The notes under the pieces: model-generated
The model's input: the letters and a program-made list of their open reading frames with translations, nothing else
Told to the model about the DNA's origin: nothing
The model's database searches: none
Source of the DNA: Candidatus Kapaibacterium sp.
GTDB taxonomy: Bacteria > Bacteroidota > Ignavibacteria > Kapaibacteriales > UBA961
Length of the DNA: 64,000 nucleotides
Reading direction: 5' to 3'
Assembly: GCA_046328995.1 (NCBI GenBank)
Contig: JAXLVN010000003.1
Location: forward strand, 431,784-495,783
Program-made: the position numbers and the translations under genes
In this document: positions 1 to 64,000 of the stretch, in pieces
Numbering within the stretch: the stretch's first letter is position 1
Layout: every line of letters begins with the position of its first letter

Positions 1-472
1 ACGGCTTGTCGGAGGCAAGGAGAGCGAGGAACTGCTGCTTCGTCATTCCTGATTGTGTTGGGGCGGCAGAATTGGCGGTTGTGACGGGGAGTCCGGCTGC
101 ATTCCATTTCATAATACCGCCTTGTAATTCATAGACTTCCTTGTATCCTGAAGATCGCATTTTACTCGCAGCCGCTGCGCTTCGAGCGCCGCTGAGGCAA
201 TAGACAAGCACCGGCTTCGATTTATCGACGTGAGCGATTTGTGTATCGAAAGAATCACCGTTCCAATCAATATTCATCGCGTTTTGGAGATGACCTTTCG
301 CGAATTCTGCCGGCGTACGAACGTCGATAATAGGTGCTGATGGCAATGCTTTGATTTTCGCAGCAAAGTCATTCGCTTCAAGCTTCGTTTGGGCGTTTTT
401 GGACTGTTCGCCTGTGCAGCTATTAGCGAGAAATGCGAGAATTACGAGAACGATAACGCTGTATTTTTTCAT
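1..472 (-). CDS. Rhodanese-domain lipoprotein; the 3' end is truncated by the window edge. Start codon at 470-472 overlaps the trxA stop in an ATGA arrangement.
   Basis: The reverse-complement translation begins [19 protein letters not shown], a lipoprotein signal with lipobox Cys. It continues ...[24 protein letters not shown]...[15 protein letters not shown], the rhodanese active-site Cys loop. Confidence 0.75.
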
Positions 473-780
473 GCAGTTGTATTGGAATATTGATTAATAA
501 TCTGTTCGAGTGTTCGAGCCGGTACCACGCCGGACTGCCGCCATTTAATTTCACCATTTTTGAAGAGAATCAGCGTCGGCACGCCACGAATTTGGTAGCT
601 TTCGGCTGCTTTTGGATTGGTATCGACATCAATTTTGATGATCATTGCTTTGTCACCGACATGAGTTTTGACTTCATCCAAAATCGGCGCCATCATCTTG
701 CACGGACCGCACCATTCAGCCGAAAAATCGACAAGTGTTGGCGTATCTCGTTGAATAAGCTCAGAGAATTTGGGTTTCAT
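469..780 (-). CDS. trxA: Thioredoxin
   Basis: 103 aa with the canonical WCGPC active site and thioredoxin-length fold. Confidence 0.9.
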
Positions 781-1234
781 GGGCTAATAAAATTGTAGGA
801 TGCATTGTTACTGTAGATTTAATTGAATTCGAAATTAAACACGCCGCTTCCGATTTCTGAATCACCCGTTCAGCGCGCTCGCGGTCTTTTTCATGGACGA
901 TGACCACGGTCGGTTCGAGGATAATTTCCGTCATAAGAAATTTCCCATCTACTTGCTCCAGCTTGCCCTTGGACTTACAGCTAAAGCGAAGAAACTCTAA
1001 TTTGGAATTCTCGGCAATTGCGAGGAAGGTTGTCATCAAACAGCTACTGACCGAGGCGGTAAAGAGATGTTCGGGTGACCAAATCCCGGGGATTCCTTTC
1101 GGGAATTCCGGTGGGGTGGCTACTTCGATGCAACTGCTTGCGTCGCCGGTCGAGAGCTTGAGTTCGGGCGAACACATCATGCCCTTGCGTTCTTGATTCC
1201 ATTCAACATCGATTGAATAATAATGAGCTTCCAT
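761..1234 (-). CDS. OsmC/Ohr-family peroxiredoxin-like protein
   Basis: 157 aa with two conserved Cys (..[10 protein letters not shown].. and ..[10 protein letters not shown]..), typical of the OsmC/Ohr fold. Overlaps trxA by 20 nt in the same orientation. Confidence 0.6.
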
Positions 1235-1268
1235 AGTTGTAATTATAGTATATGTAATGAGTTGTCAA

Positions 1269-1517
1269 TTATTTCTGCTGCACTTCTTCGTAGTCGATCA
1301 TATCGAGGTCATTCGTATTTGCAGGCGCTTGCGGCACCGCACAGCTTGATGTGCCGCAGCAGCCGGTATTAGTAACTGCTTGAAAGAGAAAGAATACAGC
1401 AATAAAACCCGAAAAAGTGTCATGCATTTGAATTGCCTGCACGCCGATAAAAATACCAAGCCCGAGACGCAGCCAGCGCATGAAATGCCAACCGGTAAGA
1501 ACGGTGTGAATAGTCAT
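1269..1517 (-). CDS. Small two-TM membrane protein with a C-terminal Cys cluster (CCGTSSC); DUF2892/YgaP-C-terminal-like
   Basis: 82 aa with two hydrophobic helices followed by TGCCGTSSC. Shares 4 nt with the downstream rhodanese gene, so likely in the same operon. Confidence 0.45.
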   Translation of the reverse strand: MTIHTVLTGWHFMRWLRLGLGIFIGVQAIQMHDTFSGFIAVFFLFQAVTNTGCCGTSSCAVPQAPANTNDLDMIDYEEVQQK

Positions 1518-1834
1518 GATAGCTTCCCTTGAAGACTCTGCCAGCTGCCACCATTATGGACATTCGTATAACCATTGGACTTGAGAATGCCTTTGGCTGT
1601 AGCACTGCGCATACCTGAGGCACAGCAGGTAATGATCGGCGTATTTTTGTCTTTGAATTTGCTGAGGTTATTGCTTAATTGATCCACCGGTATATTGATT
1701 GAATTTTTAATATGTCCGCTTGCATATTCACCGTTGGAGCGAACATCGACAATGAGGGCTCCCTGCGAGGCGAGCTCCCGGTAATCGACCGGAGTGCCGC
1801 CTCCGAATATCGTTTTGAAGAGTTGAATGATCAT
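1514..1834 (-). CDS. Rhodanese-domain protein (single domain). I prefer the internal start at 1834; the ORF runs on to 1894.
   Basis: ...IVDVRSNGEYASGHIKNSINIP...IITCCASGMRSATAKGIL, a CxxGxR active-site loop. The start at 1834 avoids a 49-nt overlap with the upstream gene. Confidence 0.7.
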   Translation of the reverse strand: MIIQLFKTIFGGGTPVDYRELASQGALIVDVRSNGEYASGHIKNSINIPVDQLSNNLSKFKDKNTPIITCCASGMRSATAKGILKSNGYTNVHNGGSWQSLQGKLS

Positions 1835-1845
1835 TAGAATAAGTA

Positions 1846-2121
1846 TTAAGATTGTAAATAATTTACATCGAGCCACGAGCCGCCGTTGTAGCATTCGATG
1901 CCTTGCTGAGACAGATACCGTTGCGCTTGTCCGCTGCGGTTACCCGAAGCACAGCAGAGGACTAACGGTAGGGTAAACTGCTTCAGCTCGTCAACACGCT
2001 GCGGTATCTCCTGCAAGGGGATGTTGATTGAACCAACGACATTGCCGCCCATGAATTCGCCATAGGACCGTACATCGACTACGGTGCCTTTTTTTTCTTT
2101 AATGATTTGTTCGAGAGTCAT
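1846..2121 (-). CDS. Rhodanese-domain protein (single domain)
   Basis: 91 aa: ..VVDVRSYGEF..GSINIP...LVLCCASGNRSGQAQRYL, a rhodanese catalytic loop. Confidence 0.75.
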   Translation of the reverse strand: MTLEQIIKEKKGTVVDVRSYGEFMGGNVVGSINIPLQEIPQRVDELKQFTLPLVLCCASGNRSGQAQRYLSQQGIECYNGGSWLDVNYLQS

Positions 2122-2442
2122 ATGTATTTCTCATAGAATGTTATTGAATGCATTGTATTACGTTGGCGGTGAATTTCTCTGAATCGCACTCACCCTTCAC
2201 TCTGTACGATGATGCTTCCGGATAGCACACCGATCGAGAGGCGGGGGAGAATTTACGGAATACTTCGCTCTGAGTGCGCGTCGCTGAAAGAGCAAATATC
2301 CGAGACTCATCATCGCCGGTAAATTCGATTGTATATCTCTGTGCTTTGTGTGGTTGCTTTAGGATCAGTAGCTTTTTATAGATGGAGATGGAGTTGGGTT
2401 TGATGTAATTTTCGCCCTTCTATACCTTGACCTTCGCCGCAC

Positions 2443-3918
2443 CTAGACTGCTTTATACTGAGCCATCATGCCCGATTCTTCATGTTCCAGATTATGGCAA
2501 TGGTAGAGGAATTTTCCAGTAAAGCCATCAAATGGAATCAATACACTTACTTTTTCACCCGGCATGCAGAGCACGGTGTCTTTCCAGCCGGCTTCGAGCG
2601 GTGAGAGAGCTTCTCTACCACCGGTGCGGCTGAGAATCTGAAACAGCACGCCATGGACATGCATCGGGTGCGGTTCTTTGCCATTGGAATTGTCAAAAGT
2701 CCATTTCTCCACTGTGCCGCGGGTGACCGTCACGTCAATACGTTGAGAATCATAGACATTGCCATTGATCGTGTGCTGCATCATTCCCGAGGAACTGTTC
2801 ATGGAATGCGTGTTCGCAATGTCAAAACTGCGGGAACTTGTTGCCATGGCTTCTGTTAAAGGAGCAATAGCCGAGAGCGAAGATGGCATCGAGAATGTAT
2901 CATTTCCGGTAGTGGTAATGGTAAATTTCATAATCTTGAATTCCTGCTGACCCTGTGAAGTACCTCCGTCAAAACCCTTGCTTACTAAATAGATCTCCGA
3001 GTAGGGAGCTAGTGTGCTGAAATCGACTATCAGATCCGCACGCTCCCCGGGACCGAGGATCAGAGAACGTACTTCTACCGGCCGTGGGAGTAGTCCGCCA
3101 TCATTTCCGATCACCGTAAACTTGGCATTGTTGGAGAGTGCGAGGTTGTAAATCCTTGCATTAGAACCATTAAGCACCCGAACTCGGTACTGCGCCGTGG
3201 TTACGTCCTGATACGGCGCGTAGAGTCCGTTGACGAGGATATACTCTCCCATATAGCCGGTCATTTGTTCCATCATGCTTGGCGCATAGGTAAATCTCCC
3301 CGATGCGATACGTTTATCCTGAATCACGAGGAAGAGTTCGCGGAGTCCATAGGGTAAATTCAGCGCTGATTCTTCGCTGTCATTGACCACCATGAGTCCT
3401 GCCAGCCCCTGAAATACCTGTTTTGCTGTGGTGCCTTCGGCATGCGGATGATACCAATACAGACCCGCCCGTTGTGCAATTGTGAATGAATAGGATGTTG
3501 ATTTTCCCTGACTTATGCTGTTATCCGGGTGCCCGTCCATAGTGGCCGGCACCTTGAGTCCATGCCAGTGAATATTGGTTGCTTCGCTGAGGGTATTCGA
3601 CAGGGTAATCGATACATTTTGTCCAGATTGCACGCGGATACTCGGTCCCAAAATACTGCCTGCCTGATAGCCAAAGCCGTTAATTGTGCCGAAACCCGGA
3701 AGGGGCATGGATACTTCCTGCGCTGCGAGTGTCATCGAAGAGTTACCGGTAGTCGGCGGCATCGTAAGCGGAGTCGTGAAATTACCCTCGGTTACAGATA
3801 CCGGATGTCCGGTGGCCATGGTATTTTCCGGCATGCATGACGATAGAAAGGGCACTGTGCCGCCGGCCAGGACTCCTGCTGAAGCCAACGATAGTTTAAG
3901 AAAGTCTTTGCGATTCAT
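2443..3918 (-). CDS. Multicopper oxidase (CueO/laccase-like) with a Tat-type signal. The ORF continues upstream to 4239, but I place the start at MNRKDFLK.
   Basis: Copper-ligand motifs HWHGLKVP...DGHP, HPH and, near the C-terminus, HCHNLEHEESGMM. The N-terminus MNRKDFLKLSLASAGVLAGG is a twin-arginine-like (RK) signal. Confidence 0.8.
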   Translation of the reverse strand: MNRKDFLKLSLASAGVLAGGTVPFLSSCMPENTMATGHPVSVTEGNFTTPLTMPPTTGNSSMTLAAQEVSMPLPGFGTINGFGYQAGSILGPSIRVQSGQNVSITLSNTLSEATNIHWHGLKVPATMDGHPDNSISQGKSTSYSFTIAQRAGLYWYHPHAEGTTAKQVFQGLAGLMVVNDSEESALNLPYGLRELFLVIQDKRIASGRFTYAPSMMEQMTGYMGEYILVNGLYAPYQDVTTAQYRVRVLNGSNARIYNLALSNNAKFTVIGNDGGLLPRPVEVRSLILGPGERADLIVDFSTLAPYSEIYLVSKGFDGGTSQGQQEFKIMKFTITTTGNDTFSMPSSLSAIAPLTEAMATSSRSFDIANTHSMNSSSGMMQHTINGNVYDSQRIDVTVTRGTVEKWTFDNSNGKEPHPMHVHGVLFQILSRTGGREALSPLEAGWKDTVLCMPGEKVSVLIPFDGFTGKFLYHCHNLEHEESGMMAQYKAV

Positions 3919-3991
3919 AGTTGTATGTTTCTTTTCGTCTTCAGAGAGGAACCTCGTCGCACGTCGGACAGTCGTCCATCTGACCGTACAA

Positions 3992-4633
3992 TCACCAGGC
4001 GCCGGTCTCTTTGGGACTATTGATAATGGTGTCGAATTCCGCTTGTGAGATAAATTGCGCTGTATAGGCGCCGCCGGAGAGTAATAGTTGACTGTAAAAT
4101 GAACGTAGATGATTCCTGCTGCCCTTGGTGAGATTTTCGTACACGAACCGTATATCTTGATTATCACTTTTTGCAAGCTGCTTGTGAAGATCAAAAATAT
4201 CGAGGTCTTCGATAGTCGCACCGACGGTATAGGCATCAAGCAAACTTTTGCTGCCTTGCGCTACCAATTGAGTGTATAATACCTGAAGTGCACTATCAGC
4301 GTACTCACCGGCTCCACGGCTCCCAACAGGGTCCGTGATAGAGTATTTGTTTAATACCGTCAGCACGGCATCGGTATGAGTCTGTTCACTCGATGCGATA
4401 TTTGAAAAAATTGTCGTATTCCACTTTATATAGAGAGCTGTATAGACATCCCGGGCGAGCTTTTCTTCTTCTCTCATATAGATCAGACCCTTGAGCTCAT
4501 CGGCGCTGATGGCTTCTTGAGGAAAGGCGTTGATCTGACTCGTCCTATCGGGATAGGGCGATGTGCTGTTGTTTTGACAGCCCTGAACCACAGCACCGAG
4601 GGCAACGATGAAGATGATAAGGTACGATTTCAT
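3992..4633 (-). CDS. DUF2202-like ferritin-like-domain lipoprotein. Start taken at MKSYLIIF.; the upstream ORF extension is ignored.
   Basis: Lipoprotein signal MKSYLIIFIVALGAVVQGC, then a four-helix ferritin-like pattern (..EEEKLARDVY..E..H). Lies immediately upstream of the MCO in the same orientation. Confidence 0.5.
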   Translation of the reverse strand: MKSYLIIFIVALGAVVQGCQNNSTSPYPDRTSQINAFPQEAISADELKGLIYMREEEKLARDVYTALYIKWNTTIFSNIASSEQTHTDAVLTVLNKYSITDPVGSRGAGEYADSALQVLYTQLVAQGSKSLLDAYTVGATIEDLDIFDLHKQLAKSDNQDIRFVYENLTKGSRNHLRSFYSQLLLSGGAYTAQFISQAEFDTIINSPKETGAW

Positions 4634-4683
4634 AGGATAGATAAATAGTTCATACAAATAAGCTTGTACCAATACGACATAGG

Positions 4684-4896
4684 TCAGGATCCTGTCGTCG
4701 AGGACTTTGGCTTTTGAAATAAATTCAGCAGCAGACCGCCCATGAGGGCGCCATAGGCGGTGCTGTTGAGGGGACGGGACGTGATAGCGCATGTGCCGCT
4801 TTCACACCCGACGAAGGAATAATACGCATAGCCACCGACGGCTCCGAGCAGTACTCCAATGATCGTCAATCTATAGGTTCGGAAGAATTTTTTCAT
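4684..4896 (-). CDS. Small two-TM membrane protein with a GCESGTC motif
   Basis: 70 aa: MKKFFRTYRLTIIGVLLGAVGGYAYYSFVGCESGTCAITS...GALMGGLLLNLF. Sits 5 nt downstream of the PDO-rhodanese gene in the same orientation. Confidence 0.45.
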   Translation of the reverse strand: MKKFFRTYRLTIIGVLLGAVGGYAYYSFVGCESGTCAITSRPLNSTAYGALMGGLLLNLFQKPKSSTTGS

Positions 4897-4901
4897 AGAG
4901 C

Positions 4902-6323
4902 TCAGAGGAGAGTCGTAGGGCAGACATAGTCGGAAATTTGAAATTCACCGGAACGCTTAATCGCAGCGAATCCGCCGTTGACGTCAATTAAGTTGTTGAA
5001 TCCACGTGCTTTGAGTATCGAGATGAATACCATCGAACGGTATCCGCCGGCGCAGTGGACATAGTAGGTGCGATCTTTGCTTATCAGACTCATGCTTTCA
5101 TCGATATAGTCGAGCGGGGCATTGACGGCGCCGATGATATGTTCGGAATTGAATTCACTCGCCTTCCGTACATCGAGAATATTAATACTTCCGGACGCAT
5201 GTGCTGCTGCAAATTCTTCGACATTCACTGTTGGAATGGTATCGAGAGAATAGCCCTCCTGCACCCAAGCAGCTGTGCCGCCTTTCAAAAATCCTATTGC
5301 ATGATCATACCCTACGCGTGCCAGCCTGGTGATGATTTCCTCTTCACGACCGGGCTCGGCTATGAGCAGAATATCCTGCGTAATATCCTTGACCAATGTG
5401 CCGACCCAGACGGCAAAGCTGCCGTCGATACCGATGTTTATCGATCCCGGAATAAAACCCTTGCTGAATTTTTCGGCGGCACGGGTGTCGATGACCACGG
5501 GTCTATTCGTCGAAATAACTGCTTCAAATTCCTTGGCATTGAGAAAATGCATGCCTCGCTCTAATACGTCGTCAAAGCTGTCGTAGCCGGTAATATTCAT
5601 CACCACATTTTTAGGGAAATAGCCCGGAGGCGGCATGAGCCCCGTGAGAATTTCATTGATAAAATCTTCTTCACTAAGATCCGGTCGCAGCGCATAATTC
5701 GTTTTTTTCTGATTGCCGAGCGTGTCGGACGTTTCTTTGCTCATGTTTTTACCGCATGCACTACCCGCGCCGTGAGCCGGATAGACGATCAGATCATCAC
5801 TGAGGGGCATGATTTTGCGATGCAGAGAGTCGTACAGATGCGCTGCTAACTTCTCCTGAGTCATTTCGGCTATCACATGCTGCGCAAGGTCGGGACGCCC
5901 TACATCACCAATAAACAACGTGTCTCCTGTGAAAATTGCCTGCTCTTTGCCGTTCTCATCAATCAAAAGATAACAGCTGCTTTCCATCGTGTGCCCCGGA
6001 GTATGAATGAGGCGGATGGTGGCATTTCCAAGCGTAAATTCCTGCCCATCTGTAGCGATGAGTGCGTCAAAACCCGTCTTCATGAGCGTCGGACCATAGA
6101 CAATCGTCGCACCGGTCGCTTTGGCCAAATCGATATGACCCGAAACGAAATCAGCATGAAAGTGCGTTTCAAATATATATTTTATGACAGAATTACGTTT
6201 TTTGGCAAGCTCCAGATACGGCTTGATTTCACGCAATGGATCGATGATGGCTGCTTCGCCGTTACTTTCAATATAATATGCGCCCTGAGCAAGGCAACCG
6301 GTATAGATCTGTTCGATATTCAT
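4902..6323 (-). CDS. Persulfide dioxygenase (MBL-fold, ETHE1/CstB-like) fused to two rhodanese domains
   Basis: N-terminal MBL metal-binding motifs (HFHADFVSGH, ..HTPGHT..), followed by two rhodanese modules (...VVIDTRAAEKF..GFIPGSINI...; ...ILDVRKASEFNSEHIIGAVNAP....YYVHCAGGYRSM). The 473-aa length fits CstB-type fusions. Confidence 0.8.
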   Translation of the reverse strand: MNIEQIYTGCLAQGAYYIESNGEAAIIDPLREIKPYLELAKKRNSVIKYIFETHFHADFVSGHIDLAKATGATIVYGPTLMKTGFDALIATDGQEFTLGNATIRLIHTPGHTMESSCYLLIDENGKEQAIFTGDTLFIGDVGRPDLAQHVIAEMTQEKLAAHLYDSLHRKIMPLSDDLIVYPAHGAGSACGKNMSKETSDTLGNQKKTNYALRPDLSEEDFINEILTGLMPPPGYFPKNVVMNITGYDSFDDVLERGMHFLNAKEFEAVISTNRPVVIDTRAAEKFSKGFIPGSINIGIDGSFAVWVGTLVKDITQDILLIAEPGREEEIITRLARVGYDHAIGFLKGGTAAWVQEGYSLDTIPTVNVEEFAAAHASGSINILDVRKASEFNSEHIIGAVNAPLDYIDESMSLISKDRTYYVHCAGGYRSMVFISILKARGFNNLIDVNGGFAAIKRSGEFQISDYVCPTTLL

Positions 6324-6377
6324 ACGTTGTTCCTTTATAGAATATGATGAGAGTACTGAGTAATTGTCAATTCGTAC

Positions 6378-6983
6378 CTATAAAATCTGCTTGTGCCCGA
6401 CATAGCGTACAATTGCCGCCGGACCCTGATGATACTTGCCTTCCTCGAGCGTAACATGCTCGGAAACAAGAAGGTCGGTATGCAACTCTTCGAAATCCTC
6501 TGCCAGGAGCGCTTCGGTGTAGAGCATCGTAGGGTCTTTAGGACCACCGGAACTAAACCCAAGCTGATCCGGATGAAATGCTTCGAGGATTATCGTGCCG
6601 CCGGGCTTGAGCCACTGCACCATCTTGCGATGAATCAGTCGCCGGTCGGCAGCAGAGAAGTGTGCGTAAATCAAGGCAATTGCATCAAACATAGCGGCGG
6701 GATATTCTTCCGTGAGAGCATCGGCGAAATGATATGAGAGTTCGACACCACGTGCCTGTGCCCATTGAAGTGCTTTTCGCTTACCCATCTCACTGAGGTC
6801 GAATGCCTCGACCGTCCAGCCTTGCTCGGCTGCATAGACGGCATTGCGTCCCTCACCCTCGCATGGGAAGAGTATATGCCCCGGACGAGGCAGCTTCCTC
6901 AGCTCACCGGCAAAAAACACATTGGGTTCGGTCCCGAATGCATATTCATGAGCGCTGTAGCGTTCGTTCCAAAAATTATTCAT
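6378..6983 (-). CDS. Class I SAM-dependent methyltransferase, TehB/thiol-methyltransferase-like
   Basis: 201 aa with motif I ..ILFPCEGEGRNAVYAAEQGWTVEAFDLSE.., closely resembling the TehB GxGxGRN motif, then a D/E-loop and motif II. Confidence 0.65.
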   Translation of the reverse strand: MNNFWNERYSAHEYAFGTEPNVFFAGELRKLPRPGHILFPCEGEGRNAVYAAEQGWTVEAFDLSEMGKRKALQWAQARGVELSYHFADALTEEYPAAMFDAIALIYAHFSAADRRLIHRKMVQWLKPGGTIILEAFHPDQLGFSSGGPKDPTMLYTEALLAEDFEELHTDLLVSEHVTLEEGKYHQGPAAIVRYVGHKQIL

Positions 6984-7007
6984 AGGTATAGTAATTTTGA
7001 AGAAACA

Positions 7008-7379
7008 TTACTTCTGCAAGAACATTTTAATAGCAATCATGACGAGCACCACCGCAAAGATTTTCCGAAGTATATCTTGTGGTATGTGTGATACATATTT
7101 AGCACTTATAAACGCACTGATAAAAAATGCCACACCCAATATTACCGCCGTCTTGATATCGGCATTGCCTGCTTTGTAGTACTGATAGGCGGCAAGCGAA
7201 CCGACCGGCATCACAAGCATCAATAACGTCGTGCCCTGCGCCATTTGCTGCGAGTAGCCGAGGAAGAGTACAAGTGCGGGAATTATGACGACCGCTCCGC
7301 CTAGCCCCAAAAAACCGCTGAGCATTCCACCTACAATCCCGATAAGGGCGATGATGATAAAGTTGTTGAGTTCCATCAT
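7008..7379 (-). CDS. TauE/SafE-family (sulfite/anion exporter) half-size membrane protein
   Basis: About 123 aa, four predicted TM helices, and the glycine-rich ..GIVGGMLSGFLGLGGAVVIIP.. signature of the TauE/SafE/DUF81 family. Confidence 0.6.
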   Translation of the reverse strand: MMELNNFIIIALIGIVGGMLSGFLGLGGAVVIIPALVLFLGYSQQMAQGTTLLMLVMPVGSLAAYQYYKAGNADIKTAVILGVAFFISAFISAKYVSHIPQDILRKIFAVVLVMIAIKMFLQK

Positions 7380-7582
7380 TCGGCCTTTTTCTTGGTCGAA
7401 ATTCCAAATGGCAGGTAGAGAGGGCATACGCCGACAAAACTTGTCAGTATAAAAACTCCGGATAAAATCAACAAGATAACGGCAGCGGTGCCGGTAATCT
7501 GATTGGCAAAATAAAGACTCACAATTGCAAGCGCTGCGATAATGCGAGCGGCTTTGTCGAGGGTTCCCATGTTCGGCTTCAT
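7376..7582 (-). CDS. DUF2892 (YgaP C-terminal-like) small membrane protein. Start taken at the internal MKPNMGTLDKA.
   Basis: About 68 aa: MKPNMGTLDKAARIIAALAIV....GVCPLYLPFGISTKK, the typical DUF2892 pattern. Stop overlaps the TauE start (ATGA). Confidence 0.6.
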   Translation of the reverse strand: MKPNMGTLDKAARIIAALAIVSLYFANQITGTAAVILLILSGVFILTSFVGVCPLYLPFGISTKKKAE

Positions 7583-7678
7583 GATAATAACGGAATAATG
7601 AATAAATACAATTGAACTGTTTGACTGACTTTCTGATACAAAACTACGGCTCTCACAAAACAATGTCTGTGATGTCTG

Positions 7679-8287
7679 TCACAGAAGGATAATTTTATTA
7701 CGGGAGAGGGTAATCAGCTCTTCATGTTCCATTATTTTGAGCACGCGACTCACTGCCTCACGGCTGACACCGAGTTCGTCAGCAAGCTGCTGATGCGTTA
7801 TCGCTACATCCTTTGACTGATACAAGGCCGTTTTTTGCCGAAGTAATTGCAGCAATCGTGAGTCGAGCTTCTGAAACGCAAGAGCATTGACGACGCCGAG
7901 CAATTCCTCAAATCTCTTTTGATAGAGCATAAACATGAAATCGCTCCATTCGGGGTACTCACGAATCCACTCACTTGCTTTCTGCACCGGAATCAGCAGC
8001 AATTCTACATCTTCCTCGACAATGGCCTTGATTTTACTGGTGTCGTGGTGAATTCCGGCAAGAAACGACATAATACAGCTCTCGCCCGGCTTGATGTAAT
8101 ACAGTAGAATTTCACGTCCTTCTTCGTCTGTCCGAACCACCTTGATACTACCTTTTATTACAATCGGTATTGAATGAATATACGAATTGATATCCAAAAT
8201 GACCGTTTCGGCCGGAAATGACTTTACATGACCCGAGGCGTATGCCGCTTCGTTCAAAAGCGGCTGAAAAATAGCTGTCTGATTCAT
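7679..8287 (-). CDS. Crp/Fnr-family transcriptional regulator. An alternative upstream start exists at 8317.
   Basis: N-terminal cNMP-binding-like beta-roll and C-terminal HTH (..ITHQQLADELGVSREAVSRVLKIMEHEELI..). Confidence 0.75.
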   Translation of the reverse strand: MNQTAIFQPLLNEAAYASGHVKSFPAETVILDINSYIHSIPIVIKGSIKVVRTDEEGREILLYYIKPGESCIMSFLAGIHHDTSKIKAIVEEDVELLLIPVQKASEWIREYPEWSDFMFMLYQKRFEELLGVVNALAFQKLDSRLLQLLRQKTALYQSKDVAITHQQLADELGVSREAVSRVLKIMEHEELITLSRNKIILL

Positions 8288-8749
8288 AGCAATTGTTTGG
8301 AGAAATGAATGGAACACTGTGCGCGCCGATTGCTGCGTGAAGGCAGGTGCAGCGCGCGCTTTGAGAACGGAAGATTACTTTGATTGTTCGAATTGTCCTG
8401 CTCCTGACCGTGTTTATGACCGGATGAAGCAAACGCACCCACTTCTCTGCATCCAAAACTACGGATGTTCAGCAGCTTGAACAATGACTTATGTCATATT
8501 TCGAGTCCGGTAGTAAAGCAGAGCACTGCGTCGTCTGCACATACAGTTTTTTTCGCCAAACTCACCTCCAGAGCCATAGGCGCAGCAGTGGCGCAAAAGG
8601 GGAGAGAATCGATGCTGTCAGCTGATAATATCGGACGATTTCCGGCTGCTGCTGCTATACAAGGAATCCGCGATTCGGGTGTTTTGTATAGACAAACCCC
8701 GAAAAAACTCGTATTTTGCGCAAAAAATTCCATCATCTGAAGGTCTGTC

Positions 8750-9382
8750 ATGTCTATTGTCATTGCTCTTGTCAGTTATCTCATCGGCGCAATTCCATTT
8801 GCTTATTTGCTTGTTCGCTACCGCACCGGTAAGGATATTAGAAGCGAGGGCAGCGGTAATGTCGGCGTGCTCAACAGCTACGAGGTCACGGCGAGTAAGT
8901 CGATAGGAATCATCGTGTTGGTGCTGGATCTGCTCAAGGGGTACGGCGCAGTGATGCTGGCTCGGTGGATCACCGGGAATGATTTTTTTAGTGCCGGACT
9001 CGCCGGTGTATTTGTCGTACTCGGTCATAATTTCAATATTTTTCTCCGTGGAAAAGGCGGACGCGGGCTCGCACCTGCCGCCGGTGTTTCGCTGGCAATT
9101 AACCCGATTACTCTGATTTTTTGGTGTCTCATGTGGCTCACGGGCTATTATGTCATTCGCAGAAATGTGCATGTCGGCAATGTATCGGGTACAATCGGCG
9201 CAGCACTGTTACTCGCGACAGCACCAACGCAAATCGTACGTGCTCTGATGCAATTACCATGCGAACCTCTCATGCAGCACACGATCCTGATGATGTTTAT
9301 CTGTATGCAAATTTTTATCCGGCATCTCGACCCAATGCGCGAACTCATGGCAGAGTGGAATAACGAACCCGATATCGAATAA
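8750..9382 (+). CDS. plsY: Glycerol-3-phosphate acyltransferase PlsY
   Basis: 210 aa, multi-TM, with motifs GSGNVGVLN, HNF and GGKG. Confidence 0.8.
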   Translation: MSIVIALVSYLIGAIPFAYLLVRYRTGKDIRSEGSGNVGVLNSYEVTASKSIGIIVLVLDLLKGYGAVMLARWITGNDFFSAGLAGVFVVLGHNFNIFLRGKGGRGLAPAAGVSLAINPITLIFWCLMWLTGYYVIRRNVHVGNVSGTIGAALLLATAPTQIVRALMQLPCEPLMQHTILMMFICMQIFIRHLDPMRELMAEWNNEPDIE

Positions 9383-9386
9383 CGAG

Positions 9387-12300
9387 TTATTGTATAAACA
9401 CCGCAGCCGGAAGCTCTACAATAAACGTTGCACCTTTCCCGATTTCACTCTCGCACCATACCTGACCATTCATCACTTCGACGAGCTTTTTGACAATCGA
9501 AAGTCCGAGACCCGAGGAATGTTCGCCGCCGGTCGGCTTCGCTGACAATCGCACATACCGCCCGAAGAGCTTTTTCTTGTCCTCTGCGCTCATGCCCGGA
9601 CCTTCGTCACGGACTTCAAGTCGAACCATACTATGGACTTGCGCTACACTCACTTCGACTGTTTTGTCTCCGGGAGAGAATTTAATAGCATTCGAGACTA
9701 AATTATCGAGAATTTCATGAATTGCCGATTGGTCGGCGAGCATCAGCGTTTCTTTCGGAGGAAGGGTTAATTTCAGACGGATATTCTTGGCTGAGGCACG
9801 CTCCATAAAGTCACGCACGATGCTTGTAGCGAGCGCGGAAGCGTCCATTTTTACGACATTGAGATTCACCTTGCCGGACTCTATCGCATTGACATCCAAG
9901 AGGTTAATTATAATATCCCGCATCCGACCTGCCGTCGTCTCAATTTTCTCCATCATACTTTTGACTTCGTCCGGCGGGAGCATCGTAAAGTAATTTTTGA
10001 CATTCGATGCCGTGAGCGCGATACCGGCGATGGGATTTTTGAGGTCATGCGCCACGATACCAAGCACTTCGGTTTTGTCCTCATTGAGTTGTTTTAGATT
10101 TCGATTCAACTCATCCATTTCAATAAGTGTATTTGCCAGCTCATGATTGACCTGCGCAAGTGATGCGTTGGCAATGGAAATTTCCTTGGTTCTTTCCTGC
10201 ACGGTGACTTCGAGTTCGGCTTTTCGTGCGACCAAGCTTCTTACTCTCAGATGATACACCGCAAAGCCCGCTCCGGCAAGTGCGAGAATTGCCATAATCC
10301 TGAACCACCAGGTTTGATAAAAAAATGGACTCACCGTAAAGCTGATTCGCGCCCCGGTTTCATTCCACACGCCATCATTATTGCAGGCAATCACCTGAAA
10401 CGTATATTTTCCCGGCGGGAGACTCGTATAATATGCGGTGCGACGATTACCGGCATCGATCCAATTGGAGGAATTTTCAAGGATTCTATACTTGAATTGT
10501 ACATTCGAAGGGATGAGCAGACTCAGGGCTGTGTAGGTGAATTCAATCTGATTTGTGCCGGCAGGGAAGAGGAGTGTATCTGCGGGGGCAAAGGAAATAC
10601 TGTCTGCGGTGATTTGTTCAATAACTACGTTGGGCAGAAGCGTGTTATTGCTCATCTTGCCGGTACGTACCACCGCCATACCGTGTACTGTCGGGAAGCA
10701 AATACGACCATCCTTCGTTTGCCATGCGGCCGGCATAAATCCTACCGTACACTCGGCTGATTTCATACCGTCCTGTTCGCGATACACCACCGGAACCACC
10801 TTTTTTGCCGTGCCGTTCATCACATGTTCGATGTCACGTTTGACAATGCGATAGACTCCCTTATTGCTGCTTATCCAGAAATTACCGCTTGCATCCTCGG
10901 TAATCGAATAGACCCTGTTGTCGAAGAGTCCGTCCTGCGAGGTAATGGTCGTGAATTTCCCGTCGAGGAGGCGGGTGAGACCATCGCGATGACTGCCGAA
11001 CCACAAGGCGCCCGATTTATCCTCATACATACAACGGATTTGATTCGACGGCAAGCCATTTTGCACGGTATAACTCGTAAACCTACCATTAGAATAGCAG
11101 CTCACGCCTCCACCATAACAGGATATCCACAACCTTCCTTGTTTATCTTCGAGCATACCCGCAATAATACCCGGCAAGAGTCCGCCGGATTTCGGCTCGG
11201 TTCGCATAATTGCATTATCTACTACTATCATAATTCCGTTCGACGTACCGATCCACAGCGTTCCTTTCTTGTCCTCATGGAACGAATAGGCAATATCGTT
11301 CTGTGACTTGCTGCCGAATGGTACGGACGTAAATTTTCCATTGGAATACTTATCCACACTGCCCGAACTTCCACCAATCCAAAGAGTTCCGTCACGAGCT
11401 TCATAGAGTGCCGTTATCGGATTATCGCTCGAGAGTCCATTGTTAGAATTATACGTTGTGCTGACAGTACCATTCATCCTGCTTAGCCCTTGGGACGTGG
11501 CCACCCACAATCCGTCCTTTGTCTCGATAATTGAGCGGATGTAATCGCCGGAGAGACCTTCTTTGGTCGTAAGCGTGGTAAAGACAGCATCACGCAATCT
11601 GTGCAATCCGCCGGTAAAGGTGCCTATCCACACGCTGCCTTCACGGTCTTCGAGAAGGGAAATCACCGGATCATCGGCAAGCTCTTCCGCTGTGAAATCT
11701 GCGAGAACACCATTGCTGTATCTCGATAATCCATGAGCAGTTGCTATCCACAATGTACCATCTCTGTCCGACAAAAGCTGCTGAACCGGATTGCCTGAAA
11801 AGCGTCCGATGAGTGTGGCTGTACTGCTATTACCGCCGGAGAGACGGACGACATTATCACTTGCCGACACCCACACATTGCCTGCTTTATCGCTGCAGAG
11901 TCCGGCGACCGGTACGGCGGGGAATTGCCCTGCCCGCACGGCTTTGCCGGAGCTATAGGTGTAGAGACCATCCGTAGCGCCTATCCACACGGTGCCGTCA
12001 GGCGTCTGGCAGAAGGAATATTTATATCCTTGAGTAATTTCATTAACCTTTAGTATTATATCAAGCTTGGATTGAAATATCCGGAGAACGCCGGTTGAAG
12101 TACCCACCCACACGGCACCGGAGGCATCGGTCCATAATTTATTGATCGATCGGGAGAGTTTTCCGGCATTTTTGTAGGGTGCAAGCGAACTAAACGTCGT
12201 ACCGTTGAATTGAAATAATCCCTGCGACTGCGTGCCGACAATCATGGTGCCGCTCAGGTCTTCGGTAAGAGCGACGATGCCGAGTGCAGAAAGCTCGGTG

Positions 12301-12548
12301 GTGGTATGGCCGTAATTGACAAATCGTACACCGTCGAAGCGCACGAGTCCTTCGTCGAAGGTGCCGAGCCATAGATAGCCGCTTTTGGATTGATAAAGCG
12401 CAGGTATCCCGTTGGATGGTAATCCGTTGCCGGATTTCCACTGGTCGTGGACATACTGATTGGGTGCTTTATTGCCATCGAGACCCCGGAGTACGGGGTG
12501 GGTGGAAAGAAATACAGTAAGTGTAAGCAGGGTAACAACTAATCTCAT
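9387..12548 (-). CDS. Sensor histidine kinase with an N-terminal signal peptide, a periplasmic beta-propeller repeat array, a Y_Y_Y domain, one TM, then HisKA and HATPase_c. No receiver or HTH domain.
   Basis: 1053 aa. Repeated ..G.LWIGT..GL..YS.G.F.. propeller blades; TM WWFRIMAILALAGAGFAVYHL; H-box IVAHDLKNPIAG; ATPase G-boxes ..DEGPGMS.. and GLGLSIVKKLVEVMNG. The ORF ends after HATPase_c. Confidence 0.8.
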   Translation of the reverse strand: MRLVVTLLTLTVFLSTHPVLRGLDGNKAPNQYVHDQWKSGNGLPSNGIPALYQSKSGYLWLGTFDEGLVRFDGVRFVNYGHTTTELSALGIVALTEDLSGTMIVGTQSQGLFQFNGTTFSSLAPYKNAGKLSRSINKLWTDASGAVWVGTSTGVLRIFQSKLDIILKVNEITQGYKYSFCQTPDGTVWIGATDGLYTYSSGKAVRAGQFPAVPVAGLCSDKAGNVWVSASDNVVRLSGGNSSTATLIGRFSGNPVQQLLSDRDGTLWIATAHGLSRYSNGVLADFTAEELADDPVISLLEDREGSVWIGTFTGGLHRLRDAVFTTLTTKEGLSGDYIRSIIETKDGLWVATSQGLSRMNGTVSTTYNSNNGLSSDNPITALYEARDGTLWIGGSSGSVDKYSNGKFTSVPFGSKSQNDIAYSFHEDKKGTLWIGTSNGIMIVVDNAIMRTEPKSGGLLPGIIAGMLEDKQGRLWISCYGGGVSCYSNGRFTSYTVQNGLPSNQIRCMYEDKSGALWFGSHRDGLTRLLDGKFTTITSQDGLFDNRVYSITEDASGNFWISSNKGVYRIVKRDIEHVMNGTAKKVVPVVYREQDGMKSAECTVGFMPAAWQTKDGRICFPTVHGMAVVRTGKMSNNTLLPNVVIEQITADSISFAPADTLLFPAGTNQIEFTYTALSLLIPSNVQFKYRILENSSNWIDAGNRRTAYYTSLPPGKYTFQVIACNNDGVWNETGARISFTVSPFFYQTWWFRIMAILALAGAGFAVYHLRVRSLVARKAELEVTVQERTKEISIANASLAQVNHELANTLIEMDELNRNLKQLNEDKTEVLGIVAHDLKNPIAGIALTASNVKNYFTMLPPDEVKSMMEKIETTAGRMRDIIINLLDVNAIESGKVNLNVVKMDASALATSIVRDFMERASAKNIRLKLTLPPKETLMLADQSAIHEILDNLVSNAIKFSPGDKTVEVSVAQVHSMVRLEVRDEGPGMSAEDKKKLFGRYVRLSAKPTGGEHSSGLGLSIVKKLVEVMNGQVWCESEIGKGATFIVELPAAVFIQ

Positions 12549-12589
12549 ACAATTCCATGGTAAGTAAACACGAGATACCCGATAGAGAA

Positions 12590-13513
12590 TTATTCATCGA
12601 CGGCGATAATAAGAAATTGCGACGGGAGCCAGAATTTTTCCGTATCGGTAATCTTGAGGGAGATGATTTTTTTCGCTTCGTCGTATTGTGGTGTCAGGAA
12701 TTTTGGATTGTGCGCCGAGACAATAGCATAGCGTTTACATTTCTTGACAAAGAGAATTTCCGATTGAGTCGTCACATCAAAGGTATTGAATTTCTTGATG
12801 TTGAGTTCTTTCGCCGGAGTGAGAGTCTCGCCATGTTTTCCGAGTACCCACAGGTCTGCACCGCCTACTTTTTGCACGAGTCCACGGCTGAGGAGCTCGT
12901 CCTCTGAGCCGATGGTATAATAGACAAACTTCGATTTCGGTGCCGTTTCGAGCGGTTGGGTGTCTGTTTTTTTCTCTGCCCGGCTGCCGGATGAGCGTGG
13001 GTGACCTGTCTGAACAACGGTGCTGTCCTGAGCTTTTAATTCATAAAAATCGGCGTATAATTTTCGGACATCCGACTCCTGGCTCACGCATTTTTCTTTC
13101 ATCGAGGCGAGCTTGACTTTGATAGCATTGGTATGGGAGGCGAGCTGTGGATTTTGGCGCTCGATTGCCATGATCTTGGATTCCAGATCCTGAATACGGG
13201 ATTTACTGGAGTTGATGACGTTGGACACCGAGTCGAGAGTGGAGAACCATACAGAAGTTTCCGCATCTTCTGCAGCGCCGTGTTTGAGCCCGGACTTTCC
13301 GTTTTCTCCGGTTAAATACAACAGTTTATCATAGACTTCATTGATAGTTGCCGTCGCATCGGCCATGACATCATTCAAGCTGTCTTTCTGGACTGTCATA
13401 TCGAGCATGGCGGCATACTGCGCCTTTTCATTCTGCATTTTTACGATTTCTTCTTTATTCGAGCAGCCGGCAAGCAATGTGATAGCCACGAACAGAGTCA
13501 CGATAGTTTTCAT
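12590..13513 (-). CDS. Hypothetical lipoprotein with a coiled-coil-rich N-terminal half
   Basis: MKTIVTLFVAITLLAGCSNK signal with lipobox. No recognisable catalytic motifs. Directly upstream of the sensor kinase (42-nt gap). Confidence 0.5.
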   Translation of the reverse strand: MKTIVTLFVAITLLAGCSNKEEIVKMQNEKAQYAAMLDMTVQKDSLNDVMADATATINEVYDKLLYLTGENGKSGLKHGAAEDAETSVWFSTLDSVSNVINSSKSRIQDLESKIMAIERQNPQLASHTNAIKVKLASMKEKCVSQESDVRKLYADFYELKAQDSTVVQTGHPRSSGSRAEKKTDTQPLETAPKSKFVYYTIGSEDELLSRGLVQKVGGADLWVLGKHGETLTPAKELNIKKFNTFDVTTQSEILFVKKCKRYAIVSAHNPKFLTPQYDEAKKIISLKITDTEKFWLPSQFLIIAVDE

Positions 13514-13856
13514 AATGTTCTCCTGTAAATTTCAGCAGTAATCCGCAGATGCGGTCATAAGTTGATGAAGTGACAGTAATGGAATGCAAATTACAAAAGG
13601 TGACCGTGGCAGCAAAGAAGTAATATGCAAAGGGTTGAAAAAGTCGATCGGTAGATGTCTATAGGAGTTCAGTGCCATTACCCGCCAAGCTCTGCTTGGA
13701 CGAGGTGGAAAAATGCTTATGATCATGATAGCCGGAACAGTCCGGCATCACGTAGTGAAACTGCTATCTCCTCTATCTTCACGGCCTGGACGGCCATGGG
13801 TGTCCGCAGGCGACGGCTTGGAATGTGATGAACTGAACCCATTAATTATAAGGCAG

Positions 13857-14339
13857 TTATTTTGATTTAGCCGGCAAGCTGCGCTTGAGCTGGGTCAGTG
13901 CGTGGGTGAGCGCGCGTTCATTGTCGAAGCCCGCAGGACGTATTCTCAGCAGGCGGCGTCGACCGGCGACTCTGACCTTGACGATACGGTAAGCGCCTTC
14001 GCGGGAGCGGCGTTCTTTGCCGAAGGTAATGCGGAGGATATCTTGCTTACGGAAGGTGCGCTCACGGAAGCGATTACGGAGGGTAATTCCTTCATTCGTA
14101 ATAATGATACGGCGATTCATGAATCGGCTGATCCCGGCACCGATGGCGGTGGTAATGACAAAGACGGCGAGGAGAACGACGATAGGGTCGTGGAGGGTAA
14201 CTGACAGTTGGCCGGAGTCGATCGTGCCGCGTAGCAGCGAATAGAGGACGAGTGCCACGGCATAGACGGCGATGGCTTGCCAGTAGAAGTCTATTCGATA
14301 GTAAAATTCTTTATCTTCTTGATTTGTAATCTGCTTCAT
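13857..14339 (-). CDS. Hypothetical membrane protein (two TM helices, Arg-rich C-terminus)
   Basis: 160 aa. Start overlaps the murG stop by 4 nt, suggesting co-transcription. Confidence 0.4.
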   Translation of the reverse strand: MKQITNQEDKEFYYRIDFYWQAIAVYAVALVLYSLLRGTIDSGQLSVTLHDPIVVLLAVFVITTAIGAGISRFMNRRIIITNEGITLRNRFRERTFRKQDILRITFGKERRSREGAYRIVKVRVAGRRRLLRIRPAGFDNERALTHALTQLKRSLPAKSK

Positions 14340-15457
14340 CGCGTTTCCCGTGTAGAATGTGAGGGCTGTTTGCTGGCAATTGTTATCAGGATTTCAGCAG
14401 CATCCCGGGCTGCATTCGGACGTGCAAGCGTGCCGGCTGCGGCGGCCATTGTATCGAGCGTGTCGGGTGATTCAAGGAGCAGATCGAGAACGAGGGGAAG
14501 GAATGCGTCCTGTAATTCAGCATCGCGTACCATGATCGCAGCGCCGGATGCGGTAAGTGCTTTGGCATTATACTCTTGTTCGTTGTTTGCTGCCGATGGA
14601 AGCGGCACGAGCACCGCCGGCTTGCGGGCGATTTTGAGCTCGGCGACGGTTCCTCCGCCGGCCCTACACAGCACCAAATCCGCCGCTGAATACGCCGATG
14701 CCATATCATCGATAAACGTTCGGCTGACGATACCGTCGGGCAGTGTTTCCGGCGGTGTATAATTTTTACCCGTTTGCCAGAGTACTTGAATGCCTCGGGC
14801 AGATAATATTTCCACAGAGGCCGCGACGGCATGATTAATCGACCGCGCCCCGAGACTACCGCCGAAGACAAAGAGAGTGGGCGTATGAACGCTGAGCCCG
14901 AAGGTCGCTCTGGCGTCATTCACCGGCGGTGCGGCGGTAAGCATTGAGTGCCGTACGGGATTACCTACGACATGCATACGGGCATGAAGTGAGGGAGGGA
15001 AGTATTCTTTAGACTCGCTAAATGCGAGAATAATGGCCTGCGCTTTTGGGGCGAGCAGGCGATTGGTCTTACCGGGCAGAACATTCGACTCGAGGAGCAT
15101 CATCGGTATCTTAAGAAACGACGACATGAGTCCCGCCGGATAGCTTATGTATGTGCCTCCACAGAGAATTACGTCGATATTGTGCTGCTTGCACAACGAG
15201 CGAATCATGAGGAGAGAACGGAAAATCCGAAGGGGAAGCACGGGTGTCGAGCGGTGAAATATCCCCTGAAATCCGGTCACGGGTATCGGTATAAAGCGAT
15301 AGCCGAGCTCGGGTATAACGCGCGCTTCGATACGATGCGGATTGCCGACGAAGATGACGGAACATTCGGTACCGAGCTTTGCCCGAACCTGCTCAATGAC
15401 CGCTACTGCCGGAAATAAATCGCCTCCCGTACCACCTGCTGCTACAAGAATATTCAT
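14336..15457 (-). CDS. murG: Undecaprenyldiphospho-muramoylpentapeptide beta-N-acetylglucosaminyltransferase MurG
   Basis: MNILVAAGGTGGDLFPAVAV...; a C-terminal GGS-containing donor-binding region; length about 373 aa. Confidence 0.8.
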   Translation of the reverse strand: MNILVAAGGTGGDLFPAVAVIEQVRAKLGTECSVIFVGNPHRIEARVIPELGYRFIPIPVTGFQGIFHRSTPVLPLRIFRSLLMIRSLCKQHNIDVILCGGTYISYPAGLMSSFLKIPMMLLESNVLPGKTNRLLAPKAQAIILAFSESKEYFPPSLHARMHVVGNPVRHSMLTAAPPVNDARATFGLSVHTPTLFVFGGSLGARSINHAVAASVEILSARGIQVLWQTGKNYTPPETLPDGIVSRTFIDDMASAYSAADLVLCRAGGGTVAELKIARKPAVLVPLPSAANNEQEYNAKALTASGAAIMVRDAELQDAFLPLVLDLLLESPDTLDTMAAAAGTLARPNAARDAAEILITIASKQPSHSTRETR

Positions 15458-15631
15458 AGTCAATACGTTACGACCAGCCGCTGAAAGAGAATTCCTGATA
15501 GCTGATTTCAATCGATGTCTTTACTGAATTCGCTACCACCTTTTTTCGCATTTAATAGCACGAAAATACCTATTTTTTCCGTAATTTGGATGTGGATGAC
15601 AAACGAAGTTTCCATAAAACAGTCTATCAGC

Positions 15632-16741
15632 ATGAAAATCTTTTCTCTCTTCGCGGTAATATCTATTCTCGTCAGTTCACAAGCCTTTGGGCAGGCATCG
15701 CTTGTGCGTAATCGCCTCCAGGCAGTAGCACTCGGAAAAGGAGAAGATGTCAAGAGGGAGCTGCCGGATATACTGGCTGAATTTCCCGATGATCCGGGTG
15801 TGCAATTCCTTCATGCTGTAGTACTTGAAGATGCAGCCCGCGCTCTGAAAATCTACGAGAAAATCGTCAAAGATCACCCCGAATGCGAGTGGGCCGATGA
15901 CTCCCAATGGCGGATCGTGCAATTCTATTCCCTCCGTAAAGATACCGTCCGCGCCAGAAAAGAACTCAAAACATATCGCGATAAATATCCGCAATCGGAG
16001 TTTCTCCTCAATGCCGCCGAAATGGTCAAAGCGACCGTCGGCGTGCCTAAAATTGATAAAACGACTGCTACAGCATCAGAACCCAAAACAGTAACAACTG
16101 ATGTAAAACCAGCCACTAAGCCAACCGTACCCGAAACAAAACCGGTTGCGAAGCCGCCTGCTCTCGCCGAGACAAAACCGGGCGTAAAGCCGACCGTAGC
16201 CGAAACAAAACCGGCAGCAAAGCCGACCGTAGCCGAAACAAAACCGGCCGCAAAGCCGACCGCCACCGAAACAAAACCGGTCGCAAAGCCGACCGCCACC
16301 GAGACGAAGCCGACCGCTAAGCCGGCCGCCACCGAGATAAAACCGGTACCAAAGCCCGGCACAAAGCCGACAACGGCGGAGACCAAGCCCGGCGCGAAGC
16401 CGACAACAGCTTCGACCAAGCCGAACGCTCCGGACGTGAAAGCGCCGCAAAAGCCAGGTACAGCTGATGTCAAGGCAGGGGCGAAGGCCGAACCCAAAGA
16501 ATCACCCAAAGAGATGTTTAGTTTGCAGGTAGGGAGCTATGATACCCGAGAAGCAGCAGAGAACGAAGTTAAGAATTACAAGCAAAAGCGTATGCGTGCC
16601 AGTGTAACTGAGAAAACAATCGACGGGGCCACGAAATATGCTGTTTTTATCGGTGAATACACCTCCAAAGAATCAGCCGAAAAGGCAAAGGAATTGGTGC
16701 AGAAAAGCTGTAATTGCACACCGTTTGTCGTGGGGAAATGA
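15632..16741 (+). CDS. Secreted TPR-like / Pro-Lys-Thr-rich repeat protein with a C-terminal SPOR (peptidoglycan-binding) domain
   Basis: Signal peptide MKIFSLFAVISILVSSQAFG; a long (AETKPAAKPTV)n linker; C-terminal ..FSLQVGSYDTREAAENEVKNYKQ......YAVFIGEYTSKESAEKAKEL, a SPOR-like fold. Confidence 0.6.
   Translation: MKIFSLFAVISILVSSQAFGQASLVRNRLQAVALGKGEDVKRELPDILAEFPDDPGVQFLHAVVLEDAARALKIYEKIVKDHPECEWADDSQWRIVQFYSLRKDTVRARKELKTYRDKYPQSEFLLNAAEMVKATVGVPKIDKTTATASEPKTVTTDVKPATKPTVPETKPVAKPPALAETKPGVKPTVAETKPAAKPTVAETKPAAKPTATETKPVAKPTATETKPTAKPAATEIKPVPKPGTKPTTAETKPGAKPTTASTKPNAPDVKAPQKPGTADVKAGAKAEPKESPKEMFSLQVGSYDTREAAENEVKNYKQKRMRASVTEKTIDGATKYAVFIGEYTSKESAEKAKELVQKSCNCTPFVVGK
16100..16440 (+). 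repeat. In-frame tandem repeat, period 30 nt (about 11 copies), encoding the AETKPAAKPT(V/A) linker
   Basis: Direct repetition of gccgaaacaaaaccggc[a/c]gcaaagccgacc... units is visible in the sequence. Confidence 0.8.
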
Positions 16742-16742
16742 T

Positions 16743-17870
16743 CTACCACGCTTCGAAAAAGCCGAGATACAGCTGCATTTCTTCATTCGAAAAACCTACA
16801 TCAAATCGCAAGTTGGCACGTTCATCCGGTAAAATTACAAAGCGTATTCCCGTTCCGCCGGTGAGCTTGATGCTGCGTAACGATAGATCGCTGAGCCGCC
16901 CGAAGACGTCACCAAGTCCCAGGAATCCTACCGCGCCGAAGCGCCACCAGAGAGGTGATCGATATTCACCCTGAACGGCAAGAGCGTTGTTGTCCCGAAA
17001 GCGACTGTTGAAATATCCTCTGAGCATGTACTCACCTCCTACATCCGATAATTTGTAGAATGGTGCACCTTCACTTACAAAACTTGCAATTGCTTGGTAC
17101 GTAAAGGCATCATCGTCGGTAAACCCGGGAAAATACTGCCGAAAATCGACATAAAGCTTACGATAAGAATACTCACTTCCCAAGGCACCTCCGTAAACAC
17201 TCAGCTTCGTATCAAAATAGCTGCCTGCCCGTGCTGAAAATAAATTATCACGCGTATCGAAATTTACGACTACGCCGAGACCCGATACAATTCCACCCGA
17301 ACTCCCAATAATTTTATGGGATTCGATAAGTCCTTGATTGCCGCTGGCCATTGAGTCTGATTGCTGAATGGAATCAAACCGAAAGTCAAATTGCCCGCCG
17401 ATATTCCAACCGTTACGAATACTGTGCGCATGAAGATTTGCGAGGAAATTGATAATAATTTTACATCCTTCGGGTGTGTAACTTTCTTTATCTAAAACAG
17501 TTGTGCGACTACCTCTGCCAAATAAATATGCAGGATATTTGCTGTATTTAAATGTCGAGGTAATGACCTTCGACTCGCCGTCAAGGTAGAATTCGGGATA
17601 AATGCCAATGCTGAATTGCTTGCGTTGACTGTATTCAGTGCTTGCCGTAATATTCGACGGGCGCGTACCTGCGATGGTATCAAGGCGAAAATAATAGAGT
17701 CCGCCTACACCACCGGCAAGCTTCGTCTCGGCCGTGTAGCTGATATAGGGAAAACCGGTAATACCCGAGCGACTCTTCGGAATCGTGTCGGCAGGGAGCT
17801 CAGCGTGCAGGAGATACGTCGCTGACAGGAGGGTAATGATGAACCATGAGAATCGAAAGAAAGTAAACAT
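16743..17870 (-). CDS. Outer-membrane beta-barrel protein of the Omp85/surface antigen D15 (BamA/TamA-like) family, lacking POTRA domains
   Basis: Signal peptide; alternating amphipathic beta-strands; C-terminal ...LYLGFFEAW with a terminal aromatic residue typical of OMP barrels. A G.G.RF-type strand pattern as in D15 barrels. Confidence 0.5.
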   Translation of the reverse strand: MFTFFRFSWFIITLLSATYLLHAELPADTIPKSRSGITGFPYISYTAETKLAGGVGGLYYFRLDTIAGTRPSNITASTEYSQRKQFSIGIYPEFYLDGESKVITSTFKYSKYPAYLFGRGSRTTVLDKESYTPEGCKIIINFLANLHAHSIRNGWNIGGQFDFRFDSIQQSDSMASGNQGLIESHKIIGSSGGIVSGLGVVVNFDTRDNLFSARAGSYFDTKLSVYGGALGSEYSYRKLYVDFRQYFPGFTDDDAFTYQAIASFVSEGAPFYKLSDVGGEYMLRGYFNSRFRDNNALAVQGEYRSPLWWRFGAVGFLGLGDVFGRLSDLSLRSIKLTGGTGIRFVILPDERANLRFDVGFSNEEMQLYLGFFEAW

Positions 17871-17891
17871 TATCGTATAGGTAAAAAGTAA

Positions 17892-20252
17892 TTATGAGCT
17901 GCTACGGAGCAGTTTTCGTGCTTCCCGTAAGCCATGCTCGATGGTTTCGGGTGGAATTTCCACCTCGAATCCCGTATGTGGCACACCACGCTGCTCGGCA
18001 ATACGCCGCTTGACTTCAATAAATGCCTCTTCCGCCTCCTTCGGGCGTGCTAAATATAATAATGAATATGCCTTAAGATGCAATGCATACGACTGTTTCG
18101 GTGCTTTTTGGAGCGAATAGTCCGCCCACGAAAGCGCCTCGGTAAATCGCTTGTCATTGCCGGCAATCTGAGAAAGCGTCGCTGCCGCACTTGCGGCAAT
18201 CGTCGCCGATAGAGTACCGAATTCTATCGCAAGCTTCAATGCCTGCTCGGCTTGTGTGGTGAGTTCCATACGGGCGAGCGTCTGCCCGAGTTGGAACCAC
18301 GCATAGCTGTTTTCCGGCTCTTCCTGCACATGCGTAATGAGTAAGTCATAATTTCGCTTGACTTTTTGCTCCATAACTTCCCGGCTCTGATCATAGCCCA
18401 GATGATAAATTTCCACTTCACTCATGATGACCTGTCCGCCGAGCGCGAGAATAGATGGGGTGATTTGCTCGTGAACACGACCCTGGAAATGTATTTTCGG
18501 GTAGCCGTAATTTTTGAATATTCGAGGGTAACTGCCACGATGAATTTCACTTACGCCTGAATTTTGTTTGTGCGGGCTCGTAATGATACACACAATTCCT
18601 CCGATTTCAGGCGGCATTGATTCGAGCATCTTTCGCAGGTGCAGCTTTGCATCAGGATGAAGGCGCTCATCGGCATCGAGATAGAGGATCCATTGTCCGG
18701 TGCATTCCTTGAGTGATGCATTCCGAGCTTCGGCAAAATCACCGGTCCATGGTTGTTCATAGACGGTAGCACCAAATGAACGTGCAATGCTCATGGTCGA
18801 ATCAGTCGAACCTGTGTCGAGAATGACAATTTCATCGACCACGCCTTCGACGCTTTTGAGGCAATCAGCGAGATTTTTTTCTTCATTTTTGACAATCATA
18901 CTCAGCGACAGCAATGGTCGTTTCGTCGGTGTGGCCGTACTACTCCGAGGTACCGACGGAGCGGTACTTTCTGCTGAAAAACGTACCGTGGGAAAACTAT
19001 CAGACTGCGGCGGATGTGGCGTGGCGGGTGTCTGGTGTGAACGTTGGATCTGTATCCGGGTCAGATAATTACGAATATCTTCTCTCGTTGGCTCAAGACT
19101 GCATGCCCGCTGCAAGAGCTCTTCAGCACGTTCCAAATCATCGGCTTTCATAGCGCAATTCGCGCAACCAATGAGGCAGGAAATATCCAGTGGATTCGCC
19201 GCCAAACCCCGTAGAAAATCCTGCTCGGCATCGTGCCACTGCCCGAGGGCTGCCTCGCTCCTGCCGATTCGAAAATGGATTTGTTCGATCGGAAGCTGAT
19301 ACTCACCTGCAATTTTAGCCAGCGGGTCACCTGCCGTACGCGCAGCAAGCAAAGCATGGTACGCACCAAGCGCTTCCTGATGTCTGCCGAGGGCAAAATT
19401 TGCCTCACCCATCACAAAGCAGGCAAGTGATTGATGTGGCAAGAGCGCAAGTGAACGTGACGCATAGTCGAGCGCGAGGGAATGCTCATGCTGCTGAAAT
19501 GCTATAATTCCTGCATAACAAAGCGCTTGTGGCAAATGAATGCTATTGTCCCCCGCAAAAGTAATTGCAGCGAGAATATCTGATGTTGCTGCTGCCGTAT
19601 TACCGAGGGCAAGGTGTGTCTTTGCGCGATGAAGGTACGAATAGGCATGAGTCGGCTTTTGCAGAATGGCATTATCAAGCAGGGCAATATTTCGTTTTTG
19701 CTTTTCGAGCATCTCCTGTGGAGAGAGATTGTACCCTTCATGGCTGAACTGTATCGAAGATGTTGAAATAGTAAGGTGTTGGGCGAGAATGGATTCTAAG
19801 ATCTGCTCATGAATAATTCCTTCGAATCGAATTGCCGGATGATTGCGGAAGAGGCGCAGGAGAGAGCTCGAGTAGGTGTCGATACTCCCGTCTGAGCGCT
19901 TGGCATGGGAGCGAACATCGATTAAAAAGCCGCCATCGGTCTCCGTGCTTGACCGGAGCGTGCGGAGAAGTTCGTCCGGATTGAGCAGACATTCGTCGGC
20001 ATCGATACTGAGTATCCATGGAAGCGAAGCCGCTGAGAGGGCTATATTTCGTGCATCGGAAAAGTCATTCTTCCATGGGTGATGGAGAATTTGGCAACCA
20101 TACCGTGAGGCGATTGCACATGTAGCGTCGGTCGAACCCGTATCGACGAGAATGATTTCACCGGCAACCTGCGCGACTGATTCGAGGCATTGCGCCAGCA
20201 ATTTTTCTTCGTTTTTGGCAATTATACAGACCGAGAGTAGAGATTCATCCAT
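17892..20252 (-). CDS. Dual glycosyltransferase family 2 protein with a central TPR region (GT2-TPR-GT2)
   Basis: Two copies of the GT2 N-terminal signature (..SVCIIAKNEEKLL...LVDTGSTD.. with ..DADE..; ..LSMIVKNEEKNL...LDTGSTD.. with ..DADE..), separated by TPR-like helical repeats. Confidence 0.7.
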   Translation of the reverse strand: MDESLLSVCIIAKNEEKLLAQCLESVAQVAGEIILVDTGSTDATCAIASRYGCQILHHPWKNDFSDARNIALSAASLPWILSIDADECLLNPDELLRTLRSSTETDGGFLIDVRSHAKRSDGSIDTYSSSLLRLFRNHPAIRFEGIIHEQILESILAQHLTISTSSIQFSHEGYNLSPQEMLEKQKRNIALLDNAILQKPTHAYSYLHRAKTHLALGNTAAATSDILAAITFAGDNSIHLPQALCYAGIIAFQQHEHSLALDYASRSLALLPHQSLACFVMGEANFALGRHQEALGAYHALLAARTAGDPLAKIAGEYQLPIEQIHFRIGRSEAALGQWHDAEQDFLRGLAANPLDISCLIGCANCAMKADDLERAEELLQRACSLEPTREDIRNYLTRIQIQRSHQTPATPHPPQSDSFPTVRFSAESTAPSVPRSSTATPTKRPLLSLSMIVKNEEKNLADCLKSVEGVVDEIVILDTGSTDSTMSIARSFGATVYEQPWTGDFAEARNASLKECTGQWILYLDADERLHPDAKLHLRKMLESMPPEIGGIVCIITSPHKQNSGVSEIHRGSYPRIFKNYGYPKIHFQGRVHEQITPSILALGGQVIMSEVEIYHLGYDQSREVMEQKVKRNYDLLITHVQEEPENSYAWFQLGQTLARMELTTQAEQALKLAIEFGTLSATIAASAAATLSQIAGNDKRFTEALSWADYSLQKAPKQSYALHLKAYSLLYLARPKEAEEAFIEVKRRIAEQRGVPHTGFEVEIPPETIEHGLREARKLLRSSS

Positions 20253-20358
20253 GAGAAACACGCATCGTAAAGATAGAACTAACAACTTGATTTATCAAAA
20301 TTAACGAACATTCCGCCAATTAAAAAATATACTGTCCGAATGATGAAATTTGACCCAT

Positions 20359-20389
20359 AAAAAAAACCGCACAGATCGAATCTATGCGG
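20359..20389 (-). terminator. Rho-independent terminator downstream of tRNA-Pro
   Basis: The minus strand reads ccgcatagattcgatctgtgcgg followed by a run of eight T. Confidence 0.6.
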
Positions 20390-20402
20390 TTTGATTTGCT
20401 CG

Positions 20403-20476
20403 TCGGTGTGGCGGGATTTGAACCCACGACCCCTACTACCCCAAAGTAGTGCGCTACCGGGCTGCGCTACACACCG
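20403..20476 (-). tRNA. tRNA-Pro (anticodon GGG), 74 nt, CCA not encoded
   Basis: Hand-folded cloverleaf: acceptor CGGTGTG/CACACCG, D-stem GCGC, anticodon stem CTACT/AGTAG with loop TTGGGGT, T-arm GTGGG-TTCAAAT-CCCGC. Confidence 0.8.
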
Positions 20477-20541
20477 TTTTTTGCACCGCGAAAATACGGC
20501 TTACGGCGCGAACTACCAAGTTTTTGCATGGAAGGGTCGAT

Positions 20542-21435
20542 TTAATACTGTTTCTTTTTGTAATTGAGCACCTTGAGTGATTCAAAAAATTTCTCGACTT
20601 TGGGGATTGCTGACGGAGGATTAACATCAAAATACCAGAAGTTCTCGGTGTCACCGCGATTCATGCCAAGTTGCATAACACCCTGGGACTTATGCTCGGC
20701 GATGAGCCAGTTAACGACGACTTTGTAGTTCAGGTTGTCCTTAAATCCGAACTTCTGCGTACGGTCAAAAAAGAAGGTCGGCTTGCCGCTCAGCACAGCC
20801 GTCAGTCGGAAGCCGTATAATCCCCGATAATTGACCTGAGCGGTATCTGTCTTCTCGGAGACCGTACATCCAAGGATAATGGGGCGGTCTGCCGGCTCGA
20901 GTTCGCTGAGGCTTTGCAGCGCGAGAATCGTAGCAGCTTTGTGGTGTCCATGTGTCTCGGGGGTAGGCAAGAGACAGAATATATAGTCATACTTTTCACG
21001 AAGGATGAGTTCTTTGAGCTTTTCGCGAACCCATTTCACATTCCATACTTGCGTCAGTACCGTGTCGCAGTCTAGGGTATAATGGGTGTCTTTTTGATCA
21101 AAGAAATAGTAATTCCGGATACCGATAATTTTCCCGCCGGCCATGATTTCACGTTTGCGGATCGTGGGGAGGAGTTCGCGTCCTACCGCTTCATCGGTGA
21201 GCTCAGCACCATAAATATCTTCAGCAAGGGTCGAATATTTAAACCCCGCCTCACCATTGGTGACAAGAGCGAGATCGACCTTGCCTTTAAGATCATGGGT
21301 AATTTTATACACCGACGCTGCAAATCCTGTTTCATCATCGGGATGCGCGGTGACGATCAGCACTTTAGGAGCATTCTCCGCAGCATGCGCTGAGAGGGAG
21401 ACGAGAGCGAAGAGAAGGAGGAAGATTTTTTTCAT
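20542..21435 (-). CDS. PIG-L/LmbE-family N-acetylglucosaminyl deacetylase-like protein, secreted
   Basis: Signal peptide MKKIFLLLFALVSLSAHA, then the ..LIVTAHPDDE.. metal-binding motif characteristic of the PIG-L family. Confidence 0.6.
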   Translation of the reverse strand: MKKIFLLLFALVSLSAHAAENAPKVLIVTAHPDDETGFAASVYKITHDLKGKVDLALVTNGEAGFKYSTLAEDIYGAELTDEAVGRELLPTIRKREIMAGGKIIGIRNYYFFDQKDTHYTLDCDTVLTQVWNVKWVREKLKELILREKYDYIFCLLPTPETHGHHKAATILALQSLSELEPADRPIILGCTVSEKTDTAQVNYRGLYGFRLTAVLSGKPTFFFDRTQKFGFKDNLNYKVVVNWLIAEHKSQGVMQLGMNRGDTENFWYFDVNPPSAIPKVEKFFESLKVLNYKKKQY

Positions 21436-21551
21436 AGGATGGAGGGATAGTTGTGGAAGTTATTGTACTTATAAATTAGATTCGTTGTTTAATTCTTTAA
21501 AATTGATAAAGTTATATGAGGAAATGGAAGCAGAAATACTTAATACAGTTT

Positions 21552-22268
21552 CTAAAGTTTTCCACGCAAATGTAAAAAACCAAACCAACTCCACGAACCA
21601 TCGACAAAGGAGTGGGTTTTCTCTCGAAAGCTAATGGTATAGGTATCTTTAGTCGTACCGAGATACGTATTATTCATATAGTTAAGTTCAAGTTCAAATT
21701 TACGGATTGTTTCAATTTGTTTTGAGGTTAAATATGAGGAATTAGAACTAAAAGTAGGATCATCCGATTGCCATTTTGCATAGTATTTACCCTTGCGTTT
21801 GTGGATAGTCAGGGTGTCAGATTCAAAATTAAAGCAACCACTGGTTTGCATTGTAATTGTATACCTTTCTTTGTCTTGCAATTGATCGATGATAGGAATG
21901 TACGTTTCTTTCTTATAATCGAGCGAATCAGCGCAAATACTAGTATTATAAGACTTAAAGGTCGAAATATAGATTGTTTTGGATTCTTCTTTTTTATAAA
22001 TTGATCTATAATGAATCGTATATAGTCCTGTATCTAAAGGGCTTAGAGTGTGAATCGCGTTCGTTCCATCGAGTGTTCGAAATGGCATGTTATTTTTTAA
22101 AACAATGATAGAATCATATAATAATGGAGGTATTCCAAAATATGACACCCTGTTATTGGTAATTTCAATCTGCAAGCTAGCATAAGGCTGACCTGTCGTA
22201 GACTTCATTCCCAGAGAGCTGAAAATTAATGCAACTAATAAAAACACTAGTATATTACAATTTTTCAT
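21552..22268 (-). CDS. Hypothetical secreted protein
   Basis: Signal peptide MKNCNILVFLLVALIFSSLG; no recognisable motifs. Confidence 0.4.
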   Translation of the reverse strand: MKNCNILVFLLVALIFSSLGMKSTTGQPYASLQIEITNNRVSYFGIPPLLYDSIIVLKNNMPFRTLDGTNAIHTLSPLDTGLYTIHYRSIYKKEESKTIYISTFKSYNTSICADSLDYKKETYIPIIDQLQDKERYTITMQTSGCFNFESDTLTIHKRKGKYYAKWQSDDPTFSSNSSYLTSKQIETIRKFELELNYMNNTYLGTTKDTYTISFREKTHSFVDGSWSWFGFLHLRGKL

Positions 22269-22386
22269 TTTGTAAATTGCTCATTGTATGACGATAAGTA
22301 AAGCTCGGTATAATAACTGACATTCATACTATCAGTTTTCATCATGAAGCGACTTTTGCGACTTTTGCGTTAAATTCTAAACACCC

Positions 22387-23388
22387 TCACCCCAAAATCG
22401 TCCTCCACGCCCCTATAATATCCGCCTCTTCCTCTTCATGCGTATAACGCTCGCTCATGTATTCGGCTGCCGTTTTGGCTCGCGTTTGTAGAGCGGAAGG
22501 GTCGGTGTCATATTCTTTGAGAAGCTTTTCCATGACGGTAATAAACCCAATACTGTCATGCGCTTGCACGGGGAAGCTGAGTTCGGGAAGCATGAATTCC
22601 TGAGCGCCGTAGCCGTGATATCCTGCCACAATACAACCGCACATCATCGCCTCTGCGGGAGGTAATTGAAAGCCCTCAATCGTTCCAAACGTCAGAAAAA
22701 ACGCCGACTCACGCATGATGCGCGCGACGTCGGGTTCCATGAGTCCGTCAATCGGCGCGAGCGTCCACCCCTTGAGCGCACCCTTGAATTTCAGCCCATT
22801 AATCACACGCTGAATATCCATGAAATTCTTGCGCGGCATGAACGCAATTTGTTTCTTTTTCTTCGGTTCGTAATAATACTCATCATGGTTAATTCCCAAG
22901 TGGATACGGTGCACAGGATGCTGCGGAAAGACGCCCTGAACGAAGGCGCGGTTATGTTCGGACACGACAAACGTAGCCAGCACATCAGGACTCAGATACG
23001 GCGTTTCAAGTCGTTCAATCGCAAGCGGATGATGATCAAAAGTATAATGCGCGTTCTGATTGAGAATCACTTTTTTGAGCCGGCTGACATCGAGCCGTAC
23101 TTTGCGGCGGATACCGAGGAAATCTTTTCGTTCCATCACCACTTCCCGGGCAGCATGCGCGCCATAAATCTCGGGAAGAACGATAAACTCGCTCTCAGCA
23201 AGCGTTTGCGGGGAGTAATGAACGACAGGAGTCGAATTCTTGAACCACGTACAGCGAAAACCACGCTTCATGTGAAGCACAGCCGCCGAAATCCCATGTT
23301 TATTCAAAATATCAACATGCCGGTACAGCACGCGGATACCGCCAATAGGAGAATTATCATCCGGACTAAGAACGAGTACCTGGGGCAT
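22387..23388 (-). CDS. Glycosyltransferase, GT4-like (group 1)
   Basis: C-terminal ..GTIEGFQLPPAEAMMCGCIVAG.. matches the GT4 E-x7-E / EGFGL-PP-EAMA-G signature. Confidence 0.5.
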   Translation of the reverse strand: MPQVLVLSPDDNSPIGGIRVLYRHVDILNKHGISAAVLHMKRGFRCTWFKNSTPVVHYSPQTLAESEFIVLPEIYGAHAAREVVMERKDFLGIRRKVRLDVSRLKKVILNQNAHYTFDHHPLAIERLETPYLSPDVLATFVVSEHNRAFVQGVFPQHPVHRIHLGINHDEYYYEPKKKKQIAFMPRKNFMDIQRVINGLKFKGALKGWTLAPIDGLMEPDVARIMRESAFFLTFGTIEGFQLPPAEAMMCGCIVAGYHGYGAQEFMLPELSFPVQAHDSIGFITVMEKLLKEYDTDPSALQTRAKTAAEYMSERYTHEEEEADIIGAWRTILG

Positions 23389-23497
23389 GGAAGAAAAGAA
23401 AGAGGATTAGTAAAGTAACTATTTTGAATGTGTTAGACTGACTTAATTAAAATATCTTATTTGCGCTCGAAAATTAAAGCTGCGATGAGTCCAAAGA

Positions 23498-23524
23498 ATT
23501 ACTCTCACCAGTGGTGAGAGTAAT
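23498..23524. repeat. Perfect 27-nt palindrome (12-bp stem, 3-nt loop) in an AT-rich 425-nt intergenic region
   Basis: attactctcacc-agt-ggtgagagtaat. Confidence 0.6.
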
Positions 23525-23812
23525 GAGGAATCTAATATTTATTCTAACGTTGACACTCTAAAATTATAAGTACATACGGTTAAACCTTAGTAGAACGGCG
23601 TCAAGGTAAGAGAACACCTTATTACCTTATCGTATAAATTCTAACTGGCCGGATATACTGATGTACTAAAAATAAGGTTGTTGTTCGGGGTGGAACTACT
23701 TGCTACTAAGGTTGTTATGCGTATTCGTACGTATAAGTCTATTTCAACGAGTATAGAACTAACTTGTAGTAAAAAAACGGAACAACAATGCATTTTTTAT
23801 TATTTACTTTAT

Positions 23813-25180
23813 CTACACCTTCTCCCGCTCAAACGGAAATTCACCCCGAATCTTCGCCTGCACGAAATACACCACAATGCCGCTTGCGAGCACAATCAAA
23901 CCCCAAAAAGTAACTGGAATGTCGAGAATTGTGGTGGCCATTGTCGCGCTGAAGAGCCATATCCACAAGAGAATTGCCATGATAGCCGGCAAAGGATAGA
24001 GCCACATTTTAAAAGGTATGCGATCGGATGACCACTTTTGCCTTAGGAGCATCACACCCACAGCGCCGCCGATGAATTGGATGATGATACGCATGGCGAG
24101 TATTGCGCTGATAATTTCTTTCATTTTGAACATCAAACTAAACACAAATGCTGTTCCACAAAGGACTAAGAGCGATACATACGGGAAATCTTTTGTCGGG
24201 TGTAATTTCGCAAAAACTTTAAAAAATGCGCCTTCGACTGCCGCAGCATACGGAATCCGTGAATAGCCGACCACCACCGCAAAGAGCGACGAAAAGGCAA
24301 TCAGCAGAATCAGCGCAGTCGCATAAAGAGCAGCTGTATGACCGTAGAGCCTTTCGATAAACGTGCTGACAATGAACTGCGAATTCTGGAGTTCCTGCCA
24401 CGGCACGACGCCATACACACTAAGATTCAAAGCAAGATAGAGAAAAGCAATGCCGATAATGGAGATAAAAATACTCCGCGGGATATTCTTCTCAGGATTG
24501 CGAATTTCGCCACCAAGATGACAAACATTATAATACCCAAGATAGGAGTACACCGTTTTGACGGTCGCATTACCCAGAAGACCAAAAAATGCCCAGGAAA
24601 AATCGACCGAATTCTCGGGATAGGTAAAGGCAAGGGAAGAATTAAAATGCGTCGCTCCGCCGAAAATTAACCATCCCATTGTACCAAGGACAGCAGCCCA
24701 AAGCACAACGGATATTTTCCCGATATCACCGACTTTGCGATAGAGGAGTATCGTGATAAAAATCACTAAACCGCCCGAAAGCATTTTGGACTCGATGGGT
24801 GTTAATTCTACTAAATAATTGAAATACATGGCAAATCCAATCGCACCCGAAGCAACCACAAGCGGCGCTTGGATAATCGTCTGCCAGATGAACAAAAAGG
24901 ACATCAGCTTGCCCCAGCGATCGCGCCCAAAGGTCTCGCGGAGAAAGATAAAACTACCACCCGCCTGCGGCATTGCAGCGCCGAGTTCAGCCCAGACAAA
25001 GCCATCAACGAGCGCAAGCGCAGCGCCGGCAACCCATGCCCAAATCGCCTGCGGACCGGCCATAATCTGCACAACAATCGGAAGTACGACAAATGGTCCG
25101 ATACCAACCATATCGATCATATTTAAGGCGGTTGCCTGTATGAGGCCAAGTTCGCGGCGGAGTGCGGGTTTTGTGTTCAT
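23813..25180 (-). CDS. APC-superfamily amino acid permease
   Basis: 455 aa, about 12 TM helices, N-terminal ..GLIQATALNMIDMVGIGPFV.. typical of APC transporters. Confidence 0.7.
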   Translation of the reverse strand: MNTKPALRRELGLIQATALNMIDMVGIGPFVVLPIVVQIMAGPQAIWAWVAGAALALVDGFVWAELGAAMPQAGGSFIFLRETFGRDRWGKLMSFLFIWQTIIQAPLVVASGAIGFAMYFNYLVELTPIESKMLSGGLVIFITILLYRKVGDIGKISVVLWAAVLGTMGWLIFGGATHFNSSLAFTYPENSVDFSWAFFGLLGNATVKTVYSYLGYYNVCHLGGEIRNPEKNIPRSIFISIIGIAFLYLALNLSVYGVVPWQELQNSQFIVSTFIERLYGHTAALYATALILLIAFSSLFAVVVGYSRIPYAAAVEGAFFKVFAKLHPTKDFPYVSLLVLCGTAFVFSLMFKMKEIISAILAMRIIIQFIGGAVGVMLLRQKWSSDRIPFKMWLYPLPAIMAILLWIWLFSATMATTILDIPVTFWGLIVLASGIVVYFVQAKIRGEFPFEREKV

Positions 25181-25420
25181 ATTATGTTGAATATGCAGTT
25201 AATTAACGTGAATCGGAATAACGATAGAGAGACATTCGAGAAGCCCGAATGGGCATCAATTTCAATAGCCACCGATTGCATCGATGGCTATTGATGTTCA
25301 TCCCTTTCAGGGATGGAGCACGTTCAAACTCTATCGTGCATCCACTTAACGTATTTATTTTCTGTAATGTTATGCCGGAAAGTTCTCCCGAACTCACGTA
25401 TTATATCCATTCCACCTCCA

Positions 25421-26962
25421 TCACTCCCACTCAATCGTCGCCGGCGGCTTGCTGGAAATATCATAGCAGACTCGATTGATGCCACGTACTTCGTTGATAA
25501 TCCGATTGCTCATGCGCGCAAGTACTTCGTATGGCATGTGATACCAATCTGCCGTCATGCCGTCGGTGCTGGTCACCGCGCGGAGTGCGCACACATTTTC
25601 GTAGGTGCGTTCATCGCCCATGACGCCAACGCTTTGGACGGGCAGAAGCACCGCAAATGCTTGCCATATCGAACTATACAAGCCGGCAGTACGAATTTCC
25701 TCAAGGTAAATATCATCTGCCTTGCGGAGAATATTCAGACGTTCTTCGGTGATTTCGCCGAGAACGCGGATTGCGAGTCCGGGACCGGGGAACGGATGAC
25801 GTTCGATGAACCATTCAGGAATGCCAAGCAGGCGACCGACATTGCGCACTTCGTCTTTGAAGAGTTCGCGGAACGGTTCGATAAGCGCGAGATTCATCTG
25901 CTCGGGCAGACCGCCTACATTATGATGCGACTTAATCGTCACCGACGGACCCTTCACGCTAACCGATTCAATTACATCAGGATAAAGCGTGCCTTGAGCA
26001 AGGAATTTTGCATCGCCGAATTTCTTTGCTTCGACTTCGAAGACATCAATAAAGGTCTTGCCGATGATTTTACGTTTTTGTTCCGGATCGGCAACATTCG
26101 CAAGGCGGGAGAGGAATAAGTCACTCGCATCGACCACATCTATACTCATTGAAAAATGTTCGCGGAAGAGCCGCTCGATCGTCGTACTCTCATCGGTGCG
26201 CATGAGTCCGGAGTCCACGTGAATACAGTGTAATTGATCGCCAATCGCTTTGTGGAGCAGTACGGCAGCAACCGTCGAGTCCACACCACCGGAGAGCGCG
26301 CAGATCACACCGCCTGTGCCGACTTTAGATCTGATCTCAGCAAGTTGTGATTCTACAAATGCTTCCGCGTTCCAATTATCCGTACATCCGCAGATGATAC
26401 GCACAAAATTGGAGAGGATAGTCTTTCCTTCCTGACTGTGATGCACCTCGGGGTGGAACAGCGTGCCCCAGATGCGATGTTCTTTATGGCGGAAACAGCA
26501 CAGGGGAGAAGTAGCAGTGTGGGCAATTACTTCGCACCCTGCCGCAAGCTGATTAATATGATCGCCATGACTCATCCACACAATACTGTGCGCACTGATA
26601 TTCTGCAATAATGGATCGTCGTGGATGACACTCAGTTCGGCGCGTCCGAATTCACGATGATCAGACGCAATCACTTCACCGCCAAGCTGATAGGTAATTA
26701 ACTGCGAACCATAACAGATACCGAGAATCGGCACGCCAAGCTCATACACCGCCGTCGTCGAATGAGGCGCTCCCTCACCATACACACTCGCCGGACCACC
26801 CGAGAGAATTATTCCTTTCGGATGTAAAGAACGGAGCTTTTCAGCGGAAATATTAAAGGGATGAATCTCGGCATACACGCCGCACTCGCGCACACGACGC
26901 GCGATAAGCTGCGTAACTTGTGAACCAAAATCGAGAATAATTATACGTTCTGAATGATACAT
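25421..26962 (-). CDS. guaA: GMP synthase (glutamine-hydrolysing)
   Basis: GATase1 domain (..LDFGSQ.., catalytic ..GICYG..), ATP-PPase SGGVDS motif, C-terminal ...KPPATIEWE. Confidence 0.9.
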
Positions 26963-27028
26963 ATCTGCCTTAAAAATAGTAGAATACAAAAAATTTCATG
27001 AATTAATCGCGCGCTTTATTCCTCACCC

Positions 27029-28810
27029 TTACTGAATCACCTGACTAATAAGCGCAACGCTAAAAATTGATAATAAAAACCAACCGACAAAACCCTCAAT
27101 CACCGCTAAATACCGTGCAATGCCGAGCACGGGAATTTCTCCAAAACCTAGAGTAGAGAAGGCATTTAAGCTTGTCGTCGAGGCGTCTAAAAAGCGCATG
27201 AACACGGTCGAACATATCGTCGAGAAGACAATCACTGCGATTCCGCAGCCGATTATGGTGCGTTTGATACCGCGCCGCGTCTGCCACAAGCCGGCCATTG
27301 CCGAGATCCGGCGGATGAACCATCGCTTTGTCCTATACGTAAGCAATTCGAATGAAAAGAGTTGGCGATTGAATAATTTAAAATACCAGGGCAGATGTTG
27401 ATTATGCGTTTCGCAGTATTTACGGTATTGCTTATACTTTTCCTTCGTCGTCACCCGCACTTCGGTTTGCTCGTTGAAGAGCTCGAGAATGGTCTTATTC
27501 CTCGCGAAATAGTCCATATACAGCCGCACTTTATGAAAAAAACTCTCCCGTGCGTAGAGTCCGCTTTGGTACGGCATAAAAAAGTAAATCACTGCAAAGA
27601 CAGCCATCACCCAGGCGCTCCAGAAAAGTGCTTTCACGGGATTGGCGCCATAGTCGCAGAAGGTTTGCAAAAAGGCATTCATGAGCCAGTTGAAAAAACG
27701 GTTGAGCGTGAAATTCCGACGCACTTCGTGGGAGAGAAAGATGGTCTCGATGTCTTTCCACTCGATATAGCATTTATTGGCCGAGAGCATATTACCCTGT
27801 GCTTTGAAGGCAGTGTAAAAGGTTGAATAGGCAGTAATTAGCGTACTGTATAAGAATTCGTCCTTGAGCTCGGCGACGGAATTTCCGGTGATGAATTCTC
27901 CGGTTTCGGGGGCTTGAATGGCAATTTTTTTACCGGCAAATGAGGTCCATTGAACTTTCGCCGCCACGGTATTAAAGGAAAATGCTTCGAGGAGGAGAAC
28001 ATTTTTGAAGGTGCATCCATAACACATGAATTGATTCTGTATGGTGCTTTGAGCGAGCTTGATAGGAGCGGTGGAGATATTATTCATGAAGCGCAAGTTG
28101 TTGTAAATACTTGTGCCTAAGTCCACGAACCACCGGCGGTCATTCGCATATTCTGCGGGCAGAATGAACGTGCATTTGGAAATTTCGAGATCGACAGGAT
28201 TGGTGCGATTAATAAATTCGAGGATTTGCGGGAATTCACTCGTCTTGCGGATGACATACTTAAGCGTGTCGAATCCGGGATTGCGCACTAAATACGGATT
28301 AACGGTAAGAGTGCAGGAATTCAGGGTAATATGATCGCGCACTTCCTGCCGGATGAACCGACATCCATTCTGAAATTCACAGTGATGAAATTCCGTAAAA
28401 TCGACCGTATTATTAACGAGAATAACGACTTGCTTGAACGTACAATCGCGGAACTTGAGGCGTAAACTGTTGCATTTGAGGAAGGATACTCTGTCTTCGA
28501 AGACAAAGTCACGCACGAGATACCAAAAATCATCGGCGATGCTGCAGTTATCAAAGACGACGGCATATTTCACATGGATTTTGCGGCCGCCGTTGTCATA
28601 GCGGATATCATGTGCATTGTCGATCTCACGATTGAATTTGAAAGTACAATTCTTGAAATAAATCGTTTGAACGCTGTTGTGCATCTGCGGCTCGCCATGC
28701 TCGAGTTCATCGAAGGTTTGCATGAAATTCAGCGTCGCACCTTCCTGCACCCGCGCACCCGCCTGCAGGCATCCAAACAAGAAAAACAGCAGATAAAGGA
28801 GCTTTTTCAC
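27029..28810 (-). CDS. Membrane protein with a C-terminal cation-channel pore module (TM - pore helix - TLGFGE filter - TM) and a large N-terminal Cys-ladder beta-helix-like ectodomain
   Basis: Signal peptide; about 450 aa with recurring F..C.F rungs (FKNCTFKF, FDNCSIADDF, FRDCTFKQ, FHHCEFQNGCRF, LNSCTLTV, ISKCTFIL, GCTFKNV); one TM, a roughly 100-aa loop, then IIGCGIAVIVF...NAFSTLGFGEIPVLGIARYLAVIEGFVGWFLLSIF (K-channel-like P-loop). Confidence 0.6.
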   Translation of the reverse strand: MKKLLYLLFFLFGCLQAGARVQEGATLNFMQTFDELEHGEPQMHNSVQTIYFKNCTFKFNREIDNAHDIRYDNGGRKIHVKYAVVFDNCSIADDFWYLVRDFVFEDRVSFLKCNSLRLKFRDCTFKQVVILVNNTVDFTEFHHCEFQNGCRFIRQEVRDHITLNSCTLTVNPYLVRNPGFDTLKYVIRKTSEFPQILEFINRTNPVDLEISKCTFILPAEYANDRRWFVDLGTSIYNNLRFMNNISTAPIKLAQSTIQNQFMCYGCTFKNVLLLEAFSFNTVAAKVQWTSFAGKKIAIQAPETGEFITGNSVAELKDEFLYSTLITAYSTFYTAFKAQGNMLSANKCYIEWKDIETIFLSHEVRRNFTLNRFFNWLMNAFLQTFCDYGANPVKALFWSAWVMAVFAVIYFFMPYQSGLYARESFFHKVRLYMDYFARNKTILELFNEQTEVRVTTKEKYKQYRKYCETHNQHLPWYFKLFNRQLFSFELLTYRTKRWFIRRISAMAGLWQTRRGIKRTIIGCGIAVIVFSTICSTVFMRFLDASTTSLNAFSTLGFGEIPVLGIARYLAVIEGFVGWFLLSIFSVALISQVIQ

Positions 28811-28870
28811 GCAGTAAGCAATCCTAAGTTATGCAATGAGTTGTGTACGAAATCCGGCCGCCGTTACCTC

Positions 28871-30268
28871 TCAATGAAAAAACCGTTTCATCACATCATT
28901 ATAGAGTACAAATGCCATTAAGCCGAGGAGTAGAAACATTCCAATTTGCTGAAACGCCATCTTTGCCTTCACCGATACTTCGCGGCGCAGAACTGCTTCA
29001 ATGATAATGAACACCAAGTGTCCGCCATCGAGGGCAGGGATGGGAAGAATATTGAGCACAGCGATGGAAACAGATAATTTAGCAACGAGTTCGATGAAAT
29101 CCCAGAACCCGCGTTGTGCGACTTGTCCCGCAATTTGCATAATTTGCAAAGGTCCGCCGATGGTCTCCTTAAATGACACCACACCGCTGAAAATTTTCCC
29201 GATAATTCCAAAGAACATACCGACTTGATGTACGGTTTCATTCCAACCAATAGCGAGCGATTCGCCAAAGGTATAGCTTTTTTGCACTGCCGGTCCATCA
29301 AAAATCATCGCATGTCCGAGTCCTACCCGCCAGCGTTTGACGCCTTCATCATAGGTAGGTGACATCGTCGCCCTCTTTTCCTCTGTACCATGTTTCCAGA
29401 CAAGCTCAAGGGGCTTGCCTTGATTCTCGGTAATGAGCGTGATAAACTGTTCAGCACCGATCACCGGAACTGCATTCGCCGAAAGTAATGTATCGCCTGT
29501 CTGAACGCCTGCTTTCCCGGCAGGCATATTAGCCTCGACGGCGACTACGATAATTTTAGAACCGACAGGGAACATGCCGAGACCTTTTTTCTGCGTCAAG
29601 GCATCTAAAAACAAACGTCCATTCGTTGTTAAGCGTTCGGTGCGTCCGCCACGTTCTATGGTAACTGTGCGATCGGCACCCACATCTTTGATGGTTAATT
29701 CTTCAATTAAATTTTCCCAGGAAGTAATCCGCGATTCACCAATAGAGGTGATTTTATCACCGGACTGAAAACCGGTTTTTTCTGCAACTGAATTTTTCTC
29801 AACATACCCGATCGAGGTAATAGGATGAATTTCCTTGCCATTAAATACAGCCACCGCGAAGAACACGCTAATGGCGAGCAAAAAATTCATAATCACACCG
29901 GCACTAATTACAAATGCTTTTTGGAGGGCATTTTTAGAACGGAACTCATAGGGTTGAGGCGCGGTTTTGAGCTGTTCGGAGTCCATACTTTCATCAATCA
30001 TCCCGACAATTTTCACATACCCGCCAATAGGTAAAAGACAAAGGCGATAATCGGTATGACCGCCGCCGTCCCAATCGTCGGCTAATTTCCCGAAGGTGAA
30101 GCCGGTGATTTTATTCCAGCCGAAAAGGCGCATACCCATACCGAGTGCGAACACATCAGCACGCATACCGCACATACGGGCAGCGGCGAAGTGGCCGAAC
30201 TCGTGAAGGGAAACGATAATTCCTAAAGCACCAATAAATGCAAGTATTTCCTGAATCGAAAAGCCCAT
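28871..30268 (-). CDS. rseP: RIP metalloprotease RseP (site-2 protease)
   Basis: HEFGHF zinc motif at the N-terminus, PDZ region, LDGG motif near the C-terminus; conserved dxr-rseP neighbourhood. Confidence 0.85.
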   Translation of the reverse strand: MGFSIQEILAFIGALGIIVSLHEFGHFAAARMCGMRADVFALGMGMRLFGWNKITGFTFGKLADDWDGGGHTDYRLCLLPIGGYVKIVGMIDESMDSEQLKTAPQPYEFRSKNALQKAFVISAGVIMNFLLAISVFFAVAVFNGKEIHPITSIGYVEKNSVAEKTGFQSGDKITSIGESRITSWENLIEELTIKDVGADRTVTIERGGRTERLTTNGRLFLDALTQKKGLGMFPVGSKIIVVAVEANMPAGKAGVQTGDTLLSANAVPVIGAEQFITLITENQGKPLELVWKHGTEEKRATMSPTYDEGVKRWRVGLGHAMIFDGPAVQKSYTFGESLAIGWNETVHQVGMFFGIIGKIFSGVVSFKETIGGPLQIMQIAGQVAQRGFWDFIELVAKLSVSIAVLNILPIPALDGGHLVFIIIEAVLRREVSVKAKMAFQQIGMFLLLGLMAFVLYNDVMKRFFH

Positions 30269-30331
30269 AGTATAATCCTAGTTAAGTAGTAATTGTTCTA
30301 AAATTGTGATGAACGCACCGACGTGTATCGT

Positions 30332-31489
30332 TCACCGCACGTTCAGGCATTCGTTCCGCGCAAAACGCCGGGTTTCGGCATCGGCGGCGGCAATGTCCCC
30401 TAATGACGGATGAGAACGGCTCTGTACCTGTTGCAAGCTGCTGCCGATAATCACCGGAATATCGATATACCGTATCGATTCCTTTAAAAACGCCTGTACT
30501 GCTATCTCATTAGCTGCATTGAGGATAGCAGGAGCTGTGCCGCCCATGGCAAGCGCATCAAAGGCAAGCTGCAGGCAAGGAAATTTCTCGAAATCCGGCG
30601 GAAAAAAGGTTAATTGACCCATCGCCGCCAAGTCTAAGCGCGGAAAATTCATCGGCTTGTGATGCGGGAAATGCAACGCATATCCAATCGGTACCCGCAT
30701 GTCCGGCGTGCCAAGCTGCGCTTTCACACTTCCATCCTGAAACTGCACCATCGAATGAATAATACTCTGCGGATGCACGAGCACATCAATTTTCTCGGGC
30801 GGTAAATCAAAAAGCCACTTGGCTTCAATCACCTCAAAACCCTTATTCATCAGCGTTGCCGAATCGATCGTAATTTTATTACCCATCGACCAGTTAGGAT
30901 GACGCAATGCCTGCGCAAGAGTTATCGACGGAAAGTCTTCTTTGGCTACCCCGCGAAACGGACCACCCGAAGCCGTCAAAATTATCTTTTCAATTTCCGA
31001 AGTATCCTCACCAGCCAAACACTGCAGAATCGCGCTATGTTCGCTGTCAACAGCAAGCAGCGGCACGTTCTTTTCCCGTGCTGCGCGCGTGATAATTTCA
31101 CCGGCGCTGACGAGCGTTTCTTTATTGGCAAGCGCAATATGAGCGCCATTTTCAATTGCAGCGAGCGTTGGCATGACTCCACTGAAGCCGACAAGTGCCG
31201 ACATGACAATATCATTGCGACTGTCACCTGCGGCTGCAATCACGCCTTCTTCGCCGCAGAGGATTTCTCCGGTGAAGCTTGTCATGCGCTTGAATTCCTG
31301 ATAGCATTCCTCATTCGAAATCGCCACACCGCGCGGATGATACCGCTTGATTTGTTCGTCGAGTTCGGCAATTTTGGAATTGACGGTCAGATAATTAATA
31401 TCCCACTCATCGCGTGTAAGATCCAATATCTCAAGCGTTTGGCAGCCAATCGAACCGGTCGAACCGAGTATGGAAATTGATCTGTTCAT
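30332..31489 (-). CDS. dxr: 1-deoxy-D-xylulose 5-phosphate reductoisomerase
   Basis: ILGSTGSIGCQTLEI NADPH-binding N-terminus; length 385 aa. Confidence 0.9.
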   Translation of the reverse strand: MNRSISILGSTGSIGCQTLEILDLTRDEWDINYLTVNSKIAELDEQIKRYHPRGVAISNEECYQEFKRMTSFTGEILCGEEGVIAAAGDSRNDIVMSALVGFSGVMPTLAAIENGAHIALANKETLVSAGEIITRAAREKNVPLLAVDSEHSAILQCLAGEDTSEIEKIILTASGGPFRGVAKEDFPSITLAQALRHPNWSMGNKITIDSATLMNKGFEVIEAKWLFDLPPEKIDVLVHPQSIIHSMVQFQDGSVKAQLGTPDMRVPIGYALHFPHHKPMNFPRLDLAAMGQLTFFPPDFEKFPCLQLAFDALAMGGTAPAILNAANEIAVQAFLKESIRYIDIPVIIGSSLQQVQSRSHPSLGDIAAADAETRRFARNECLNVR

Positions 31490-31498
31490 GAGCTTGAT

Positions 31499-33139
31499 TT
31501 ATGAAAAATCCTGGGTAATATCACGCTGCTGCCGGGTAGAATAGAATTTAAACTCATTCGGCCGCACGACATCACTTTGCTGCAGTTTTATCTTGAGGAA
31601 ATGTTTAATCATCAGGCGTGAGAGCTTGGAAATCGACCCTTCGAGCAGGTATTCTGCCATCGTCGGATGCACAAGCAGAAGCAACGAAAATTCCCGTGAA
31701 CCCATGCGGAAGGTATGCAGCCAGCGTTCTATCGCATTGAAAATCACCGATCGTGACTGCACGCGACCCGTGCCGGCGCAGGTCGGACAATTATCACTCA
31801 GGCGTTCGGTAATATTCTGACGCACCCGTTGACGGGTAATCTGCATAAGTCCCAGCGGAGTAAGCGGATACACCGTCGATTTCGCGCGGTCGCGATTCAT
31901 CTCCCGTCGCATTTCATTAAATACTTTCTTGCGGTTTTCCTCAAACGCCATGTCGATAAAGTCGATAAGAATAATACCTGCTGCATCACGCAACCGGAGC
32001 TGCTGCGCCACGGCATAGACGGCTTCAAGATTGGTTTTGAGAGAGTTACGCTCTTGCTCGTGGTCGCTCGACGCACGGCCGGAATTCACATCCACGACAA
32101 ACATCGCCTCGGTCTGATCAAGTACGATCGAGCCGCCGCTAGGAAGTGTAATTTTGCGGGCATATGTGTCAGAAATCGCCTTTTCAAGTCGGTACGCGTC
32201 GAAAATCGGCTTTTTACCGGTATATAATTCTACTTTGGATGCCAGATCCGGTGAAGCCCAATTGAGGTAATTGGTGACTTCATTGTATAATTTCTTGGAA
32301 TCGACTGCCACGCGCATCACATCATTCGTAAATAAATCACGAATCACGCTTCCGGTGAGGTTTTTATCGCGGTAGAGGAGGGCAGGGTGGTTGTTGGATT
32401 TCTTTACATTTTCCTCAACTTCTTTCCAGATATCGAGTAAATGTTCCCAATCGCGGCGGAGTTCGGTTTCGCTCTTTTCTTCGGCAGCGGTCCGGATAAT
32501 ACATCCAAATCCTTCCGGCAGAATAGACTTAGCAAGTCGGCGAAGTCGCTTGCGTTCTTTAATAGACTGAATTTTTCTCGACACACCAATCGCAGACTCA
32601 AATGGCATAAGCACCACATAGCGCCCGGCCATCGACACTTTTGTGCTTACGCGCACGCCTTTGGAGGAATATGCCTCGCGCACGACCTGAACGATGATAT
32701 TTTGCTTGGGTTGGAGACCAATCGACACCACGCCCGAACGTTTGGTAGAGAACGTCGGCAGCGGTTTTACGGATTTTTTGGACTTCGACGGAGATTTACG
32801 GAGCGCCATCGCAGCCGAATCGGTGAGTTTTGCGTCGGCAATCGGCGGGAGGAACGGTTCGTCGTCATCCTCATCGTCATCTTCTTCTTCGGTAATGAAC
32901 GAATCTTCGAGCGAAGAGTCCACATCCGAGAAATGCAGGAATCCATCCTGACCAATACCAATATCGATAAAAGCGGCATTCATTCCTTGAATGACTTTGC
33001 CTACTCTACCCATGTAAATATTGCCAACTAAACGCTCTTTATCGGGAATTTCTATAAAAAGTTCGGCAAGGTCGCCGTTTTCGGTAATCGCTATTCGCAC
33101 CTCATTGAGGGCGGCGTTTATAATAATTTCTTTCTTCAT
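31499..33139 (-). CDS. rng: Ribonuclease E/G family protein (RNase G-like) with an acidic insert
   Basis: S1 domain (..GNIYMGRVGKVIQGMNAAFIDIG..), DNase-I-like catalytic region, Zn-link CPTCAGTG; insert EEEDDDEDDDE. Start taken at MKKEII. Confidence 0.8.
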   Translation of the reverse strand: MKKEIIINAALNEVRIAITENGDLAELFIEIPDKERLVGNIYMGRVGKVIQGMNAAFIDIGIGQDGFLHFSDVDSSLEDSFITEEEDDDEDDDEPFLPPIADAKLTDSAAMALRKSPSKSKKSVKPLPTFSTKRSGVVSIGLQPKQNIIVQVVREAYSSKGVRVSTKVSMAGRYVVLMPFESAIGVSRKIQSIKERKRLRRLAKSILPEGFGCIIRTAAEEKSETELRRDWEHLLDIWKEVEENVKKSNNHPALLYRDKNLTGSVIRDLFTNDVMRVAVDSKKLYNEVTNYLNWASPDLASKVELYTGKKPIFDAYRLEKAISDTYARKITLPSGGSIVLDQTEAMFVVDVNSGRASSDHEQERNSLKTNLEAVYAVAQQLRLRDAAGIILIDFIDMAFEENRKKVFNEMRREMNRDRAKSTVYPLTPLGLMQITRQRVRQNITERLSDNCPTCAGTGRVQSRSVIFNAIERWLHTFRMGSREFSLLLLVHPTMAEYLLEGSISKLSRLMIKHFLKIKLQQSDVVRPNEFKFYSTRQQRDITQDFS

Positions 33140-33289
33140 CGGGAATGTTCGTGCGTAAAATAGATTGCTGTGCGCCAAATATACGGAAAAATACACTCTT
33201 AGCAGGGCATCGGTAGGAAATTACTTGGTTGCTTCTCAGAGTTAACTACTTGGTGAAGTATGAAGTAACGGAGAAACCGCCTAAAAATA

Positions 33290-33400
33290 AAATTGGTCAA
33301 GCTGACCGTAACACTCTGAGAGCAAACTGACCGTTGCTTCCTTCCGGACCTGGCGGGGTTGGGTTCGTCTCAGTCGCACGGGACTTGACCAAGCGCAAAA
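33290..33400 (-). ncRNA. ffs: Signal recognition particle RNA, small (4.5S) type
   Basis: The minus strand contains CAGGUCCGGAAGGAAGCA, the conserved SRP domain-IV motif. It is embedded in a closed helix (GGTCAAG ... CTTGACC) and followed by a T-rich tract. Confidence 0.8.
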
Positions 33401-33618
33401 CTACGGAAAATTGCCCATTCTGCCAAAAAAAGGGTAAAAATAACTTTCAGAGAGAAGGAGAAGTGAGTTCGGTTCTGCATCTTCCCACCGCGCGTCTGCG
33501 GTCACCCATGGCCGTCCAAGCCGAGAGGAGAAAGGCATTTTCGTTATGTCGGTAGAGGCGCGATGCACCCGTGTCTCTACAGGATCATCCGGATTTATCC
33601 GGTGGAGGAAAGATTACT

Positions 33619-34359
33619 TCACCACGCCCGAATAACCTCCACTCCAAACGAACGCCCCACAGCCGTCGAAATCGTCCCGGTCAGATCATGCGCCAGTATT
33701 TCAATCGTCACGCCGCGGGAGACTGACCACCGCGCGCCGAGATTCATAACGAGATGAAGAGTATTGGTTGCTGCCGGAGAGGCGAGGATGATTTCCGGCA
33801 GAAGTGCTATCGTCGGCCCGATGGATTGTTCGACACCGGCATATCCTGCAAGCGCATGCGCTCCGCCGTAGAATCCGCCATGAAGAGCGGTCGCGCCGAG
33901 GGGTGAACGGAAATTTTTACTGATTGAAATCCAGCCGCTCATCGAATGTGATTGCAGGTACTCCTGACTGAAGAGTCCGTTGGACCGGGAGGAAATGCCG
34001 ATGGCGATGGCAGGGAAGGTGCGCTTTTCGTCCACAAGGCGGTACCTCGCGCTGATGGCGGGCATCAATACTTCAACCGGCGCGGCGCTGATGGCATTCC
34101 GTGCTGTAGCAGTGAGAGCGAGATTGAAATTTTTAAAAATTGCAGCCGAGAAGTCTGCCGTGAGATTACCCTGCGGCGCAATTCGTATTCCAAGGCAGTA
34201 GGTGGAGACAGGAAGTACACCGGCAGTAGGCATATCCACGATTGATCGGGACTCGAATAATGCAGCGCTGCCGGCAGTCGCCTGCGCTCTGGTCGTGGGG
34301 ATATGGGCGAAAGCAACAAAAAGGCAGAACACGAGAAAACAGGAGGATGAACGACACAT
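33619..34359 (-). CDS. Hypothetical outer-membrane beta-barrel protein
   Basis: Signal peptide, alternating beta-strand pattern, C-terminal ...GVEVIRAW with a terminal Trp. Confidence 0.45.
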   Translation of the reverse strand: MCRSSSCFLVFCLFVAFAHIPTTRAQATAGSAALFESRSIVDMPTAGVLPVSTYCLGIRIAPQGNLTADFSAAIFKNFNLALTATARNAISAAPVEVLMPAISARYRLVDEKRTFPAIAIGISSRSNGLFSQEYLQSHSMSGWISISKNFRSPLGATALHGGFYGGAHALAGYAGVEQSIGPTIALLPEIILASPAATNTLHLVMNLGARWSVSRGVTIEILAHDLTGTISTAVGRSFGVEVIRAW

Positions 34360-34473
34360 AGATGTTAATTAACCCCACAAAACGGAACTTTTACCGTTCT
34401 CGGAAAGTATGCAGAAAAGTGAAAAAGAGTACGCCATATCCATATTTCTCCAACGCTTTTTCCTACTTGTACT

Positions 34474-34725
34474 ATGACTGATGTATTTACAACGTTTTCT
34501 GAAGTGTATCGTGCGCTTGAGCAGTACATGCTTTCCGTCGGTGCGCCGCCACGCCAAATCTCACTCCCTACGGTTCTCTACTTTCAATTACTCGAGATTC
34601 AGGCAGAGCAGGCAATGCTTGCCGAGTCGGAATTCCCGTGTTATATTTATCTGACGACGGACTACGGCGATATCCCTGTCGTGCTCGACGACCAGCTTCC
34701 GGGTGATTATATCTCTTTGGAATAA
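34474..34725 (+). CDS. Hypothetical small cytoplasmic protein (83 aa)
   Basis: Only ORF in a 460-nt gap. Non-repetitive, protein-like composition; no motif. Confidence 0.3.
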   Translation: MTDVFTTFSEVYRALEQYMLSVGAPPRQISLPTVLYFQLLEIQAEQAMLAESEFPCYIYLTTDYGDIPVVLDDQLPGDYISLE

Positions 34726-34819
34726 TTGATACTTCACGATGATGTGTTCGCACAGCGCCGCACCACGTGCGATGAATATTCTCTGCACCGGTGCGACGTT
34801 GCATTACGAGCCATCATAC

Positions 34820-36028
34820 TTATTCCTTCACCAATTTCTGCATCACCGATTCACGACCGCATTCAGCGCGAAGGAGATAGACTCCGCTTGCCAGATTGCT
34901 TGTTGGGATATGTGCGACGTCATCCGAACATTCAACAGACTGCATCAATTCACCCATGACGTTTACGAGGGTCAGACGGATGGTGCGCCCATGCCATTGA
35001 GCCGGAAAACGCAGGGATGTGCCTGTATTTCCTGCGGGTTGCGGGAAAATTTTCACTGAATTTTGCGCTTCGTATTCTTCTTCTTCTACACCAACGGGCG
35101 TATAGGGCTGGCGATAGATGCCGTCATCGGTGCCGGCGATCAGATAATCTTTGGTAATGATGAGACTATTGACACTCGGATTACCTAAATTTTGACGGAA
35201 TTGCTGCCACGAGCGGCCACTGTCAGCCGAGGCAAAGACGCCGTCTTTACCCGTACCGACATAGAGATAATTATATTTTCCACCCATGGTGATTGCACGG
35301 ATTTCGCGTCCTGCGATGCCGGCACTGATGTCGGTCCAGGAGCTGCCGCTGCTGAGTGAACGGAATGCGCCGCCGCCAAGTGTACCGGCATACACAAGGG
35401 AAGTGCTTGGAGAATAGAGAGCTTTGACAAATGGATTCGTAACACCGGTATCGGACTTGAGCCATGTGGCGCCGTTATCAGCCGAACGGAAAATACCATT
35501 GCCGAAGGTGCCGGCAAAAATGGTTTCTCCATTCATTACCATAGAATAAATCCATTCATTGCTTAGCCCTTTTGCTTGCCAATTTGCTCCATTGTCTGTC
35601 GAGACATAGATGCCTGTCACATTCGTACCGGCAAAGAGATAGGCGCCGTCACGTACCATGAGCGACTGTACGGAAATTCCTTTCGGAATATTGCCGTTGG
35701 CATCGGTCCAGTTCTGTCCGTTGTCGTCCGAGCGAAGCACACCTTCGCCGGCTGTCCCGCAGAACATTTTATCGCCTTTTGCGATCAGCGTGAAAATCGT
35801 GCGTGTCGGTAATGCTATGCGTTTCCAAGTGTTACCATCGGATTCGAGCTGATAGACACCTTCATTAGTGCCCGCGAAAAGAACGCCGTCTTTCTCGGCA
35901 AAGCAGTAAGCGGAGGTGCCTTGGAAGGACATTTTTTCCCAATTCTGCGCCGATACAGTATTGTTCAAACACAGAAAGAAGGCAAGAAGCAGGGGTAAAA
36001 ACGCAGGTAAACGTCGTAGAATAGTCAT
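34820..36028 (-). CDS. BNR/sortilin-Vps10-like repeat protein with a T9SS C-terminal sorting domain
   Basis: Repeated ..S.D.G.TW.. BNR motifs (SDDNGQNW, STDNGANW, SADNGATW, SADSGRSW). The C-terminal 80 aa (KIFPQPAG...GVYLLRAECGRESVMQKLVKE) matches the T9SS type-A CTD pattern. Confidence 0.7.
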   Translation of the reverse strand: MTILRRLPAFLPLLLAFFLCLNNTVSAQNWEKMSFQGTSAYCFAEKDGVLFAGTNEGVYQLESDGNTWKRIALPTRTIFTLIAKGDKMFCGTAGEGVLRSDDNGQNWTDANGNIPKGISVQSLMVRDGAYLFAGTNVTGIYVSTDNGANWQAKGLSNEWIYSMVMNGETIFAGTFGNGIFRSADNGATWLKSDTGVTNPFVKALYSPSTSLVYAGTLGGGAFRSLSSGSSWTDISAGIAGREIRAITMGGKYNYLYVGTGKDGVFASADSGRSWQQFRQNLGNPSVNSLIITKDYLIAGTDDGIYRQPYTPVGVEEEEYEAQNSVKIFPQPAGNTGTSLRFPAQWHGRTIRLTLVNVMGELMQSVECSDDVAHIPTSNLASGVYLLRAECGRESVMQKLVKE

Positions 36029-36387
36029 GATAATTCCCTCAAATACTGAGTAAAAAGAGTTGTTGATTATTTTTCATGTGCAAATTTACGGTAATACGGG
36101 AAATGTTGGTAGGAAACACTGTATTTCAGCGATAAAAGTAAGCAGACAAGCACCCGGTACGAGTATCCGAGCCTTGAATGACGGCAACGCACGCACGTAT
36201 GAAGTATCGAAAAATCAAGATATCGTGCTCCGGCGAAGGAGAGGGCGGTAGATAGTGCTCCGTAAATAAACTCTATATTTGTAAGGGATAAATTAAATAA
36301 CAGTCCTGTTATTTACATACATGACTTTTCAGAACAATCTCTCACAACACATACATTCATATTATCAATAATTGAATCATTCAGCAT

Positions 36388-39300
36388 ATGAGAATACTTG
36401 GTACTCTTTTGTTCATGGCTTGTATCGTTTTGCAATTAAACGCTAATGCGCAGTCCTCCGGCTGGGCGGATTCGGCGGGCTACAAGCAGCAAATTATGCC
36501 GACGAAGTCGATTCGTCAGGTGCTCTATTCTCCAAGTGGAGACAGACTCTATAGTGTCCATCTCGATACACTCTATAGAATTAGTCATTGGGATGCTGTA
36601 ACGGGGAAACTGCTTCGGAAGCAATCTATTGATTCTTCAGGATATAAGTTACTGTACTCAGTGACAATCGCAAATGATGGATTGACTTACACGGTTTGTG
36701 GTTTGCAGGTGAATGATAGTTGTACAGCTAAAATCTATTCTCTCAACACTGATGTTCTTTTGAATAGCGTAACGTTGAAGTTAAAAAACAGCTCTGAAGT
36801 ACAGGCAAGTACGGCTATCTATGACTCAACGCTTAGAATTTTGCGGGTAAGGTTCGAGGCAAGTGATGTCTATGGCATGCCGCCAAGCGGATCTCGATAC
36901 GGCGGCGTATTTGAATACAGTCTTGTTGATGGTAAACAACAGTTAAAACATTCAGAAAATGGTGTAACGAACAAATGGAGTACTGCTAGTGGAATAAATG
37001 TGTCAGCATGGGTTGGATTTTACCATAAAGTAATACTTAGCTACAAAGGTGAGGTTATAGAAGATACCCGGTGGATGAAATCTATACTTTGGAATGACAC
37101 TATCCCAATTCGAGAAGACCTGCCATTTGATATTCTAGGTTCGCATCCTATATTTAGTCAGTATGCACTGAATTATTTCCCTTTACTTACTCCCGACGGG
37201 AAGCACTTTTGTATGATTGATCATCAGGTGTTGCGTCACAGAACTCTCTCGCCATATGCGTTGGTGTCCACGATTACATTGCCATTTATACCGACTTTTG
37301 CCCAAGTGGCTCCTACGAATAATCATATTCTTATGAGTTCGGGACGTTCTATTATCCTTTATGACATTTTTGCCAATTCTATCACCGATACGCTTTCTCT
37401 GACATTCGAGAGTATTTCGGCGTCATTCAGGCCTCAATCGCATACGGTGGTATTTGCATCACGTGACGGATACATGCGCACTCTTGAGTTGCCTTTTTCA
37501 ATGCCTAGTATTCCCAATGACTTTCGTGCGGACAGTACGACAGCATATACTGATTCTGCCATTACCTTTACCGTGACAACACGCCGAGTACCTCTTCGCC
37601 TTCGATGGGATTTTGGCGATACTACCACGGATTCGACCCTAAGTGTTATTCACCGATATAAATCGCCCGGCACATATTCTGTTCAATTATTTATCACCGA
37701 CTCATCCGGCACGATAGATACGATTATGAAGAAAGACTATATTTCAATACTTCCATCGTTGATTCCTGATTTTAGCGGAACGCCGCAGTATGGCATATCT
37801 CAGCTTGACGTGCAATTCACCGATAAATCCAAAGGGAATATTATTACATGGTTGTGGGATTTTGGAGATAAACAGGTCGATTCCGTGCAGAATCCGAAGC
37901 ATACATACAGTGGTCATCGCTATTACAATGTGACGTTGACTATCAGCGACGGATTTACGGTTGCTACAATTGTGAAACCTATGTTTATCAATCTCGATAC
38001 AATTCCAAGTAACTCGATAATGGTACGGCAAAGGTGGATTTCTGGTGCTCTCTCATATATTGGTACCCCGGGAAATTGGAGGCGAATCGAAAACACATTC
38101 TCAAAAGGAATTCTTGGTAATGATTCCAAACTCTATGTATATAGTCGAGAATGTGGTGTTGAATCGTATAAAGGTCCTGATCCAACTCCTTTAGTATCGT
38201 ATAATTGGCAACAAAGTATTTCGGTATTTGACAGTTCGACAAGTCAGTGGAAAATCGATAAATCCTATTCACCCCCTGATTACTCACCTATGAATATCTG
38301 TCAAGGAACAAACTCGGCATACAGTGGATTCCAAATTATTCGATATAGAAATCGGTATGTTACATCTTTTACTGGCTGGGTGAGGTCATTGTCATATATT
38401 ACCATTCCTTCAATAATGTTCTTTTCTAATGGGCGAGTTTTTACACCCTCCGGCTGGACACATGACTTCAATGGTGCATTTTTGCCGGACGGCACTGATA
38501 TCTACCTCTTCAATCACGGTACTTCTACCTCCATTCAGTTTTTTATTGAAGATAGTGTTCTCATCGCCCGAGACTCGATGGTCGGTGAAGTAATGAAGCC
38601 GCTCGTATCCATTGATTCACAGAATGTTAGTATTATTTCTAACCTTTATTCCGGCAAGGGGGATAGTACGCGATGGATGATTGTACGCACCTATTCATCA
38701 GAAGGGCTGCTGCTTAGTGAGAAGAAGATTGTAAAAACGCGGACTATCCATTTGACTGATGCAGCGAACTTCGGTTTGGGGGATTTTCTAGTCACCGGTT
38801 GGGTTACTTCAACCGACTCTCTTGGAATTAAGCACGACTCCGGGTATATCGCCAAGCTTGGTTCAGACGGTCGCATCGCCTGGGAGTATTGTGCACCAGC
38901 GTGGAAACAATTTAAGAAAATAGAAAAACTCAGCACGGGACACTATGCCGCTTGGGGCATTCCTCTCGATGGATTTAATCATGGTTTCCTTGCTTTCCGA
39001 AGCGACGGAACAATCCTTTCGGACAATCGGCTTGTCGGCGCACAGAACGGATTTTCGCCGTCGGATTTTGTGGTTGGTGCAGGTACCAATTCGCTGTGGT
39101 TCATAGGTTCGGAAAGTGTGCCGAATCAGGGTCAGCGAGCAGCGGTGTATTTATGTACGAATCCCATGTCAGCAGTGACTTCCGTAGCTGAGGGAGAGGC
39201 GTCGGATCGTGCACCGTCAACATTCTCGGCGGAGGTATTTCCGCTTCCTGCCGTTGACCGAATGACGGTACGGCTGAGCATTCCCCGCGCAGCAAACGTG

Positions 39301-39474
39301 CGTGTATCGATGGTATCGGCTCTTGGCACGGAGCAGGAATATCCGGCGGAACATGTCAATGCAGGTATGAATGAATTCACGCTATCGACCGCTGCCCTCC
39401 CGACCGGGATGTACATTCTCTGTATTCGTTTCGATAGCGAAAGGTGCGTGTGTCCGGTAGTTGTCCTTCGATGA
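36388..39474 (+). CDS. Large secreted protein (paralog A) with two PKD domains and a T9SS C-terminal sorting domain
   Basis: Signal peptide; WDFGDTTTDS...YKSPGTYSVQL and WLWDFGDKQVDSV..HTY..YYNVTLTISDG PKD signatures; C-terminal VFPLPAVDRMTVRLS...GMYILCIRFD T9SS CTD. Confidence 0.75.
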   Translation: MRILGTLLFMACIVLQLNANAQSSGWADSAGYKQQIMPTKSIRQVLYSPSGDRLYSVHLDTLYRISHWDAVTGKLLRKQSIDSSGYKLLYSVTIANDGLTYTVCGLQVNDSCTAKIYSLNTDVLLNSVTLKLKNSSEVQASTAIYDSTLRILRVRFEASDVYGMPPSGSRYGGVFEYSLVDGKQQLKHSENGVTNKWSTASGINVSAWVGFYHKVILSYKGEVIEDTRWMKSILWNDTIPIREDLPFDILGSHPIFSQYALNYFPLLTPDGKHFCMIDHQVLRHRTLSPYALVSTITLPFIPTFAQVAPTNNHILMSSGRSIILYDIFANSITDTLSLTFESISASFRPQSHTVVFASRDGYMRTLELPFSMPSIPNDFRADSTTAYTDSAITFTVTTRRVPLRLRWDFGDTTTDSTLSVIHRYKSPGTYSVQLFITDSSGTIDTIMKKDYISILPSLIPDFSGTPQYGISQLDVQFTDKSKGNIITWLWDFGDKQVDSVQNPKHTYSGHRYYNVTLTISDGFTVATIVKPMFINLDTIPSNSIMVRQRWISGALSYIGTPGNWRRIENTFSKGILGNDSKLYVYSRECGVESYKGPDPTPLVSYNWQQSISVFDSSTSQWKIDKSYSPPDYSPMNICQGTNSAYSGFQIIRYRNRYVTSFTGWVRSLSYITIPSIMFFSNGRVFTPSGWTHDFNGAFLPDGTDIYLFNHGTSTSIQFFIEDSVLIARDSMVGEVMKPLVSIDSQNVSIISNLYSGKGDSTRWMIVRTYSSEGLLLSEKKIVKTRTIHLTDAANFGLGDFLVTGWVTSTDSLGIKHDSGYIAKLGSDGRIAWEYCAPAWKQFKKIEKLSTGHYAAWGIPLDGFNHGFLAFRSDGTILSDNRLVGAQNGFSPSDFVVGAGTNSLWFIGSESVPNQGQRAAVYLCTNPMSAVTSVAEGEASDRAPSTFSAEVFPLPAVDRMTVRLSIPRAANVRVSMVSALGTEQEYPAEHVNAGMNEFTLSTAALPTGMYILCIRFDSERCVCPVVVLR

Positions 39475-39630
39475 TGGAACGATGGAATGTTGGAATGTTG
39501 GTAAGATTTTAATGTAGAATAGGTATTATAACAACTTAATGAGAAAAAAGAAAGATAGCGCACTGTTTGAGATATAGTGAAAACTTATTGGAAAGATTAG
39601 TAAAAGCTCCAAGAACTTTCAGGAGAATAT

Positions 39631-42600
39631 ATGAAAATCATTTATCTATTTTTTATAGCCATATTATGCATTGTAGATCATCAATCTTCCAATGCGCAGT
39701 CCTCCGGCTGGGCGGATTCGGCGGGCTACAAGCAGCAAATTATGCCTCTCAAATCTATCATGCAGGTGCAGTATTCACCGGGAGGAGATACGTTGTACAC
39801 GGTGAGCCGGGACTCGCTCTACAGGATCGATCACTGGGATGCTGTGACGGGTAAGCTGCTGAAAAGACAGACAATAGTAGCGAAAAAGTTAGTGAAGATG
39901 CTGTCGGTAACCTTGTCAATGGATAGACAGACTTATGTCGTCTGTGGTACCGAATCAACCAATACGCTTCATTTTCTCATTTATTCAATGACGACCGACA
40001 GCTTGATGTTTGAAATTAAGCCCCAAAGGTCATTTGGCAATAGCAATTCATATGTGGATTGTTCGGGAGATGTCGAGACGTCGTTGGGCATCATTACCAT
40101 ATATTTCACGCTTGTGGATAATCAACTAGGCCCTGATGGTCCGAGCGGTAGTCGTAACGGCCAGATTTCGCGCTACAAAATTCAGGATACTACCCTACAA
40201 TTGATAGGGACGCATTTGGGAGCGGTAAAAAAAGTCGCCTATACACCAAACAAAAACATCTACACATGGATATCCTACCAGGTAGTAAAAAAGTATTTTA
40301 GATCTAGCCTGTTAAACCATTCTGAATCTATGAACTACAACTGTTCAATGAACGATTCTCTTGTGATACAAAACGAACTACAATTTGAATGGGAGGGTTC
40401 TAATGTTGTAAATAGTGATTATGCATTGAGTTATTATCCGGTGCTGACGCCGGACGGTGCACATTGTTTTTTTATAGAAGGACCACATCTGCATCAGTGG
40501 TCAGTGGCTCCTTTTGCATTTCTCTCGACGAAGAATATTGGATTTAGCTCTACGTATGTGCTTGCCGAACCTGAGGGTACCCATGTCATGTTTGTCAAAG
40601 GTAAGACCTTATATTTTTACCATATAGCGTCATCGACAATGTCAGATACCTTTCAATTGACTTCACCACCGGTAATGTGTGCATTCCGTCCAAATACTAG
40701 GGAAATGGCATATTGTACAGCGTCAGGGAACCTATGTATCAGTAATCTCAAGTATCGAATTCCCTCGATTCGTACTACATTTACAGCGACACACACACTT
40801 CTGTACAAAGATTCGACAACAGTTTTCTCCGTAGTCAGGAGCAAGAAGTATCGGCACTATGAGTGGAATTTTGGCGATGGTAGGCTAGGAAAGGGTGAAG
40901 TGGTGCCGCATATATATCAAACGAGCGGAACATATACTATCGTATTGATAGCCACCGACAGTCTAGGGCAGAGTGATACAATAGAGCGCAGAGACTACGT
41001 GCGGGTATTGCCGATGTTAGAACCACGCTTTACCGGCTCGATTCGCTATGGCAACGCTCCTCTTACGACACAGTTTACCGATGAGTCTTTAGGAGCAATC
41101 ACCTCGTGGGAATGGAATTTTGATGATGGAACGAAAGATACTGTGCCGCATCCGAAGCATACTTTTCAGGAACGACGGTATTATTCTATCACATTGAAAA
41201 TCTCGGACGGACTAAGTACCAAAGTGCTGACCAAGTTTGCTTTTGTGAATGCAGATACGATGTATGTGAATACTGTGCGTATTCATACACGACTAATCGA
41301 TGCTACGCAAAATCTAATACGAGGAATAGAAGGGTCATATCAATCCGATGATTGGTATAAAAACAAATATACAAAGGGCGGACTTACGGAAGCAGGAGAT
41401 CTCATTGTTTATAGATCTGAATGTTATACTCGTGTAGGTAGTTATGGTGCTACATTCTATTATCCCAAGCAAGGAATATTGTCAATCTCTGCCGATGCGA
41501 AACAATCAAGTACGTTTTTTTCTCAATTGGCTCATAATCCAAGTTCGTCAAATATTTGTGATATTACTTTTACTAATCCCGGTCAAATGATAATCCGTCC
41601 CCGAGATGGCTCGTATATATCTTCGTTTGATCCAATTTATTGGACTGCACCGAGTGGTCAATCGCCTCATGGAATATATATTTCCAAAGTAGGATTTTTT
41701 AAGCCTATCGGGTGGTCGAGTAATTTCGATGCTGCATTCCTACCGAATGGTAACGATGTGTATGTCTTTCGTACTGTCAAAGGAACAATCATAGATTTCT
41801 TCAAATCTGATACCATCCTCATCGCCCGTGACTCGATGGTCGGTGAAGTTATGAAGCCACTCGTTTCGATTGATTCTCAACAGGTAAGCATCATTTCTAA
41901 TCTCAATTCCGGCACAGGTGACAGTGCTCGATGGATCGTACAGCGGACGTATTCATCAGCAGGACAACTCCTTGAGGAAAAACATATCCTGAAGAATATC
42001 AGCAATGTACGTCTGATGGATGCAGCAAGTCTCGGCTGGGGAGAATTTCTCCTTTCAGGATGGGTCACGACGACCGATTCCCTCGGTGTTCGCCGTGACT
42101 CGGCATACCTCGCCAAGCTTGGTTCTGATGGCCGCCTTGCATGGGAGTATCTGACGCCTACGTGGCGGCAATTCAAGAAAGTAGAAAAACTGAGCACCGG
42201 GCATTATGCAGTCTGGGGAATTCCGCAGGATGGCTTTAATCATGGCTTTGTAGCGGTGAAGAGCGACGGAACAATCCTTTCGGACAATCGGCTTGTCGGC
42301 GCACAGAACGGATTTTCGCCGTCGGATTTTGTGGTTGGTGCAGGTACCAATTCGCTGTGGTTCATAGGTTCGGAAAATGTGCCGAATCAGGGACAACGGG
42401 GAGCGGTGTATTTTTGTACGAATCCCATGTCAGCAGTGACTTCCGTAGCTGAGGGAGAGGCCTCAAACGGCTTTCCGGCATCATTGTCGGCGACGGTGTA
42501 TCCACAGCCCGCCGTTCATAGTATGACAGTACGACTGACTGCGCCGCGAGGAGGAAAAGTTCGGGTTGCAATTGTATCAGCTTTGGGCACCGAACAGGTG

Positions 42601-42735
42601 TATCCGGAGGAAGAAGTCGAAGCAGGGACAAGAGAATTCATGATATCAACAGCAGCATTATCGACCGGAATGTACACACTCTGCCTACGTATGGACGGCG
42701 AAATGTGCGTGCGTCCGGTGGTGGTGGTGCGGTGA
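39631..42735 (+). CDS. Large secreted protein (paralog B of 36388..39474) with two PKD domains and a T9SS C-terminal sorting domain
   Basis: Same architecture as A: WNFGDG..GEVVPHIYQTSGTYTIVL and WEWNFDDGTKDTVPHPKHTF..YYSITLKISDG PKD signatures; C-terminal VYPQPAVHSMTVRLT...GMYTLCLRMD T9SS CTD. Confidence 0.75.
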   Translation: MKIIYLFFIAILCIVDHQSSNAQSSGWADSAGYKQQIMPLKSIMQVQYSPGGDTLYTVSRDSLYRIDHWDAVTGKLLKRQTIVAKKLVKMLSVTLSMDRQTYVVCGTESTNTLHFLIYSMTTDSLMFEIKPQRSFGNSNSYVDCSGDVETSLGIITIYFTLVDNQLGPDGPSGSRNGQISRYKIQDTTLQLIGTHLGAVKKVAYTPNKNIYTWISYQVVKKYFRSSLLNHSESMNYNCSMNDSLVIQNELQFEWEGSNVVNSDYALSYYPVLTPDGAHCFFIEGPHLHQWSVAPFAFLSTKNIGFSSTYVLAEPEGTHVMFVKGKTLYFYHIASSTMSDTFQLTSPPVMCAFRPNTREMAYCTASGNLCISNLKYRIPSIRTTFTATHTLLYKDSTTVFSVVRSKKYRHYEWNFGDGRLGKGEVVPHIYQTSGTYTIVLIATDSLGQSDTIERRDYVRVLPMLEPRFTGSIRYGNAPLTTQFTDESLGAITSWEWNFDDGTKDTVPHPKHTFQERRYYSITLKISDGLSTKVLTKFAFVNADTMYVNTVRIHTRLIDATQNLIRGIEGSYQSDDWYKNKYTKGGLTEAGDLIVYRSECYTRVGSYGATFYYPKQGILSISADAKQSSTFFSQLAHNPSSSNICDITFTNPGQMIIRPRDGSYISSFDPIYWTAPSGQSPHGIYISKVGFFKPIGWSSNFDAAFLPNGNDVYVFRTVKGTIIDFFKSDTILIARDSMVGEVMKPLVSIDSQQVSIISNLNSGTGDSARWIVQRTYSSAGQLLEEKHILKNISNVRLMDAASLGWGEFLLSGWVTTTDSLGVRRDSAYLAKLGSDGRLAWEYLTPTWRQFKKVEKLSTGHYAVWGIPQDGFNHGFVAVKSDGTILSDNRLVGAQNGFSPSDFVVGAGTNSLWFIGSENVPNQGQRGAVYFCTNPMSAVTSVAEGEASNGFPASLSATVYPQPAVHSMTVRLTAPRGGKVRVAIVSALGTEQVYPEEEVEAGTREFMISTAALSTGMYTLCLRMDGEMCVRPVVVVR

Positions 42736-42873
42736 TGGAATGATTGCAGAGAGTTATGCGGAGCGTACAGATAGAGGCTGGTGTTTTGAGTAAATTTAAC
42801 GTCCGCGATTTCGGCAAATCTCCGTAATTTGCACCTGAAATTACATTGTTATATTCTCAGTACGGAGTTGATT

Positions 42874-43374
42874 ATGTTTCGAAAAATTGACGATTTCCTC
42901 AGCAGCTGGACGCATGAACATGATGCGACTATGAAGGTATTGCAAGCACTTACCGATGACTCGCTCTCGCAGCGCGTCTATGACGGCGGACGCACACTCG
43001 GCTATCTTGCCTGGCATATTACCCTCACTCTCTCGGAAATGATGAATCGCACCGGCCTCATCGTCCAAGGACCCGCCCACGATGCACCTGCTCCATCGTC
43101 AGCCGCCGATATTGCTGCTGCATACTCTGCGTCCTCGGCGTCGCTCGTCCAAGAAATTAAGGATAAATGGACCGATGAGACCCTTACTGAAACAGATGAC
43201 ATGTATGGTGAAATATGGCCACGCGGCATTACTCTTGCTGTGCTGATCAATCATCAGGCGCATCACAGAGGACAAGTTACCGTGCTCATGCGTCAAGCCG
43301 GACTCAGCGTTCCGGGCGTCTATGGTCCGTCGAAAGAAGAATGGGTGGCCTATGGTATGGAGCCGTTAAACTAA
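42874..43374 (+). CDS. DinB/YfiT-like (DinB_2) metal-dependent hydrolase superfamily protein
   Basis: About 166 aa four-helix-bundle type with His ligands (..LAWHITLTLSE.., ..INHQAHHRGQ..). Confidence 0.55.
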   Translation: MFRKIDDFLSSWTHEHDATMKVLQALTDDSLSQRVYDGGRTLGYLAWHITLTLSEMMNRTGLIVQGPAHDAPAPSSAADIAAAYSASSASLVQEIKDKWTDETLTETDDMYGEIWPRGITLAVLINHQAHHRGQVTVLMRQAGLSVPGVYGPSKEEWVAYGMEPLN

Positions 43375-43498
43375 GAAAATAGAGCTCAATCTCCATGGCT
43401 CTGCGAACTTTGCGAACCCCTTGCAAACTTTGCCGTTAAAAGTCGGTTGACTATTCTAAAATTTATATAATTGATAGTATAGAGGTTCAAAACTGCGT

Positions 43499-44506
43499 AT
43501 GAAAATAGCGATACTAACCGGTGGTGGTGATTGTTCGGGAATGAATGCTTTTGTGCGGGCTGCTGCACGTTCGGCGCTGAATATGCGCGCGGAAACCTCC
43601 GTTTGGGGTGTCATTGACGGATGGAAAGGGTTGATATATAATAATTACCGTAAATTGGACAAGCTCGCCGTCGCCGGAATCGCCTCCTCCGGCGGAACAA
43701 TCCTCGGCACCGTGCGCGTACCCGAGCTCGCGACGGACACTTCCCTTCAGGAAACCATTGCCCAAAATCTCCATGATAATCACTTCGATTATCTGCTCGT
43801 CTGCGGTGGCAATGGCAGCGTAAAAGCTGCGAATACCATCAATTCTGTTATTCATCGTGAAGGTTTGCGCACGAAAATCCTCGTCGCGCCGGGTTCGATT
43901 GATAATGATGTAGCCAATAACACAGGTTCGTCCCTCGGCTTCTACAGCGCGCTCGACAAAAGTCTGGAAATGCTTGAATGGATTCGGGATACAGCCAGCG
44001 CGCACCGGCGCGTGTATCTCATTAAATCGATGGGACGTGACTCGGCGTACTTGGCGTATTATGCCGGAATTGCCACGGGCGCTGAATATGTAATTTGTCC
44101 AAATGAAAATGTAGATTACGAGCTCGTCGCCTCCATGATCGACGAACGTGACCGCGATACGAGAATCATCGTCGCCGAAGGATACGAAAAATCCGTCAAC
44201 GAAATCCGGGAAATCCTCGAACAAATCTTCCGCAAGCGGAATCAAATCCACGAGATACGCACCGTGGACATGAGTTACTTCCAGCGCGGCGGCAAAGCAG
44301 CAGTCACGGATATTCTCCGCGCAAGCTGGGTAGCATTCCGCATGGTAAAAGATGCGTTTAATAAATGCGGGAGTGGGTTTTATACTGCTTTTTATACCGG
44401 ACACAAGCCGCCGGTAATCCCGCTCGACATCGCTGCTGATGACTCGCAGACAAGCCATATCGATATACCGGATGATATTCTGGAATTGGCGCTGGCGCTG
44501 CGGTAA
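43499..44506 (+). CDS. pfkA: ATP-dependent 6-phosphofructokinase
   Basis: MKIAILTGGGDCSGMNA...; ..LLVCGGNGS..; ..PGSIDND.. catalytic motifs; 335 aa. Confidence 0.85.
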   Translation: MKIAILTGGGDCSGMNAFVRAAARSALNMRAETSVWGVIDGWKGLIYNNYRKLDKLAVAGIASSGGTILGTVRVPELATDTSLQETIAQNLHDNHFDYLLVCGGNGSVKAANTINSVIHREGLRTKILVAPGSIDNDVANNTGSSLGFYSALDKSLEMLEWIRDTASAHRRVYLIKSMGRDSAYLAYYAGIATGAEYVICPNENVDYELVASMIDERDRDTRIIVAEGYEKSVNEIREILEQIFRKRNQIHEIRTVDMSYFQRGGKAAVTDILRASWVAFRMVKDAFNKCGSGFYTAFYTGHKPPVIPLDIAADDSQTSHIDIPDDILELALALR

Positions 44507-44539
44507 AGTATTTAAATTGTTAGAAATAGTAAGAACGAT

Positions 44540-44646
44540 TGTCATTCTGAGTGAGTCTTCGAACGAAGAATCGTACCTTGCTTTATGTCATGCTTGACGT
44601 TACTTCGAGCGTCGATTCTTCGTTCGACGACTCCCTACCAATGACA
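44540..44646. repeat. Long imperfect inverted repeat (34-nt arms, 39-nt spacer) downstream of pfkA; a possible bidirectional terminator or structured RNA
   Basis: tgtcattctgagtgagtcttcgaacgaagaatcg ... cgattcttcgttcgacgactccctaccaatgaca; the inner 15 nt are a perfect complement. Confidence 0.55.
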
Positions 44647-44683
44647 GTTTTATAACTTGTTCTTTTTATATGACTTGCATTTG

Positions 44684-44790
44684 CTGTGACAGAAAGAGTT
44701 TCCCACAGAGTTTCACAGAGTTTTTCACAGAGTTCACAGCGGAATACTGCTGAGTGTGACTCTGTGAGCATACCCTGTGTAACCCTGTGG
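44684..44790. promoter_or_regulatory. Cluster of direct and inverted TCACAGAG / CCCTGTG motifs about 150 nt upstream of the ABC-2 permease gene; a candidate multi-site regulator binding region
   Basis: ctgtgac..cccacagagtttcacagagtttttcacagagttcacagc...gtgtgactctgtgagc..accctgtgtaaccctgtggg. Confidence 0.35.
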
Positions 44791-44931
44791 GAGGATTTCT
44801 TCCGACTACATATAGCGGGATCCTCTTTTGCAAGTACTTGCTGTGTCATTACTTGCTTTTTTGAAAGTCTTTAATTAGGCCTTCAGAACGACATGCATGA
44901 GTAATTGTAGAGTAATGTTTGGTAAATACTT

Positions 44932-45750
44932 ATGAAGCCATTGCCCATCCGAAAATACCTCGCCGTTCTCCGCGTGGGCATTTCCCGCACGATGGAATAC
45001 CGCGTGAATCTTATCGCGAGTTCACTCTTGTGGACCGTGATTTCCGTTTTTGTACAGGCAAGCGTATGGAAAGCGGTATATTATTCCTCCGGCAAGCACG
45101 TAGCCGGCGTTTCTGCTGACACCATGCTTCTCTACATCGTTTGTGCGTCGCTGTGCCTGGCGTTTACTCATTCCAAAAGCGTTGAACGCACGGCGGCGGA
45201 GGAAATCCGCAATGGCGAACTCAACAAATACCTCCTCAAGCCGATTTCCCATCTTTTGTATACGTTTTCCGCTTCGATTGCCGACCGCGCATCGACGGTG
45301 ATTTCGATACTTGTGCTTTCGACGGCGGTGGCTGTGCCGCTTGTACTGTATGGTGTAATTACTTTGTCCATAGCAAGTTGCGCCATAGCTGTCGGATTCC
45401 TGTTTCTAGCCATCATCCTCCGTTTTTTAATGAGTATGATGATCACCTACATCGCATTTTGGCTTGACGAGACATGGACGTTCCACGTTGTGCTCGATAT
45501 TTGCCTCTGGTTTTTATCCGGCATGATGCTCCCGATGAGTATTCTTCCCGAATCGGTGCGGCATGTGTCGGATCTCCTTCCTTTTCAATTCCTTGCGTAC
45601 ATTCCCGCGGGCCTGCTCTCCGGCAGTATTCCCATCGTCGATTCGTGGAAATTACTCCTTATTGCCACATCATGGATTCTCATTCTCTGGGCTGCAACAA
45701 TGGCGCTCTGGCGACGGGGGATTGTAAAATTTGGGGCGTATGGAGGGTGA
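44932..45750 (+). CDS. ABC-2-family transporter permease-like membrane protein; no partner ATPase in the window
   Basis: 272 aa, 6 TM; N-terminal ..LRVGISRTMEYRVNLIASSLLW.. resembles the ABC-2 permease family of unknown substrate (COG4587-like). Confidence 0.5.
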   Translation: MKPLPIRKYLAVLRVGISRTMEYRVNLIASSLLWTVISVFVQASVWKAVYYSSGKHVAGVSADTMLLYIVCASLCLAFTHSKSVERTAAEEIRNGELNKYLLKPISHLLYTFSASIADRASTVISILVLSTAVAVPLVLYGVITLSIASCAIAVGFLFLAIILRFLMSMMITYIAFWLDETWTFHVVLDICLWFLSGMMLPMSILPESVRHVSDLLPFQFLAYIPAGLLSGSIPIVDSWKLLLIATSWILILWAATMALWRRGIVKFGAYGG

Positions 45751-45891
45751 GAGAACAAGAATTTATTGGGTTCGCATCATCGAATTCCCAATCACAGTCT
45801 GTGGACACCCGTTGCCGTCCAGGCGTTCAAGAAATTCGGAATACTCTTATAATCTGTTGTAAAGCTTTAGAATATATGACGTTGTTTTTTT

Positions 45892-46819
45892 AATGAAGTT
45901 GTTTAGGATTTCGATTGTAGCTTAAATTTTCCAATTTTCCTTAGAAAGATGACCGAGAAAGCCAACAGATGGAGCGAGAACCATGTATCAGCTTGCGTTT
46001 CGTAGCGTACGAATAACGCTTTATAAGCATCTATCCATGCGTTGGTTCTTTCAATTGCGGTTCGTCGTTTATAGAGCTCTTGATCGACAAACTCTTCGCG
46101 GTCATAGACAGAACCATTACGTGGATTGAGGTCAATATTTGCAATGATACCGTTTTCTTGACATACTTGCCGGACTTCAGCGGTATCAAAGCCTGCGTCT
46201 GCATTGAGAAATAAACCGTCAATTTCAATATCTGCTTCTCGGAGCAGCTTAAAAATTTGATTCATGAATTCAGCAATCTTGTAAACATCGTGATGATTGC
46301 CTTCAATCGGTTGACACACGGAAACAGGTATGCCTGAATTATCCGATAAAAGTAGTATATTCGTTGTGTTACCTGACTTTCGATGCTGATAACCGACCGC
46401 TTGTCCACCGCGTTTGACGAGGGTTTGACTCCCGTCAAGTTGAATACTTGAGAGGTCAAGGCAGTGTTTAAATCGTCGTAGAAGTCCAACCCAAAGACGA
46501 CGAAATGAACCATCAGCAACCCATCTGCGAAAATGGTAATAGACAGTAACCCATCGTAGTTGGGCAGACTCTGCTAACTCTCGCATCGGTAACAAACGCC
46601 ATTGACAGCCCGTTTTAAGGCGATACAATATTGCCTGAACCACCATGATAATATCTTTAGATTTGCTGCCACGGCTGCCAATCGACAGATACGGCAAATA
46701 GTATTCTTCTATATGTGCTCTACTCAACATAGTTCCCTCTTTGATTAATTTAGTTTGTTGTTATCCTAATCTAATCATTTGGGAACTATGTCCTTTAAAA
46801 AATACTAAACAACTTCAAT
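45892..46819 (-). mobile_element. IS5-family (IS4/IS5 DDE) insertion sequence, about 930 bp, apparently intact
   Basis: A single transposase ORF flanked by imperfect terminal inverted repeats aaTGAAGTTGTTTAG (45892-45906) and CTAAACAACTTCAat (46805-46819). Confidence 0.7.
45903..46730 (-). CDS. IS5-family DDE transposase
   Basis: 275 aa with N-terminal ..ILYRLKTGCQWRLLP.. (HTH characteristic of IS5/IS1182 transposases) and a DDE region ..LDGSQT...LLSDNSG...NADAGFD....RTAIERTNAW.. Confidence 0.8.
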   Translation of the reverse strand: MLSRAHIEEYYLPYLSIGSRGSKSKDIIMVVQAILYRLKTGCQWRLLPMRELAESAQLRWVTVYYHFRRWVADGSFRRLWVGLLRRFKHCLDLSSIQLDGSQTLVKRGGQAVGYQHRKSGNTTNILLLSDNSGIPVSVCQPIEGNHHDVYKIAEFMNQIFKLLREADIEIDGLFLNADAGFDTAEVRQVCQENGIIANIDLNPRNGSVYDREEFVDQELYKRRTAIERTNAWIDAYKALFVRYETQADTWFSLHLLAFSVIFLRKIGKFKLQSKS

Positions 46820-46831
46820 GAGAAAAATCAA

Positions 46832-48256
46832 ATGAACAAATTACTTTTTCTTTTCATACTTGTCCTATCAACTATTTCCATTGGTTATGGGCAAACTGCT
46901 TCAGATTATACCGAATCCGGCAATGTGAAATTTGACAATCAAGATTATAAAGGTGCTATTGAAGAATATACCAAAGCCCTACAACTCAATCCAAAACTTG
47001 ACTCAGTCATTATCGATATAGGATTATCTAAGTATTACATACAAGATTATGTCGGCGCATTGGAAGACCTTACAAAGGCCATCGCACTCAACCCTCGCAA
47101 TGCAGTAGCTTACTATAATAGAGGGTTAGTTAAATTATCGAAAGAAGATTACACAGCTGCAATAGTCGATTTTTCAAAAGCTATAGAATACGATTCTGTA
47201 TTATCAGAGGCATATCATCTCAGAGGGTGGGGCAAAAATCTCATGAAGGACTACAGCGGTGCTATCGTGGATATTTCAAAATCTATTAAGTTGGATTCAA
47301 GTACTTCAATGACTTTTTTTCGAAGAGGATTGGTAGAAAAGCAGTTGCAGAATTATAAAAATTCCGAAGAAGATTTTACGAGCGCAATCGCTCTTGATTC
47401 TACCGTTGCAGAATATTATAATTACAGAGGAGTTGTTCGGAATATTAGTGGTGATACCCTAAGCGCGTTTAACGATTACACGAAGGCAATCGAGCTTGAT
47501 TCCATGAATTACTATGCACGTCGTAACAGAGCCATACTAAAAAATGCAGCCAAAGATTATAGCGGAGCTTTGATCGACTATAATAAAGCAATAGAAATAA
47601 ATCCAAAGTATTCAGCTGCATTTAATGGGAGGGGAATTACAAAGTCTTTAATGAAAGATTATTCTGCTTCAATTCTAGACTATACAAAAGCTATTGATTT
47701 AGAAACAGATAATTATATAGCATATTTCAATAGAGGACTGTCTTATAAGGGTTTGAAAAATCATCTCTATGCAATAGCCGATTTTTCAAAAACAATCGCT
47801 ATCAATCCAACTGATTTTAGTGCCTTTGCGGAAAGAGGACGTTCAAAAATTGAGATAAAGGACTACACCGGCGCAATAGAAGATTATACAAAAGTTATAC
47901 AACATGATTCCAGCAATACAACTGCTCTCAATAATCGAGGATATGCAAAGTACGAACTTCATGACTATGATGGTGCAATTCAAGATTGTTCACTAGCTAT
48001 TTCTAAAGATGCAAAATTTTCAGTGGCATACACCACAAGAGCGGATGCGAAAGCCAAATTGAAAGACTACACCGGTGCAATGATAGATTACTCAAAAGCA
48101 TTAGAATTAGATCCAAAAGATTCAGATGCGTATTTGGGTAGAGGTAGTATCAAACATACATTGAATGATACAGTTGGAGCATGTGCTGATTGGAGAAAAG
48201 CGGGTGAATTAGGTAAAGGTGAAGCAGATAGCTTTATCAAAGAACATTGCAAATGA
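46832..48256 (+). CDS. Secreted tetratricopeptide-repeat protein (about 12 TPR units)
   Basis: Signal peptide MNKLLFLFILVLSTISIGYG, then a repeated 34-aa A..Y/DY.GAI.D..KAIELDP pattern. Confidence 0.75.
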   Translation: MNKLLFLFILVLSTISIGYGQTASDYTESGNVKFDNQDYKGAIEEYTKALQLNPKLDSVIIDIGLSKYYIQDYVGALEDLTKAIALNPRNAVAYYNRGLVKLSKEDYTAAIVDFSKAIEYDSVLSEAYHLRGWGKNLMKDYSGAIVDISKSIKLDSSTSMTFFRRGLVEKQLQNYKNSEEDFTSAIALDSTVAEYYNYRGVVRNISGDTLSAFNDYTKAIELDSMNYYARRNRAILKNAAKDYSGALIDYNKAIEINPKYSAAFNGRGITKSLMKDYSASILDYTKAIDLETDNYIAYFNRGLSYKGLKNHLYAIADFSKTIAINPTDFSAFAERGRSKIEIKDYTGAIEDYTKVIQHDSSNTTALNNRGYAKYELHDYDGAIQDCSLAISKDAKFSVAYTTRADAKAKLKDYTGAMIDYSKALELDPKDSDAYLGRGSIKHTLNDTVGACADWRKAGELGKGEADSFIKEHCK

Positions 48257-48437
48257 AGCAAGATGAAATTCATATAACAAATCAGGTGTTGATATATTTA
48301 TCTACTTGAAATATCAATGTAGTAAATGTTTGCTCTAATTGCCCAATCCACCAAATCGCACCGAATATATCACCATCTTTCCAAAAAGCCGTATTTTTGA
48401 GCACATTTCAGCTCATTAACTATCGGAATATTGAATA

Positions 48438-50120
48438 ATGAATCATACCTCACGTTCGCTTGCCGAACACGAAACAACGCTCAATCAAGCAATTACCGCT
48501 AATAAAACCCGTGAATTCTATGCTCATTGGCCCGAGCCGCCGAGTGGAAAAATCTATGGCGAGACCGCTAATGCAGACGGTCAAGCCGCCTTCGAAGCCC
48601 GCTTAAACAAAGCATTTGTCGGCTTGGATTCCCTTAATTCTTCCGGCACCGTCGGCGAAGAATCCTCGCCCTTCGGCTTTCCGCTTGGTATTACGTATCC
48701 TTATCTCTCCGTCGAAACGCTTGCCTCCAATGCCACAGCCGTCGCCAAAGAATGGCGCGCAATTTCCCCGAAAGAACGTGCATTGATTCTCATTGAATGC
48801 TTAGAACGCGCCTCCAAACATTTCTTTGAAATCGGTTATGCCACGATGCACACTACTGGGCAGGGTTTTGTGATGGCATTTCAGGCGTCGGGTCCGCACG
48901 CATTCGACCGCGCCTTAGAAGCAATTGCCATGGGATATTCCGCACTGGAGATGTTCAATCCCACCGCGGAATGGACCAAGCCAATGGGTAAAATGGCAGT
49001 GACGCTCCGTAAAAAATTCGTAGCCGTGCCAAAAGGTGTGAATTGCACCATCGGTTGCTCGACCTTCCCGCTGTGGAATTCCCTTCCCGGGATGTTCGCT
49101 TCGCTTATTACCGGCAATACGACAATTGCCAAAACGCATCCGAAAGTTACGCTGCCGATGGCGATTTTTGTGGCTAGCTGTCAGCAGACGCTGACCGAAC
49201 TCGGTATTAATCCGCATATTATACAACTCGGGGCAGATTCATCCATCTCGCCGATGACGTTTGATATTGCGTGGCATCCGGCAGTGACGACGATTGATTA
49301 TACCGGCAGCGCAACGATTGGTTCTAAGCTCGAACGCCTCATCGTCGGCTCGAATAAAGTCCTGTTTACTGAAAAGGTTGGCGTCAATTGCTGTTTAATC
49401 GAAAGCACCGATAATCTCGATGCAGTTCTCGATAATCTCGCCTTTGGAATTACCCTCTACAGCGGTCAGATGTGCACCGCTCCGCAGAATTTCTTTATCC
49501 CGAAAAATGGTGTGATGGAAAATGGCACTCTCATCCCTCTAAGCGACGTAGCAAGCCGCCTCGCCGCCAAAATTGACGGATTGGTATTCAATGAAAAAAT
49601 CGGTCCGGGCACGCTCGGCGCGCTCCAAAATCCTGCTACCCTTGAACGCCTGCACGAGGCATCACAGCTTGGCGGAACGATCGTTCGACCAAGTGCGCCG
49701 GTAGCTCAGCAGGGATTTGCCGGCTCGCGCACCGTATCGCCGCTGATCATGCAAGTAACGGAAAATCAAAAAGATATTTACGAAAAAGAGTGGTTTGGTC
49801 CGATTGGATTTGTGATTCCTGTCGAAGATTTTAATCAAGGAATTGACCTCATGGCTGAGTCTGCCAAGACGCATGGAGCACTCTCGGCGGCAGTCTATAC
49901 GACGGACGATGCGAAGAAGGAACATGCGGAAAATGAACTTCTCTACGCAGGCGCGCCGGTAGCATTTAATTTCACCGGACCAATTTGGGTGAATCAATCG
50001 GCTGCCTTCAGTGATTTCCACGGAACGGGCGCTAATCCCGCCGGCAGCGCATCCTTTGCCGATTTGAGTTTTGTTTGTAATCGGTATAATGTGATTGGAA
50101 GTCGTGAGAAGATTGGGTAA
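48438..50120 (+). CDS. Aldehyde dehydrogenase superfamily protein, PaaN-like (ring-opening / semialdehyde dehydrogenase type)
   Basis: 560 aa; catalytic-Cys motif ..LYSGQMCTAPQNFFIP.. and divergent Glu region ..NCCLIESTDN..; the length and N-terminal extension resemble PaaN rather than canonical 480-aa ALDHs. Confidence 0.5.
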   Translation: MNHTSRSLAEHETTLNQAITANKTREFYAHWPEPPSGKIYGETANADGQAAFEARLNKAFVGLDSLNSSGTVGEESSPFGFPLGITYPYLSVETLASNATAVAKEWRAISPKERALILIECLERASKHFFEIGYATMHTTGQGFVMAFQASGPHAFDRALEAIAMGYSALEMFNPTAEWTKPMGKMAVTLRKKFVAVPKGVNCTIGCSTFPLWNSLPGMFASLITGNTTIAKTHPKVTLPMAIFVASCQQTLTELGINPHIIQLGADSSISPMTFDIAWHPAVTTIDYTGSATIGSKLERLIVGSNKVLFTEKVGVNCCLIESTDNLDAVLDNLAFGITLYSGQMCTAPQNFFIPKNGVMENGTLIPLSDVASRLAAKIDGLVFNEKIGPGTLGALQNPATLERLHEASQLGGTIVRPSAPVAQQGFAGSRTVSPLIMQVTENQKDIYEKEWFGPIGFVIPVEDFNQGIDLMAESAKTHGALSAAVYTTDDAKKEHAENELLYAGAPVAFNFTGPIWVNQSAAFSDFHGTGANPAGSASFADLSFVCNRYNVIGSREKIG

Positions 50121-50160
50121 TGGAATTCCGGTGAAATTTCATGTGGGTTCGTATAAAATC

Positions 50161-50343
50161 GTAGGGGCAACCCTTGCGGTTGCCCAAAAACGTCCTGACC
50201 GCACAGAGCCGGGGCAACCATAAAGGATTGCCCCTACGGCGGTTAATCAGATGATAAGGGGATTTTGTAGGGGCAACCCTTGCCGTTGCCCAACAACGTA
50301 ATGCCCGAACAGCGCCGGGGCAACCGTAAAGGATTGCCCCTAC
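50161..50343. repeat. Two tandem copies (50161-50237, 50267-50343; about 85% identical) of a 77-nt palindromic REP/MITE-like element with termini GTAGGGGCAA...TTGCCCCTAC
   Basis: gtaggggcaacccttgcggttgccc....ccggggcaaccataaaggattgcccctac and a near-identical second copy; nested inverted repeats. Confidence 0.8.
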
Positions 50344-50396
50344 GTCGGTTAATTAATAAATCATATTTTATAGACCAATATTTTAATTGTCAAAAA

Positions 50397-51326
50397 ATGA
50401 AAAATATTCTTCTTCTTGCTTTTATTTTTCTCGGAGTTAGTTCCATGAGCGCGCAGGACACGACCTGGAAAAAGGGTGGTGTGGTGACGCTGAATTTCAA
50501 TCAGGTGAGTTTGGTGAATTGGGCGGCCGGCGGTGACGGTTCGTACTCGATTACGGGGTTGTTCAATTACTTTGCCAATCACAAGTCCGAGAATACATCG
50601 TGGGATAATACGCTCGATTTGGCGTATGGACTCATTAAAACGTCGGATAATCCTATTCGCAAAAACGAAGACCGTATCGAGCTTAATTCGAAGTATGGTA
50701 AGAGGGCTACGGAAGACTTTTTCTACACGGCGCTCCTTAATCTGCGCAGTCAATTTGATAATGGATATGCGTATCCCAATGATTCTACAATAGTTTCACG
50801 CTTTGCAGCTCCGGCCTACGTGACATTTGCTCTCGGTATGGACTACAAGCCGCTTCCGTATTTCTCCTTATTCCTCTCTCCTGCGACGGGTAAATTGACC
50901 ATTGTCGGTGATCAACGCCTTGCAGATTCAGGCGCTTATGGTGTGGATAAAGCGACGTTTGGCCCATCTGGAAACAAACTCACCGACGGTAAAACGACGC
51001 GGTTTGAATTCGGTGCGTTCATGGTCGCGAAATTCCAAAAAGAAGTGATGACCAATGTCAGCGTTACCTCCAATCTCACGTTGTTTAATAATTACACGGA
51101 TAAAGTGAGTTCGAACCGTACAAACATCGACGTCAACTGGGATTTGCTTATCTCCATGAAAGTCAACGAGTACATCTCGGCGACGATTGCAACGAATGTG
51201 ATTTATGACCACGATATTCCGGTGCCGATTTATGAGACGATCAGCGGTGTGAAGACGAAAATCGGAACGGGTCCGCGGACGCAATTCAAGCAGTCGTTGG
51301 GGATAGGGTTTGGGTATAAATTGTAG
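50397..51326 (+). CDS. DUF3078-family outer-membrane beta-barrel protein
   Basis: Signal peptide MKNILLLAFIFLGVSSMSAQ; ..WKKGGVVTLNFNQVSLVNWAAGG.. N-terminal signature of DUF3078; C-terminal ..GIGFGYKL. Confidence 0.6.
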   Translation: MKNILLLAFIFLGVSSMSAQDTTWKKGGVVTLNFNQVSLVNWAAGGDGSYSITGLFNYFANHKSENTSWDNTLDLAYGLIKTSDNPIRKNEDRIELNSKYGKRATEDFFYTALLNLRSQFDNGYAYPNDSTIVSRFAAPAYVTFALGMDYKPLPYFSLFLSPATGKLTIVGDQRLADSGAYGVDKATFGPSGNKLTDGKTTRFEFGAFMVAKFQKEVMTNVSVTSNLTLFNNYTDKVSSNRTNIDVNWDLLISMKVNEYISATIATNVIYDHDIPVPIYETISGVKTKIGTGPRTQFKQSLGIGFGYKL

Positions 51327-51368
51327 GGGGATTTGCGGTAATCGTTTGATTGGTAAGTAGTTTTATGC

Positions 51369-51469
51369 GTAGGGGCGAATTGCATTCGCCCCTTTCGTTT
51401 TGTATGACCGAGGCGAAAGCAATACGCCCTATTTTCAGCACGACCAGGGCGAATGCAATTCGCCCCTAC
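51369..51469. repeat. Third, divergent member of the GTAGGGGC...GCCCCTAC palindromic element family (101 nt), with 25-nt perfect terminal inverted repeats
   Basis: gtaggggcgaattgcattcgcccct ... aggggcgaatgcaattcgcccctac; lies between the convergent ends of DUF3078 and the SBP gene. Confidence 0.75.
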
Positions 51470-51483
51470 GGCAGACTATAGTA

Positions 51484-52746
51484 TTATTTCCCACCCATCT
51501 CCACTTCCACAATCCTCCTCCGCGCTGCTTCAAGCGCCTCACGCGCTGATTTCTTGCGATAGACGGCATTCATAATTTCCTCTTCGAGGATGCGTTCAGC
51601 GTCTAAGAAGTGGGGCGATGCCGGTAGGGGACGTGCATTGCGAACCTGCTCGAGAAAATTTAGTTGATGGTCAGAGTATTGTGCCGCGGTGTGCGGAGAA
51701 AACACCGCTTTATCCGCCGGAAAACCTGCATCGGATACCGTTTTGCAAAACGCGCTTGATTGAGGATACGACGTCAGAAATTGGATTAATAATTCCGCTT
51801 CTCTGCTATGCGTTGACTGCGAAGAGCGTGCAAGACAATCACCGCCGAGAATGCTGTAGCCGGTGAAACCAATATCCGAAGTGGGAATTTGTCCCAACAC
51901 CACAAACGCTGTATCTTCATGAATTTCATGAGCCTTGTCGAGCAGCCATTGTCCTGTAATCCATGCTCCTATCTTTCCTTGCAGGAGTTTATCGTCGAGC
52001 GTGCGGGACTGTTCCTGCGTGCCACCGTCGCACAACTCTAAGTAAAATTCCAACCCCATAACTGCTGCCGGGTCGAAGGTACTGCTAAGTGGATTCTTTG
52101 TAAAGAGAGTACTGCCGGCACTCCAAATCACCGGGAGCGCTTTTTTGAGCACATTGTGAGGTTCGGCGGAGTTTATTCCCCAAAATCCTGCCGTTCCACG
52201 TTGCTTTTTCATCGCACGGAGCATATCCCATGTATATTTACCATAATCTAATTTAGTTCGAGCCGGGAACGAATCCACATTCGGAATCAGTTTACGCGAA
52301 ATCACCATCGCGCGGGTATTCATTGTCCATGGCAGGGCGTAGATATGTGCTTGCGTGGTAAGGGATTGCAGGGCAGGTGAGAAGTAGCGGCTCGTGTCCT
52401 GAGCCAGCGAGTCTGAGAGCGGACTGAGCGCGCCGGATGCGATAAATTCGGGCATCCATTCGAAGCCGAGGTGGACGACGTCGGGCGCTGTGCGAGAGTT
52501 AAAACCGAGCATGAGTTTGGTTTTGCCGTCGGACCATTGCAAATCCGTGAGCTCGACATGGATCGTCGGATGGAGTTTTTCGAATTGTGTAATCAGCGTC
52601 ATCAGTGCTTGCTTTTGGCGCGGTTCACTCCAGAAATGCCAGAGGGTAATCGTCGTTTTGGACGGAGAACTGTGTGAATTGCAGGAAAGGCCAATACATG
52701 CAACACAAAGCATGACAACGATAGACACCGTTCGCAGCTTAGTCAT
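51484..52746 (-). CDS. ABC transporter substrate-binding lipoprotein (family 1, sugar/maltodextrin-like); no permease or ATPase partner in the window
   Basis: Lipoprotein signal ...CVACIGLSCN; ..TITLWHFWSE.. N-terminal motif typical of family-1 solute-binding proteins. Confidence 0.6.
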   Translation of the reverse strand: MTKLRTVSIVVMLCVACIGLSCNSHSSPSKTTITLWHFWSEPRQKQALMTLITQFEKLHPTIHVELTDLQWSDGKTKLMLGFNSRTAPDVVHLGFEWMPEFIASGALSPLSDSLAQDTSRYFSPALQSLTTQAHIYALPWTMNTRAMVISRKLIPNVDSFPARTKLDYGKYTWDMLRAMKKQRGTAGFWGINSAEPHNVLKKALPVIWSAGSTLFTKNPLSSTFDPAAVMGLEFYLELCDGGTQEQSRTLDDKLLQGKIGAWITGQWLLDKAHEIHEDTAFVVLGQIPTSDIGFTGYSILGGDCLARSSQSTHSREAELLIQFLTSYPQSSAFCKTVSDAGFPADKAVFSPHTAAQYSDHQLNFLEQVRNARPLPASPHFLDAERILEEEIMNAVYRKKSAREALEAARRRIVEVEMGGK

Positions 52747-54583
52747 GAGAGTCCTGTGCTATTGGCAGCTTGAGCGCATTGGTATCGAGCTTGAGCTGCG
52801 TCGAGTCGGACTGCGGATAGAAGAATTTTTGGAGCATTTTCTGTGCAATAGGAGCAGAAATTGCACCACCGAGACCGGCGTTTTCGACCATGACACACAT
52901 TGCGATTCGTGGCTTTTCCTTGGGGGCAAAGCAGATGAACCATGCGTGGTCGTTGCCGTGAGGATTCTGCGCAGTACCGGTTTTTCCGCAGACATTGACG
53001 CCATTGAGGCGGGCGGCGGCGGCTGTTCCTCCGGGTACATTCACTACATCATACATTGCATTTTGGATGAGGGCGAAGATGTCGGGATTGACATTTATTG
53101 TTCGGTGAGCGAACGGAATGACTTCCATTTTCTTTGTCTTACGATTATAAATCGAGTTCACGAAATGCGGTTGGTAAATAGTACCGCCATTGGCAAGCGC
53201 TGCGCAATACACGGCCATTTGGGTGGGAGTAACGAGTAATTCACCTTGTCCGATACCGAGATTAACGAGCCGTCCATCCATTTCACGTTCACTTAAGCCG
53301 TGTCTTTTATAGTAATTAAAAGAAGGAAGCAAGCCCGGTGTGTCTTCGGGAATATCGATGTAGGTCTTTTCTCCGAAGCCGAACATCCGACCATACTGTG
53401 TGAATTTTTCGATACCGAGTCGAGGTCCCATGGAGTTAAAAAACGAATTGCACGATACATGGATGGCGCGCTGTGCATTGACCACGCCGTGAGCATGACC
53501 ACCGTGGCATTTCCAGGTGCGGCCACCATACGTGAATCCTCCTGTACAGGTAAAAGTAGTCTTCGGCGTAATGACACCTTCCTGCAGGCAGGCAGCAGCC
53601 ATGAGCATTTTCCAAGTCGAGCCGGGTGGGTAGGCGGCGAGAGTAGCGCGATTAAAGAGTGGTTTTGATTCATCCTGAAGGAGCTTTCCATAGACATTGC
53701 CGGGGGTGCGACCGCTAAAGGCGCGGAGATCGAAGTCCGGCTTAGAGGCAAAGGTAATGAGTTCACCATTATTCGGGTCAAGCGCGACTATGGCTCCATG
53801 GCGTCCCTCGAGGAGCTGTTCGGCTAATTCCTGCATATCTTTATCGATGCCGAGATGAAGGTCGAATCCCTCTTCCGGAAGAATATCGTTCGCGCCTTCC
53901 TGAAAGCTTGCTACTTTTTGTCCTGTTGCGTTAACGGCTACCATTTGTACGCCTTTGGCGCCGCGGAGGTAGTTTTCATATGTTTTCTCCATACCCGAGT
54001 AACCGACGATATCTCCCGGAGAGTAGTAATCGCCCATCGTTTTAAGCTGTGCTTCGGATATCTGCCGGGTAAAGCCGAGGGTATGGGACATGTTGGCGGT
54101 CGATTCGTAGAGGCGCTTGAACTCAACAACGATATCGACACCGGGGAGAAGGTCGTGATTTTCTTCCAGAGCAGCGAGCGTCTGAAAGTCTGCATCTCTG
54201 TATATTTTATTGGGTTTTACACGTGAGAGTATTTTCGACTCTTCGTATGCCTGCCGCACTTCAGCGGTATCGACCTGAAGGATCGAGGCGAGGAGCGGTA
54301 TAGATTCGGGGCGGAATTCATTTGGAGTAATGGTCACGGAAAAAGAAGGCGCGTTATGAACGATAATTTTCCCGTTCCGGTCAAAGATATTGCCGCGGAA
54401 GGGGTCGATCATAATCTGTTTAATGGCCTGTGTCTCGGCTTTTAATCGATAGACATTCCCTTGAATAATCTGTAAATAACCCAGACGGGCTACGAAAATT
54501 GAGAGAATAAAGAAGCAAACTGTTCGGAAAATAACACGACGCACCGGCGTTCCAAAATCAGAATCAAGAAGCGTAGGTTTCAT
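52739..54583 (-). CDS. mrdA: Penicillin-binding protein 2 (peptidoglycan D,D-transpeptidase)
   Basis: N-terminal TM plus dimerisation domain; transpeptidase motifs STWK (..PGSTWKM..), SCN (..HVSCNSFF..) and KTGT (..CGKTGTAQ..). Confidence 0.85.
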   Translation of the reverse strand: MKPTLLDSDFGTPVRRVIFRTVCFFILSIFVARLGYLQIIQGNVYRLKAETQAIKQIMIDPFRGNIFDRNGKIIVHNAPSFSVTITPNEFRPESIPLLASILQVDTAEVRQAYEESKILSRVKPNKIYRDADFQTLAALEENHDLLPGVDIVVEFKRLYESTANMSHTLGFTRQISEAQLKTMGDYYSPGDIVGYSGMEKTYENYLRGAKGVQMVAVNATGQKVASFQEGANDILPEEGFDLHLGIDKDMQELAEQLLEGRHGAIVALDPNNGELITFASKPDFDLRAFSGRTPGNVYGKLLQDESKPLFNRATLAAYPPGSTWKMLMAAACLQEGVITPKTTFTCTGGFTYGGRTWKCHGGHAHGVVNAQRAIHVSCNSFFNSMGPRLGIEKFTQYGRMFGFGEKTYIDIPEDTPGLLPSFNYYKRHGLSEREMDGRLVNLGIGQGELLVTPTQMAVYCAALANGGTIYQPHFVNSIYNRKTKKMEVIPFAHRTINVNPDIFALIQNAMYDVVNVPGGTAAAARLNGVNVCGKTGTAQNPHGNDHAWFICFAPKEKPRIAMCVMVENAGLGGAISAPIAQKMLQKFFYPQSDSTQLKLDTNALKLPIAQDSHD

Positions 54584-54681
54584 GGAAATTTCAGGGGTAA
54601 TAGATACAACAGAACCGACATGGGGATCAGGCGCAGAATTAGTACAAAATTAAGGATGTTTTCTCAGTCATGCACGGAGAA

Positions 54682-56127
54682 TTATTCGAGTGGGAGATTT
54701 TTTGGGGGTAATTTGGTGGGACGCTCGTCGAGATTATACGCAAAAGCCGAAAATGCAAAGATGATGGCCAGCAAGAACATACCCTCACGTTGATCGAAAA
54801 CACTACCGACAAAGTTAATAACTCCAATACCGACAAGCCCTACCGATGAACTAATTGCAAAGAAAAGGCGGCGTCTGTCGTGAGATGTCCAGGCTATTCG
54901 CCAGTTACGGATTACAATTGACAGTAAAATTCCAAAAAACAGTGCAGCCAAAGGAATACCCATCTTTTCAGCTGAGCCAAGATAATTGTTGTGAGCATAG
55001 CTACCGATGGTGGTGGTGCGGCTGATTGCATCATACCGGTTATGCGTCGTCTGCAAGCCACCGCCGCCTAGTGGATACTCTTCAATGCCTTTACGGAGTG
55101 ACTCGTTTTCATAGATTCTACTCAGATACGAGGGATCGGTCGCAAATTGAGCCGATGATGTGAAGCGAGTGTTGATGATATTGAGAATGAGTGTGGCTTT
55201 GCTGTTGAAAAAGATAAAACCAATACTTCCTACACTGAAACTAACCAGCAATATACCGATAAGCAGTTGAATCCGAAGGGTCTTGCGTAGTAATAGAATC
55301 ATCAGCAGTACGCCAACTGCATATCCTACCCATGCTGCGCGAGCAAGGGATATCAGGAGTACCGTAAAACAAAAAAAATGAAAGACCAGCAAGAGAATTT
55401 TGGGGATTTTTTTGGAGGTAAAGAGCACTGCCAGCAACGATGCCAGACTGGCAACGGTAAATACGCTTGCACCATTTCGAACGCCGACATATAAAAGCTG
55501 TGATGCAAATTTAAAATTTGAAAGGGCTGTTTTGTAGAGGTAAATAGCTGAAACACCTTGAATAATAAGAACAACAGTACAGACACCCAAGAGAATTGTT
55601 TGAGATTTTCTGTCCGCACAGATTTCACGGAGAGGGAGATAATACAAGATAATCAGATGCAATTGCCAGGTCTTGAGCCAGAATAACAGCTCCACATCAT
55701 TGGCGAGGGCAATCAAGCCGTTGATAGTCAAAAAGCCGAGAAAAATCATAAACATCAGATCAATCCAATGCGTTATGAGTTTTTTACGCTTCAAAATGAC
55801 ATGACTGAATATCCATGCAAAGAGCGACGCGTGATACGCCATCGCAAATAGAATAAGAGCACTCGACTCTTCGGTGATGGTTTTTGTATAGAAAAAATAG
55901 CTCGACAGCAGAACAGAATACAGCCACACTTTAGGAGAAAGTATATAGACCGATAGAGCGAGAATTCCTGCAATGATGATCGCACTTGCTACTTCTCCCA
56001 TGAGCATAAAAGTAGGGAAAATAAGCAGGGAAATGATTACAAATGCTGCACTTGCCGACCAGAAGGACAGAGTTTTGGAAGTCGTTTCGATGTGTTCATA
56101 TACACGTGTCAGTAGGGTGGATTTCAT
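54682..56127 (-). CDS. O-antigen ligase/polymerase family (Wzy_C/WaaL-like) integral membrane protein
   Basis: 481 aa, at least 10 TM; ..ISLARAAWVGYAVG.. and ..YAHNNYLGSAEKMGIPLAA.. match the O-antigen ligase family signatures. Confidence 0.6.
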   Translation of the reverse strand: MKSTLLTRVYEHIETTSKTLSFWSASAAFVIISLLIFPTFMLMGEVASAIIIAGILALSVYILSPKVWLYSVLLSSYFFYTKTITEESSALILFAMAYHASLFAWIFSHVILKRKKLITHWIDLMFMIFLGFLTINGLIALANDVELLFWLKTWQLHLIILYYLPLREICADRKSQTILLGVCTVVLIIQGVSAIYLYKTALSNFKFASQLLYVGVRNGASVFTVASLASLLAVLFTSKKIPKILLLVFHFFCFTVLLISLARAAWVGYAVGVLLMILLLRKTLRIQLLIGILLVSFSVGSIGFIFFNSKATLILNIINTRFTSSAQFATDPSYLSRIYENESLRKGIEEYPLGGGGLQTTHNRYDAISRTTTIGSYAHNNYLGSAEKMGIPLAALFFGILLSIVIRNWRIAWTSHDRRRLFFAISSSVGLVGIGVINFVGSVFDQREGMFLLAIIFAFSAFAYNLDERPTKLPPKNLPLE

Positions 56128-57428
56128 GATTCACTCTCCAAAATAAAGTGCTGCCGCGTGAGCACATAGGTCGCAATGAGTATTCCAATCTCAAGCAGTA
56201 AGATTGCAATTGCCATGCCTATATGAAGATACGTATAGGTCAGTACCAGCATGAGGATAATTCCCACAATACTTGCCGAGCTGTGAAGCGTAGAAAACAG
56301 CTTGAAATTTCCACTGATAATAAAATAATGAACCCTGAAAATATTGAAATTTGCCACGGCTGCACCGGAGATGAGCAGGCGAAACGTACTGATAATTTCG
56401 GGATTGGATTTGCCGGATATCAGGTGAATAATCCAGGGAGCCATCGTGAGACACCCAATGAGCATCACGGCCGTATAATAAGATGCGTAGCGCTGAAATG
56501 TCCGGAGCATTCCGACGGCATGTGCACGATTTACCGAATATAAATGATTAAGCCGGGGCAGCACTGCATTGAGCAGCGTCATGAGGGGAAAGACCTGAAA
56601 AATACCCGTCACACGCTGTGCGACAGAGTAGTAACCGGTAATTGTTTCGGAGGCGAACAAGCTAAAAATAAACACCCGCGCCTGAGTGTAGAGATTGATC
56701 GACACACCGGATACGAACGTGTTCCACCCCTCGGCAAGCTGCAGTCTCATCTCATCCATCGTGGGCATACGAAAATACACTTCCAGCTTTCGCCGGGCAA
56801 TCACAATACTCGATAGGCCAATGACAATCAGGCCGGTAGAATTGATAATCGGAACATAAATATAATCCGCTTCCTGCTGCACAAAGAGAAGCGTGAGACC
56901 CAAAACTATCGCTCGTGCCGTAATATTCAGCAGTGAAATGTAGCGCATTTTCTCGAGTCCCTGAAAGAGCCAGATAGGAAACAGCACATCGCCGATAATT
57001 GCTCCAAAACTCCATAAATAAAGGGGCCTCTCCCGTTCAAACTTCGGGAAAGAATACGTGAGCCCAAGTACAATACAAAAAGTAAGTAGCATGAATATCG
57101 ACTTTAGCACCATCACCGCACTATAGACCTCACCTACTTTGCTGCTGTCTGCCCGATGAATGGATATCTGCCGCGAGGAAGAGTACGAGAATCCATAATT
57201 GGTTAAGAGCAGAAATATCCCGAGAAACGAAGATGCAGTTTCTGTAAGACCATATTTTTCAGTGCCTAATGTTCGTATGAGATAGGGAAGCAATATCAGT
57301 GGAAATACATAGCCCAGCACCTGTACTGTCGAGAGTGACAGGAAATTCTCCAAAATTTGCCGGGAATTTCGCCCCTGTAGCCGAGAGGTAATTTCCGATA
57401 GTTTATTCCAGCCGTTGGGCAATGCCAT
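56124..57428 (-). CDS. Oligosaccharide/polysaccharide flippase (Wzx, MOP superfamily)
   Basis: 434 aa, 12 TM; N-terminal ..NFLSLSTVQVLGYVFPLILLPYLIRTLGTEKYG.. typical of Wzx. Confidence 0.65.
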   Translation of the reverse strand: MALPNGWNKLSEITSRLQGRNSRQILENFLSLSTVQVLGYVFPLILLPYLIRTLGTEKYGLTETASSFLGIFLLLTNYGFSYSSSRQISIHRADSSKVGEVYSAVMVLKSIFMLLTFCIVLGLTYSFPKFERERPLYLWSFGAIIGDVLFPIWLFQGLEKMRYISLLNITARAIVLGLTLLFVQQEADYIYVPIINSTGLIVIGLSSIVIARRKLEVYFRMPTMDEMRLQLAEGWNTFVSGVSINLYTQARVFIFSLFASETITGYYSVAQRVTGIFQVFPLMTLLNAVLPRLNHLYSVNRAHAVGMLRTFQRYASYYTAVMLIGCLTMAPWIIHLISGKSNPEIISTFRLLISGAAVANFNIFRVHYFIISGNFKLFSTLHSSASIVGIILMLVLTYTYLHIGMAIAILLLEIGILIATYVLTRQHFILESES

Positions 57429-58257
57429 GCAAAAAACCTTTGAGTAAACTTTTTCGAGTGGCAGAATCGCCTGTGTTACGGAGTATTTTAAGAAAGTAGT
57501 ACAGCGGCCTCACCAGCTTAACGGGGAATGTACCATATCTCATGTCAAGAAGGATGATGTTGCGGAGTTCGTAGTATGCCTTCCATGGAGGCGATGTTCG
57601 GGTGACATACGGAATCTTCCGCTCCATCCGAGCAGCAATGATAATCAACGCCCGATATCCTGCACGGTGAGCTCGGATAAAATAATCGGAGTCGTCGGCA
57701 AAGATAAAAAACCTCGCATCGGGCAGACCGATTGATTCTATTACCGAGCGATGGAGTAGGGGTCCTTCAAAGGTCAGCCCTTCGGCATCAAGAGTTTTCG
57801 CGCCGAGAATTGATTGTGGAGTAATCATCTTTTTCCACAATGATTTGAATGGATTCGTAAAGTTAAATTCGAGCGTATCCTGCGGCAAGGCATCGCTGGC
57901 GGCCTCAAAACGAAATGGAGCGCGAATACGGGACGAAGGGGAGATACCGAGGAGCTGCTCAAGGCAGTCGGGCATGGGCACGACATCATCATCCATGCAC
58001 CATATCCAGTCATAGCCGTGCTCGAATCCATAGCCGATACCTCTGGCGAATCCGCCGGCGCCCCCGCAATTCGGCTGCGTGATGACGGTGAGGTCCGTCT
58101 GCTGTTCGAGCCAGGCAAGAGTCCCATCCGTGCTTGAATTATTGATAATAATAATCTCATCGAGTTTTCGCGATTGCCCGCGAAGCCCTGCGATCGTCTC
58201 TTTCAGTAAGTCGAGTCGATTGTACGTGACGACCATAGCCGCGATTGTTTCAGTCAC
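57403..58257 (-). CDS. Glycosyltransferase family 2
   Basis: ..AAMVVTYNRLDLLKETI...IIINNSSTDGT.. and ..WCMDDD.. DxD motif. Confidence 0.7.
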   Translation of the reverse strand: MTETIAAMVVTYNRLDLLKETIAGLRGQSRKLDEIIIINNSSTDGTLAWLEQQTDLTVITQPNCGGAGGFARGIGYGFEHGYDWIWCMDDDVVPMPDCLEQLLGISPSSRIRAPFRFEAASDALPQDTLEFNFTNPFKSLWKKMITPQSILGAKTLDAEGLTFEGPLLHRSVIESIGLPDARFFIFADDSDYFIRAHRAGYRALIIIAARMERKIPYVTRTSPPWKAYYELRNIILLDMRYGTFPVKLVRPLYYFLKILRNTGDSATRKSLLKGFLHGIAQRLE

Positions 58258-58269
58258 AAGCAGCGCCTT

Positions 58270-59046
58270 TTATTCTTTGGTAAAATGAAACAGTCCGCAC
58301 GCGTAATTCGATGCTGCTAATACTGATTGCTCCATTGTCGGGAAATAATGATTCTCATCGTCAATTCCCGAGAGCCGCACTAGCTTGAGGTCCGAGAAAT
58401 ACTCGAGTATCGTTTCGGGGGCATGAATTCGATGGGCATTGTAACAGAGTCGGGGCTTGCCGACCGGTAACGAAAAATACAGATTACCACCCTTGGCAAG
58501 GACACGGGCGAGCTCTTTACAAGCTTTCTTGGTACCCTCGGGGTCGAGTGGGTCACCGTAGCGTCCGAGTCCAATGTGTTCTGCCACGTGCAGGCAGGAG
58601 AGGGAAGGAACAGAATTATCCTCAAACGGCATGGCAAGAATGCTCCCCGCCCGGGAGTCGAAATTCGTTAAATCAGCTAGCAATGGTCTGATATCTATGA
58701 ATGTTACGTGCGTTACAGACGTGAGCATTCCGACATAGTCGATCCGTGAAGCCACATCGACATGCCAGGGAGTTTTCGAATCGACCACATTCCGAAACGC
58801 CCATATATCCTGATAAAAGTAATGCCGTAGAAACGGCGTCGTGGACGTCTTGTCATGAATATTCGGATACGAATCGATGAATCGCGTTTTTTCAGCGCCG
58901 GGCATGCGTTTGTAGCGCAGCCAGTCGCCGATAAAACCCACCATATTCGGTAGTGCCCGCACGAGCTTGACGGGATCGACAAACGCGCTGATCCAGCGAT
59001 AGCACAGGTAAGCGAAATTTTTTAAGGGGTTGTTGAATCGAACCAT
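58270..59046 (-). CDS. Putative class I SAM-dependent methyltransferase (DUF268-like) of the polysaccharide cluster
   Basis: ..HVDVASR..VTFIDIRP....MPFEDNSVPSLSCLHVAEHIGLGRYGDP....LKGGNLYFSLPVG, a Methyltransf_11-like pattern. Confidence 0.45.
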   Translation of the reverse strand: MVRFNNPLKNFAYLCYRWISAFVDPVKLVRALPNMVGFIGDWLRYKRMPGAEKTRFIDSYPNIHDKTSTTPFLRHYFYQDIWAFRNVVDSKTPWHVDVASRIDYVGMLTSVTHVTFIDIRPLLADLTNFDSRAGSILAMPFEDNSVPSLSCLHVAEHIGLGRYGDPLDPEGTKKACKELARVLAKGGNLYFSLPVGKPRLCYNAHRIHAPETILEYFSDLKLVRLSGIDDENHYFPTMEQSVLAASNYACGLFHFTKE

Positions 59047-59279
59047 ACGTTACGTCTTGAGTAATAAATTAAACCTTCTGTTGCCACAAATGAGCTTCGA
59101 ATGACTGAATTGACGTGTATAATTTAAGGAATAAGATTGAATCTCCACGTACCGATTCATCATTATTTCCGACTATTGAAGTTTGGCCCTTCATACATGA
59201 TACCATAGTTTTAATCATGACGAAGATAGTTGCTTGGAGCAAATTACTGACATACATCACGCGTTGATACAACAAATCA

Positions 59280-61577
59280 TCAACGAATAACAGAGAATTT
59301 TGCAGTCTTTACTCCATTGGGAGTATAGGCGTTACAGTAATACATACCGGAAGCATACTCATTGGCATAGAACGAAAAAACAGTGTACTTTCCGGCAGAA
59401 AATTCCTGCCCCGGCAGCTCAAAGACCTTTTCTCCGCTCGTGGTTACAATCTCGAATCGAATTATACCGGTCTCGGGCACTTCAATCGATATTGAACTCA
59501 TTTCTTCAACAACATTCGGTTGAATAGAAATCATATAGTCAGAAACGAGAGTTCTCGTCGTGTCTATCAAGTCGGGAGTACCCAAGCCGAGCTCAATAAG
59601 GGTAAAAGAATGAGGAGGCAGATGAATTTTCCCGTTAAACGGCTGCGAGCGTGACAGCGGAATAATTTTATCGGGGTTGTCAGGAGTATTGGCGTCCACC
59701 ACATCGTCGCTGTAGATTTGCGATATGAGCGCATTCCGCTGTACATACGGAAAGGGAAACCGTATATCGACTTCCATGGAATCCGTCGGATGAGAGTTTA
59801 CCAGGGTATAGACAATCGTGTCTTCAGAATAAGATGCATGGGCATTCAGCCATGGTACATTAGTCCAAAAATCATAATTGTAGGTAGAAGACTCAACATC
59901 AATTTTAAGAGAATTTTTCCGGGAATAGTCATTAAACATCCGTAAGACATGATACGATGGGTCACCATAAATAACTCGTTCACCGGTGGATGAATTGCCA
60001 CTTTGAATCACACCGAAATACACGGTTTTATTCACAAGTGATATCGTTGAAGCATGATGAAGCAGTACATTAAACATCATCGCATTCCAGATGCCGGCCT
60101 GGAGACTGTAGAGTTGTTCACGGCGCTGTGTTTCGTTGGTTTGGTATAATAACTGCAGCCATTCTGTAAGGGCGATTTTGGTGTTTTTTCTCAGACCGCT
60201 TTCGTGGAGAGTTTTTTCGAGGTAATTAAACCAATAATCGACAAAATAGGGGTTGAACATTTGCATCCGATAGATGCTGTCTTTTGAATAATTATAGGCA
60301 AGTTCATTCCCCATCACATAATGCACACTGAAGAGATCGATATGTTCAGCGGCTATTTTTATAATGGTGTCATTCCATTCTTTACCCCACATGTCACCGT
60401 TAATCATAATTTGAATGGTACTATCGACTTTCTTCATAGCTCTACAGAAGTCTATATATCTATTGGCATAATTAACGGCTGTCGTATGACCGATTTCCCA
60501 GGCACCGTACTGTTCGTTGCCTATTTCCCAGAATTTTACGTTATAGGGTAAAGCATGACCATTTTTTGCTCGTAATGCTCCATATTTTGTGGTGGAATCT
60601 CCGTTACAGTATTCTACCCAATTGGCTGCGTCTTCCGGGGTACCATTCCCAAAACCTACGGTAAGCTGAGGTTCTGCACCGATTTCTTTACAAAAATCCA
60701 TATACTCATCAGTACCGAAATCAATTCTCTGATAGGCACCGATCCAGTCAATATTCGGTGACGGCCGCTGATCAATATCGCCTATTGAATATTCCCAAAA
60801 TCCGACCGGTTGGTCTGAAAAGCATCCACCCATAAAACGGATAACGGATGGTTTCCACGTGTTATACAAATTGAATTGCTCGCGCCGGATGCCATGAAAA
60901 TTGTCTTGTGCCATCACCGACGCTTCGTCCACCTCCAGTACGCCCACAGTATCGATGTAGATGACAAATTGACATTGGAATACATTTTTAATTGGTGGGA
61001 ATCGCATCGTTAGTTTCTGCCATGAATTGGTACATGTACCAAGGACTGCAGATGTGTATATTTCTTTGCCGTCAAGACTTACCAGCGCTGTGTATATGTT
61101 GCCCTTAAAACTGTCACTTCTGCAATAAACATAACATTCCGTACCGATGATGCTCGGTAATTGAATCTGTTGGGCAATGCCAAAGTTTTGTTCGGTGGTA
61201 TTCTCAATTCGCTGGTAGTACGTTCCATGTACATTGTATCCGCCATCAAGCAACGTACATTTCCCTGAATCATTCCGGGATTCCGGCCATTGTTTCCAAT
61301 GCTTGGAGAGACCATCTCCCTGATTGTCGGGCATATCAAATCCACGATTCAGGAGTTCCTGCGCCGATAATGAATTCTGTCCATTGATCACATCGTCGAT
61401 ATACTCTAAGAATCCACCATGCATTTCAGGTGAAATTGGAGTGAGGTTAGCACGGGTGGTGTCGCTGGTTCTAATCGTCGCGTGTAAATTCTGACCATGA
61501 AGCGAGGAATACTCCAGCATAGGCGCAGACAGAAGTACCAAGAACCTAAGGAGTGAATAAGTGTAAAATTTTACCAT
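59280..61577 (-). CDS. Glycoside hydrolase, GH51-like (alpha-L-arabinofuranosidase-type) with a T9SS C-terminal sorting domain
   Basis: ..VKFWEIGNEQYG.. (catalytic acid/base GNE motif of clan GH-A / GH51) and a later ..IALTEW.. nucleophile-type motif; C-terminal 80 aa (..ISIEVPETGIIRFEIVTTSGEKVFEL...GMYYCNAYTPNGVKTAKFSVIR) is a T9SS CTD. Confidence 0.55.
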   Translation of the reverse strand: MVKFYTYSLLRFLVLLSAPMLEYSSLHGQNLHATIRTSDTTRANLTPISPEMHGGFLEYIDDVINGQNSLSAQELLNRGFDMPDNQGDGLSKHWKQWPESRNDSGKCTLLDGGYNVHGTYYQRIENTTEQNFGIAQQIQLPSIIGTECYVYCRSDSFKGNIYTALVSLDGKEIYTSAVLGTCTNSWQKLTMRFPPIKNVFQCQFVIYIDTVGVLEVDEASVMAQDNFHGIRREQFNLYNTWKPSVIRFMGGCFSDQPVGFWEYSIGDIDQRPSPNIDWIGAYQRIDFGTDEYMDFCKEIGAEPQLTVGFGNGTPEDAANWVEYCNGDSTTKYGALRAKNGHALPYNVKFWEIGNEQYGAWEIGHTTAVNYANRYIDFCRAMKKVDSTIQIMINGDMWGKEWNDTIIKIAAEHIDLFSVHYVMGNELAYNYSKDSIYRMQMFNPYFVDYWFNYLEKTLHESGLRKNTKIALTEWLQLLYQTNETQRREQLYSLQAGIWNAMMFNVLLHHASTISLVNKTVYFGVIQSGNSSTGERVIYGDPSYHVLRMFNDYSRKNSLKIDVESSTYNYDFWTNVPWLNAHASYSEDTIVYTLVNSHPTDSMEVDIRFPFPYVQRNALISQIYSDDVVDANTPDNPDKIIPLSRSQPFNGKIHLPPHSFTLIELGLGTPDLIDTTRTLVSDYMISIQPNVVEEMSSISIEVPETGIIRFEIVTTSGEKVFELPGQEFSAGKYTVFSFYANEYASGMYYCNAYTPNGVKTAKFSVIR

Positions 61578-61664
61578 GTTAAAATCTTATATCTGGTAGT
61601 AAATAATAATAGGTAAGGATGAAATTTACTCGATAATCAATGAAAAAACGTGATTTACAGACAA

Positions 61665-62357
61665 TTACACGTCTGCTCTCTCCCGCGCCCACCGCGTAAT
61701 TATCTCGGCCTGCTCTTCCGGCAAAAGCGAGGATGTATCCAACAGCCGGGCATCCGACGCCTGCCGGAGCGGTGAAATCTCCCGATTGCTGTCATAGCGG
61801 TCGCGTTCTTCAATTTCTATGGCAATTATTTCTGCCGAAGTATCAATTCCTTTTCGCTGCAATTCACTTGCTCGTCGCTTGGCACGTTCGTCAATCGACG
61901 CAGTCATGAATACTTTGAGCTCTGCCTGAGGAAAAACAACCGTACCAATATCCCGGCCATCCATCACCACACCACCGCGAATACCAATTGCACGCTGTGC
62001 TGCTACCATCGCATCACGGACTGCTGCCGATGCACTCACGCGGCTTACATGCTGCGTCACCTCCGGCAGTCGAATTTCGGCACTCACATCTTGTCCGTCA
62101 AGCAGTGTGCGCTGCCCGGTCGGACTTTGTTCAAGCGTAACACTTATTGTACCCACAAGGGCTGCTAATTCATTGTCATCAAGAGAGATACCCTTGCGAA
62201 CCGCCGCGAGGGTCACTGCGCGGTACATAGCGCCGGTATCGATATAGATATAGCCCAACTTCTCGGCGACCATGCGTGCCGTGGTCGATTTGCCGGAACC
62301 GGCAGGACCGTCTAAAGCGATGATTATTCCCACGTGTGATTCGGTTGTTGATGTCAC
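61665..62357 (-). CDS. cmk: Cytidylate kinase
   Basis: ..IIALDGPAGSGKSTTARMVAEKLGYIYIDTGAMYRA.. P-loop and CMP-binding signature. Confidence 0.9.
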   Translation of the reverse strand: MTSTTESHVGIIIALDGPAGSGKSTTARMVAEKLGYIYIDTGAMYRAVTLAAVRKGISLDDNELAALVGTISVTLEQSPTGQRTLLDGQDVSAEIRLPEVTQHVSRVSASAAVRDAMVAAQRAIGIRGGVVMDGRDIGTVVFPQAELKVFMTASIDERAKRRASELQRKGIDTSAEIIAIEIEERDRYDSNREISPLRQASDARLLDTSSLLPEEQAEIITRWARERADV

Positions 62358-63058
62358 TGTACTAAACTATTAATCATTGAAATTGTCTGTGCCCGGTCGC
62401 TGAAGTCGGCTACCACCGCATCGGCACCCAATGCTCGGAGTTCATCTGCCGAATACCGTCCGGTCGCCACGGCAAGTATTGGAATTCCATTGGCTTGAGC
62501 ACAAGCCACATCGCCCGGGGCATCGCCGATGACGAGTGTATTTCTGGCAGTAAATTCAGTATTGGCATACGCTGCATGGGCTCGCTCAATCGCAAGAGGA
62601 GGGAGCATTCGTCGGTCATGATGATCACATCCGAATGCGCCTATCGGGAAATACTGCCCGAGACCAATCGGAGCAAGCTTGAAATACGCGCATTCCCGGT
62701 TGTTTCCGGTAAGCAGTGCAAGTGCCAGGGAATCATCGTCGTGGCAGTATTCGATGAGCTCCCGCGCGCCTGAGAGTGCCGATACGGTGAGAGTGGTGCT
62801 GTGTACCGGGGTGATTTCGCGGAGTCCGGCGAGGAATTTCTCGGTAACAGAATCGAGTGCGGAGGTTGATAATCCAAGGTTTGCGACGATTTCGGCAATT
62901 ATCTGCCGGTCGGTCTTTCCGGAGAGCAGCGGGACAGCCGTTTCGGGGATTTCATAGCCAAATGCCTGCAGTGCTGCATGACGCATTATCGCTCGCTGAG
63001 CGCTGCGTTTCATGGTAATAAGCGTCGAATCAATATCAAAGAGCAGGAGTTTTTTCAC
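62354..63058 (-). CDS. HAD-superfamily hydrolase (subfamily IA, phosphatase-like)
   Basis: Motif I LLFDIDSTL; motif IV ..LVIGDAPGDVACAQANG..; stop overlaps the cmk start (ATGA). Confidence 0.7.
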   Translation of the reverse strand: MKKLLLFDIDSTLITMKRSAQRAIMRHAALQAFGYEIPETAVPLLSGKTDRQIIAEIVANLGLSTSALDSVTEKFLAGLREITPVHSTTLTVSALSGARELIEYCHDDDSLALALLTGNNRECAYFKLAPIGLGQYFPIGAFGCDHHDRRMLPPLAIERAHAAYANTEFTARNTLVIGDAPGDVACAQANGIPILAVATGRYSADELRALGADAVVADFSDRAQTISMINSLVQ

Positions 63059-63156
63059 GGATAGAAAGCCGCAGAATCGGCTGAATATGTTGGCGGTTCG
63101 GGTATAATACGGTAAATTTGCCGCCGCCGATAAGCATTACGAATTACCAAAAAACT

Positions 63157-64000
63157 ATGATTATATTGGGCAAAAATACGAAGCCGCCGCTAACTATCAT
63201 CATTGTCAATTACAATGTGAGAGATTTTTTGCTGCAATGTCTGCGTTCGATCGAACGTGCCGCCACGCATACCGATGTCGAGGTCATTGTCGTGGACAAT
63301 CATTCTTCCGATGGCTCGGCGGCGTTCCTCAAGCCCCTTTTCCCACAGGTCACATGGATAGAATTGCAGGAAAATTTGGGATTCGGCAAGGGAAATAATG
63401 TGGGAATTGCCCGGGCGCAGGGAGAATACACGCTGCTGCTTAATCCCGATACAATACTCTCCGACGATACCCTCATCGTGATGAAAGACTACATGGATTC
63501 CCATCCTGAAGTCGGTATTTCCGGTTGTAAAGTACTCAATGCAGACGGCTCTTTTCAGGTGCAATGCCGCCGCGGATTCCCTACTCCGTGGGCGAGCTTC
63601 TGTAAGCTCTTCGGACTCCAGAAACTTTTCCCGACCTCACCGCTGTTTGCGCGGTACAATCAGACGTTCCGTTCTGAAAACGACGAGTATTATGTCGATG
63701 CACTCATAGGTGCATTTATGTATTGCCGCACCCCGATGCTGCAGTCACTCGGCGGATTCGACGAAGATTTTTTTATGTACGGTGAGGACCTTGACCTCTG
63801 CTTCCGTGCGTCGAAAGCAGGATGGAAAACGGCATATTATCCCAAAACTACGACCCTCCATTTCAAGGGAGAAAGCACGCGCCGCAGCTCGATGAATGAG
63901 GTTAAAGTGTTCTATGAAGCGATGGTTATCTTCGCGCGCAAGCATTATGGTCGATCGAAACTCTTTCTCTTCCTCCTTCAGGCAGGTATCTGGCTCCGGT
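63157..64000 (+). CDS. Glycosyltransferase family 2 (3' end beyond the window)
   Basis: My own translation from the ATG at 63157: MIILGKNTKPPLTIIIVNYNVRDFLLQCLRSI...VVDNHSSDGS...; later ..YGEDLDLCFRA.., the GT2 ED motif. The frame is open to the window end. Confidence 0.7.
   Translation, partial: MIILGKNTKPPLTIIIVNYNVRDFLLQCLRSIERAATHTDVEVIVVDNHSSDGSAAFLKPLFPQVTWIELQENLGFGKGNNVGIARAQGEYTLLLNPDTILSDDTLIVMKDYMDSHPEVGISGCKVLNADGSFQVQCRRGFPTPWASFCKLFGLQKLFPTSPLFARYNQTFRSENDEYYVDALIGAFMYCRTPMLQSLGGFDEDFFMYGEDLDLCFRASKAGWKTAYYPKTTTLHFKGESTRRSSMNEVKVFYEAMVIFARKHYGRSKLFLFLLQAGIWLR

Follow-up and report, generated by a model that had tools for sequence, protein, structure and literature searches.

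A cluster of sulfur-detoxification genes with a Crp-family regulator and a conserved CRP-type box in Candidatus Kapaibacterium

Background

Besides a TauE-family membrane protein and further sulfurtransferases, the cst operon of Staphylococcus aureus (cstR, tauE, cstA, cstB, sqr) encodes CstB, a three-domain persulfide dioxygenase (PDO)-rhodanese that has a Cys-Gly loop and a C-terminal rhodanese Cys and is presumed to convert thiol persulfides to thiosulfate; for the CstB mechanism we follow PMC12934615. Detoxification under sulfide stress is likewise the task of the BigR/Blh operon of Xylella and Agrobacterium and of the sqr-pdo operons that SqrR or FisR controls in Proteobacteria; these have TauE-like membrane proteins and a PDO that is fused to a rhodanese or lies beside one (see PMC5823870). 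Bacillus licheniformis has a yrk-type 11-gene sulfur-oxidation cluster (see PMC9918477), a large co-directional set in which TauE and small sulfur carriers accompany a CstB-like PDO-rhodanese and which is controlled by a CsoR-like repressor and a two-component system.

The window, i.e. the whole 64-kb stretch of Candidatus Kapaibacterium DNA that was analysed, holds at its left end a cluster that shares some of these features and departs from each system. In place of the CsoR-family CstR of the cst operon it has a Crp-family protein and a CRP-type box; it lacks a CstA-type multidomain sulfurtransferase and SQR, a YgaP-like transmembrane (TM) protein accompanies its TauE protein, which is of half size, and it carries as extras three Cys-motif membrane proteins, a methyltransferase, OsmC, thioredoxin (Trx), a periplasmic rhodanese-Trx, DUF2202 and a multicopper oxidase (MCO). 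The ArsR-type and sigma-54-type regulators of the BigR/Blh and SqrR/FisR operons are missing, the PDO scores 45.9 bits on the Blh model (cutoff 625), and its domain order, PDO then rhodanese, is CstB-like. The yrk-type cluster differs in its accessory genes and in that the window cluster would stand under a Crp-family protein.

The regulator shares with E. coli CRP the fold, an R-E-x-x-x-R helix and the box TGTGA-N6-TCACA, centred near -42 from an inferred start as in class II CRP/FNR promoters, but it lacks the cAMP-binding Arg82 and has an invariant pocket Cys, and the partner element is the Bacteroidota -7 motif TAnnTTTG. The MCO resembles CueO/CopA-type copper-island enzymes in its three cupredoxin domains, four copper motifs and Tat-type export, and its 58-65% identical homologs adjoin HMBD, HMA and CusABC genes, whereas the window MCO lies in a sulfur operon without other copper genes and has a reduced Met-rich stretch.

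Results

Gene content of the cluster

ORF calling in the 64-kb window placed 14 consecutive minus-strand genes at 1-8317, as the first-pass annotation had stated. Domains were called at Pfam gathering thresholds, which were exceeded by 13 of the 14 proteins, the rhodanese and Lactamase_B calls among them; the exception was an 82-aa protein. The overlapping or near-zero spacing reported earlier held for several gene pairs (-4 and -20 nt), but gaps ranged up to 321 nt (in operon order 96, -4, 24, 54, 5, 50, 73, 321, 11, -4, 34, -20 and -4 nt), and since the 321-nt gap splits the array, two units were distinguished. Unit 1, in operon order, comprises:

7679..8287, minus strand: crp, Crp/Fnr-family regulator, 202 aa (Pfam cNMP_binding and HTH_Crp_2)
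7376..7582, minus strand: YgaP-like TM protein (DUF2892), 68 aa, CPLY motif (PF11127, 73.7 bits)
7008..7379, minus strand: half-size TauE/SafE-family membrane protein, 123 aa (Pfam TauE, 76 bits)
6378..6983, minus strand: class I SAM methyltransferase, Slr1183-like, 201 aa (Methyltransf_25/11)
4902..6323, minus strand: CstB-like persulfide dioxygenase with pseudo-rhodanese and catalytic rhodanese, 473 aa (Lactamase_B, Rhodanese x2)
4684..4896, minus strand: DUF6132 small membrane protein, 70 aa, GCxSGTC motif (PF19628, 28.8 bits)
3992..4633, minus strand: DUF2202 ferritin-like lipoprotein, 213 aa (Pfam, 203.5 bits)
2443..3918, minus strand: CueO-like three-domain MCO, 491 aa (Cu-oxidase_3, Cu-oxidase_2, Cu-oxidase)

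The PDO-rhodanese bore out its earlier description as a CstB-like fusion; it aligned over its full length to 3TP9 (6.8e-65) and 3R2U (2.3e-59; presumably S. aureus CstB) and has an HxHxD motif at residue 54, a Cys190-Gly191 loop and Cys424 in HCAGGYRS. The TauE/SafE family assignment stood, but the protein is half-length, with a match to profile positions 1-110 of 237, and its gene overlaps that of the YgaP-like TM protein by 4 nt. A TehB-like identity had been given to the methyltransferase; a TehB match was absent, TPMT remained sub-threshold (23.9 bits, cutoff 26), and the best structural relative was Slr1183 (PDB 2KW5, 5.9e-38). All three small Cys-motif membrane proteins were recovered with their motifs conserved among homologs (CPLY; GCxSGTC, kept in 13 loci; GCCGxxxC in unit 2). 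The periplasmic pair was also as described: the DUF2202 protein, which bears a lipoprotein signal, matches MJ0754 (PDB 3Q4N) at 3.5e-57, and in the MCO all four copper motifs are present together with a lipobox and a Tat-like signal, N-R-K-D-F-L-K, of the RK variant (RR in 69 and RK in 19 of 120 homologs). On the CueO equivalog model the MCO scored 348 bits (cutoff 525), and the N-terminal Met-rich stretch of copper-island homologs is largely lost.

The spacer and unit 2 comprise:

2122..2442, minus strand: non-coding spacer, 321 nt, between unit 1 and unit 2
1846..2121, minus strand: single-domain rhodanese, 91 aa, active-site loop CCASGNRS (Pfam Rhodanese, 42 bits)
1514..1834, minus strand: single-domain rhodanese, 106 aa (Pfam Rhodanese, 64.7 bits)
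1269..1517, minus strand: 82-aa membrane protein (sm82), GCCGTSSC motif, family unassigned
761..1234, minus strand: OsmC/Ohr-family thiol peroxidase-like protein, 157 aa (Pfam OsmC, 56.9 bits)
469..780, minus strand: thioredoxin, WCGPC (TIGR01068, 110.8 bits, cutoff 96.8)
1..472, minus strand: rhodanese-thioredoxin fusion lipoprotein, N-terminal 157 aa in the window (Pfam Rhodanese, 75 bits)

No ORF of at least 40 aa, no Rfam match and no CRP box, even with up to two mismatches, was found in the 321-nt spacer, and hence no box for unit 2. The spacer sequence matched contigs of the same species only, and the spacer of L174, the closest syntenic genome, is of similar length and not alignable to it.

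Instead of four stand-alone rhodaneses, as first reported, three genes were found: the 91-aa and 106-aa proteins and the fusion lipoprotein. The latter passes the window's left edge; on the identical contig L001 it is 242 aa long and carries a WCAPC thioredoxin domain. For the 106-aa rhodanese the same length was called on L001; an upstream ATG at 1894 would give 126 aa with a hydrophobic N-terminus. Searches of Pfam and NCBIfam gave no match for sm82, whose homologs keep a GCC..GC motif in 12 loci, mostly in the block sm82-DUF6132-Trx-rhodanese. The OsmC, thioredoxin and Crp/Fnr calls passed Pfam thresholds as expected from the first-pass annotation, and its statement that SQR and a CstR/SqrR-type repressor are absent agreed with a homology search of the 64-kb window, which found no SQR, DsrE or DsrC homolog, and with Pfam and NCBIfam searches, in which none of the 14 proteins matched CsoR- or ArsR-type families.

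Distribution in other genomes

A neighbourhood census was carried out on 80 Bacteroidota species with a PDO homolog (GTDB). Near the PDO were TauE (about 42 species), Crp (39), Trx (30), YgaP-TM (28), SQR-like proteins (20), rhodaneses (at least 20), TPMT-type methyltransferase (17), Prx (16), DUF6132 (14), OsmC (11), sm82 (11), Slr1183-type methyltransferase (9) and DUF2202 (4), in mosaic orders; an MCO was near the PDO in none. The core genes are thus co-conserved as had been anticipated, but the MCO is not. DUF2202 was found within the sulfur islands of L034, L035, L171, L174 and L176, and the Slr1183-like methyltransferase is present in L171 and missing from L174. In L034 and similar relatives, co-directional sets reach 16 of the tested families, SQR, DsrE and DsrC included. 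What had been called an unusual gene mix is therefore mostly a common one: such islands occur widely and in mosaic form across Bacteroidota, Ignavibacteria-like lineages among them, and the cluster is a genuine set of sulfur-detoxification genes of a kind often seen in Bacteroidota and related groups.

Crp-family regulator and CRP-type box

The regulator scored below the NCBIfam CRP, FixK and NtcA cutoffs (66 bits on the CRP model, cutoff 266). Its single Cys, Cys71, lies in the effector pocket, falls at the start of the phosphate-binding cassette in an alignment with E. coli CRP, and is kept in 40 of 41 aligned sequences, the remaining one having a gap. Of the 41 sequences, 35 have a second Cys at +6, so that most relatives show C-x5-C(C); the window regulator has Ala there. 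Arg82 of E. coli CRP is replaced by Thr, and the recognition helix, S-R-E-A-V-S-R, follows the CRP-like R-E-x-x-x-R pattern. In the alignment an FNR-type Cys cluster is absent, and His80 is conserved among close relatives and not beyond. Two promoter elements were located downstream:

7668..7683, minus strand: perfect CRP-type palindrome TGTGACAGACATCACA, putative operator, overlapping the crp stop codon
7639..7646, minus strand: TAGTTTTG, match to the Bacteroidota -7 element TAnnTTTG, beginning 21 nt past the box

The box was the sole match with at most one mismatch in 64 kb. L171 and L174 have the same box at the stop codon of crp, with the spacing kept, and in other genomes it is upstream of PDO, OsmC and YgaP-TM genes; in relatives it precedes OsmC-SQR-DsrC-DsrE operons by about 75 nt. 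Of 86 box sites in related loci, 26 were centred 30-130 nt upstream of cluster genes, with 1.9 expected (binomial P ~3e-22, a value that ignores the kinship of the genomes). TAnnTTTG stood exactly 21 nt past the box at 16 of 85 sites, and every other offset occurred at one site at most. The unit 1 promoter has no proper -33 element. Since the box ends 21 nt before the -7 element, its centre would be at about -42 from the inferred start, and this position points to the adjacent Crp-family protein as a class-II-type activator. The conserved box and its geometry thus suggest that this protein switches on the island; a box overlapping the promoter could instead serve repression.

Discussion

Taken as a whole, the locus is best explained, with a probability of about 0.6, as two neighbouring transcription units of an island for detoxification of reactive sulfur species (RSS), namely persulfide and sulfane sulfur, in which unit 1 is probably Crp-activated and the MCO was recruited in this lineage. 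The first-pass annotation had gone further and proposed a distinct copper-coupled RSS pathway. Its reactive-sulfur part stands, and L171 repeats the crp...DUF2202-MCO unit (MCO 64%, PDO 80% identity); the copper link depends on a single gene, the MCO, and is weakly supported. In an integrated RSS or polysulfide pathway, essential and co-evolved, MCO and DUF2202 would act on periplasmic sulfur species or Cu-S complexes. In the window and in the diverged L171 they do form the end of a putatively box-driven unit, each of the three periplasmic proteins (DUF2202, MCO, rhodanese-Trx) is a lipoprotein, and the reduced Met-rich stretch could signal a substrate change, but this pathway is improbable given the census result, the absence of the MCO from L174 and of any MCO beside DUF2202 among 80 metagenome contigs, and the copper-resistance islands (with HMA, HMBD and CusABC) that form five of six sampled contexts of MCO homologs at 58-65% identity; those parts of the literature on MCOs and sulfide or sulfane sulfur that were consulted suggest no sulfide-oxidising MCO. 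The island's core function can thus do without the MCO, which is missing from L174 and from 80/80 other species, and the copper-resistance-type oxidase appears to be an addition in this lineage. Such patchiness would also fit a hitch-hiking copper-resistance gene, functionally unlinked to sulfur, at the end of an ordinary PDO-rhodanese detoxification operon, as would its place at the unit boundary adjoining the spacer and the location of one homolog on an integrase/RteC mobile element. We consider this slightly less probable still: the position is kept across substantial divergence (64% identity) with other copper genes absent, and the MCO gene lies just 73 nt from DUF2202, and neither a box nor an obvious separate promoter was found for it. 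In a neighbour-joining tree the window and L171 MCOs were not resolved as sisters.

The inducer of the regulator is deduced only from the content of its regulon, and the sulfur enzymes might be part of a broader redox response to thiol or oxidative stress, to oxygen or NO via haem at Cys71 and His80 (as in CooA and HcpR), or to a need for Se/Te detoxification. OsmC, Trx and Prx act in peroxide and disulfide stress, the haem ligands of CooA are one Cys and one His of the effector domain, TPMT-type methyltransferases methylate Se and Te, and several weak NCBIfam matches were to families with selenoprotein variants. A signal other than RSS nevertheless seems quite unlikely, as it is specifically PDO, SQR-DsrC-DsrE and rhodanese operons that have the box in front of them, the regulator has no FNR-type Cys cluster, conservation of His80 is limited to close relatives, and every selenoprotein-family match fell far below cutoff. 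Hardly credible is a reading of the palindrome at 7668-7683 as a crp terminator hairpin without a protein-binding role: a terminator scan did pick TCTGTGACAGACATCACAGA followed by a T-rich tail, but it is the half-sites and not base-pairing potential that are conserved across loci, the box also stands upstream of PDO, OsmC and YgaP-TM genes where no gene terminates, and its distance to the -7 element is fixed at 21 nt.

If the island is a Crp-activated RSS-detoxification system, the Crp-family protein would activate unit 1 from the box and -7 element after Cys71 is modified by sulfane sulfur via persulfidation. It counts against this that the window regulator has one Cys, whereas most characterised RSS sensors rely on a Cys pair; in the C-x5-CC paralogs polysulfide bridging may be an alternative sensing mode. 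With its Cys-Gly loop and C-terminal rhodanese Cys, the PDO-rhodanese would turn thiol persulfides into thiosulfate or sulfite as CstB does, and the small Cys-motif membrane proteins and half-TauE may be membrane transporters of sulfur oxyanions or sulfane sulfur. Perhaps the methyltransferase S-methylates sulfide or thiols, and unit 2 would carry and reduce sulfane sulfur and mend persulfidated thiols. DUF2202 probably serves islands of this kind as a recurring accessory in the periplasm; the MCO, a presumed cuprous oxidase of copper-resistance type recruited into unit 1, would most plausibly re-oxidise periplasmic Cu(I) that sulfide generates.

Conclusions

The Crp-family regulator, mentioned only in passing in the first-pass annotation, is the more notable feature of this locus. 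What is new here is that a conserved operator and promoter geometry can be defined for it.

Gene content of the island

Fourteen co-directional minus-strand genes were delineated at the left end of the window by combining an ORF listing of the window with the gene calls on L001, an identical 43-kb metagenome contig. The predicted genes, together with the one sizeable gap between them, are listed below.

Genes of the reactive-sulfur (RSS) island, in window coordinates
7679-8287, minus: Crp/Fnr regulator
7376-7582, minus: YgaP-like TM protein (YgaP-TM)
7008-7379, minus: half-size TauE
6378-6983, minus: SAM methyltransferase
4902-6323, minus: MBL-rhodanese-rhodanese fusion, 473 aa (persulfide dioxygenase, PDO)
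4684-4896, minus: DUF6132 protein
3992-4633, minus: DUF2202 lipoprotein
2443-3918, minus: multicopper oxidase (MCO)
2122-2442: non-coding gap of 321 nt between the MCO and the 91-aa rhodanese
1846-2121, minus: rhodanese, 91 aa
1514-1834, minus: rhodanese, 106 aa
1269-1517, minus: 82-aa membrane protein
761-1234, minus: OsmC
469-780, minus: thioredoxin (Trx)
1-472, minus: rhodanese-thioredoxin lipoprotein, truncated at the window edge (242 aa on L001)

The first-pass annotation had described these fourteen genes largely correctly, and its corrections concern the rhodanese count (three genes were found, not four), the methyltransferase family, the size of the TauE protein, and the spacing, which is tight apart from the 321-nt gap. 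Every cluster protein except the 82-aa one passed its Pfam gathering threshold; only the thioredoxin reached an equivalog cutoff in NCBIfam. An Rfam scan of positions 1-9500 gave no match at E values up to 1.

Active-site loops (CxxGxRS) are intact in the rhodaneses, WCGPC is present in the thioredoxin and WCAPC in the rhodanese-thioredoxin lipoprotein, and the positions of Cys65 and Cys132 in OsmC are consistent with the conserved pair of that family. Three small membrane proteins carry Cys motifs (CPLY, GCxSGTC, and GCCGxxxC) that are kept in homologs. The 123-aa TauE protein scored above the Pfam threshold yet spans only profile positions 1-110 of 237, so the TauE/SafE exporter named earlier is half-length; L034, a relative with a rich sulfur island, encodes a full-length TauE of 268 aa. 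The methyltransferase had been called TehB-like. No TehB match was obtained and the TPMT profile fell short of its cutoff (23.9 versus 26 bits); the best matches were to the generic Methyltransf_25/11 profiles and to Slr1183 (PDB 2KW5), its best structural relative. A relationship to the H2S/methanethiol S-methyltransferase MddH is only an idea.

The 82-aa protein (1269-1517, minus) has two membrane helices, carries the conserved motif N-[VI]-G-C-C-[GA]-x-x-G-C, and belongs to no Pfam or NCBIfam family. It was present in 11 of 80 related islands, usually in a block with DUF6132, thioredoxin, and rhodanese; homologs lie, for example, at L034:20647-20860 and L079:18005-18217 (approximate positions from tblastn starts).

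Catalytic core

The 473-aa fusion could be aligned over its whole length to 3TP9 and to PDB 3R2U, which we take to be the Staphylococcus aureus CstB entry. Its MBL-fold dioxygenase domain (Lactamase_B, 52.8 bits) carries the Fe(II)-ligand motifs (HxHxD, His, Asp, His) as HFHAD at residue 54, HTPGH at 107, GDT at 133, and PAHG at 182, and the loop GAGSAC190G191K aligns with GAGSPCGK of CstB, which places a Cys-Gly pair where CstB has C201-G202. Two rhodanese stretches were recognized by Pfam, the middle one a pseudo-rhodanese without Cys and the C-terminal one catalytic, with HC424AGGYRS aligned to HCQSGIRS (C408) of CstB. According to a 2026 preprint (PMC12934615), the mechanism of CstB is set by its loop and rhodanese cysteines: the loop Cys self-S-sulfonates, and the sulfonate then moves onto the rhodanese Cys in its persulfidated state, which yields thiosulfate. 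With the Fe ligands, Cys190-Gly191, and Cys424 all retained, both mechanism-defining cysteines among them, the label CstB-like is justified. Assignment of the fusion to Blh was rejected (NCBIfam NF040641, 45.9 bits versus a cutoff of 625).

The cst operon of S. aureus includes the CsoR-family persulfide-sensing repressor CstR, whereas no CsoR- or ArsR-type family match was found among the 14 cluster proteins, whose only regulator is of the Crp family. The cst operon also includes an SQR and a CstA-type multidomain sulfurtransferase; the cluster, in contrast, has only single-domain rhodaneses and the rhodanese-thioredoxin fusion. No SQR-like or DsrE-like homolog was detected by tblastn in the 64-kb window, and the earlier statement that SQR and CstR/SqrR-type repressors are missing thus held for both searches. 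The island is a CstB-type persulfide detoxification operon, and as such of a known kind.

Distribution of the island

A set of 80 loci from different GTDB species, each encoding a PDO-rhodanese 58-73% identical to that of the window, was searched within approximately 10 kb of the PDO for homologs of each cluster protein and of proteins seen in L034.

Families found near the PDO, as species out of 80
TauE: about 42
Crp: 39
Trx: 30
YgaP-TM: 28
SQR-like: 20
Rhodaneses: at least 20
TPMT-type methyltransferase: 17
1-Cys Prx: 16
DUF6132: 14
OsmC: 11
82-aa protein: 11
DsrC / DsrE: 10
Slr1183-type methyltransferase: 9
DUF2202: 4
MCO: 0

Up to 16 of these families are co-directional in Chitinophagaceae loci. 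Given this census and the Chitinophagaceae loci, the island is a common, mosaic feature of the Bacteroidota; its core families recur near the PDO, as co-conservation would have it, and the gene mix that had been thought unusual is ordinary with the exception of the MCO, the sole gene of the island that is out of the ordinary.

A secreted protein annotated as a 503-aa ORF at L034:14273-15784, and also present in L019, L035, L038, and L079, has no Pfam match and contains repeated GG-containing segments resembling beta-propeller blades. It adjoins DUF2202 or thioredoxin in 11 of the 80 sulfur islands, where it takes the place filled by the MCO in the window.

The Crp-family regulator

The regulator belongs to the CRP/FNR superfamily (PF00027, 40.1 bits; PF13545, 44.5 bits) and was aligned to E. 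coli CRP and to 3DV8, a structural-genomics Crp/Fnr protein that is its closest solved structure. Like CRP, it keeps the R-E-x-x-x-R recognition helix, which fits a TGTGA half-site. It differs in the cAMP phosphate-binding Arg82-Ser83 of CRP, where Arg82 aligns with Thr83 of the window protein and the cAMP-binding Arg is lost. Assignment to cAMP-CRP proper was rejected (NF008732, 66.2 bits versus a cutoff of 266), as was assignment to FNR proper, given a single cysteine (Cys71) and no N-terminal [4Fe-4S] Cys cluster.

Cys71 is located where the phosphate-binding cassette begins and was found in all 40 homologs covering the position. A second Cys follows six residues later in 35 of 41 aligned sequences, with a third beside it (C-x5-CC) in 25 of 41; Cys71 alone is found in the window regulator and its close relatives in L171 (a second, diverged lineage carrying the MCO), L174 (the closest syntenic genome), and L033-L035. 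The C-x5-CC motif lies in the effector pocket of most island-linked Crp homologs (L007-L086) and C-x5-C is also found at the corresponding place in 3DV8, so the motif may be the signature of a subfamily wider than the Bacteroidota one sampled here.

Dedicated RSS sensors (CstR, SqrR/BigR, FisR) have two cysteines that become joined by di- or polysulfide links on exposure to sulfane sulfur, and they control sulfide-oxidation genes. The content of the putative regulon fits such sensors, with the putative operator described below preceding PDO, OsmC-SQR, and YgaP-TM operons. Most homologs of the regulator have C-x5-C(C), but the window regulator has one Cys. Regulon content and cysteine conservation suggest that sulfane sulfur may act on Cys71 as the signal. 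A 2026 review places most known RSS sensors in the CsoR, ArsR, and Fis superfamilies only, and no earlier description of a Crp-family RSS regulator was found in a literature search that covered subscription journals thinly.

Putative operator and promoter

A perfect CRP-type palindrome, TGTGACAGACATCACA, lies at 7668-7683, overlapping the crp stop codon, and YgaP-TM starts approximately 100 nt downstream of it. No other match at up to one mismatch exists in the 64 kb, and no second box was found upstream of unit 2 (the rhodaneses through the rhodanese-thioredoxin lipoprotein) or of crp at up to two mismatches. Across the 80 related loci, 26 of 86 box sites were centred 30-130 nt upstream of cluster genes, against 1.9 expected (binomial P ~3e-22, a value that overstates independence since the genomes are related). 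The box recurs at about -60 to -68 from the PDO, at -54 from YgaP-TM, directly after crp, and at -72 to -76 from OsmC where it heads OsmC-SQR-DsrC-DsrE operons. Cultured carriers of a box-linked island include Spirosoma panaciterrae DSM 21099 (L022) and Kordia periserrulae DSM 25731 (L053).

The Bacteroidota -7 element TAnnTTTG begins exactly 21 nt past the box in 16 of 85 sites, the window included (TAGTTTTG, 7639-7646), and every other offset occurs at most once among these sites. The window promoter has no -33 TTTG at the usual distance. If transcription starts a few nucleotides downstream of the -7 element, which would be around 7630-7635 in the window, the box would be centred at about -42, where class II activators of the CRP/FNR type bind; with the box near -42 and no -33 TTTG, activation is therefore favoured over repression. 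The palindrome is unlikely to be a terminator hairpin instead, since it also occurs away from gene ends and with fixed promoter spacing.

An unusually long spacer of 462 nt (8288-8749) separates crp from the divergent plsY (8750-9382); it has no Rfam match, CRP box, or convincing ORF and matched same-species contigs only. Just past plsY, at 9387-12548 (minus), lies a 1053-aa sensor histidine kinase (Reg_prop, Y_Y_Y, HisKA, HATPase_c) with a syntenic counterpart in L174, which is represented there by two calls of 971 and 80 aa.

The multicopper oxidase and closest relatives

The MCO has four copper motifs, a Tat-like RK signal, a lipobox, and only short Met-rich segments, and its best-scoring model was CueO (348.5 bits versus a cutoff of 525). 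Five homologs (58-65% identity) lie in copper-resistance islands with HMA, HMBD, DUF3347, Haem_bd, CusABC, and T9SS-type MCOs, one of them on an integrase/RteC element; no cluster protein besides the MCO was shared with those islands. The copper islands holding the closest homologs (L087, L172, L173) contain two or three more MCOs with Por_Secre_tail (T9SS sorting), plus DUF8199 and HMBD, suggesting that Bacteroidota have an elaborate system of secreted copper oxidases.

A 64% identical MCO (P0004) is found on L171 within the same unit as unit 1 of the window (crp through MCO). Identity to the window is 78% for Crp, 78% for the half-size TauE, 54% for the methyltransferase, 80% for the PDO, and 63% for DUF2202; YgaP-TM and DUF6132 are also present, the box and its 21-nt spacing are the same, and the MCO is followed by an AT-rich spacer and then unrelated genes. 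L174, a MAG labelled Ignavibacteria, shares the flanking genes of the window (protein identity 72-93%) and has the box, YgaP-TM, TauE, PDO, DUF6132, DUF2202, a spacer of approximately 318 nt, and then all of unit 2, with neither methyltransferase nor MCO. The comparison of L171 and L174 thus marks the 321-nt gap as a genuine unit boundary, and the MCO and methyltransferase as accessory genes that two lineages keep and a third is without. Searched as a possible gene remnant or homolog of the L174 spacer, the 321-nt spacer showed similarity to same-species contigs only. A neighbor-joining tree of MCOs did not separate shared acquisition of the window and L171 copies (one gain and a loss) from two gains.

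In L174, the PDO-rhodanese (7310-8729) matches as two segments, residues 1-240 and residues 226-473, which differ in frame and have no gene call. Either the gene is a pseudogene with a frameshift or the assembly is in error. The last island gene there has no Trx domain. Directly downstream of the island, beyond the left edge of the window, L001:16784-20913 encodes an ABC efflux system of the MacB type together with its RND-type adaptor; a CDF cation-efflux gene lies on the other strand. The whole arrangement is kept in L174, and metal-efflux genes therefore neighbour the island even without the MCO.

The DUF2202 assignment is firm (PF09968, 203.5 bits), with ferritin-like MJ0754 (PDB 3Q4N) matched at 3.5e-57, and the protein lies within the sulfur islands of L034, L035, L171, L174, and L176. 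A conserved DUF2202-MCO pair was rejected, as no MCO adjoined DUF2202 in 80 metagenome loci or at three further close DUF2202 homologs.

Most simply, the MCO is a recruited cuprous oxidase, which would handle Cu(I) formed when sulfide meets copper; the copper-resistance setting of its homologs is consistent with this. Direct action in sulfur oxidation, in line with the copper-coupled pathway first proposed, is possible, and the gene does lie within a sulfur unit in both lineages that keep it. It is also possible that the MCO is a pure hitch-hiker, a reading with which its accessory distribution is compatible.

Interpretation and significance

On the evidence as a whole, the region is best read as a two-unit island for RSS detoxification, the first unit of which would be activated by the Crp-family protein at a class-II-type promoter. 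The earlier proposal of an undescribed copper-coupled system finds partial support: the operon is of known CstB type, and the MCO was found near the PDO in none of the 80 species and not in L174. The family of the regulator, its putative operator, and the architecture of the promoter do appear to be undescribed. Also in the island are several recurring proteins whose function is unknown and a copper oxidase specific to this lineage.

A wider joint reading is tentative and, on balance, doubtful. Crp-family proteins with the pocket motif G-[ED]-[STA]-C...C(C) would be undescribed, Bacteroidota-wide direct sensors of sulfane sulfur, acting, unlike CsoR- and ArsR-type repressors, as class II activators at TGTGA-N6-TCACA boxes set 21 nt ahead of the -7 element. 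PDO, SQR, DsrE/DsrC, OsmC, Trx, and Cys-motif membrane proteins would make up their regulon, which in the window lineage would have taken in a copper-resistance oxidase and thereby tied the chemistry of periplasmic Cu(I) and sulfide to the sensing of RSS.

Sulfide and persulfide homeostasis is known mainly from Firmicutes and Proteobacteria, where CsoR-, ArsR-, and sigma-54-type sensors act over sqr-pdo or cst operons, and Bacteroidota are plentiful in sulfidic sediments, wastewater, and guts. No description of how Bacteroidota control this chemistry, or of this island there, was found in the literature searched, which included few subscription journals. Conservation of the box, its constant spacing from the -7 element, and an invariant Cys in the pocket make an activator-type Crp-family RSS sensor a directly testable hypothesis, and with the same three features the RSS regulon could be predicted throughout the phylum. 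DUF6132, the 82-aa CCG protein, DUF2202, and the 503-aa secreted protein are candidates for new sulfur-handling roles, and the insertion of the MCO is a small natural experiment in copper-sulfide cross-talk.

Follow-up and report, generated by a model that had tools for sequence, protein, structure and literature searches.

Why should a multicopper oxidase (MCO) be encoded among rhodaneses and a protein resembling persulfide dioxygenase (PDO)? The question is raised by a chromosomal island in a metagenome-assembled genome (MAG) of Candidatus Kapaibacterium sp., of which a stretch of 64 kb was analysed (the window, whose positions are used throughout). Here an MCO is placed directly after a DUF2202 lipoprotein, within a set of genes concerned with reactive sulfur species (RSS). 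Both proteins occur verbatim in NCBI under adjacent accessions (MFN8360671.1 for the MCO, then MFN8360672.1). In the literature searched, no MCO was described as part of a PDO/rhodanese island, in agreement with the initial annotation of the locus, which took the association for an undescribed module.

Gene content of the sulfur island

The island is read from the minus strand, and its gene string is headed by a Crp/Fnr-family regulator (7679..8317). There follow a YgaP-like transmembrane protein (7376..7663), a half-size TauE/SafE family membrane protein (7008..7376), a SAM-dependent methyltransferase with weak similarity to TPMT/TehB (MTase, 6378..6983), a CstB-like fusion of an MBL-fold PDO-like domain with two rhodanese domains (4902..6323), a small DUF6132 membrane protein (4684..4896), the DUF2202 lipoprotein (3992..4633) and the MCO (2443..3918). 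The identities and positions initially given to the last two genes were confirmed, as was their shared orientation with the rhodaneses. The string is tightly packed, with intergenic spacers from the regulator to the MCO of at most 73 bp, the spacer between DUF2202 and the MCO (3919..3991) being of that length.

A non-coding gap of 321 bp (2122..2442) separates the MCO from the next rhodanese. Neither an Rfam family nor a terminator-like site was recognised in it on the minus strand. A search for palindromic operator candidates gave nothing convincing. Beyond the gap lie two single-domain rhodaneses (91 aa, 1846..2121; and a 126-aa open reading frame, 1514..1894, whose true start is probably further in), a membrane protein of 82 aa that carries a CCGTSSC motif, is kept in the islands and has no Pfam family (1269..1517), an OsmC-family peroxiredoxin-like protein (761..1234), a thioredoxin (469..780) and a lipoprotein rhodanese truncated by the window start (2..472; its homologue in the related island L070 is at 10608-11042). 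At least three of the island products, the MCO, DUF2202 and one rhodanese, are predicted from their sequences to be exported lipoproteins.

The cst operon of Staphylococcus aureus has the order cstR-tauE-cstA-cstB-sqr. With operons of this type (see also the abstract of PMC12934615) the island shares the CstB-type PDO-rhodanese fusion, a TauE-family protein, extra rhodaneses and thiol-redox proteins; in the window, a Lactamase_B domain is joined to two Rhodanese stretches, and TauE and another three rhodanese genes accompany it. It differs from them in having a Crp/Fnr-type regulator rather than CstR (or one of BigR/SqrR type), in the lack of an SQR-like gene among the window open reading frames scanned, and in the addition of YgaP-TM, DUF6132 and DUF2202, together with the MTase and MCO in two lineages. 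The whole 64 kb of the window lacks genes for a copper sensor, a copper efflux pump or a copper chaperone, and for homologues of Cus, CopA, HMA or HMBD.

A CueO-like oxidase with copper-cluster relatives

The MCO is a three-domain protein of 491 aa. All three of its cupredoxin domains exceeded their Pfam gathering scores (Cu-oxidase_3, 99 bits against a cutoff of 21; Cu-oxidase, 41.3 against 21; Cu-oxidase_2, 96.4 against 20.4), as expected of the laccase/CueO superfamily. The copper motifs reported initially (HWH, HPH and HCH) are all present. HWHG (aa 117-120, 3559..3570), HPH (aa 157-159, 3442..3450), HPMHVHG (aa 417-423, 2650..2670; preceded by a clade-invariant Glu in EPHPMH) and HCHNLEHEESGMM (aa 473-485, 2464..2502), which holds the T1 Cys and His ligands and the axial Met, correspond to the four MCO-type patterns HxHG, HxH, HxxHxH and HCHxxxHxxxxM. 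They align to HWHG, HPH, HPFHIHG and HCHLLEHEDTGMM of Escherichia coli CueO, and 12 of the 12 CueO copper-binding motif positions are kept.

The protein begins with MNRKDFLKLSLASAGVLAGGTVPFLSSC, and its predicted export signal (N-R-K-D-F-L-K) contains the RK variant of the twin-arginine motif that had been read as a Tat signal (R-K-D-F-L-K, aa 3-8, 3895..3912); its orthologues have KRRNFIK, RRKDFIK or ERRDFLR at this place. A lipobox follows (L-S-S-C, in the context PFLSSC28; 3835..3846), whose Cys28 is kept across the clade and was absent from the initial annotation. The subsequent Met/His segment MPENTMATGH (3805..3834) corresponds, in reduced form, to the MDMGNMNMGQ-type Met-rich stretch of the orthologues, and a short Met/His loop, THSMNSSSGMMQH (2773..2811), sits where CueO has a Met-rich insert that is longer by about 42 residues.

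The best NCBIfam model for the MCO was CueO (NF008205), which matched in two stretches with 348.5 bits, below its curated equivalog cutoff of 525. In the alignment, the CueO substrate-copper ligands M355, D360, D439 and M441 are replaced by N, N, G and E. Among PDB entries the highest score was that of 8z59 (297 bits, residues 87-488 in a single stretch), followed by the CueO-type 6evg (261 bits) and E. coli CueO (232 bits). Entry 8z59, a protein of 514 aa, likewise lacks the long Met-rich insert, whereas its deposited name, bilirubin oxidase, suggests organic substrates; our literature search found neither its organism nor its biochemistry. By sequence, the MCO is CueO-like in its domains, its copper motifs, a putative Tat-type signal and the Met-containing loops close to where CueO has its Met-rich region, yet it is not a canonical CueO: its NCBIfam score is under the cutoff, and the Met-rich insert is missing. 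It further departs from CueO in having RK in place of RR, and then a lipobox Cys.

The genomic setting of its relatives points to copper. HMBD, HMA, a second MCO or HMBD-DUF3347 genes lie beside the MCO in most of 58 other metagenome loci (43 of them with at least 1 kb upstream), while DUF2202, PDO and rhodanese genes were found near the MCO in none. The P0002 locus carries HMA, HMBD and additional MCOs with Por_Secre_tail (type IX secretion) domains; the P0017 and P0027 loci encode CusCBA-type RND efflux and a copper P-type ATPase, with an AraC regulator in P0017 only. Orthologues are thus placed, like CueO, beside Cus-type pumps and Cu-ATPases. Bacteroidota copper-resistance clusters, for example L129 from a Flavobacterium MAG, and L130, combine an MCO with HMBD/DUF3347, CusCBA and CopA; their MCOs are 58-61% identical to that of the window and have the same lipoprotein N-terminus and Met-rich segments. 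The window copy, in contrast, has no copper genes nearby and belongs to an RSS operon instead. Relatives at 48-67% identity reside in copper clusters without sulfur genes, and Met/His-rich segments are retained in the clade. Judged from these sequences, the clade is a Bacteroidota-type, CueO-like one whose members elsewhere are found in copper-resistance clusters. A paper on copper in Bizionia was considered as experimental support for the clade and set aside, its MCO being a different, PcoA-like protein.

DUF2202 and the islands with and without the oxidase

DUF2202 (COG4902, ferritin-like; 213 aa) matched Pfam PF09968 with 203.5 bits against a cutoff of 22, over profile positions 2-161 of 162. 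As initially described, it is a lipoprotein directly upstream of the MCO: its signal peptide ends in VVQGC, within a predicted lipobox (AVVQGC19, Cys19). It is 55.6% identical over 178 residues to MJ0754 (PDB 3q4n, 3q4o), from which it differs in being an exported lipoprotein. It retains every acidic and His residue that is invariant in the family (E55-57, E83xxH86, E142, D145, D148 and H175; each conserved to 99% or more among 75 sequences of many phyla), and these residues are putative metal ligands. From the identity to MJ0754, DUF2202 would be a di-metal four-helix-bundle lipoprotein. Its role is probably iron-related. Elsewhere it neighbours Ferritin and VIT1, and a preprint also places it beside ferrosome clusters. 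A literature search found no paper on the function of MJ0754. Over 67 DUF2202 loci from other species (flanks up to 10 kb; 2 kb or more on each side in 48 of them) there was no dominant conserved neighbour, the largest cluster comprising six loci with cytochrome c biogenesis genes in Ignavibacteria. A rhodanese lay within 10 kb in only 3 of the 67, a frequency near chance by a rough estimate, and an MCO was near DUF2202 in none.

Within the RSS islands, DUF2202 is kept in six related lineages (the window, L070, L131, L135, L138/139 and L140/141), with DUF6132 directly upstream in every DUF2202-bearing island checked over that stretch. The window and L070 are colinear at 71-80% nucleotide identity, save two segments present in the window only, 2122-3990 with the MCO and 6324-7007 with the MTase, the second accessory gene. 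The MCO is absent from four sister islands that are otherwise colinear (L070, L131, L140/141 and L138/139), in all of which a rhodanese, the counterpart of the 91-aa protein, comes directly after DUF2202. The diverged island L135, by contrast, has the same order from Crp through YgaP, TauE, MTase, PDO, DUF6132 and DUF2202 to the MCO, with protein identities of 54-80%. There too the MCO (64% identical to that of the window) directly follows DUF2202, over a spacer of 58 bp to which the 73 bp of the window could not be aligned. Downstream of the MCO the two differ: the window continues with rhodaneses, L135 with the companion genes of DUF2202 itself. Each of two island clades contains one MCO-bearing island beside MCO-less sisters, and in both MCO-bearing islands the MTase is present as well. 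A contig carrying another PDO (L136, with P0269) has no MCO, which ruled out that P0269 and the MCO P0066 share a contig.

The proposed linkage of MCO, DUF2202 and rhodanese is present in the window and in L135 and absent from the four sister islands and from both neighbourhood surveys; a module of the three is not supported. The MCO is an accessory, optional gene of the island. With a single recurrence, in one further lineage, the arrangement is to be seen as an optional add-on rather than a new sulfur enzyme system, and since four sister islands do without the MCO, any benefit it brings would be conditional. DUF2202, in turn, is a separate, conserved island gene and not an obligate partner of the MCO. 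Two observations had been named in advance as counting against the initial interpretation, an MCO clustering with canonical CueO and a linkage unique to this genome; the outcome counts half against it, since the MCO is CueO-like and associated with copper clusters, although no canonical CueO, and the linkage is not unique, recurring once in L135. That interpretation is partly supported.

How the MCO reached the island was approached through composition and flanking sequence. A recent horizontal insertion was rejected on composition, the GC3 (0.528) and codon-usage score of the MCO being typical for the window. No transposase, integrase or flanking repeats surround the MCO in the window, where the sole insertion sequence is at 45.9 kb. 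In a comparison of one versus two insertions, the spacers that flank the MCO in the window could not be aligned with those of L070/L140 or L135. Neighbour-joining bootstrap gave 73 of 200 replicates for sisterhood of the two island MCOs and 124 of 200 for the grouping of P0004 with copper-cluster MCOs.

Possible roles of the oxidase in sulfide and copper stress

At about even confidence, we favour a model in which a Crp/Fnr-headed operon for RSS detoxification has recruited the MCO as an optional periplasmic Cu(I) oxidase. The conserved core of the operon consists of YgaP-TM, half-TauE, the PDO-rhodanese fusion, DUF6132, the DUF2202 lipoprotein, two rhodaneses, the CCG-motif membrane protein, OsmC, thioredoxin and the lipoprotein rhodanese, with the MCO slotting in directly after DUF2202 as an extra gene. 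Because the other members of its clade are in copper-resistance clusters, the MCO most likely oxidises Cu(I); it would convert periplasmic Cu(I) to Cu(II) while reducing O2 to water. By reducing Cu(II), sulfide, persulfides, sulfite and thiosulfate in the periplasm may generate Cu(I), which is more toxic as well as thiophilic and could poison the exported, cysteine-based sulfur-transfer proteins, and a cuprous oxidase co-expressed with the sulfide response would clear it. Regulatory cross-talk between copper and RSS in Acidithiobacillus caldus (PMC12455602) also speaks for this model. Cu(I) oxidation was one of the roles offered at the outset, and on the evidence it is the favoured one among them. 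The model is weakened by the missing CueO substrate-copper ligands and Met-rich insert, by the lack of a copper sensor, pump or chaperone in the window, by the deposition of the closest solved homologue (8z59) as a bilirubin oxidase, and by the four MCO-less sister islands.

The MCO may instead be a copper-resistance gene that has hitch-hiked neutrally into a permissive spacer of the island, or has survived in one, an ordinary cuprous oxidase unrelated to sulfur or DUF2202. This would account for its patchy presence and for the unconserved spacers around it, and the clade is mobile, a copy in a Flavobacterium MAG lying beside an integrase and RteC. We nevertheless consider it unlikely: the MCO occupies the same position and orientation in a co-directional string with short spacers in two lineages, accompanied in both by the MTase, and all of its copper ligands are intact despite the 64% identity between the two copies. 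The window-typical codon usage and GC3, and the absence of mobile elements or repeats beside it, argue in the same direction.

The MCO comes right after DUF2202 in two lineages whose downstream genes differ, which is a hint of a closer connection between the two. They may form a periplasmic pair that shields the envelope against Fe(II)/Cu(I) chemistry when conditions are sulfidic and micro-oxic. Either the MCO would be a ferroxidase or metallo-oxidase, with DUF2202 receiving or sequestering the oxidised metal, or DUF2202 would help to metallate the MCO. The latter version has a parallel, in gene order only, in cutFOG of Rhodobacter capsulatus, where a small exported protein is likewise followed by a Tat-type MCO. 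To our knowledge, DUF2202 is unrelated to CutF. The upstream cutF gene of R. capsulatus was reportedly found by Ozturk et al. in 2021 to be needed for CutO, a precedent for an accessory gene in MCO maturation. The iron-related neighbours of DUF2202 elsewhere and the invariant Glu that precedes the first T1 His by two residues in the MCO clade are further points for a pair, and the divergence of the MCO matches that of DUF2202 (62-63% between the window and L135), as co-inheritance predicts. However, DUF2202 mostly occurs without any MCO, including in the four sister islands; neither neighbourhood survey found the two together; copper proteins are the usual partners of the MCO clade; and the arrangement is seen in two lineages only, whose MCOs come out as sisters in 73 of 200 bootstrap replicates. 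A ferroxidase/DUF2202 couple is a weaker rival, ranking below the Cu(I) oxidase, and the pair in general seems to us improbable. More doubtful still is the joint claim of a two-component extracytoplasmic unit for metal oxidation and sequestration, plugged with a thiol/chalcogen methyltransferase into a Kapaibacteria-type sulfide-stress operon, in which the metallo-oxidase would feed, or be matured by, the di-metal four-helix-bundle lipoprotein.

Direct oxidation of sulfide, polysulfide or thiosulfate by the MCO would be a new periplasmic activity, raised initially for polysulfide and thiosulfate. It is suggested only by where the gene lies, in an RSS island with exported rhodaneses next to it, and is very improbable, given relatives in copper clusters without sulfur genes, the four sister islands lacking the enzyme, the absence of such an arrangement from the literature found, and a copper-site architecture that is ordinary for CueO/laccase-type MCOs.

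The chemistry of copper is intertwined with that of reactive sulfur species. Their link has so far been documented mainly for regulators, among them SscR in A. caldus (PMC12455602) and proteins of the CsoR/CstR type. Neither the MCO nor DUF2202 alters current understanding unless confirmed experimentally. As a cuprous-oxidase-type MCO joined to PDO/rhodanese genes, the recruited enzyme would offer a natural test system for whether sulfide stress causes a periplasmic Cu(I) problem. DUF2202 is the more durable lead, a family with a solved structure that here has a fixed place in the RSS operon across six lineages, a place that gives it a concrete, testable phenotype in sulfide, iron or copper sensitivity. 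Should the DUF2202-MCO unit prove true, DUF2202 would gain its first assigned function, and RSS would be tied to metal homeostasis by a hard-wired genetic link.

Gene string and sequence of the multicopper oxidase

A co-directional gene string occupies window positions 1-8317 on the minus strand. In transcription order it encodes a Crp/Fnr regulator (8317-7679), a YgaP-like transmembrane (TM) protein (7663-7376), a half-size TauE (7376-7008), a SAM methyltransferase weakly similar to TPMT and TehB (6983-6378), an MBL-fold persulfide-dioxygenase-like (PDO) domain fused to two rhodanese domains (6323-4902), DUF6132 (4896-4684), the ferritin-like lipoprotein DUF2202 (4633-3992) and the multicopper oxidase (MCO; 3918-2443), with spacers of -1 to 73 bp from Crp to the MCO. 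A gap of 321 bp separates the MCO from two single-domain rhodaneses (2121-1846 and 1894-1514), which are followed by an 82-aa membrane protein with a CCG motif (1517-1269), OsmC (1234-761), a thioredoxin (780-469) and a lipoprotein rhodanese (472-2) that continues beyond the window start. The oxidase is thus co-oriented with the rhodaneses of a sulfur island, as the initial annotation had described. At least three predicted exported lipoproteins are encoded in the island, among them a cysteine-dependent rhodanese.

Three members of the string showed further features. The TauE-family gene (7008-7427, minus strand), common to the window and all related islands, encodes 122-139 aa, half the usual length, and covers profile positions 1-110 of 237. 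The 82-aa membrane protein (1269-1517, minus strand) carries a CCGTSSC motif and is conserved throughout the related islands (53-80% identity), and searches of Pfam and NCBIfam gave no family above threshold. The lipoprotein rhodanese (2-472, minus strand) reaches past the end of its 144-aa homologue in L070, an Ignavibacteria-labelled MAG contig, and may be a rhodanese-thioredoxin fusion resembling a 238-aa gene in the Chitinophagales MAG contig L137.

Two adjacent NCBI accessions (MFN8360671.1 and MFN8360672.1) from a 544-kb contig of a Candidatus Kapaibacterium sp. MAG match the MCO and DUF2202 proteins exactly. The annotation of the two proteins was confirmed: the MCO (491 aa) contains three Cu-oxidase Pfam domains and, aligned to E. 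coli CueO, conserves 12/12 positions of its copper-binding motifs, and DUF2202 (213 aa) scores 203.5 bits against PF09968. The initially assigned export signals were also seen: the MCO N-terminus (MNRKDFLKLS...PFLSSC) carries a twin-arginine-like motif in RK form, where orthologues have RR, and DUF2202 has a lipoprotein signal ending in VVQGC. Beyond its RK motif the MCO also carries a lipobox cysteine.

CueO was the top NCBIfam model for the MCO (348.5 bits, cutoff 525), with the FtsP and CopA/PcoA-type models scoring lower. The best PDB match was 8z59, a 'bilirubin oxidase' (297 bits), followed by the CueO-type MCO 6evg (261), McoP (255), lactic-acid-bacterial MCOs (248), E. coli CueO (232), a Thermus MCO (219), SufI/FtsP (185) and CotA (184). 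Unlike CueO, the window MCO lacks approximately 42 residues of the Met-rich insert and does not conserve the substrate-copper ligands M355, D360, D439 and M441. A short Met/His loop (THSMNSSSGMMQH) is kept, as is a post-lipobox Met/His segment that is far more Met-rich in orthologues (e.g. MDMGNMNMGQ). The low CueO score and the missing insert and ligands therefore indicate, at the sequence level, a CueO-like enzyme that is no canonical CueO orthologue.

Core and accessory genes of related islands

L070 is colinear with the window at 71-80% nucleotide identity, and the segments found only in the window are 2122-3990 (MCO) and 6324-7007 (methyltransferase). No gene is called at the L070 PDO-rhodanese (6310-7729) because it is split into two reading frames, either by a frameshift or by an assembly error. 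In islands L131, L140/141 and L138/139 (DUF2202 identity to the window 77%, 72% and 64%), PDO-DUF6132-DUF2202 leads directly into a rhodanese without an MCO, and the methyltransferase is absent wherever the region is visible. The L137 island lacks DUF2202, the MCO and the methyltransferase. The arrangement from Crp to the MCO recurred in one more distant contig, L135, where Crp-YgaP-TauE-MTase-PDO-DUF6132-DUF2202-MCO follow the window order with 54-80% protein identity (PDO 80%, MCO 64%, DUF2202 63%) and a DUF2202-MCO spacer of 58 bp. Placement of DUF2202 in the island is kept across six lineages and that of the MCO in two; DUF2202 is a core gene and the MCO is accessory.

The methyltransferase (window 6378-6983, minus strand; L135 1768-2367) was found only in the two MCO-bearing islands, being absent from L070, L140, L138 and L137. 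The methyltransferase and the MCO, both accessory genes, co-occur though they are not adjacent, and the TPMT/TehB similarity, of the chalcogen-methylating type, is weak. In L137 (2532-8610 and 14210-20527) the base reactive sulfur species (RSS) island lies between MbnP/MbnH-like genes with a CcoI-type Cu-ATPase and a cbb3 oxidase ccoNOQP/GHIS cluster, a further case of physical closeness between RSS and copper/oxidase-assembly genes.

Neighbour-joining trees of PDO and DUF2202 alike gave two clades, (window, L131, (L140, L070)) and (L135, L138). Exactly one MCO-bearing island falls in each; therefore the MCO and methyltransferase were either ancestral with at least two losses or acquired twice at identical sites. 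The MCO tree, in which the window and L135 proteins form adjacent branches at the base of the copper-cluster clade, does not settle between these histories (bootstrap 73/200 for sisterhood of the island MCOs and 124/200 for P0004 with copper-cluster MCOs). Divergence between window and L135 is equal for the MCO (64% identity) and DUF2202 (62-63%), which fits co-inheritance but is no proof of it.

Genomic neighbours of the two families

The closest MCO homologue outside the species (P0002, 65% identity) is encoded beside HMA and HMBD proteins and extra MCOs with Por_Secre_tail (type IX secretion) domains. Across 58 metagenome loci, mostly at 48-67% identity, most MCO relatives adjoin HMBD, HMA, a second MCO or an HMBD-DUF3347 gene. 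The P0017 (Flavobacterium MAG) and P0027 loci combine the MCO with HMBD, CusCBA-type RND efflux and a Cu P-type ATPase, and P0017 additionally has an AraC regulator and adjoins an integrase and RteC. Neighbourhoods of this kind mark a periplasmic copper-detoxifying oxidase. The Flavobacterium cluster (L129 2020-4210 and 10001-21479; MCO/HMBD/CusCBA/AraC/Cu-ATPase) adjoins a tyrosine integrase and RteC and probably belongs to an integrative conjugative element.

Window DUF2202 shares 55.6% identity with MJ0754 (PDB 3q4n) and retains all residues invariant among 75 sequences from many phyla (E55-57, E83xxH86, E142, D145, D148 and H175). We surveyed 67 loci in GTDB representative species, which range from Bacteroidota to CPR lineages, Chloroflexota and Archaea, with flanks up to 10 kb (at least 2 kb on each side in 48/67). 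Neighbours were mixed, the biggest recurrent cluster comprising six loci, and a rhodanese or PDO lay nearby in three, approximately chance level by our own rough estimate. Closer homologues adjoin Ferritin/TetR/RND genes (L132) or VIT1 (L133), and ferrosome clusters, according to a preprint, include a DUF2202 ferritin-like protein. No rhodaneses follow the L135 MCO; its three 3′ genes are homologues of DUF2202 neighbours in L132 and L133. These small genes without Pfam matches encode a 136-aa 4-TM protein, a 129/131-aa TM protein and a 95-aa cupin-like protein (L135 6486-7623; L132 201-611 and 4007-4402; L133 7577-7987 and 8707-8994), a possible DUF2202 companion set found in the Ferritin/TetR/RND, VIT1 and post-MCO contexts.

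No general linkage of the MCO with DUF2202 or rhodaneses was seen: no MCO occurred in the fetched flanks of the 67 DUF2202 loci, and none of the 58 MCO loci had DUF2202, PDO or a rhodanese.

Beyond the island the window carries ordinary chromosomal genes (PlsY, a Reg_prop histidine kinase, MurG, GuaA, RseP, Dxr, RNase G, PBP2, polysaccharide genes and one IS4/5 transposase), and neither copper-homeostasis genes nor SQR were found within it. The IS4/5-family DDE transposase (45903-46730, minus strand) adjoins a low-GC patch (46000-48000; GC 0.38 versus approximately 0.48 elsewhere) containing a TPR-repeat gene (GC3 0.28), probably foreign DNA with no connection to the island. Two neighbouring PKD-domain proteins of approximately 1030 aa each (36388-42735, plus strand) are probably type IX secretion cargo because the adjacent gene (34820-36028) carries Por_Secre_tail.

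Possible roles of the island oxidase

The island MCO, an otherwise ordinary copper-cluster-type MCO, would act as a periplasmic Cu(I) oxidase, possibly oxidising Fe(II) too. Reduced sulfur species would convert periplasmic Cu(II) to Cu(I), and co-expression of the MCO with the sulfide response would counter that Cu(I) in the compartment where the island lipoproteins are expected to work. Regulatory cross-talk between copper and RSS has been described in Acidithiobacillus caldus (PMC12455602); literature searches returned no account that places an MCO in a PDO/rhodanese island.

A specific partnership of DUF2202 and the MCO, in which DUF2202 would be the acceptor for a ferroxidase or would help the MCO to mature, is possible because the MCO directly follows DUF2202 in both lineages despite unlike downstream genes; against it, these two cases stand beside more than 120 negative loci. 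Literature searches found no functional paper on MJ0754/DUF2202 or PDB 8z59. The MCO may also be purely hitch-hiking in the island. Direct sulfur oxidation, offered initially as polysulfide or thiosulfate oxidation, found no support.

The MCO-DUF2202 'module' represents an optional version of an established type of sulfide-detoxification operon and no new system. It provides a modest lead, chiefly for DUF2202 function and the interplay of copper and sulfide.

Follow-up and report, generated by a model that had tools for sequence, protein, structure and literature searches.

How do heterotrophic Bacteroidota supply persulfide, and how do they dispose of it? Both processes are poorly understood in these organisms, because type III persulfide dioxygenases (PDOs) are near-universal in the phylum and SQR is rare there (PMC5702731). 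The window analysed here, a stretch of DNA of 64 kb, raises a second and more specific question. It carries a gene for a putative PDO of 473 residues and, directly behind it, one for a membrane protein of 70 residues that belongs to the family DUF6132. Is the small protein a dedicated partner of the PDO, or does it serve a wider set of enzymes? The answer that we favour, with a probability of roughly 55%, is a joint one: the locus would be a reactive-sulfur cluster under Crp-family control, with a CstB-type PDO and with DUF6132 as the membrane partner of small rhodaneses and thioredoxin.

The 473-residue enzyme and its gene cluster

A preliminary description of this locus had placed the two reading frames exactly where they are found here (Table 1), with 5 nt between the PDO stop and the DUF6132 start (...CTC CTC TGA GCTCT ATG AAA..., minus strand). 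It had read the larger product as a CstB-type fusion because of MBL-fold His motifs and two CxxGxR rhodanese loops. The MBL fold is recovered by Pfam (PF00753), together with the motif H54-x-H56-x-D58, and there are two rhodanese stretches (PF00581, twice). However, CxxGxR has only one regular-expression match, C424-A-G-G-Y-R429; the middle rhodanese-homology domain is Cys-less, its loop reads A-E-P-G-R-E, and no cysteine occurs in residues 200-420. This arrangement fits CstB better than two CxxGxR loops would, since the middle domain of CstB is itself a Cys-less pseudo-rhodanese (PMC12934615). Approximately, the PDO domain spans residues 1-250, the Cys-less domain 255-352, and the catalytic rhodanese 360-460.

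The residues of CstB could be mapped without structure prediction, because the protein has full-length matches to solved structures with E values below 1e-59: the best PDB match is 3tp9 (E 7e-65, residues 3-459 aligned), and S. aureus CstB (3r2u) is matched over its full length with E 2e-59. The numbering of 3r2u equals that of CstB plus 24, as verified on C20, C201, R370, and C408. In CstB, the Fe(II) facial triad is H56, H119, and D145, and further key residues are H58, the C201-G202 loop, R370, C408, and R413 (PMC12934615). In the alignment, the triad corresponds to H54/H111/D134 and H58 to H56; the loop HGAGSPC201G202KS aligns with HGAGSAC190G191KN; and C408, R370, and R413 correspond to C424, R386 (in LDVR), and R429. 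All of the mapped residues are invariant in 20 of 20 orthologues. In a second CstB-type lineage (∼37% identity, 11 members), the Fe(II) triad and the Cys-Gly loop are invariant as well. Judged from its sequence, the 473-residue protein is thus an orthodox CstB-type persulfide dioxygenase in which all residues known to matter in CstB are kept, including the 2-His-1-carboxylate ligands on which the earlier assignment had been made to depend. The lineage of the window has, in addition, three extra cysteines that are invariant in the 20 orthologues, C10, C117, and C468, the last of them in the YVCP of a lineage-specific C-terminal tail (...DYVC468PTTLL).

By its likeness to CstB, the enzyme would bind Fe(II) through H54/H111/D134. 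C190-G191 would lie on the CstB-specific loop, whose cysteine in CstB receives a persulfide and is S-sulfonated in a second step with O2. That group would pass to C424 in the C-terminal rhodanese, which lies behind R386/R429, and thiosulfate would be released, so that the predicted net reaction is 2 RSSH + O2 -> thiosulfate. A type III PDO of the Bacteroidetes, that of Zunongwangia profunda (ADF52140.1), is active in E. coli, where it converts SQR-derived sulfane sulfur to thiosulfate; the phylum has about one such enzyme per genome (Xia et al. 2017, PMC5702731).

Both genes of the pair belong to a cluster of 13 co-directional genes, at about 469..8317 on the minus strand, with a Crp-family regulator in first place (Table 1). 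Its apparent task is to deal with reactive sulfur species and thiol stress. The core genes are found again in many Bacteroidota; Flavobacterium bernardetii (L065) and Gillisia sp. (L022), for example, carry the cluster.

Table 1. Genes and candidate operator of the cluster, in the order of the minus strand
Feature	Position in window	Strand	Basis
Crp/Fnr-family transcription regulator, first cluster gene	7679..8317	-	Pfam cNMP_binding + HTH_Crp_2
Perfect CRP-type palindrome TGTGA-N6-TCACA, candidate operator	7668..7683	.	pattern scan
YgaP-like transmembrane-domain protein (DUF2892), 68 aa from likely start, GVCPLY motif	7376..7582	-	Pfam PF11127, E 1.3e-20
Half-size TauE/SafE-family membrane protein, candidate sulfite/thiosulfate exporter	7008..7379	-	Pfam PF01925, E 4.6e-21
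Class I SAM-dependent methyltransferase	6378..6983	-	Pfam Methyltransf_25/11; weak TPMT/TehB similarity
CstB-type (type III) persulfide dioxygenase / pseudo-rhodanese / rhodanese fusion, 473 aa (predicted)	4902..6323	-	Pfam, PDB matches, residue mapping
DUF6132 family protein, 70 aa, two-helix membrane hairpin (predicted)	4684..4896	-	Pfam PF19628, homologues, AF2
DUF2202 (ferritin-like) protein, lipoprotein-type signal, likely start MKSYL	3992..4633	-	Pfam PF09968, E 4e-60
Multicopper oxidase, twin-arginine-like signal	2443..3918	-	Pfam Cu-oxidase_3/2/1
Single-domain rhodanese, 91 aa, active-site loop CCASGNR	1846..2121	-	Pfam Rhodanese
Second single-domain rhodanese, 106 aa from likely start M21, loop CCASGMR	1514..1834	-	Pfam Rhodanese
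82-aa two-TM protein, motif N-T-G-C-C-G-x-x-x-C	1269..1517	-	no Pfam family above threshold
OsmC/Ohr-family peroxiredoxin-like protein	761..1234	-	NCBIfam OsmC-type matches
Thioredoxin (WCGPC), last cluster gene	469..780	-	NCBIfam TIGR01068, 110.8 bits vs cutoff 96.8

The PF01925 match of the half-size TauE/SafE gene spans profile positions 1-110 of 237. A slot similar to that of the methyltransferase holds, in other loci, a clear TPMT-family gene. The DUF2202 gene is inserted between DUF6132 and the rhodanese genes, and elsewhere it was seen only at one syntenic locus (L001, 1 of 80 DUF6132 loci). The multicopper oxidase had no match in the 160 related loci screened and is specific to this version of the cluster. 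As for the rhodaneses, the one of 91 residues is of the type most often found directly 3' of DUF6132, and also of the type fused to it in the natural fusion protein P0325. A signal peptide or anchor on the 106-residue rhodanese was considered and rejected: homologues begin at the equivalent of M21 (MxQxIKNLFGxGPK), so that the hydrophobic N-terminus is an artefact of the longest ORF. The 82-residue protein gives a sub-threshold match to YgaP_TM (Pfam, 13.4 bits); common ancestry of DUF6132, YgaP_TM, and this protein found no support, at hhalign probabilities of 2.7-6.2%.

Another question is how the cluster is regulated. The palindrome in Table 1 overlaps the stop codon of the Crp gene, and the next gene follows after some 85 nt; it is the single match in the 64-kb window even at one mismatch. 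Among 69 related loci, 41% have a match with at most two mismatches at the same position, compared with 6% in random controls. The Crp-family regulator probably controls the operon via this box, and TGTGATGTCTGTCACA is a candidate target DNA for the protein. A scan of positions 1..9500 for sigma-70 promoters and terminators gave counts near the shuffled expectation; promoters of Bacteroidota lie outside the coverage of the tool.

The 70-residue membrane protein

Is the 70-residue reading frame a gene at all? It is short and has no NCBIfam match, as one would expect of a chance ORF, or of a leader or spacer that yields no protein, but the conservation data refute this reading. The protein scores above the Pfam gathering threshold of PF19628 (28.8 bits against 23.2; E 9.6e-07). 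A word-indexed search returned 605 homologues, with PF19628 found in 120 of the 120 listed, a profile search gave 1320 clusters at 50% identity, and 546 loci in species-representative genomes keep the gene. Sixteen residues are invariant in the homologues, and against an orthologue from an Ignavibacteria MAG the synonymous changes are in excess (27 codons with synonymous differences only and 13 with non-synonymous ones, of 68). An identical protein is held at NCBI as MFN8360673.1, "DUF6132 family protein", from a Candidatus Kapaibacterium sp. MAG. Searches of NCBIfam and PDB with the 70-residue protein returned no match, and literature searches on DUF6132, and on DUF2892 with rhodanese, returned nothing relevant.

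The GCESGTC motif that the preliminary description had pointed out in a membrane protein is found as G30-C31-E-S-G-T-C36, within an invariant turn G30-C31-x-x-G34-x-C36-x-I-T-S-x-P42. Across the family, the helices are Gly-rich, a polar turn I-T-S-[KR]-P-x-N-S is conserved, and the CX3-4C turn is nearly universal, with a variable spacing of the cysteines; the pair is kept in 149 of 150 diverged representatives. An AF2 model of moderate confidence (pLDDT 70.7, about 55 in the loop) has helices at residues 2-29 and 42-60 and a loop at 30-41, so that a membrane hairpin of two helices, rich in GxxxG, is predicted for DUF6132. Over 269 sequences, the mean number of K+R is 3.0 in the N-tail, 0.7 in the loop, and 3.6 in the C-tail, a distribution with which the tails are probably cytoplasmic and the CX3-4C turn at the outward face of the membrane.

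In a set of 105 homologues, a single one (L068) carries TGA in place of the second Cys codon. Selenocysteine finds no support here, for the fold of the RNA 3' of this TGA is not better than that of shuffled sequences (z -0.7), and a Cys-encoding relative folds alike; a point mutation or a sequencing error is likely.

Neighbours and possible roles of DUF6132

With which proteins does DUF6132 work? Neighbours were counted at 80 species-representative loci, the most query-similar of the 546 and not a random sample of the family. Directly upstream, a CstB-type PDO is found at 15 of 72 loci and an OsmC-like gene at 19 of 72; directly downstream come rhodanese (43/79), thioredoxin (12/79), and an HMA (CopZ-like) protein without signal peptide (10/79). 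Within 4 kb, there is a rhodanese at 41 of 53 loci, the 82-residue protein at 34, a Crp regulator at 27, and TauE at 8. The dominant neighbours are single-domain rhodaneses, thioredoxin, and OsmC-like proteins. The core of the recurrent island consists of DUF6132, one or two small rhodaneses, the 82-residue CCGxxxC protein, and thioredoxin, often with OsmC; the CstB-type PDO is an optional module of this Crp-headed island. The pairing of PDO and DUF6132 recurs, yet it is a minority arrangement. What the preliminary description had supposed, that the small ORF is conserved beside PDO genes elsewhere, is borne out behind two CstB-type lineages but not as a rule.

These counts bear on whether DUF6132 is a dedicated membrane acceptor or relay of the PDO, taking persulfide or thiosulfonate sulfur, for example via C468 or C424. 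The 5-nt gap in the window suggests such a role, but a PDO is missing from the position directly upstream at about 79% of evaluable DUF6132 loci, and from the 4-kb neighbourhood at about 64%, and DUF6132 is not next after 93% of orthologous PDO genes (it is directly downstream in 5 of 74, a rhodanese in 32 of 74). Direct adjacency is seen behind two distinct lineages, one with >50% identity (4 loci) and one with ∼37% (11 loci), both with all catalytic residues kept. The invariant Y-V-C-P at the C-terminus of the window's lineage might be a swinging arm, although this tail is missing from the ∼37% lineage, which is the more often adjacent of the two. The known fusion partner of DUF6132 is a rhodanese and not a PDO, and the Cys loop is predicted on the other side of the membrane from the cytoplasmic enzymes, which makes a simple transfer harder to picture. 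All in all, a PDO-dedicated role seems decidedly unlikely.

Could DUF6132 instead oligomerise into a small pore or carrier whose ring of cysteines lets an anionic or neutral sulfur species (thiosulfate, sulfite, polysulfide, or possibly thiocyanate) cross the membrane, beside the half-size TauE and the YgaP-like protein? The GxxxG-rich helices and the conserved polar turn would suit a pore, though two helices and 70 residues are small for one. YeeE-type thiosulfate transporters have conserved pore cysteines and offer a precedent, whereas the 70-residue protein has no homology to known transporter families (Pfam, PDB, and NCBIfam searches). TauE-family and YgaP-like transmembrane genes do co-occur with DUF6132, but TauE does so at only 8 of the 53 loci. 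We consider a pore unlikely.

A third possibility is that DUF6132 binds a soft metal or metalloid (Cu, Hg, Se, Te) in the manner of MerT/MerF/MerE, the cluster being a metal or chalcogen stress island. The HMA genes directly 3' of DUF6132, the TPMT-type methyltransferases, and the DUF2202 lipoprotein and multicopper oxidase downstream of it in the window may leave room for this, and the variable CX3-4C spacing is compatible with chelation. The multicopper oxidase, however, is unique to the window's cluster, the core partners are rhodaneses and thioredoxin, and the TGA of L068, which might hint at selenium, lacks SECIS-like support. Among the conserved neighbours there was no sign of a P-type ATPase, MerA, MerR, or ArsR, Pfam matched the 70-residue protein to DUF6132 and to no Mer transport family, and a query-based screen of 160 loci, which is not an exhaustive annotation, identified no mer-like genes around DUF6132. 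A metal-binding function is thus quite improbable.

The partnership with rhodaneses agrees best with these observations. From its context, DUF6132 would not be a PDO-specific subunit but would partner the small cytoplasmic rhodaneses and thioredoxin of the cluster at the membrane, tethering or organising sulfurtransferase chemistry there, and its dithiol would be the site that reacts with sulfane sulfur or in redox exchange. The PDO, where present, would feed or drain the same sulfur pool. The fusion P0325, a single cluster at 90% identity, occurs on contigs from two independent samples, with Crp before it and a rhodanese-thioredoxin fusion after it. Gaps between DUF6132 and its neighbours are short or absent: at three loci (L015, L017, L068) the PDO ORF extends into the DUF6132 start, and overlaps of -10 to -16 nt occur with the 82-residue protein. 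Spacing of this kind would allow translational coupling and balanced synthesis of the products.

If the Cys pair faces the periplasm, as the predicted topology has it, direct sulfur exchange with cytoplasmic rhodaneses would not be straightforward. A more daring proposal is that DUF6132 represents a new class of minimal membrane thiol-relay, a trans-membrane conduit for sulfane sulfur or redox equivalents. Zero-valent sulfur in the membrane or periplasm would be caught at the outward CX3-4C turn, or the turn would trade disulfide/trisulfide equivalents, and rhodaneses and thioredoxin complexed at the cytoplasmic tails would pass these to cytoplasmic sulfurtransferase, PDO, and thioredoxin chemistry. 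We hold this to be a speculative and rather unlikely extension; if true, it would make a conduit out of a 70-residue hairpin that is widespread in Bacteroidota.

What does this mean for the field? The analysis defines a widespread Crp-headed island in which the CstB-type PDO is optional, and it places DUF6132 for the first time in a functional context, as a putative partner of rhodaneses, which a natural fusion supports, with two residues of interest, C31 and C36. Were DUF6132 a membrane sulfur or dithiol relay, it would be a component that the S. aureus cst paradigm lacks; if it is not, what remains at the locus is an ordinary PDO accompanied by a small accessory protein.

Comparison with known systems

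S. aureus CstB (3r2u) shares with the 473-residue protein the order of PDO, Cys-less pseudo-rhodanese, and catalytic rhodanese, as well as the Fe(II) facial triad, the Cys-Gly loop, the rhodanese cysteine, and the two-arginine wall. It differs in its C20, which is not conserved in the window's protein, and in lacking the counterpart of that lineage's three extra invariant cysteines. The same domain order is seen in the "beta-lactamase and rhodanese domain protein" of Alicyclobacillus acidocaldarius (3tp9), a structural-genomics entry. The Zunongwangia profunda enzyme, by its description, is alike in phylum and PDO type; its report makes no mention of a DUF6132 neighbour (PMC5702731).

At the level of gene clusters, the products of the S. 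aureus cst operon are SQR, CstA, CstB, a candidate TauE, and the regulator CstR (CstB preprint). DUF6132 is not among them, and the pairing does lie outside the Staphylococcus paradigm, as had been proposed. Both cst and the yrk clusters of B. subtilis and B. licheniformis resemble the window in combining a PDO-rhodanese fusion, extra sulfurtransferases, and a TauE-family protein in one regulated cluster. The regulator there is CstR or YrkD, whereas here it is of Crp/Fnr type. The window's cluster has neither cstR nor cstA, nor was any CstA-like multidomain sulfurtransferase seen in it; 10 ORFs of 375-474 aa that lie downstream of it (14.3-57.4 kb) were scanned, and none is an sqr. What it has beyond cst and yrk is thioredoxin, OsmC-like proteins, a methyltransferase, and a trio of small Cys-bearing membrane proteins: DUF6132, the YgaP-like protein, and the 82-residue CCGxxxC protein.

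The last comparison is with E. coli YgaP, a rhodanese with a C-terminal two-helix membrane domain (PF11127). The cysteine of YgaP is at the end of TM2, while those of DUF6132 are in the inter-helix turn; hhalign finds no homology between DUF6132 and YgaP_TM (probability 2.7%), and the 70-residue protein has no PF11127 match. The analogy is therefore one of architecture only: YgaP, like the fusion P0325, joins a small rhodanese to a two-helix, Cys-bearing hairpin, and the window's cluster also carries a separate YgaP-like transmembrane gene. DUF6132 and its rhodanese may thus be a split, order-permuted functional analogue of this membrane rhodanese, whose architecture the fusion P0325 recreates in reversed order, with the hairpin N-terminal.

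A CstB-type enzyme and its small neighbour

Both open reading frames of the pair lie on the minus strand, and the positions and spacing claimed in the preliminary description were confirmed: exactly 5 nt separate the stop codon of the 473-aa frame from the ATG of the 70-aa frame (...L L stop GCTCT ATG K K F...). Pfam assigns the larger protein a metallo-beta-lactamase domain plus two stretches of rhodanese homology, and the smaller one matches PF19628 (DUF6132) above the gathering score. An exact look-up found them already labelled at NCBI as "MBL fold metallo-hydrolase" and "DUF6132 family protein" (MAG of Bacteroidota, Kapaibacteriaceae).

The 473-aa protein aligns end to end with a solved three-domain protein, 3tp9 (E 7e-65), and with 3r2u, which is S. 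aureus CstB plus a 24-residue tag (E 2e-59). In CstB, a type III persulfide dioxygenase (PDO), the Fe(II) facial triad is H56/H119/D145, H58 hydrogen-bonds a water, the C201-G202 loop is a built-in, self-S-sulfonated glutathione mimic, the middle pseudo-rhodanese domain is Cys-less, and C408 of the C-terminal rhodanese lies behind R370 and R413 (PMC12934615, 2026 preprint). Residues were mapped from the 3r2u alignment, with the numbering checked on four landmarks. The 2-His-1-carboxylate iron ligands are present as H54/H111/D134, and the water-bonding histidine corresponds to H56, the Cys-Gly loop to C190-G191, and the rhodanese R370, C408 and R413 to R386, C424 and R429. None of these residues varies among 20 orthologues (71-92% identity). 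The CstB-type arrangement proposed earlier is thus borne out, except that a regular-expression search gives one CxxGxR loop (C424-AGGY-R429) rather than the two claimed, the middle rhodanese-homology domain having no Cys.

The protein has five cysteines (C10, C117, C190, C424 and C468), and C20 of CstB is not kept. Invariant in the window lineage are C10, C117 and a C-terminal tail, ...Y466-V-C468-P469-T-T-x-L473 (4905..4946), none of which S. aureus CstB or a second Bacteroidota lineage has; C468 might serve as a swinging-arm cysteine. The family is very common, with >8000 candidate relatives below 1e-20. A survey of 185 Bacteroidetes genomes counted 194 type III PDOs, and that of Zunongwangia profunda was shown to be active (Xia et al. 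2017, PMC5702731). Given the residues kept, the 473-aa protein is very probably a CstB-type PDO and, in a family so common, an ordinary enzyme of a known kind.

Organization of the cluster

The pair belongs to a cluster of 13 genes, all on one strand, whose gaps are short or overlapping with one exception: the multicopper oxidase and the first rhodanese lie about 320 nt apart. Two longest-ORF calls, 1514..1894 and 3992..4792, were rejected as overstated; the most likely starts are M21 (1834) and MKSYL (4633), and with them the apparent overlaps of the second rhodanese and DUF2202 genes with their neighbours vanish.

Genes of the cluster in order of transcription, with the candidate operator
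Feature	Coordinates	Strand	Order
Crp-family regulator	7679..8317	-	first
Perfect CRP-type palindrome	7668..7683
YgaP-like TM protein (PF11127)	7376..7582	-	second
Half-size TauE	7008..7379	-	third
Methyltransferase	6378..6983	-	fourth
PDO	4902..6323	-	fifth
DUF6132 protein	4684..4896	-	sixth
DUF2202 lipoprotein	3992..4633	-	seventh
Multicopper oxidase	2443..3918	-	eighth
Rhodanese, 91 aa	1846..2121	-	ninth
Rhodanese, 106 aa	1514..1834	-	tenth
82-aa CCGxxxC membrane protein	1269..1517	-	eleventh
OsmC	761..1234	-	twelfth
Thioredoxin	469..780	-	last

How might these genes be controlled? The palindrome TGTGATGTCTGTCACA (TGTGA-N6-TCACA) is the sole match in the 64-kb window; it overlaps the stop of the Crp-family gene, and the next gene begins about 85 nt downstream of it. 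Near-matches (GTGAy-N6-rTCAC) occur at the equivalent position in 41% of 69 related loci, compared with 6% of controls. This single perfect site and the positional enrichment suggest a candidate operator through which the Crp-family regulator would control the downstream sulfur genes.

The TauE/SafE-family protein (about 123-139 aa) matches profile positions 1-110 of 237, and its relatives elsewhere are of the same size, so that it would have to dimerise. The 82-aa protein, with two predicted TM helices, ends in N-T-G-C-C-G-T-S-S-C plus an acidic tail; it has no Pfam family and no similarity to DUF6132 or YgaP_TM by hhalign, and appears to represent an undescribed family of small Cys membrane proteins. 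In 8 loci it overlaps the start of DUF6132 by 10-16 nt.

Relative to the common order, the DUF2202 and multicopper oxidase genes are insertions between DUF6132 and the rhodaneses (2443..4633). Among the 80 DUF6132 loci compared, the ferritin-like DUF2202 lipoprotein was shared only with L001, an Ignavibacteria MAG locus syntenic with the window; the multicopper oxidase (twin-arginine-like signal) turned up in none of 160 related loci. In 10 of 79 other loci, a cytoplasmic HMA protein fills this position.

The DUF6132 family and its neighbours

No literature on DUF6132 was found. A word-indexed search returned 605 homologues of the 70-aa protein, and 1320 clusters emerged when a profile was run against 1.84 billion representatives, almost all of them free-standing proteins (58-136 aa). 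Sixteen residues are invariant across 36 aligned members, including G30, C31, G34, C36, I38, T39, S40 and P42. C-x-x-G-x-C is found in 131 of 150 diverged representatives. Another 18 keep a Cys pair, usually spaced one residue closer, and just one lacks the first Cys. Codons that differ from the Ignavibacteria MAG orthologue comprise 27 synonymous-only and 13 non-synonymous changes. By these comparisons, the 70-aa protein is to be regarded as the product of a genuine, constrained gene of an uncharacterised family.

In one related locus (L068, 8100..8102), the second conserved Cys codon reads TGA, and the frame after it is intact and conserved. Either selenocysteine or a point error could account for this; a SECIS-like signal sought in the RNA downstream was not found (z -0.7; a Cys-encoding relative folds alike).

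AlphaFold2 predicts helices at 2-29 and 42-60 joined by a loop (30-41) that holds both cysteines (mean pLDDT 70.7, loop about 55). Mean K/R counts over 269 sequences are 3.0 and 3.6 in the tails and 0.7 in the loop, which by the positive-inside rule would place both termini in the cytoplasm and the Cys turn at the outer face. A Cys-lined pore is one rival reading of such a protein.

Scanning species-representative genomes with the DUF6132 alignment gave 546 loci; the best 80, nearly all from Bacteroidota, were kept, and relatives of all cluster proteins were located in them by tblastn. Gap ORFs added three recurrent neighbours: a 153-aa OsmC, a 90-aa HMA protein and a TPMT-type methyltransferase. 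Directly downstream of DUF6132 (79 evaluable of the best 80 loci) stands a single-domain rhodanese in 43, thioredoxin in 12 and the cytoplasmic, CopZ-like HMA protein in 10. Directly upstream (72 evaluable), the commonest genes are OsmC-like (19) and CstB-type PDO (15), followed by the 82-aa protein (8), methyltransferase (5) and YgaP-like TM (4). Within 4 kb (53 evaluable loci) were found rhodanese (41), the 82-aa protein (34), Crp (27), thioredoxin (26), OsmC-like (24), YgaP_TM (23) and PDO (about 19). A soft-metal or metalloid binder is another rival, suggested by the neighbouring genes for HMA, multicopper oxidase and TPMT.

In L002, L003, L012, L016 and others, the OsmC-family gene (about 460 nt) stands immediately before DUF6132, in the slot held by PDO in the window, which suggests that the two are alternative modules at one island position.

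Is DUF6132 a dedicated acceptor for PDO, a further rival reading? Two lineages supply the 15 adjoining PDO genes: 4 are of the window type (>50% identity) and 11, of 444-466 aa and about 37% identity, keep the triad as well as the Cys-Gly loop and CAGGYR, with an ORF that reaches the DUF6132 start. For the converse count, metagenomes were scanned with the PDO alignment; among 74 orthologous PDO genes followed by enough sequence to judge, the next gene is DUF6132 in 5 and rhodanese in 32, and DUF6132 occurs anywhere in 23 of 80 PDO loci. The pairing in the preliminary description is therefore genuine and recurrent yet a minority arrangement, and DUF6132 is more regularly accompanied by small rhodaneses and thioredoxin. 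The genomic context points to rhodaneses rather than PDO.

A possible rhodanese partner and known systems

In a 158-aa protein, P0325, DUF6132 continues C-terminally into a rhodanese like the 91-aa one, a fusion that would tie the cytoplasmic tail to a rhodanese. The identical protein is encoded on contigs of two independent samples, each time in a compact cluster (L161 6001..7200; L162 2410..3609) of Crp, this fusion and a rhodanese-thioredoxin fusion (234 aa). As a singleton 90%-identity cluster, it represents one lineage, though a reproducible one.

Our preferred reading, held at a probability of about 0.45, is that DUF6132 may partner rhodaneses at the membrane or tether them to it, its dithiol forming a reactive site on the membrane surface. 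In such a cluster, PDO would oxidise thiol persulfides with O2, yielding thiosulfate as CstB does; small rhodaneses, thioredoxin and OsmC-like proteins, judging from context, would handle sulfane sulfur and thiol oxidation, and TauE and the YgaP-like TM protein could possibly move anionic products.

The present analysis supplies the first genomic context for the DUF6132 family. E. coli YgaP is a rhodanese with a two-helix membrane domain, and P0325 resembles it with the domain order permuted; hhalign found no homology between DUF6132 and the YgaP transmembrane family, and the likeness would be functional and architectural only. The cluster as a whole is a Bacteroidota variant of known clusters for the detoxification of sulfide and reactive sulfur species.
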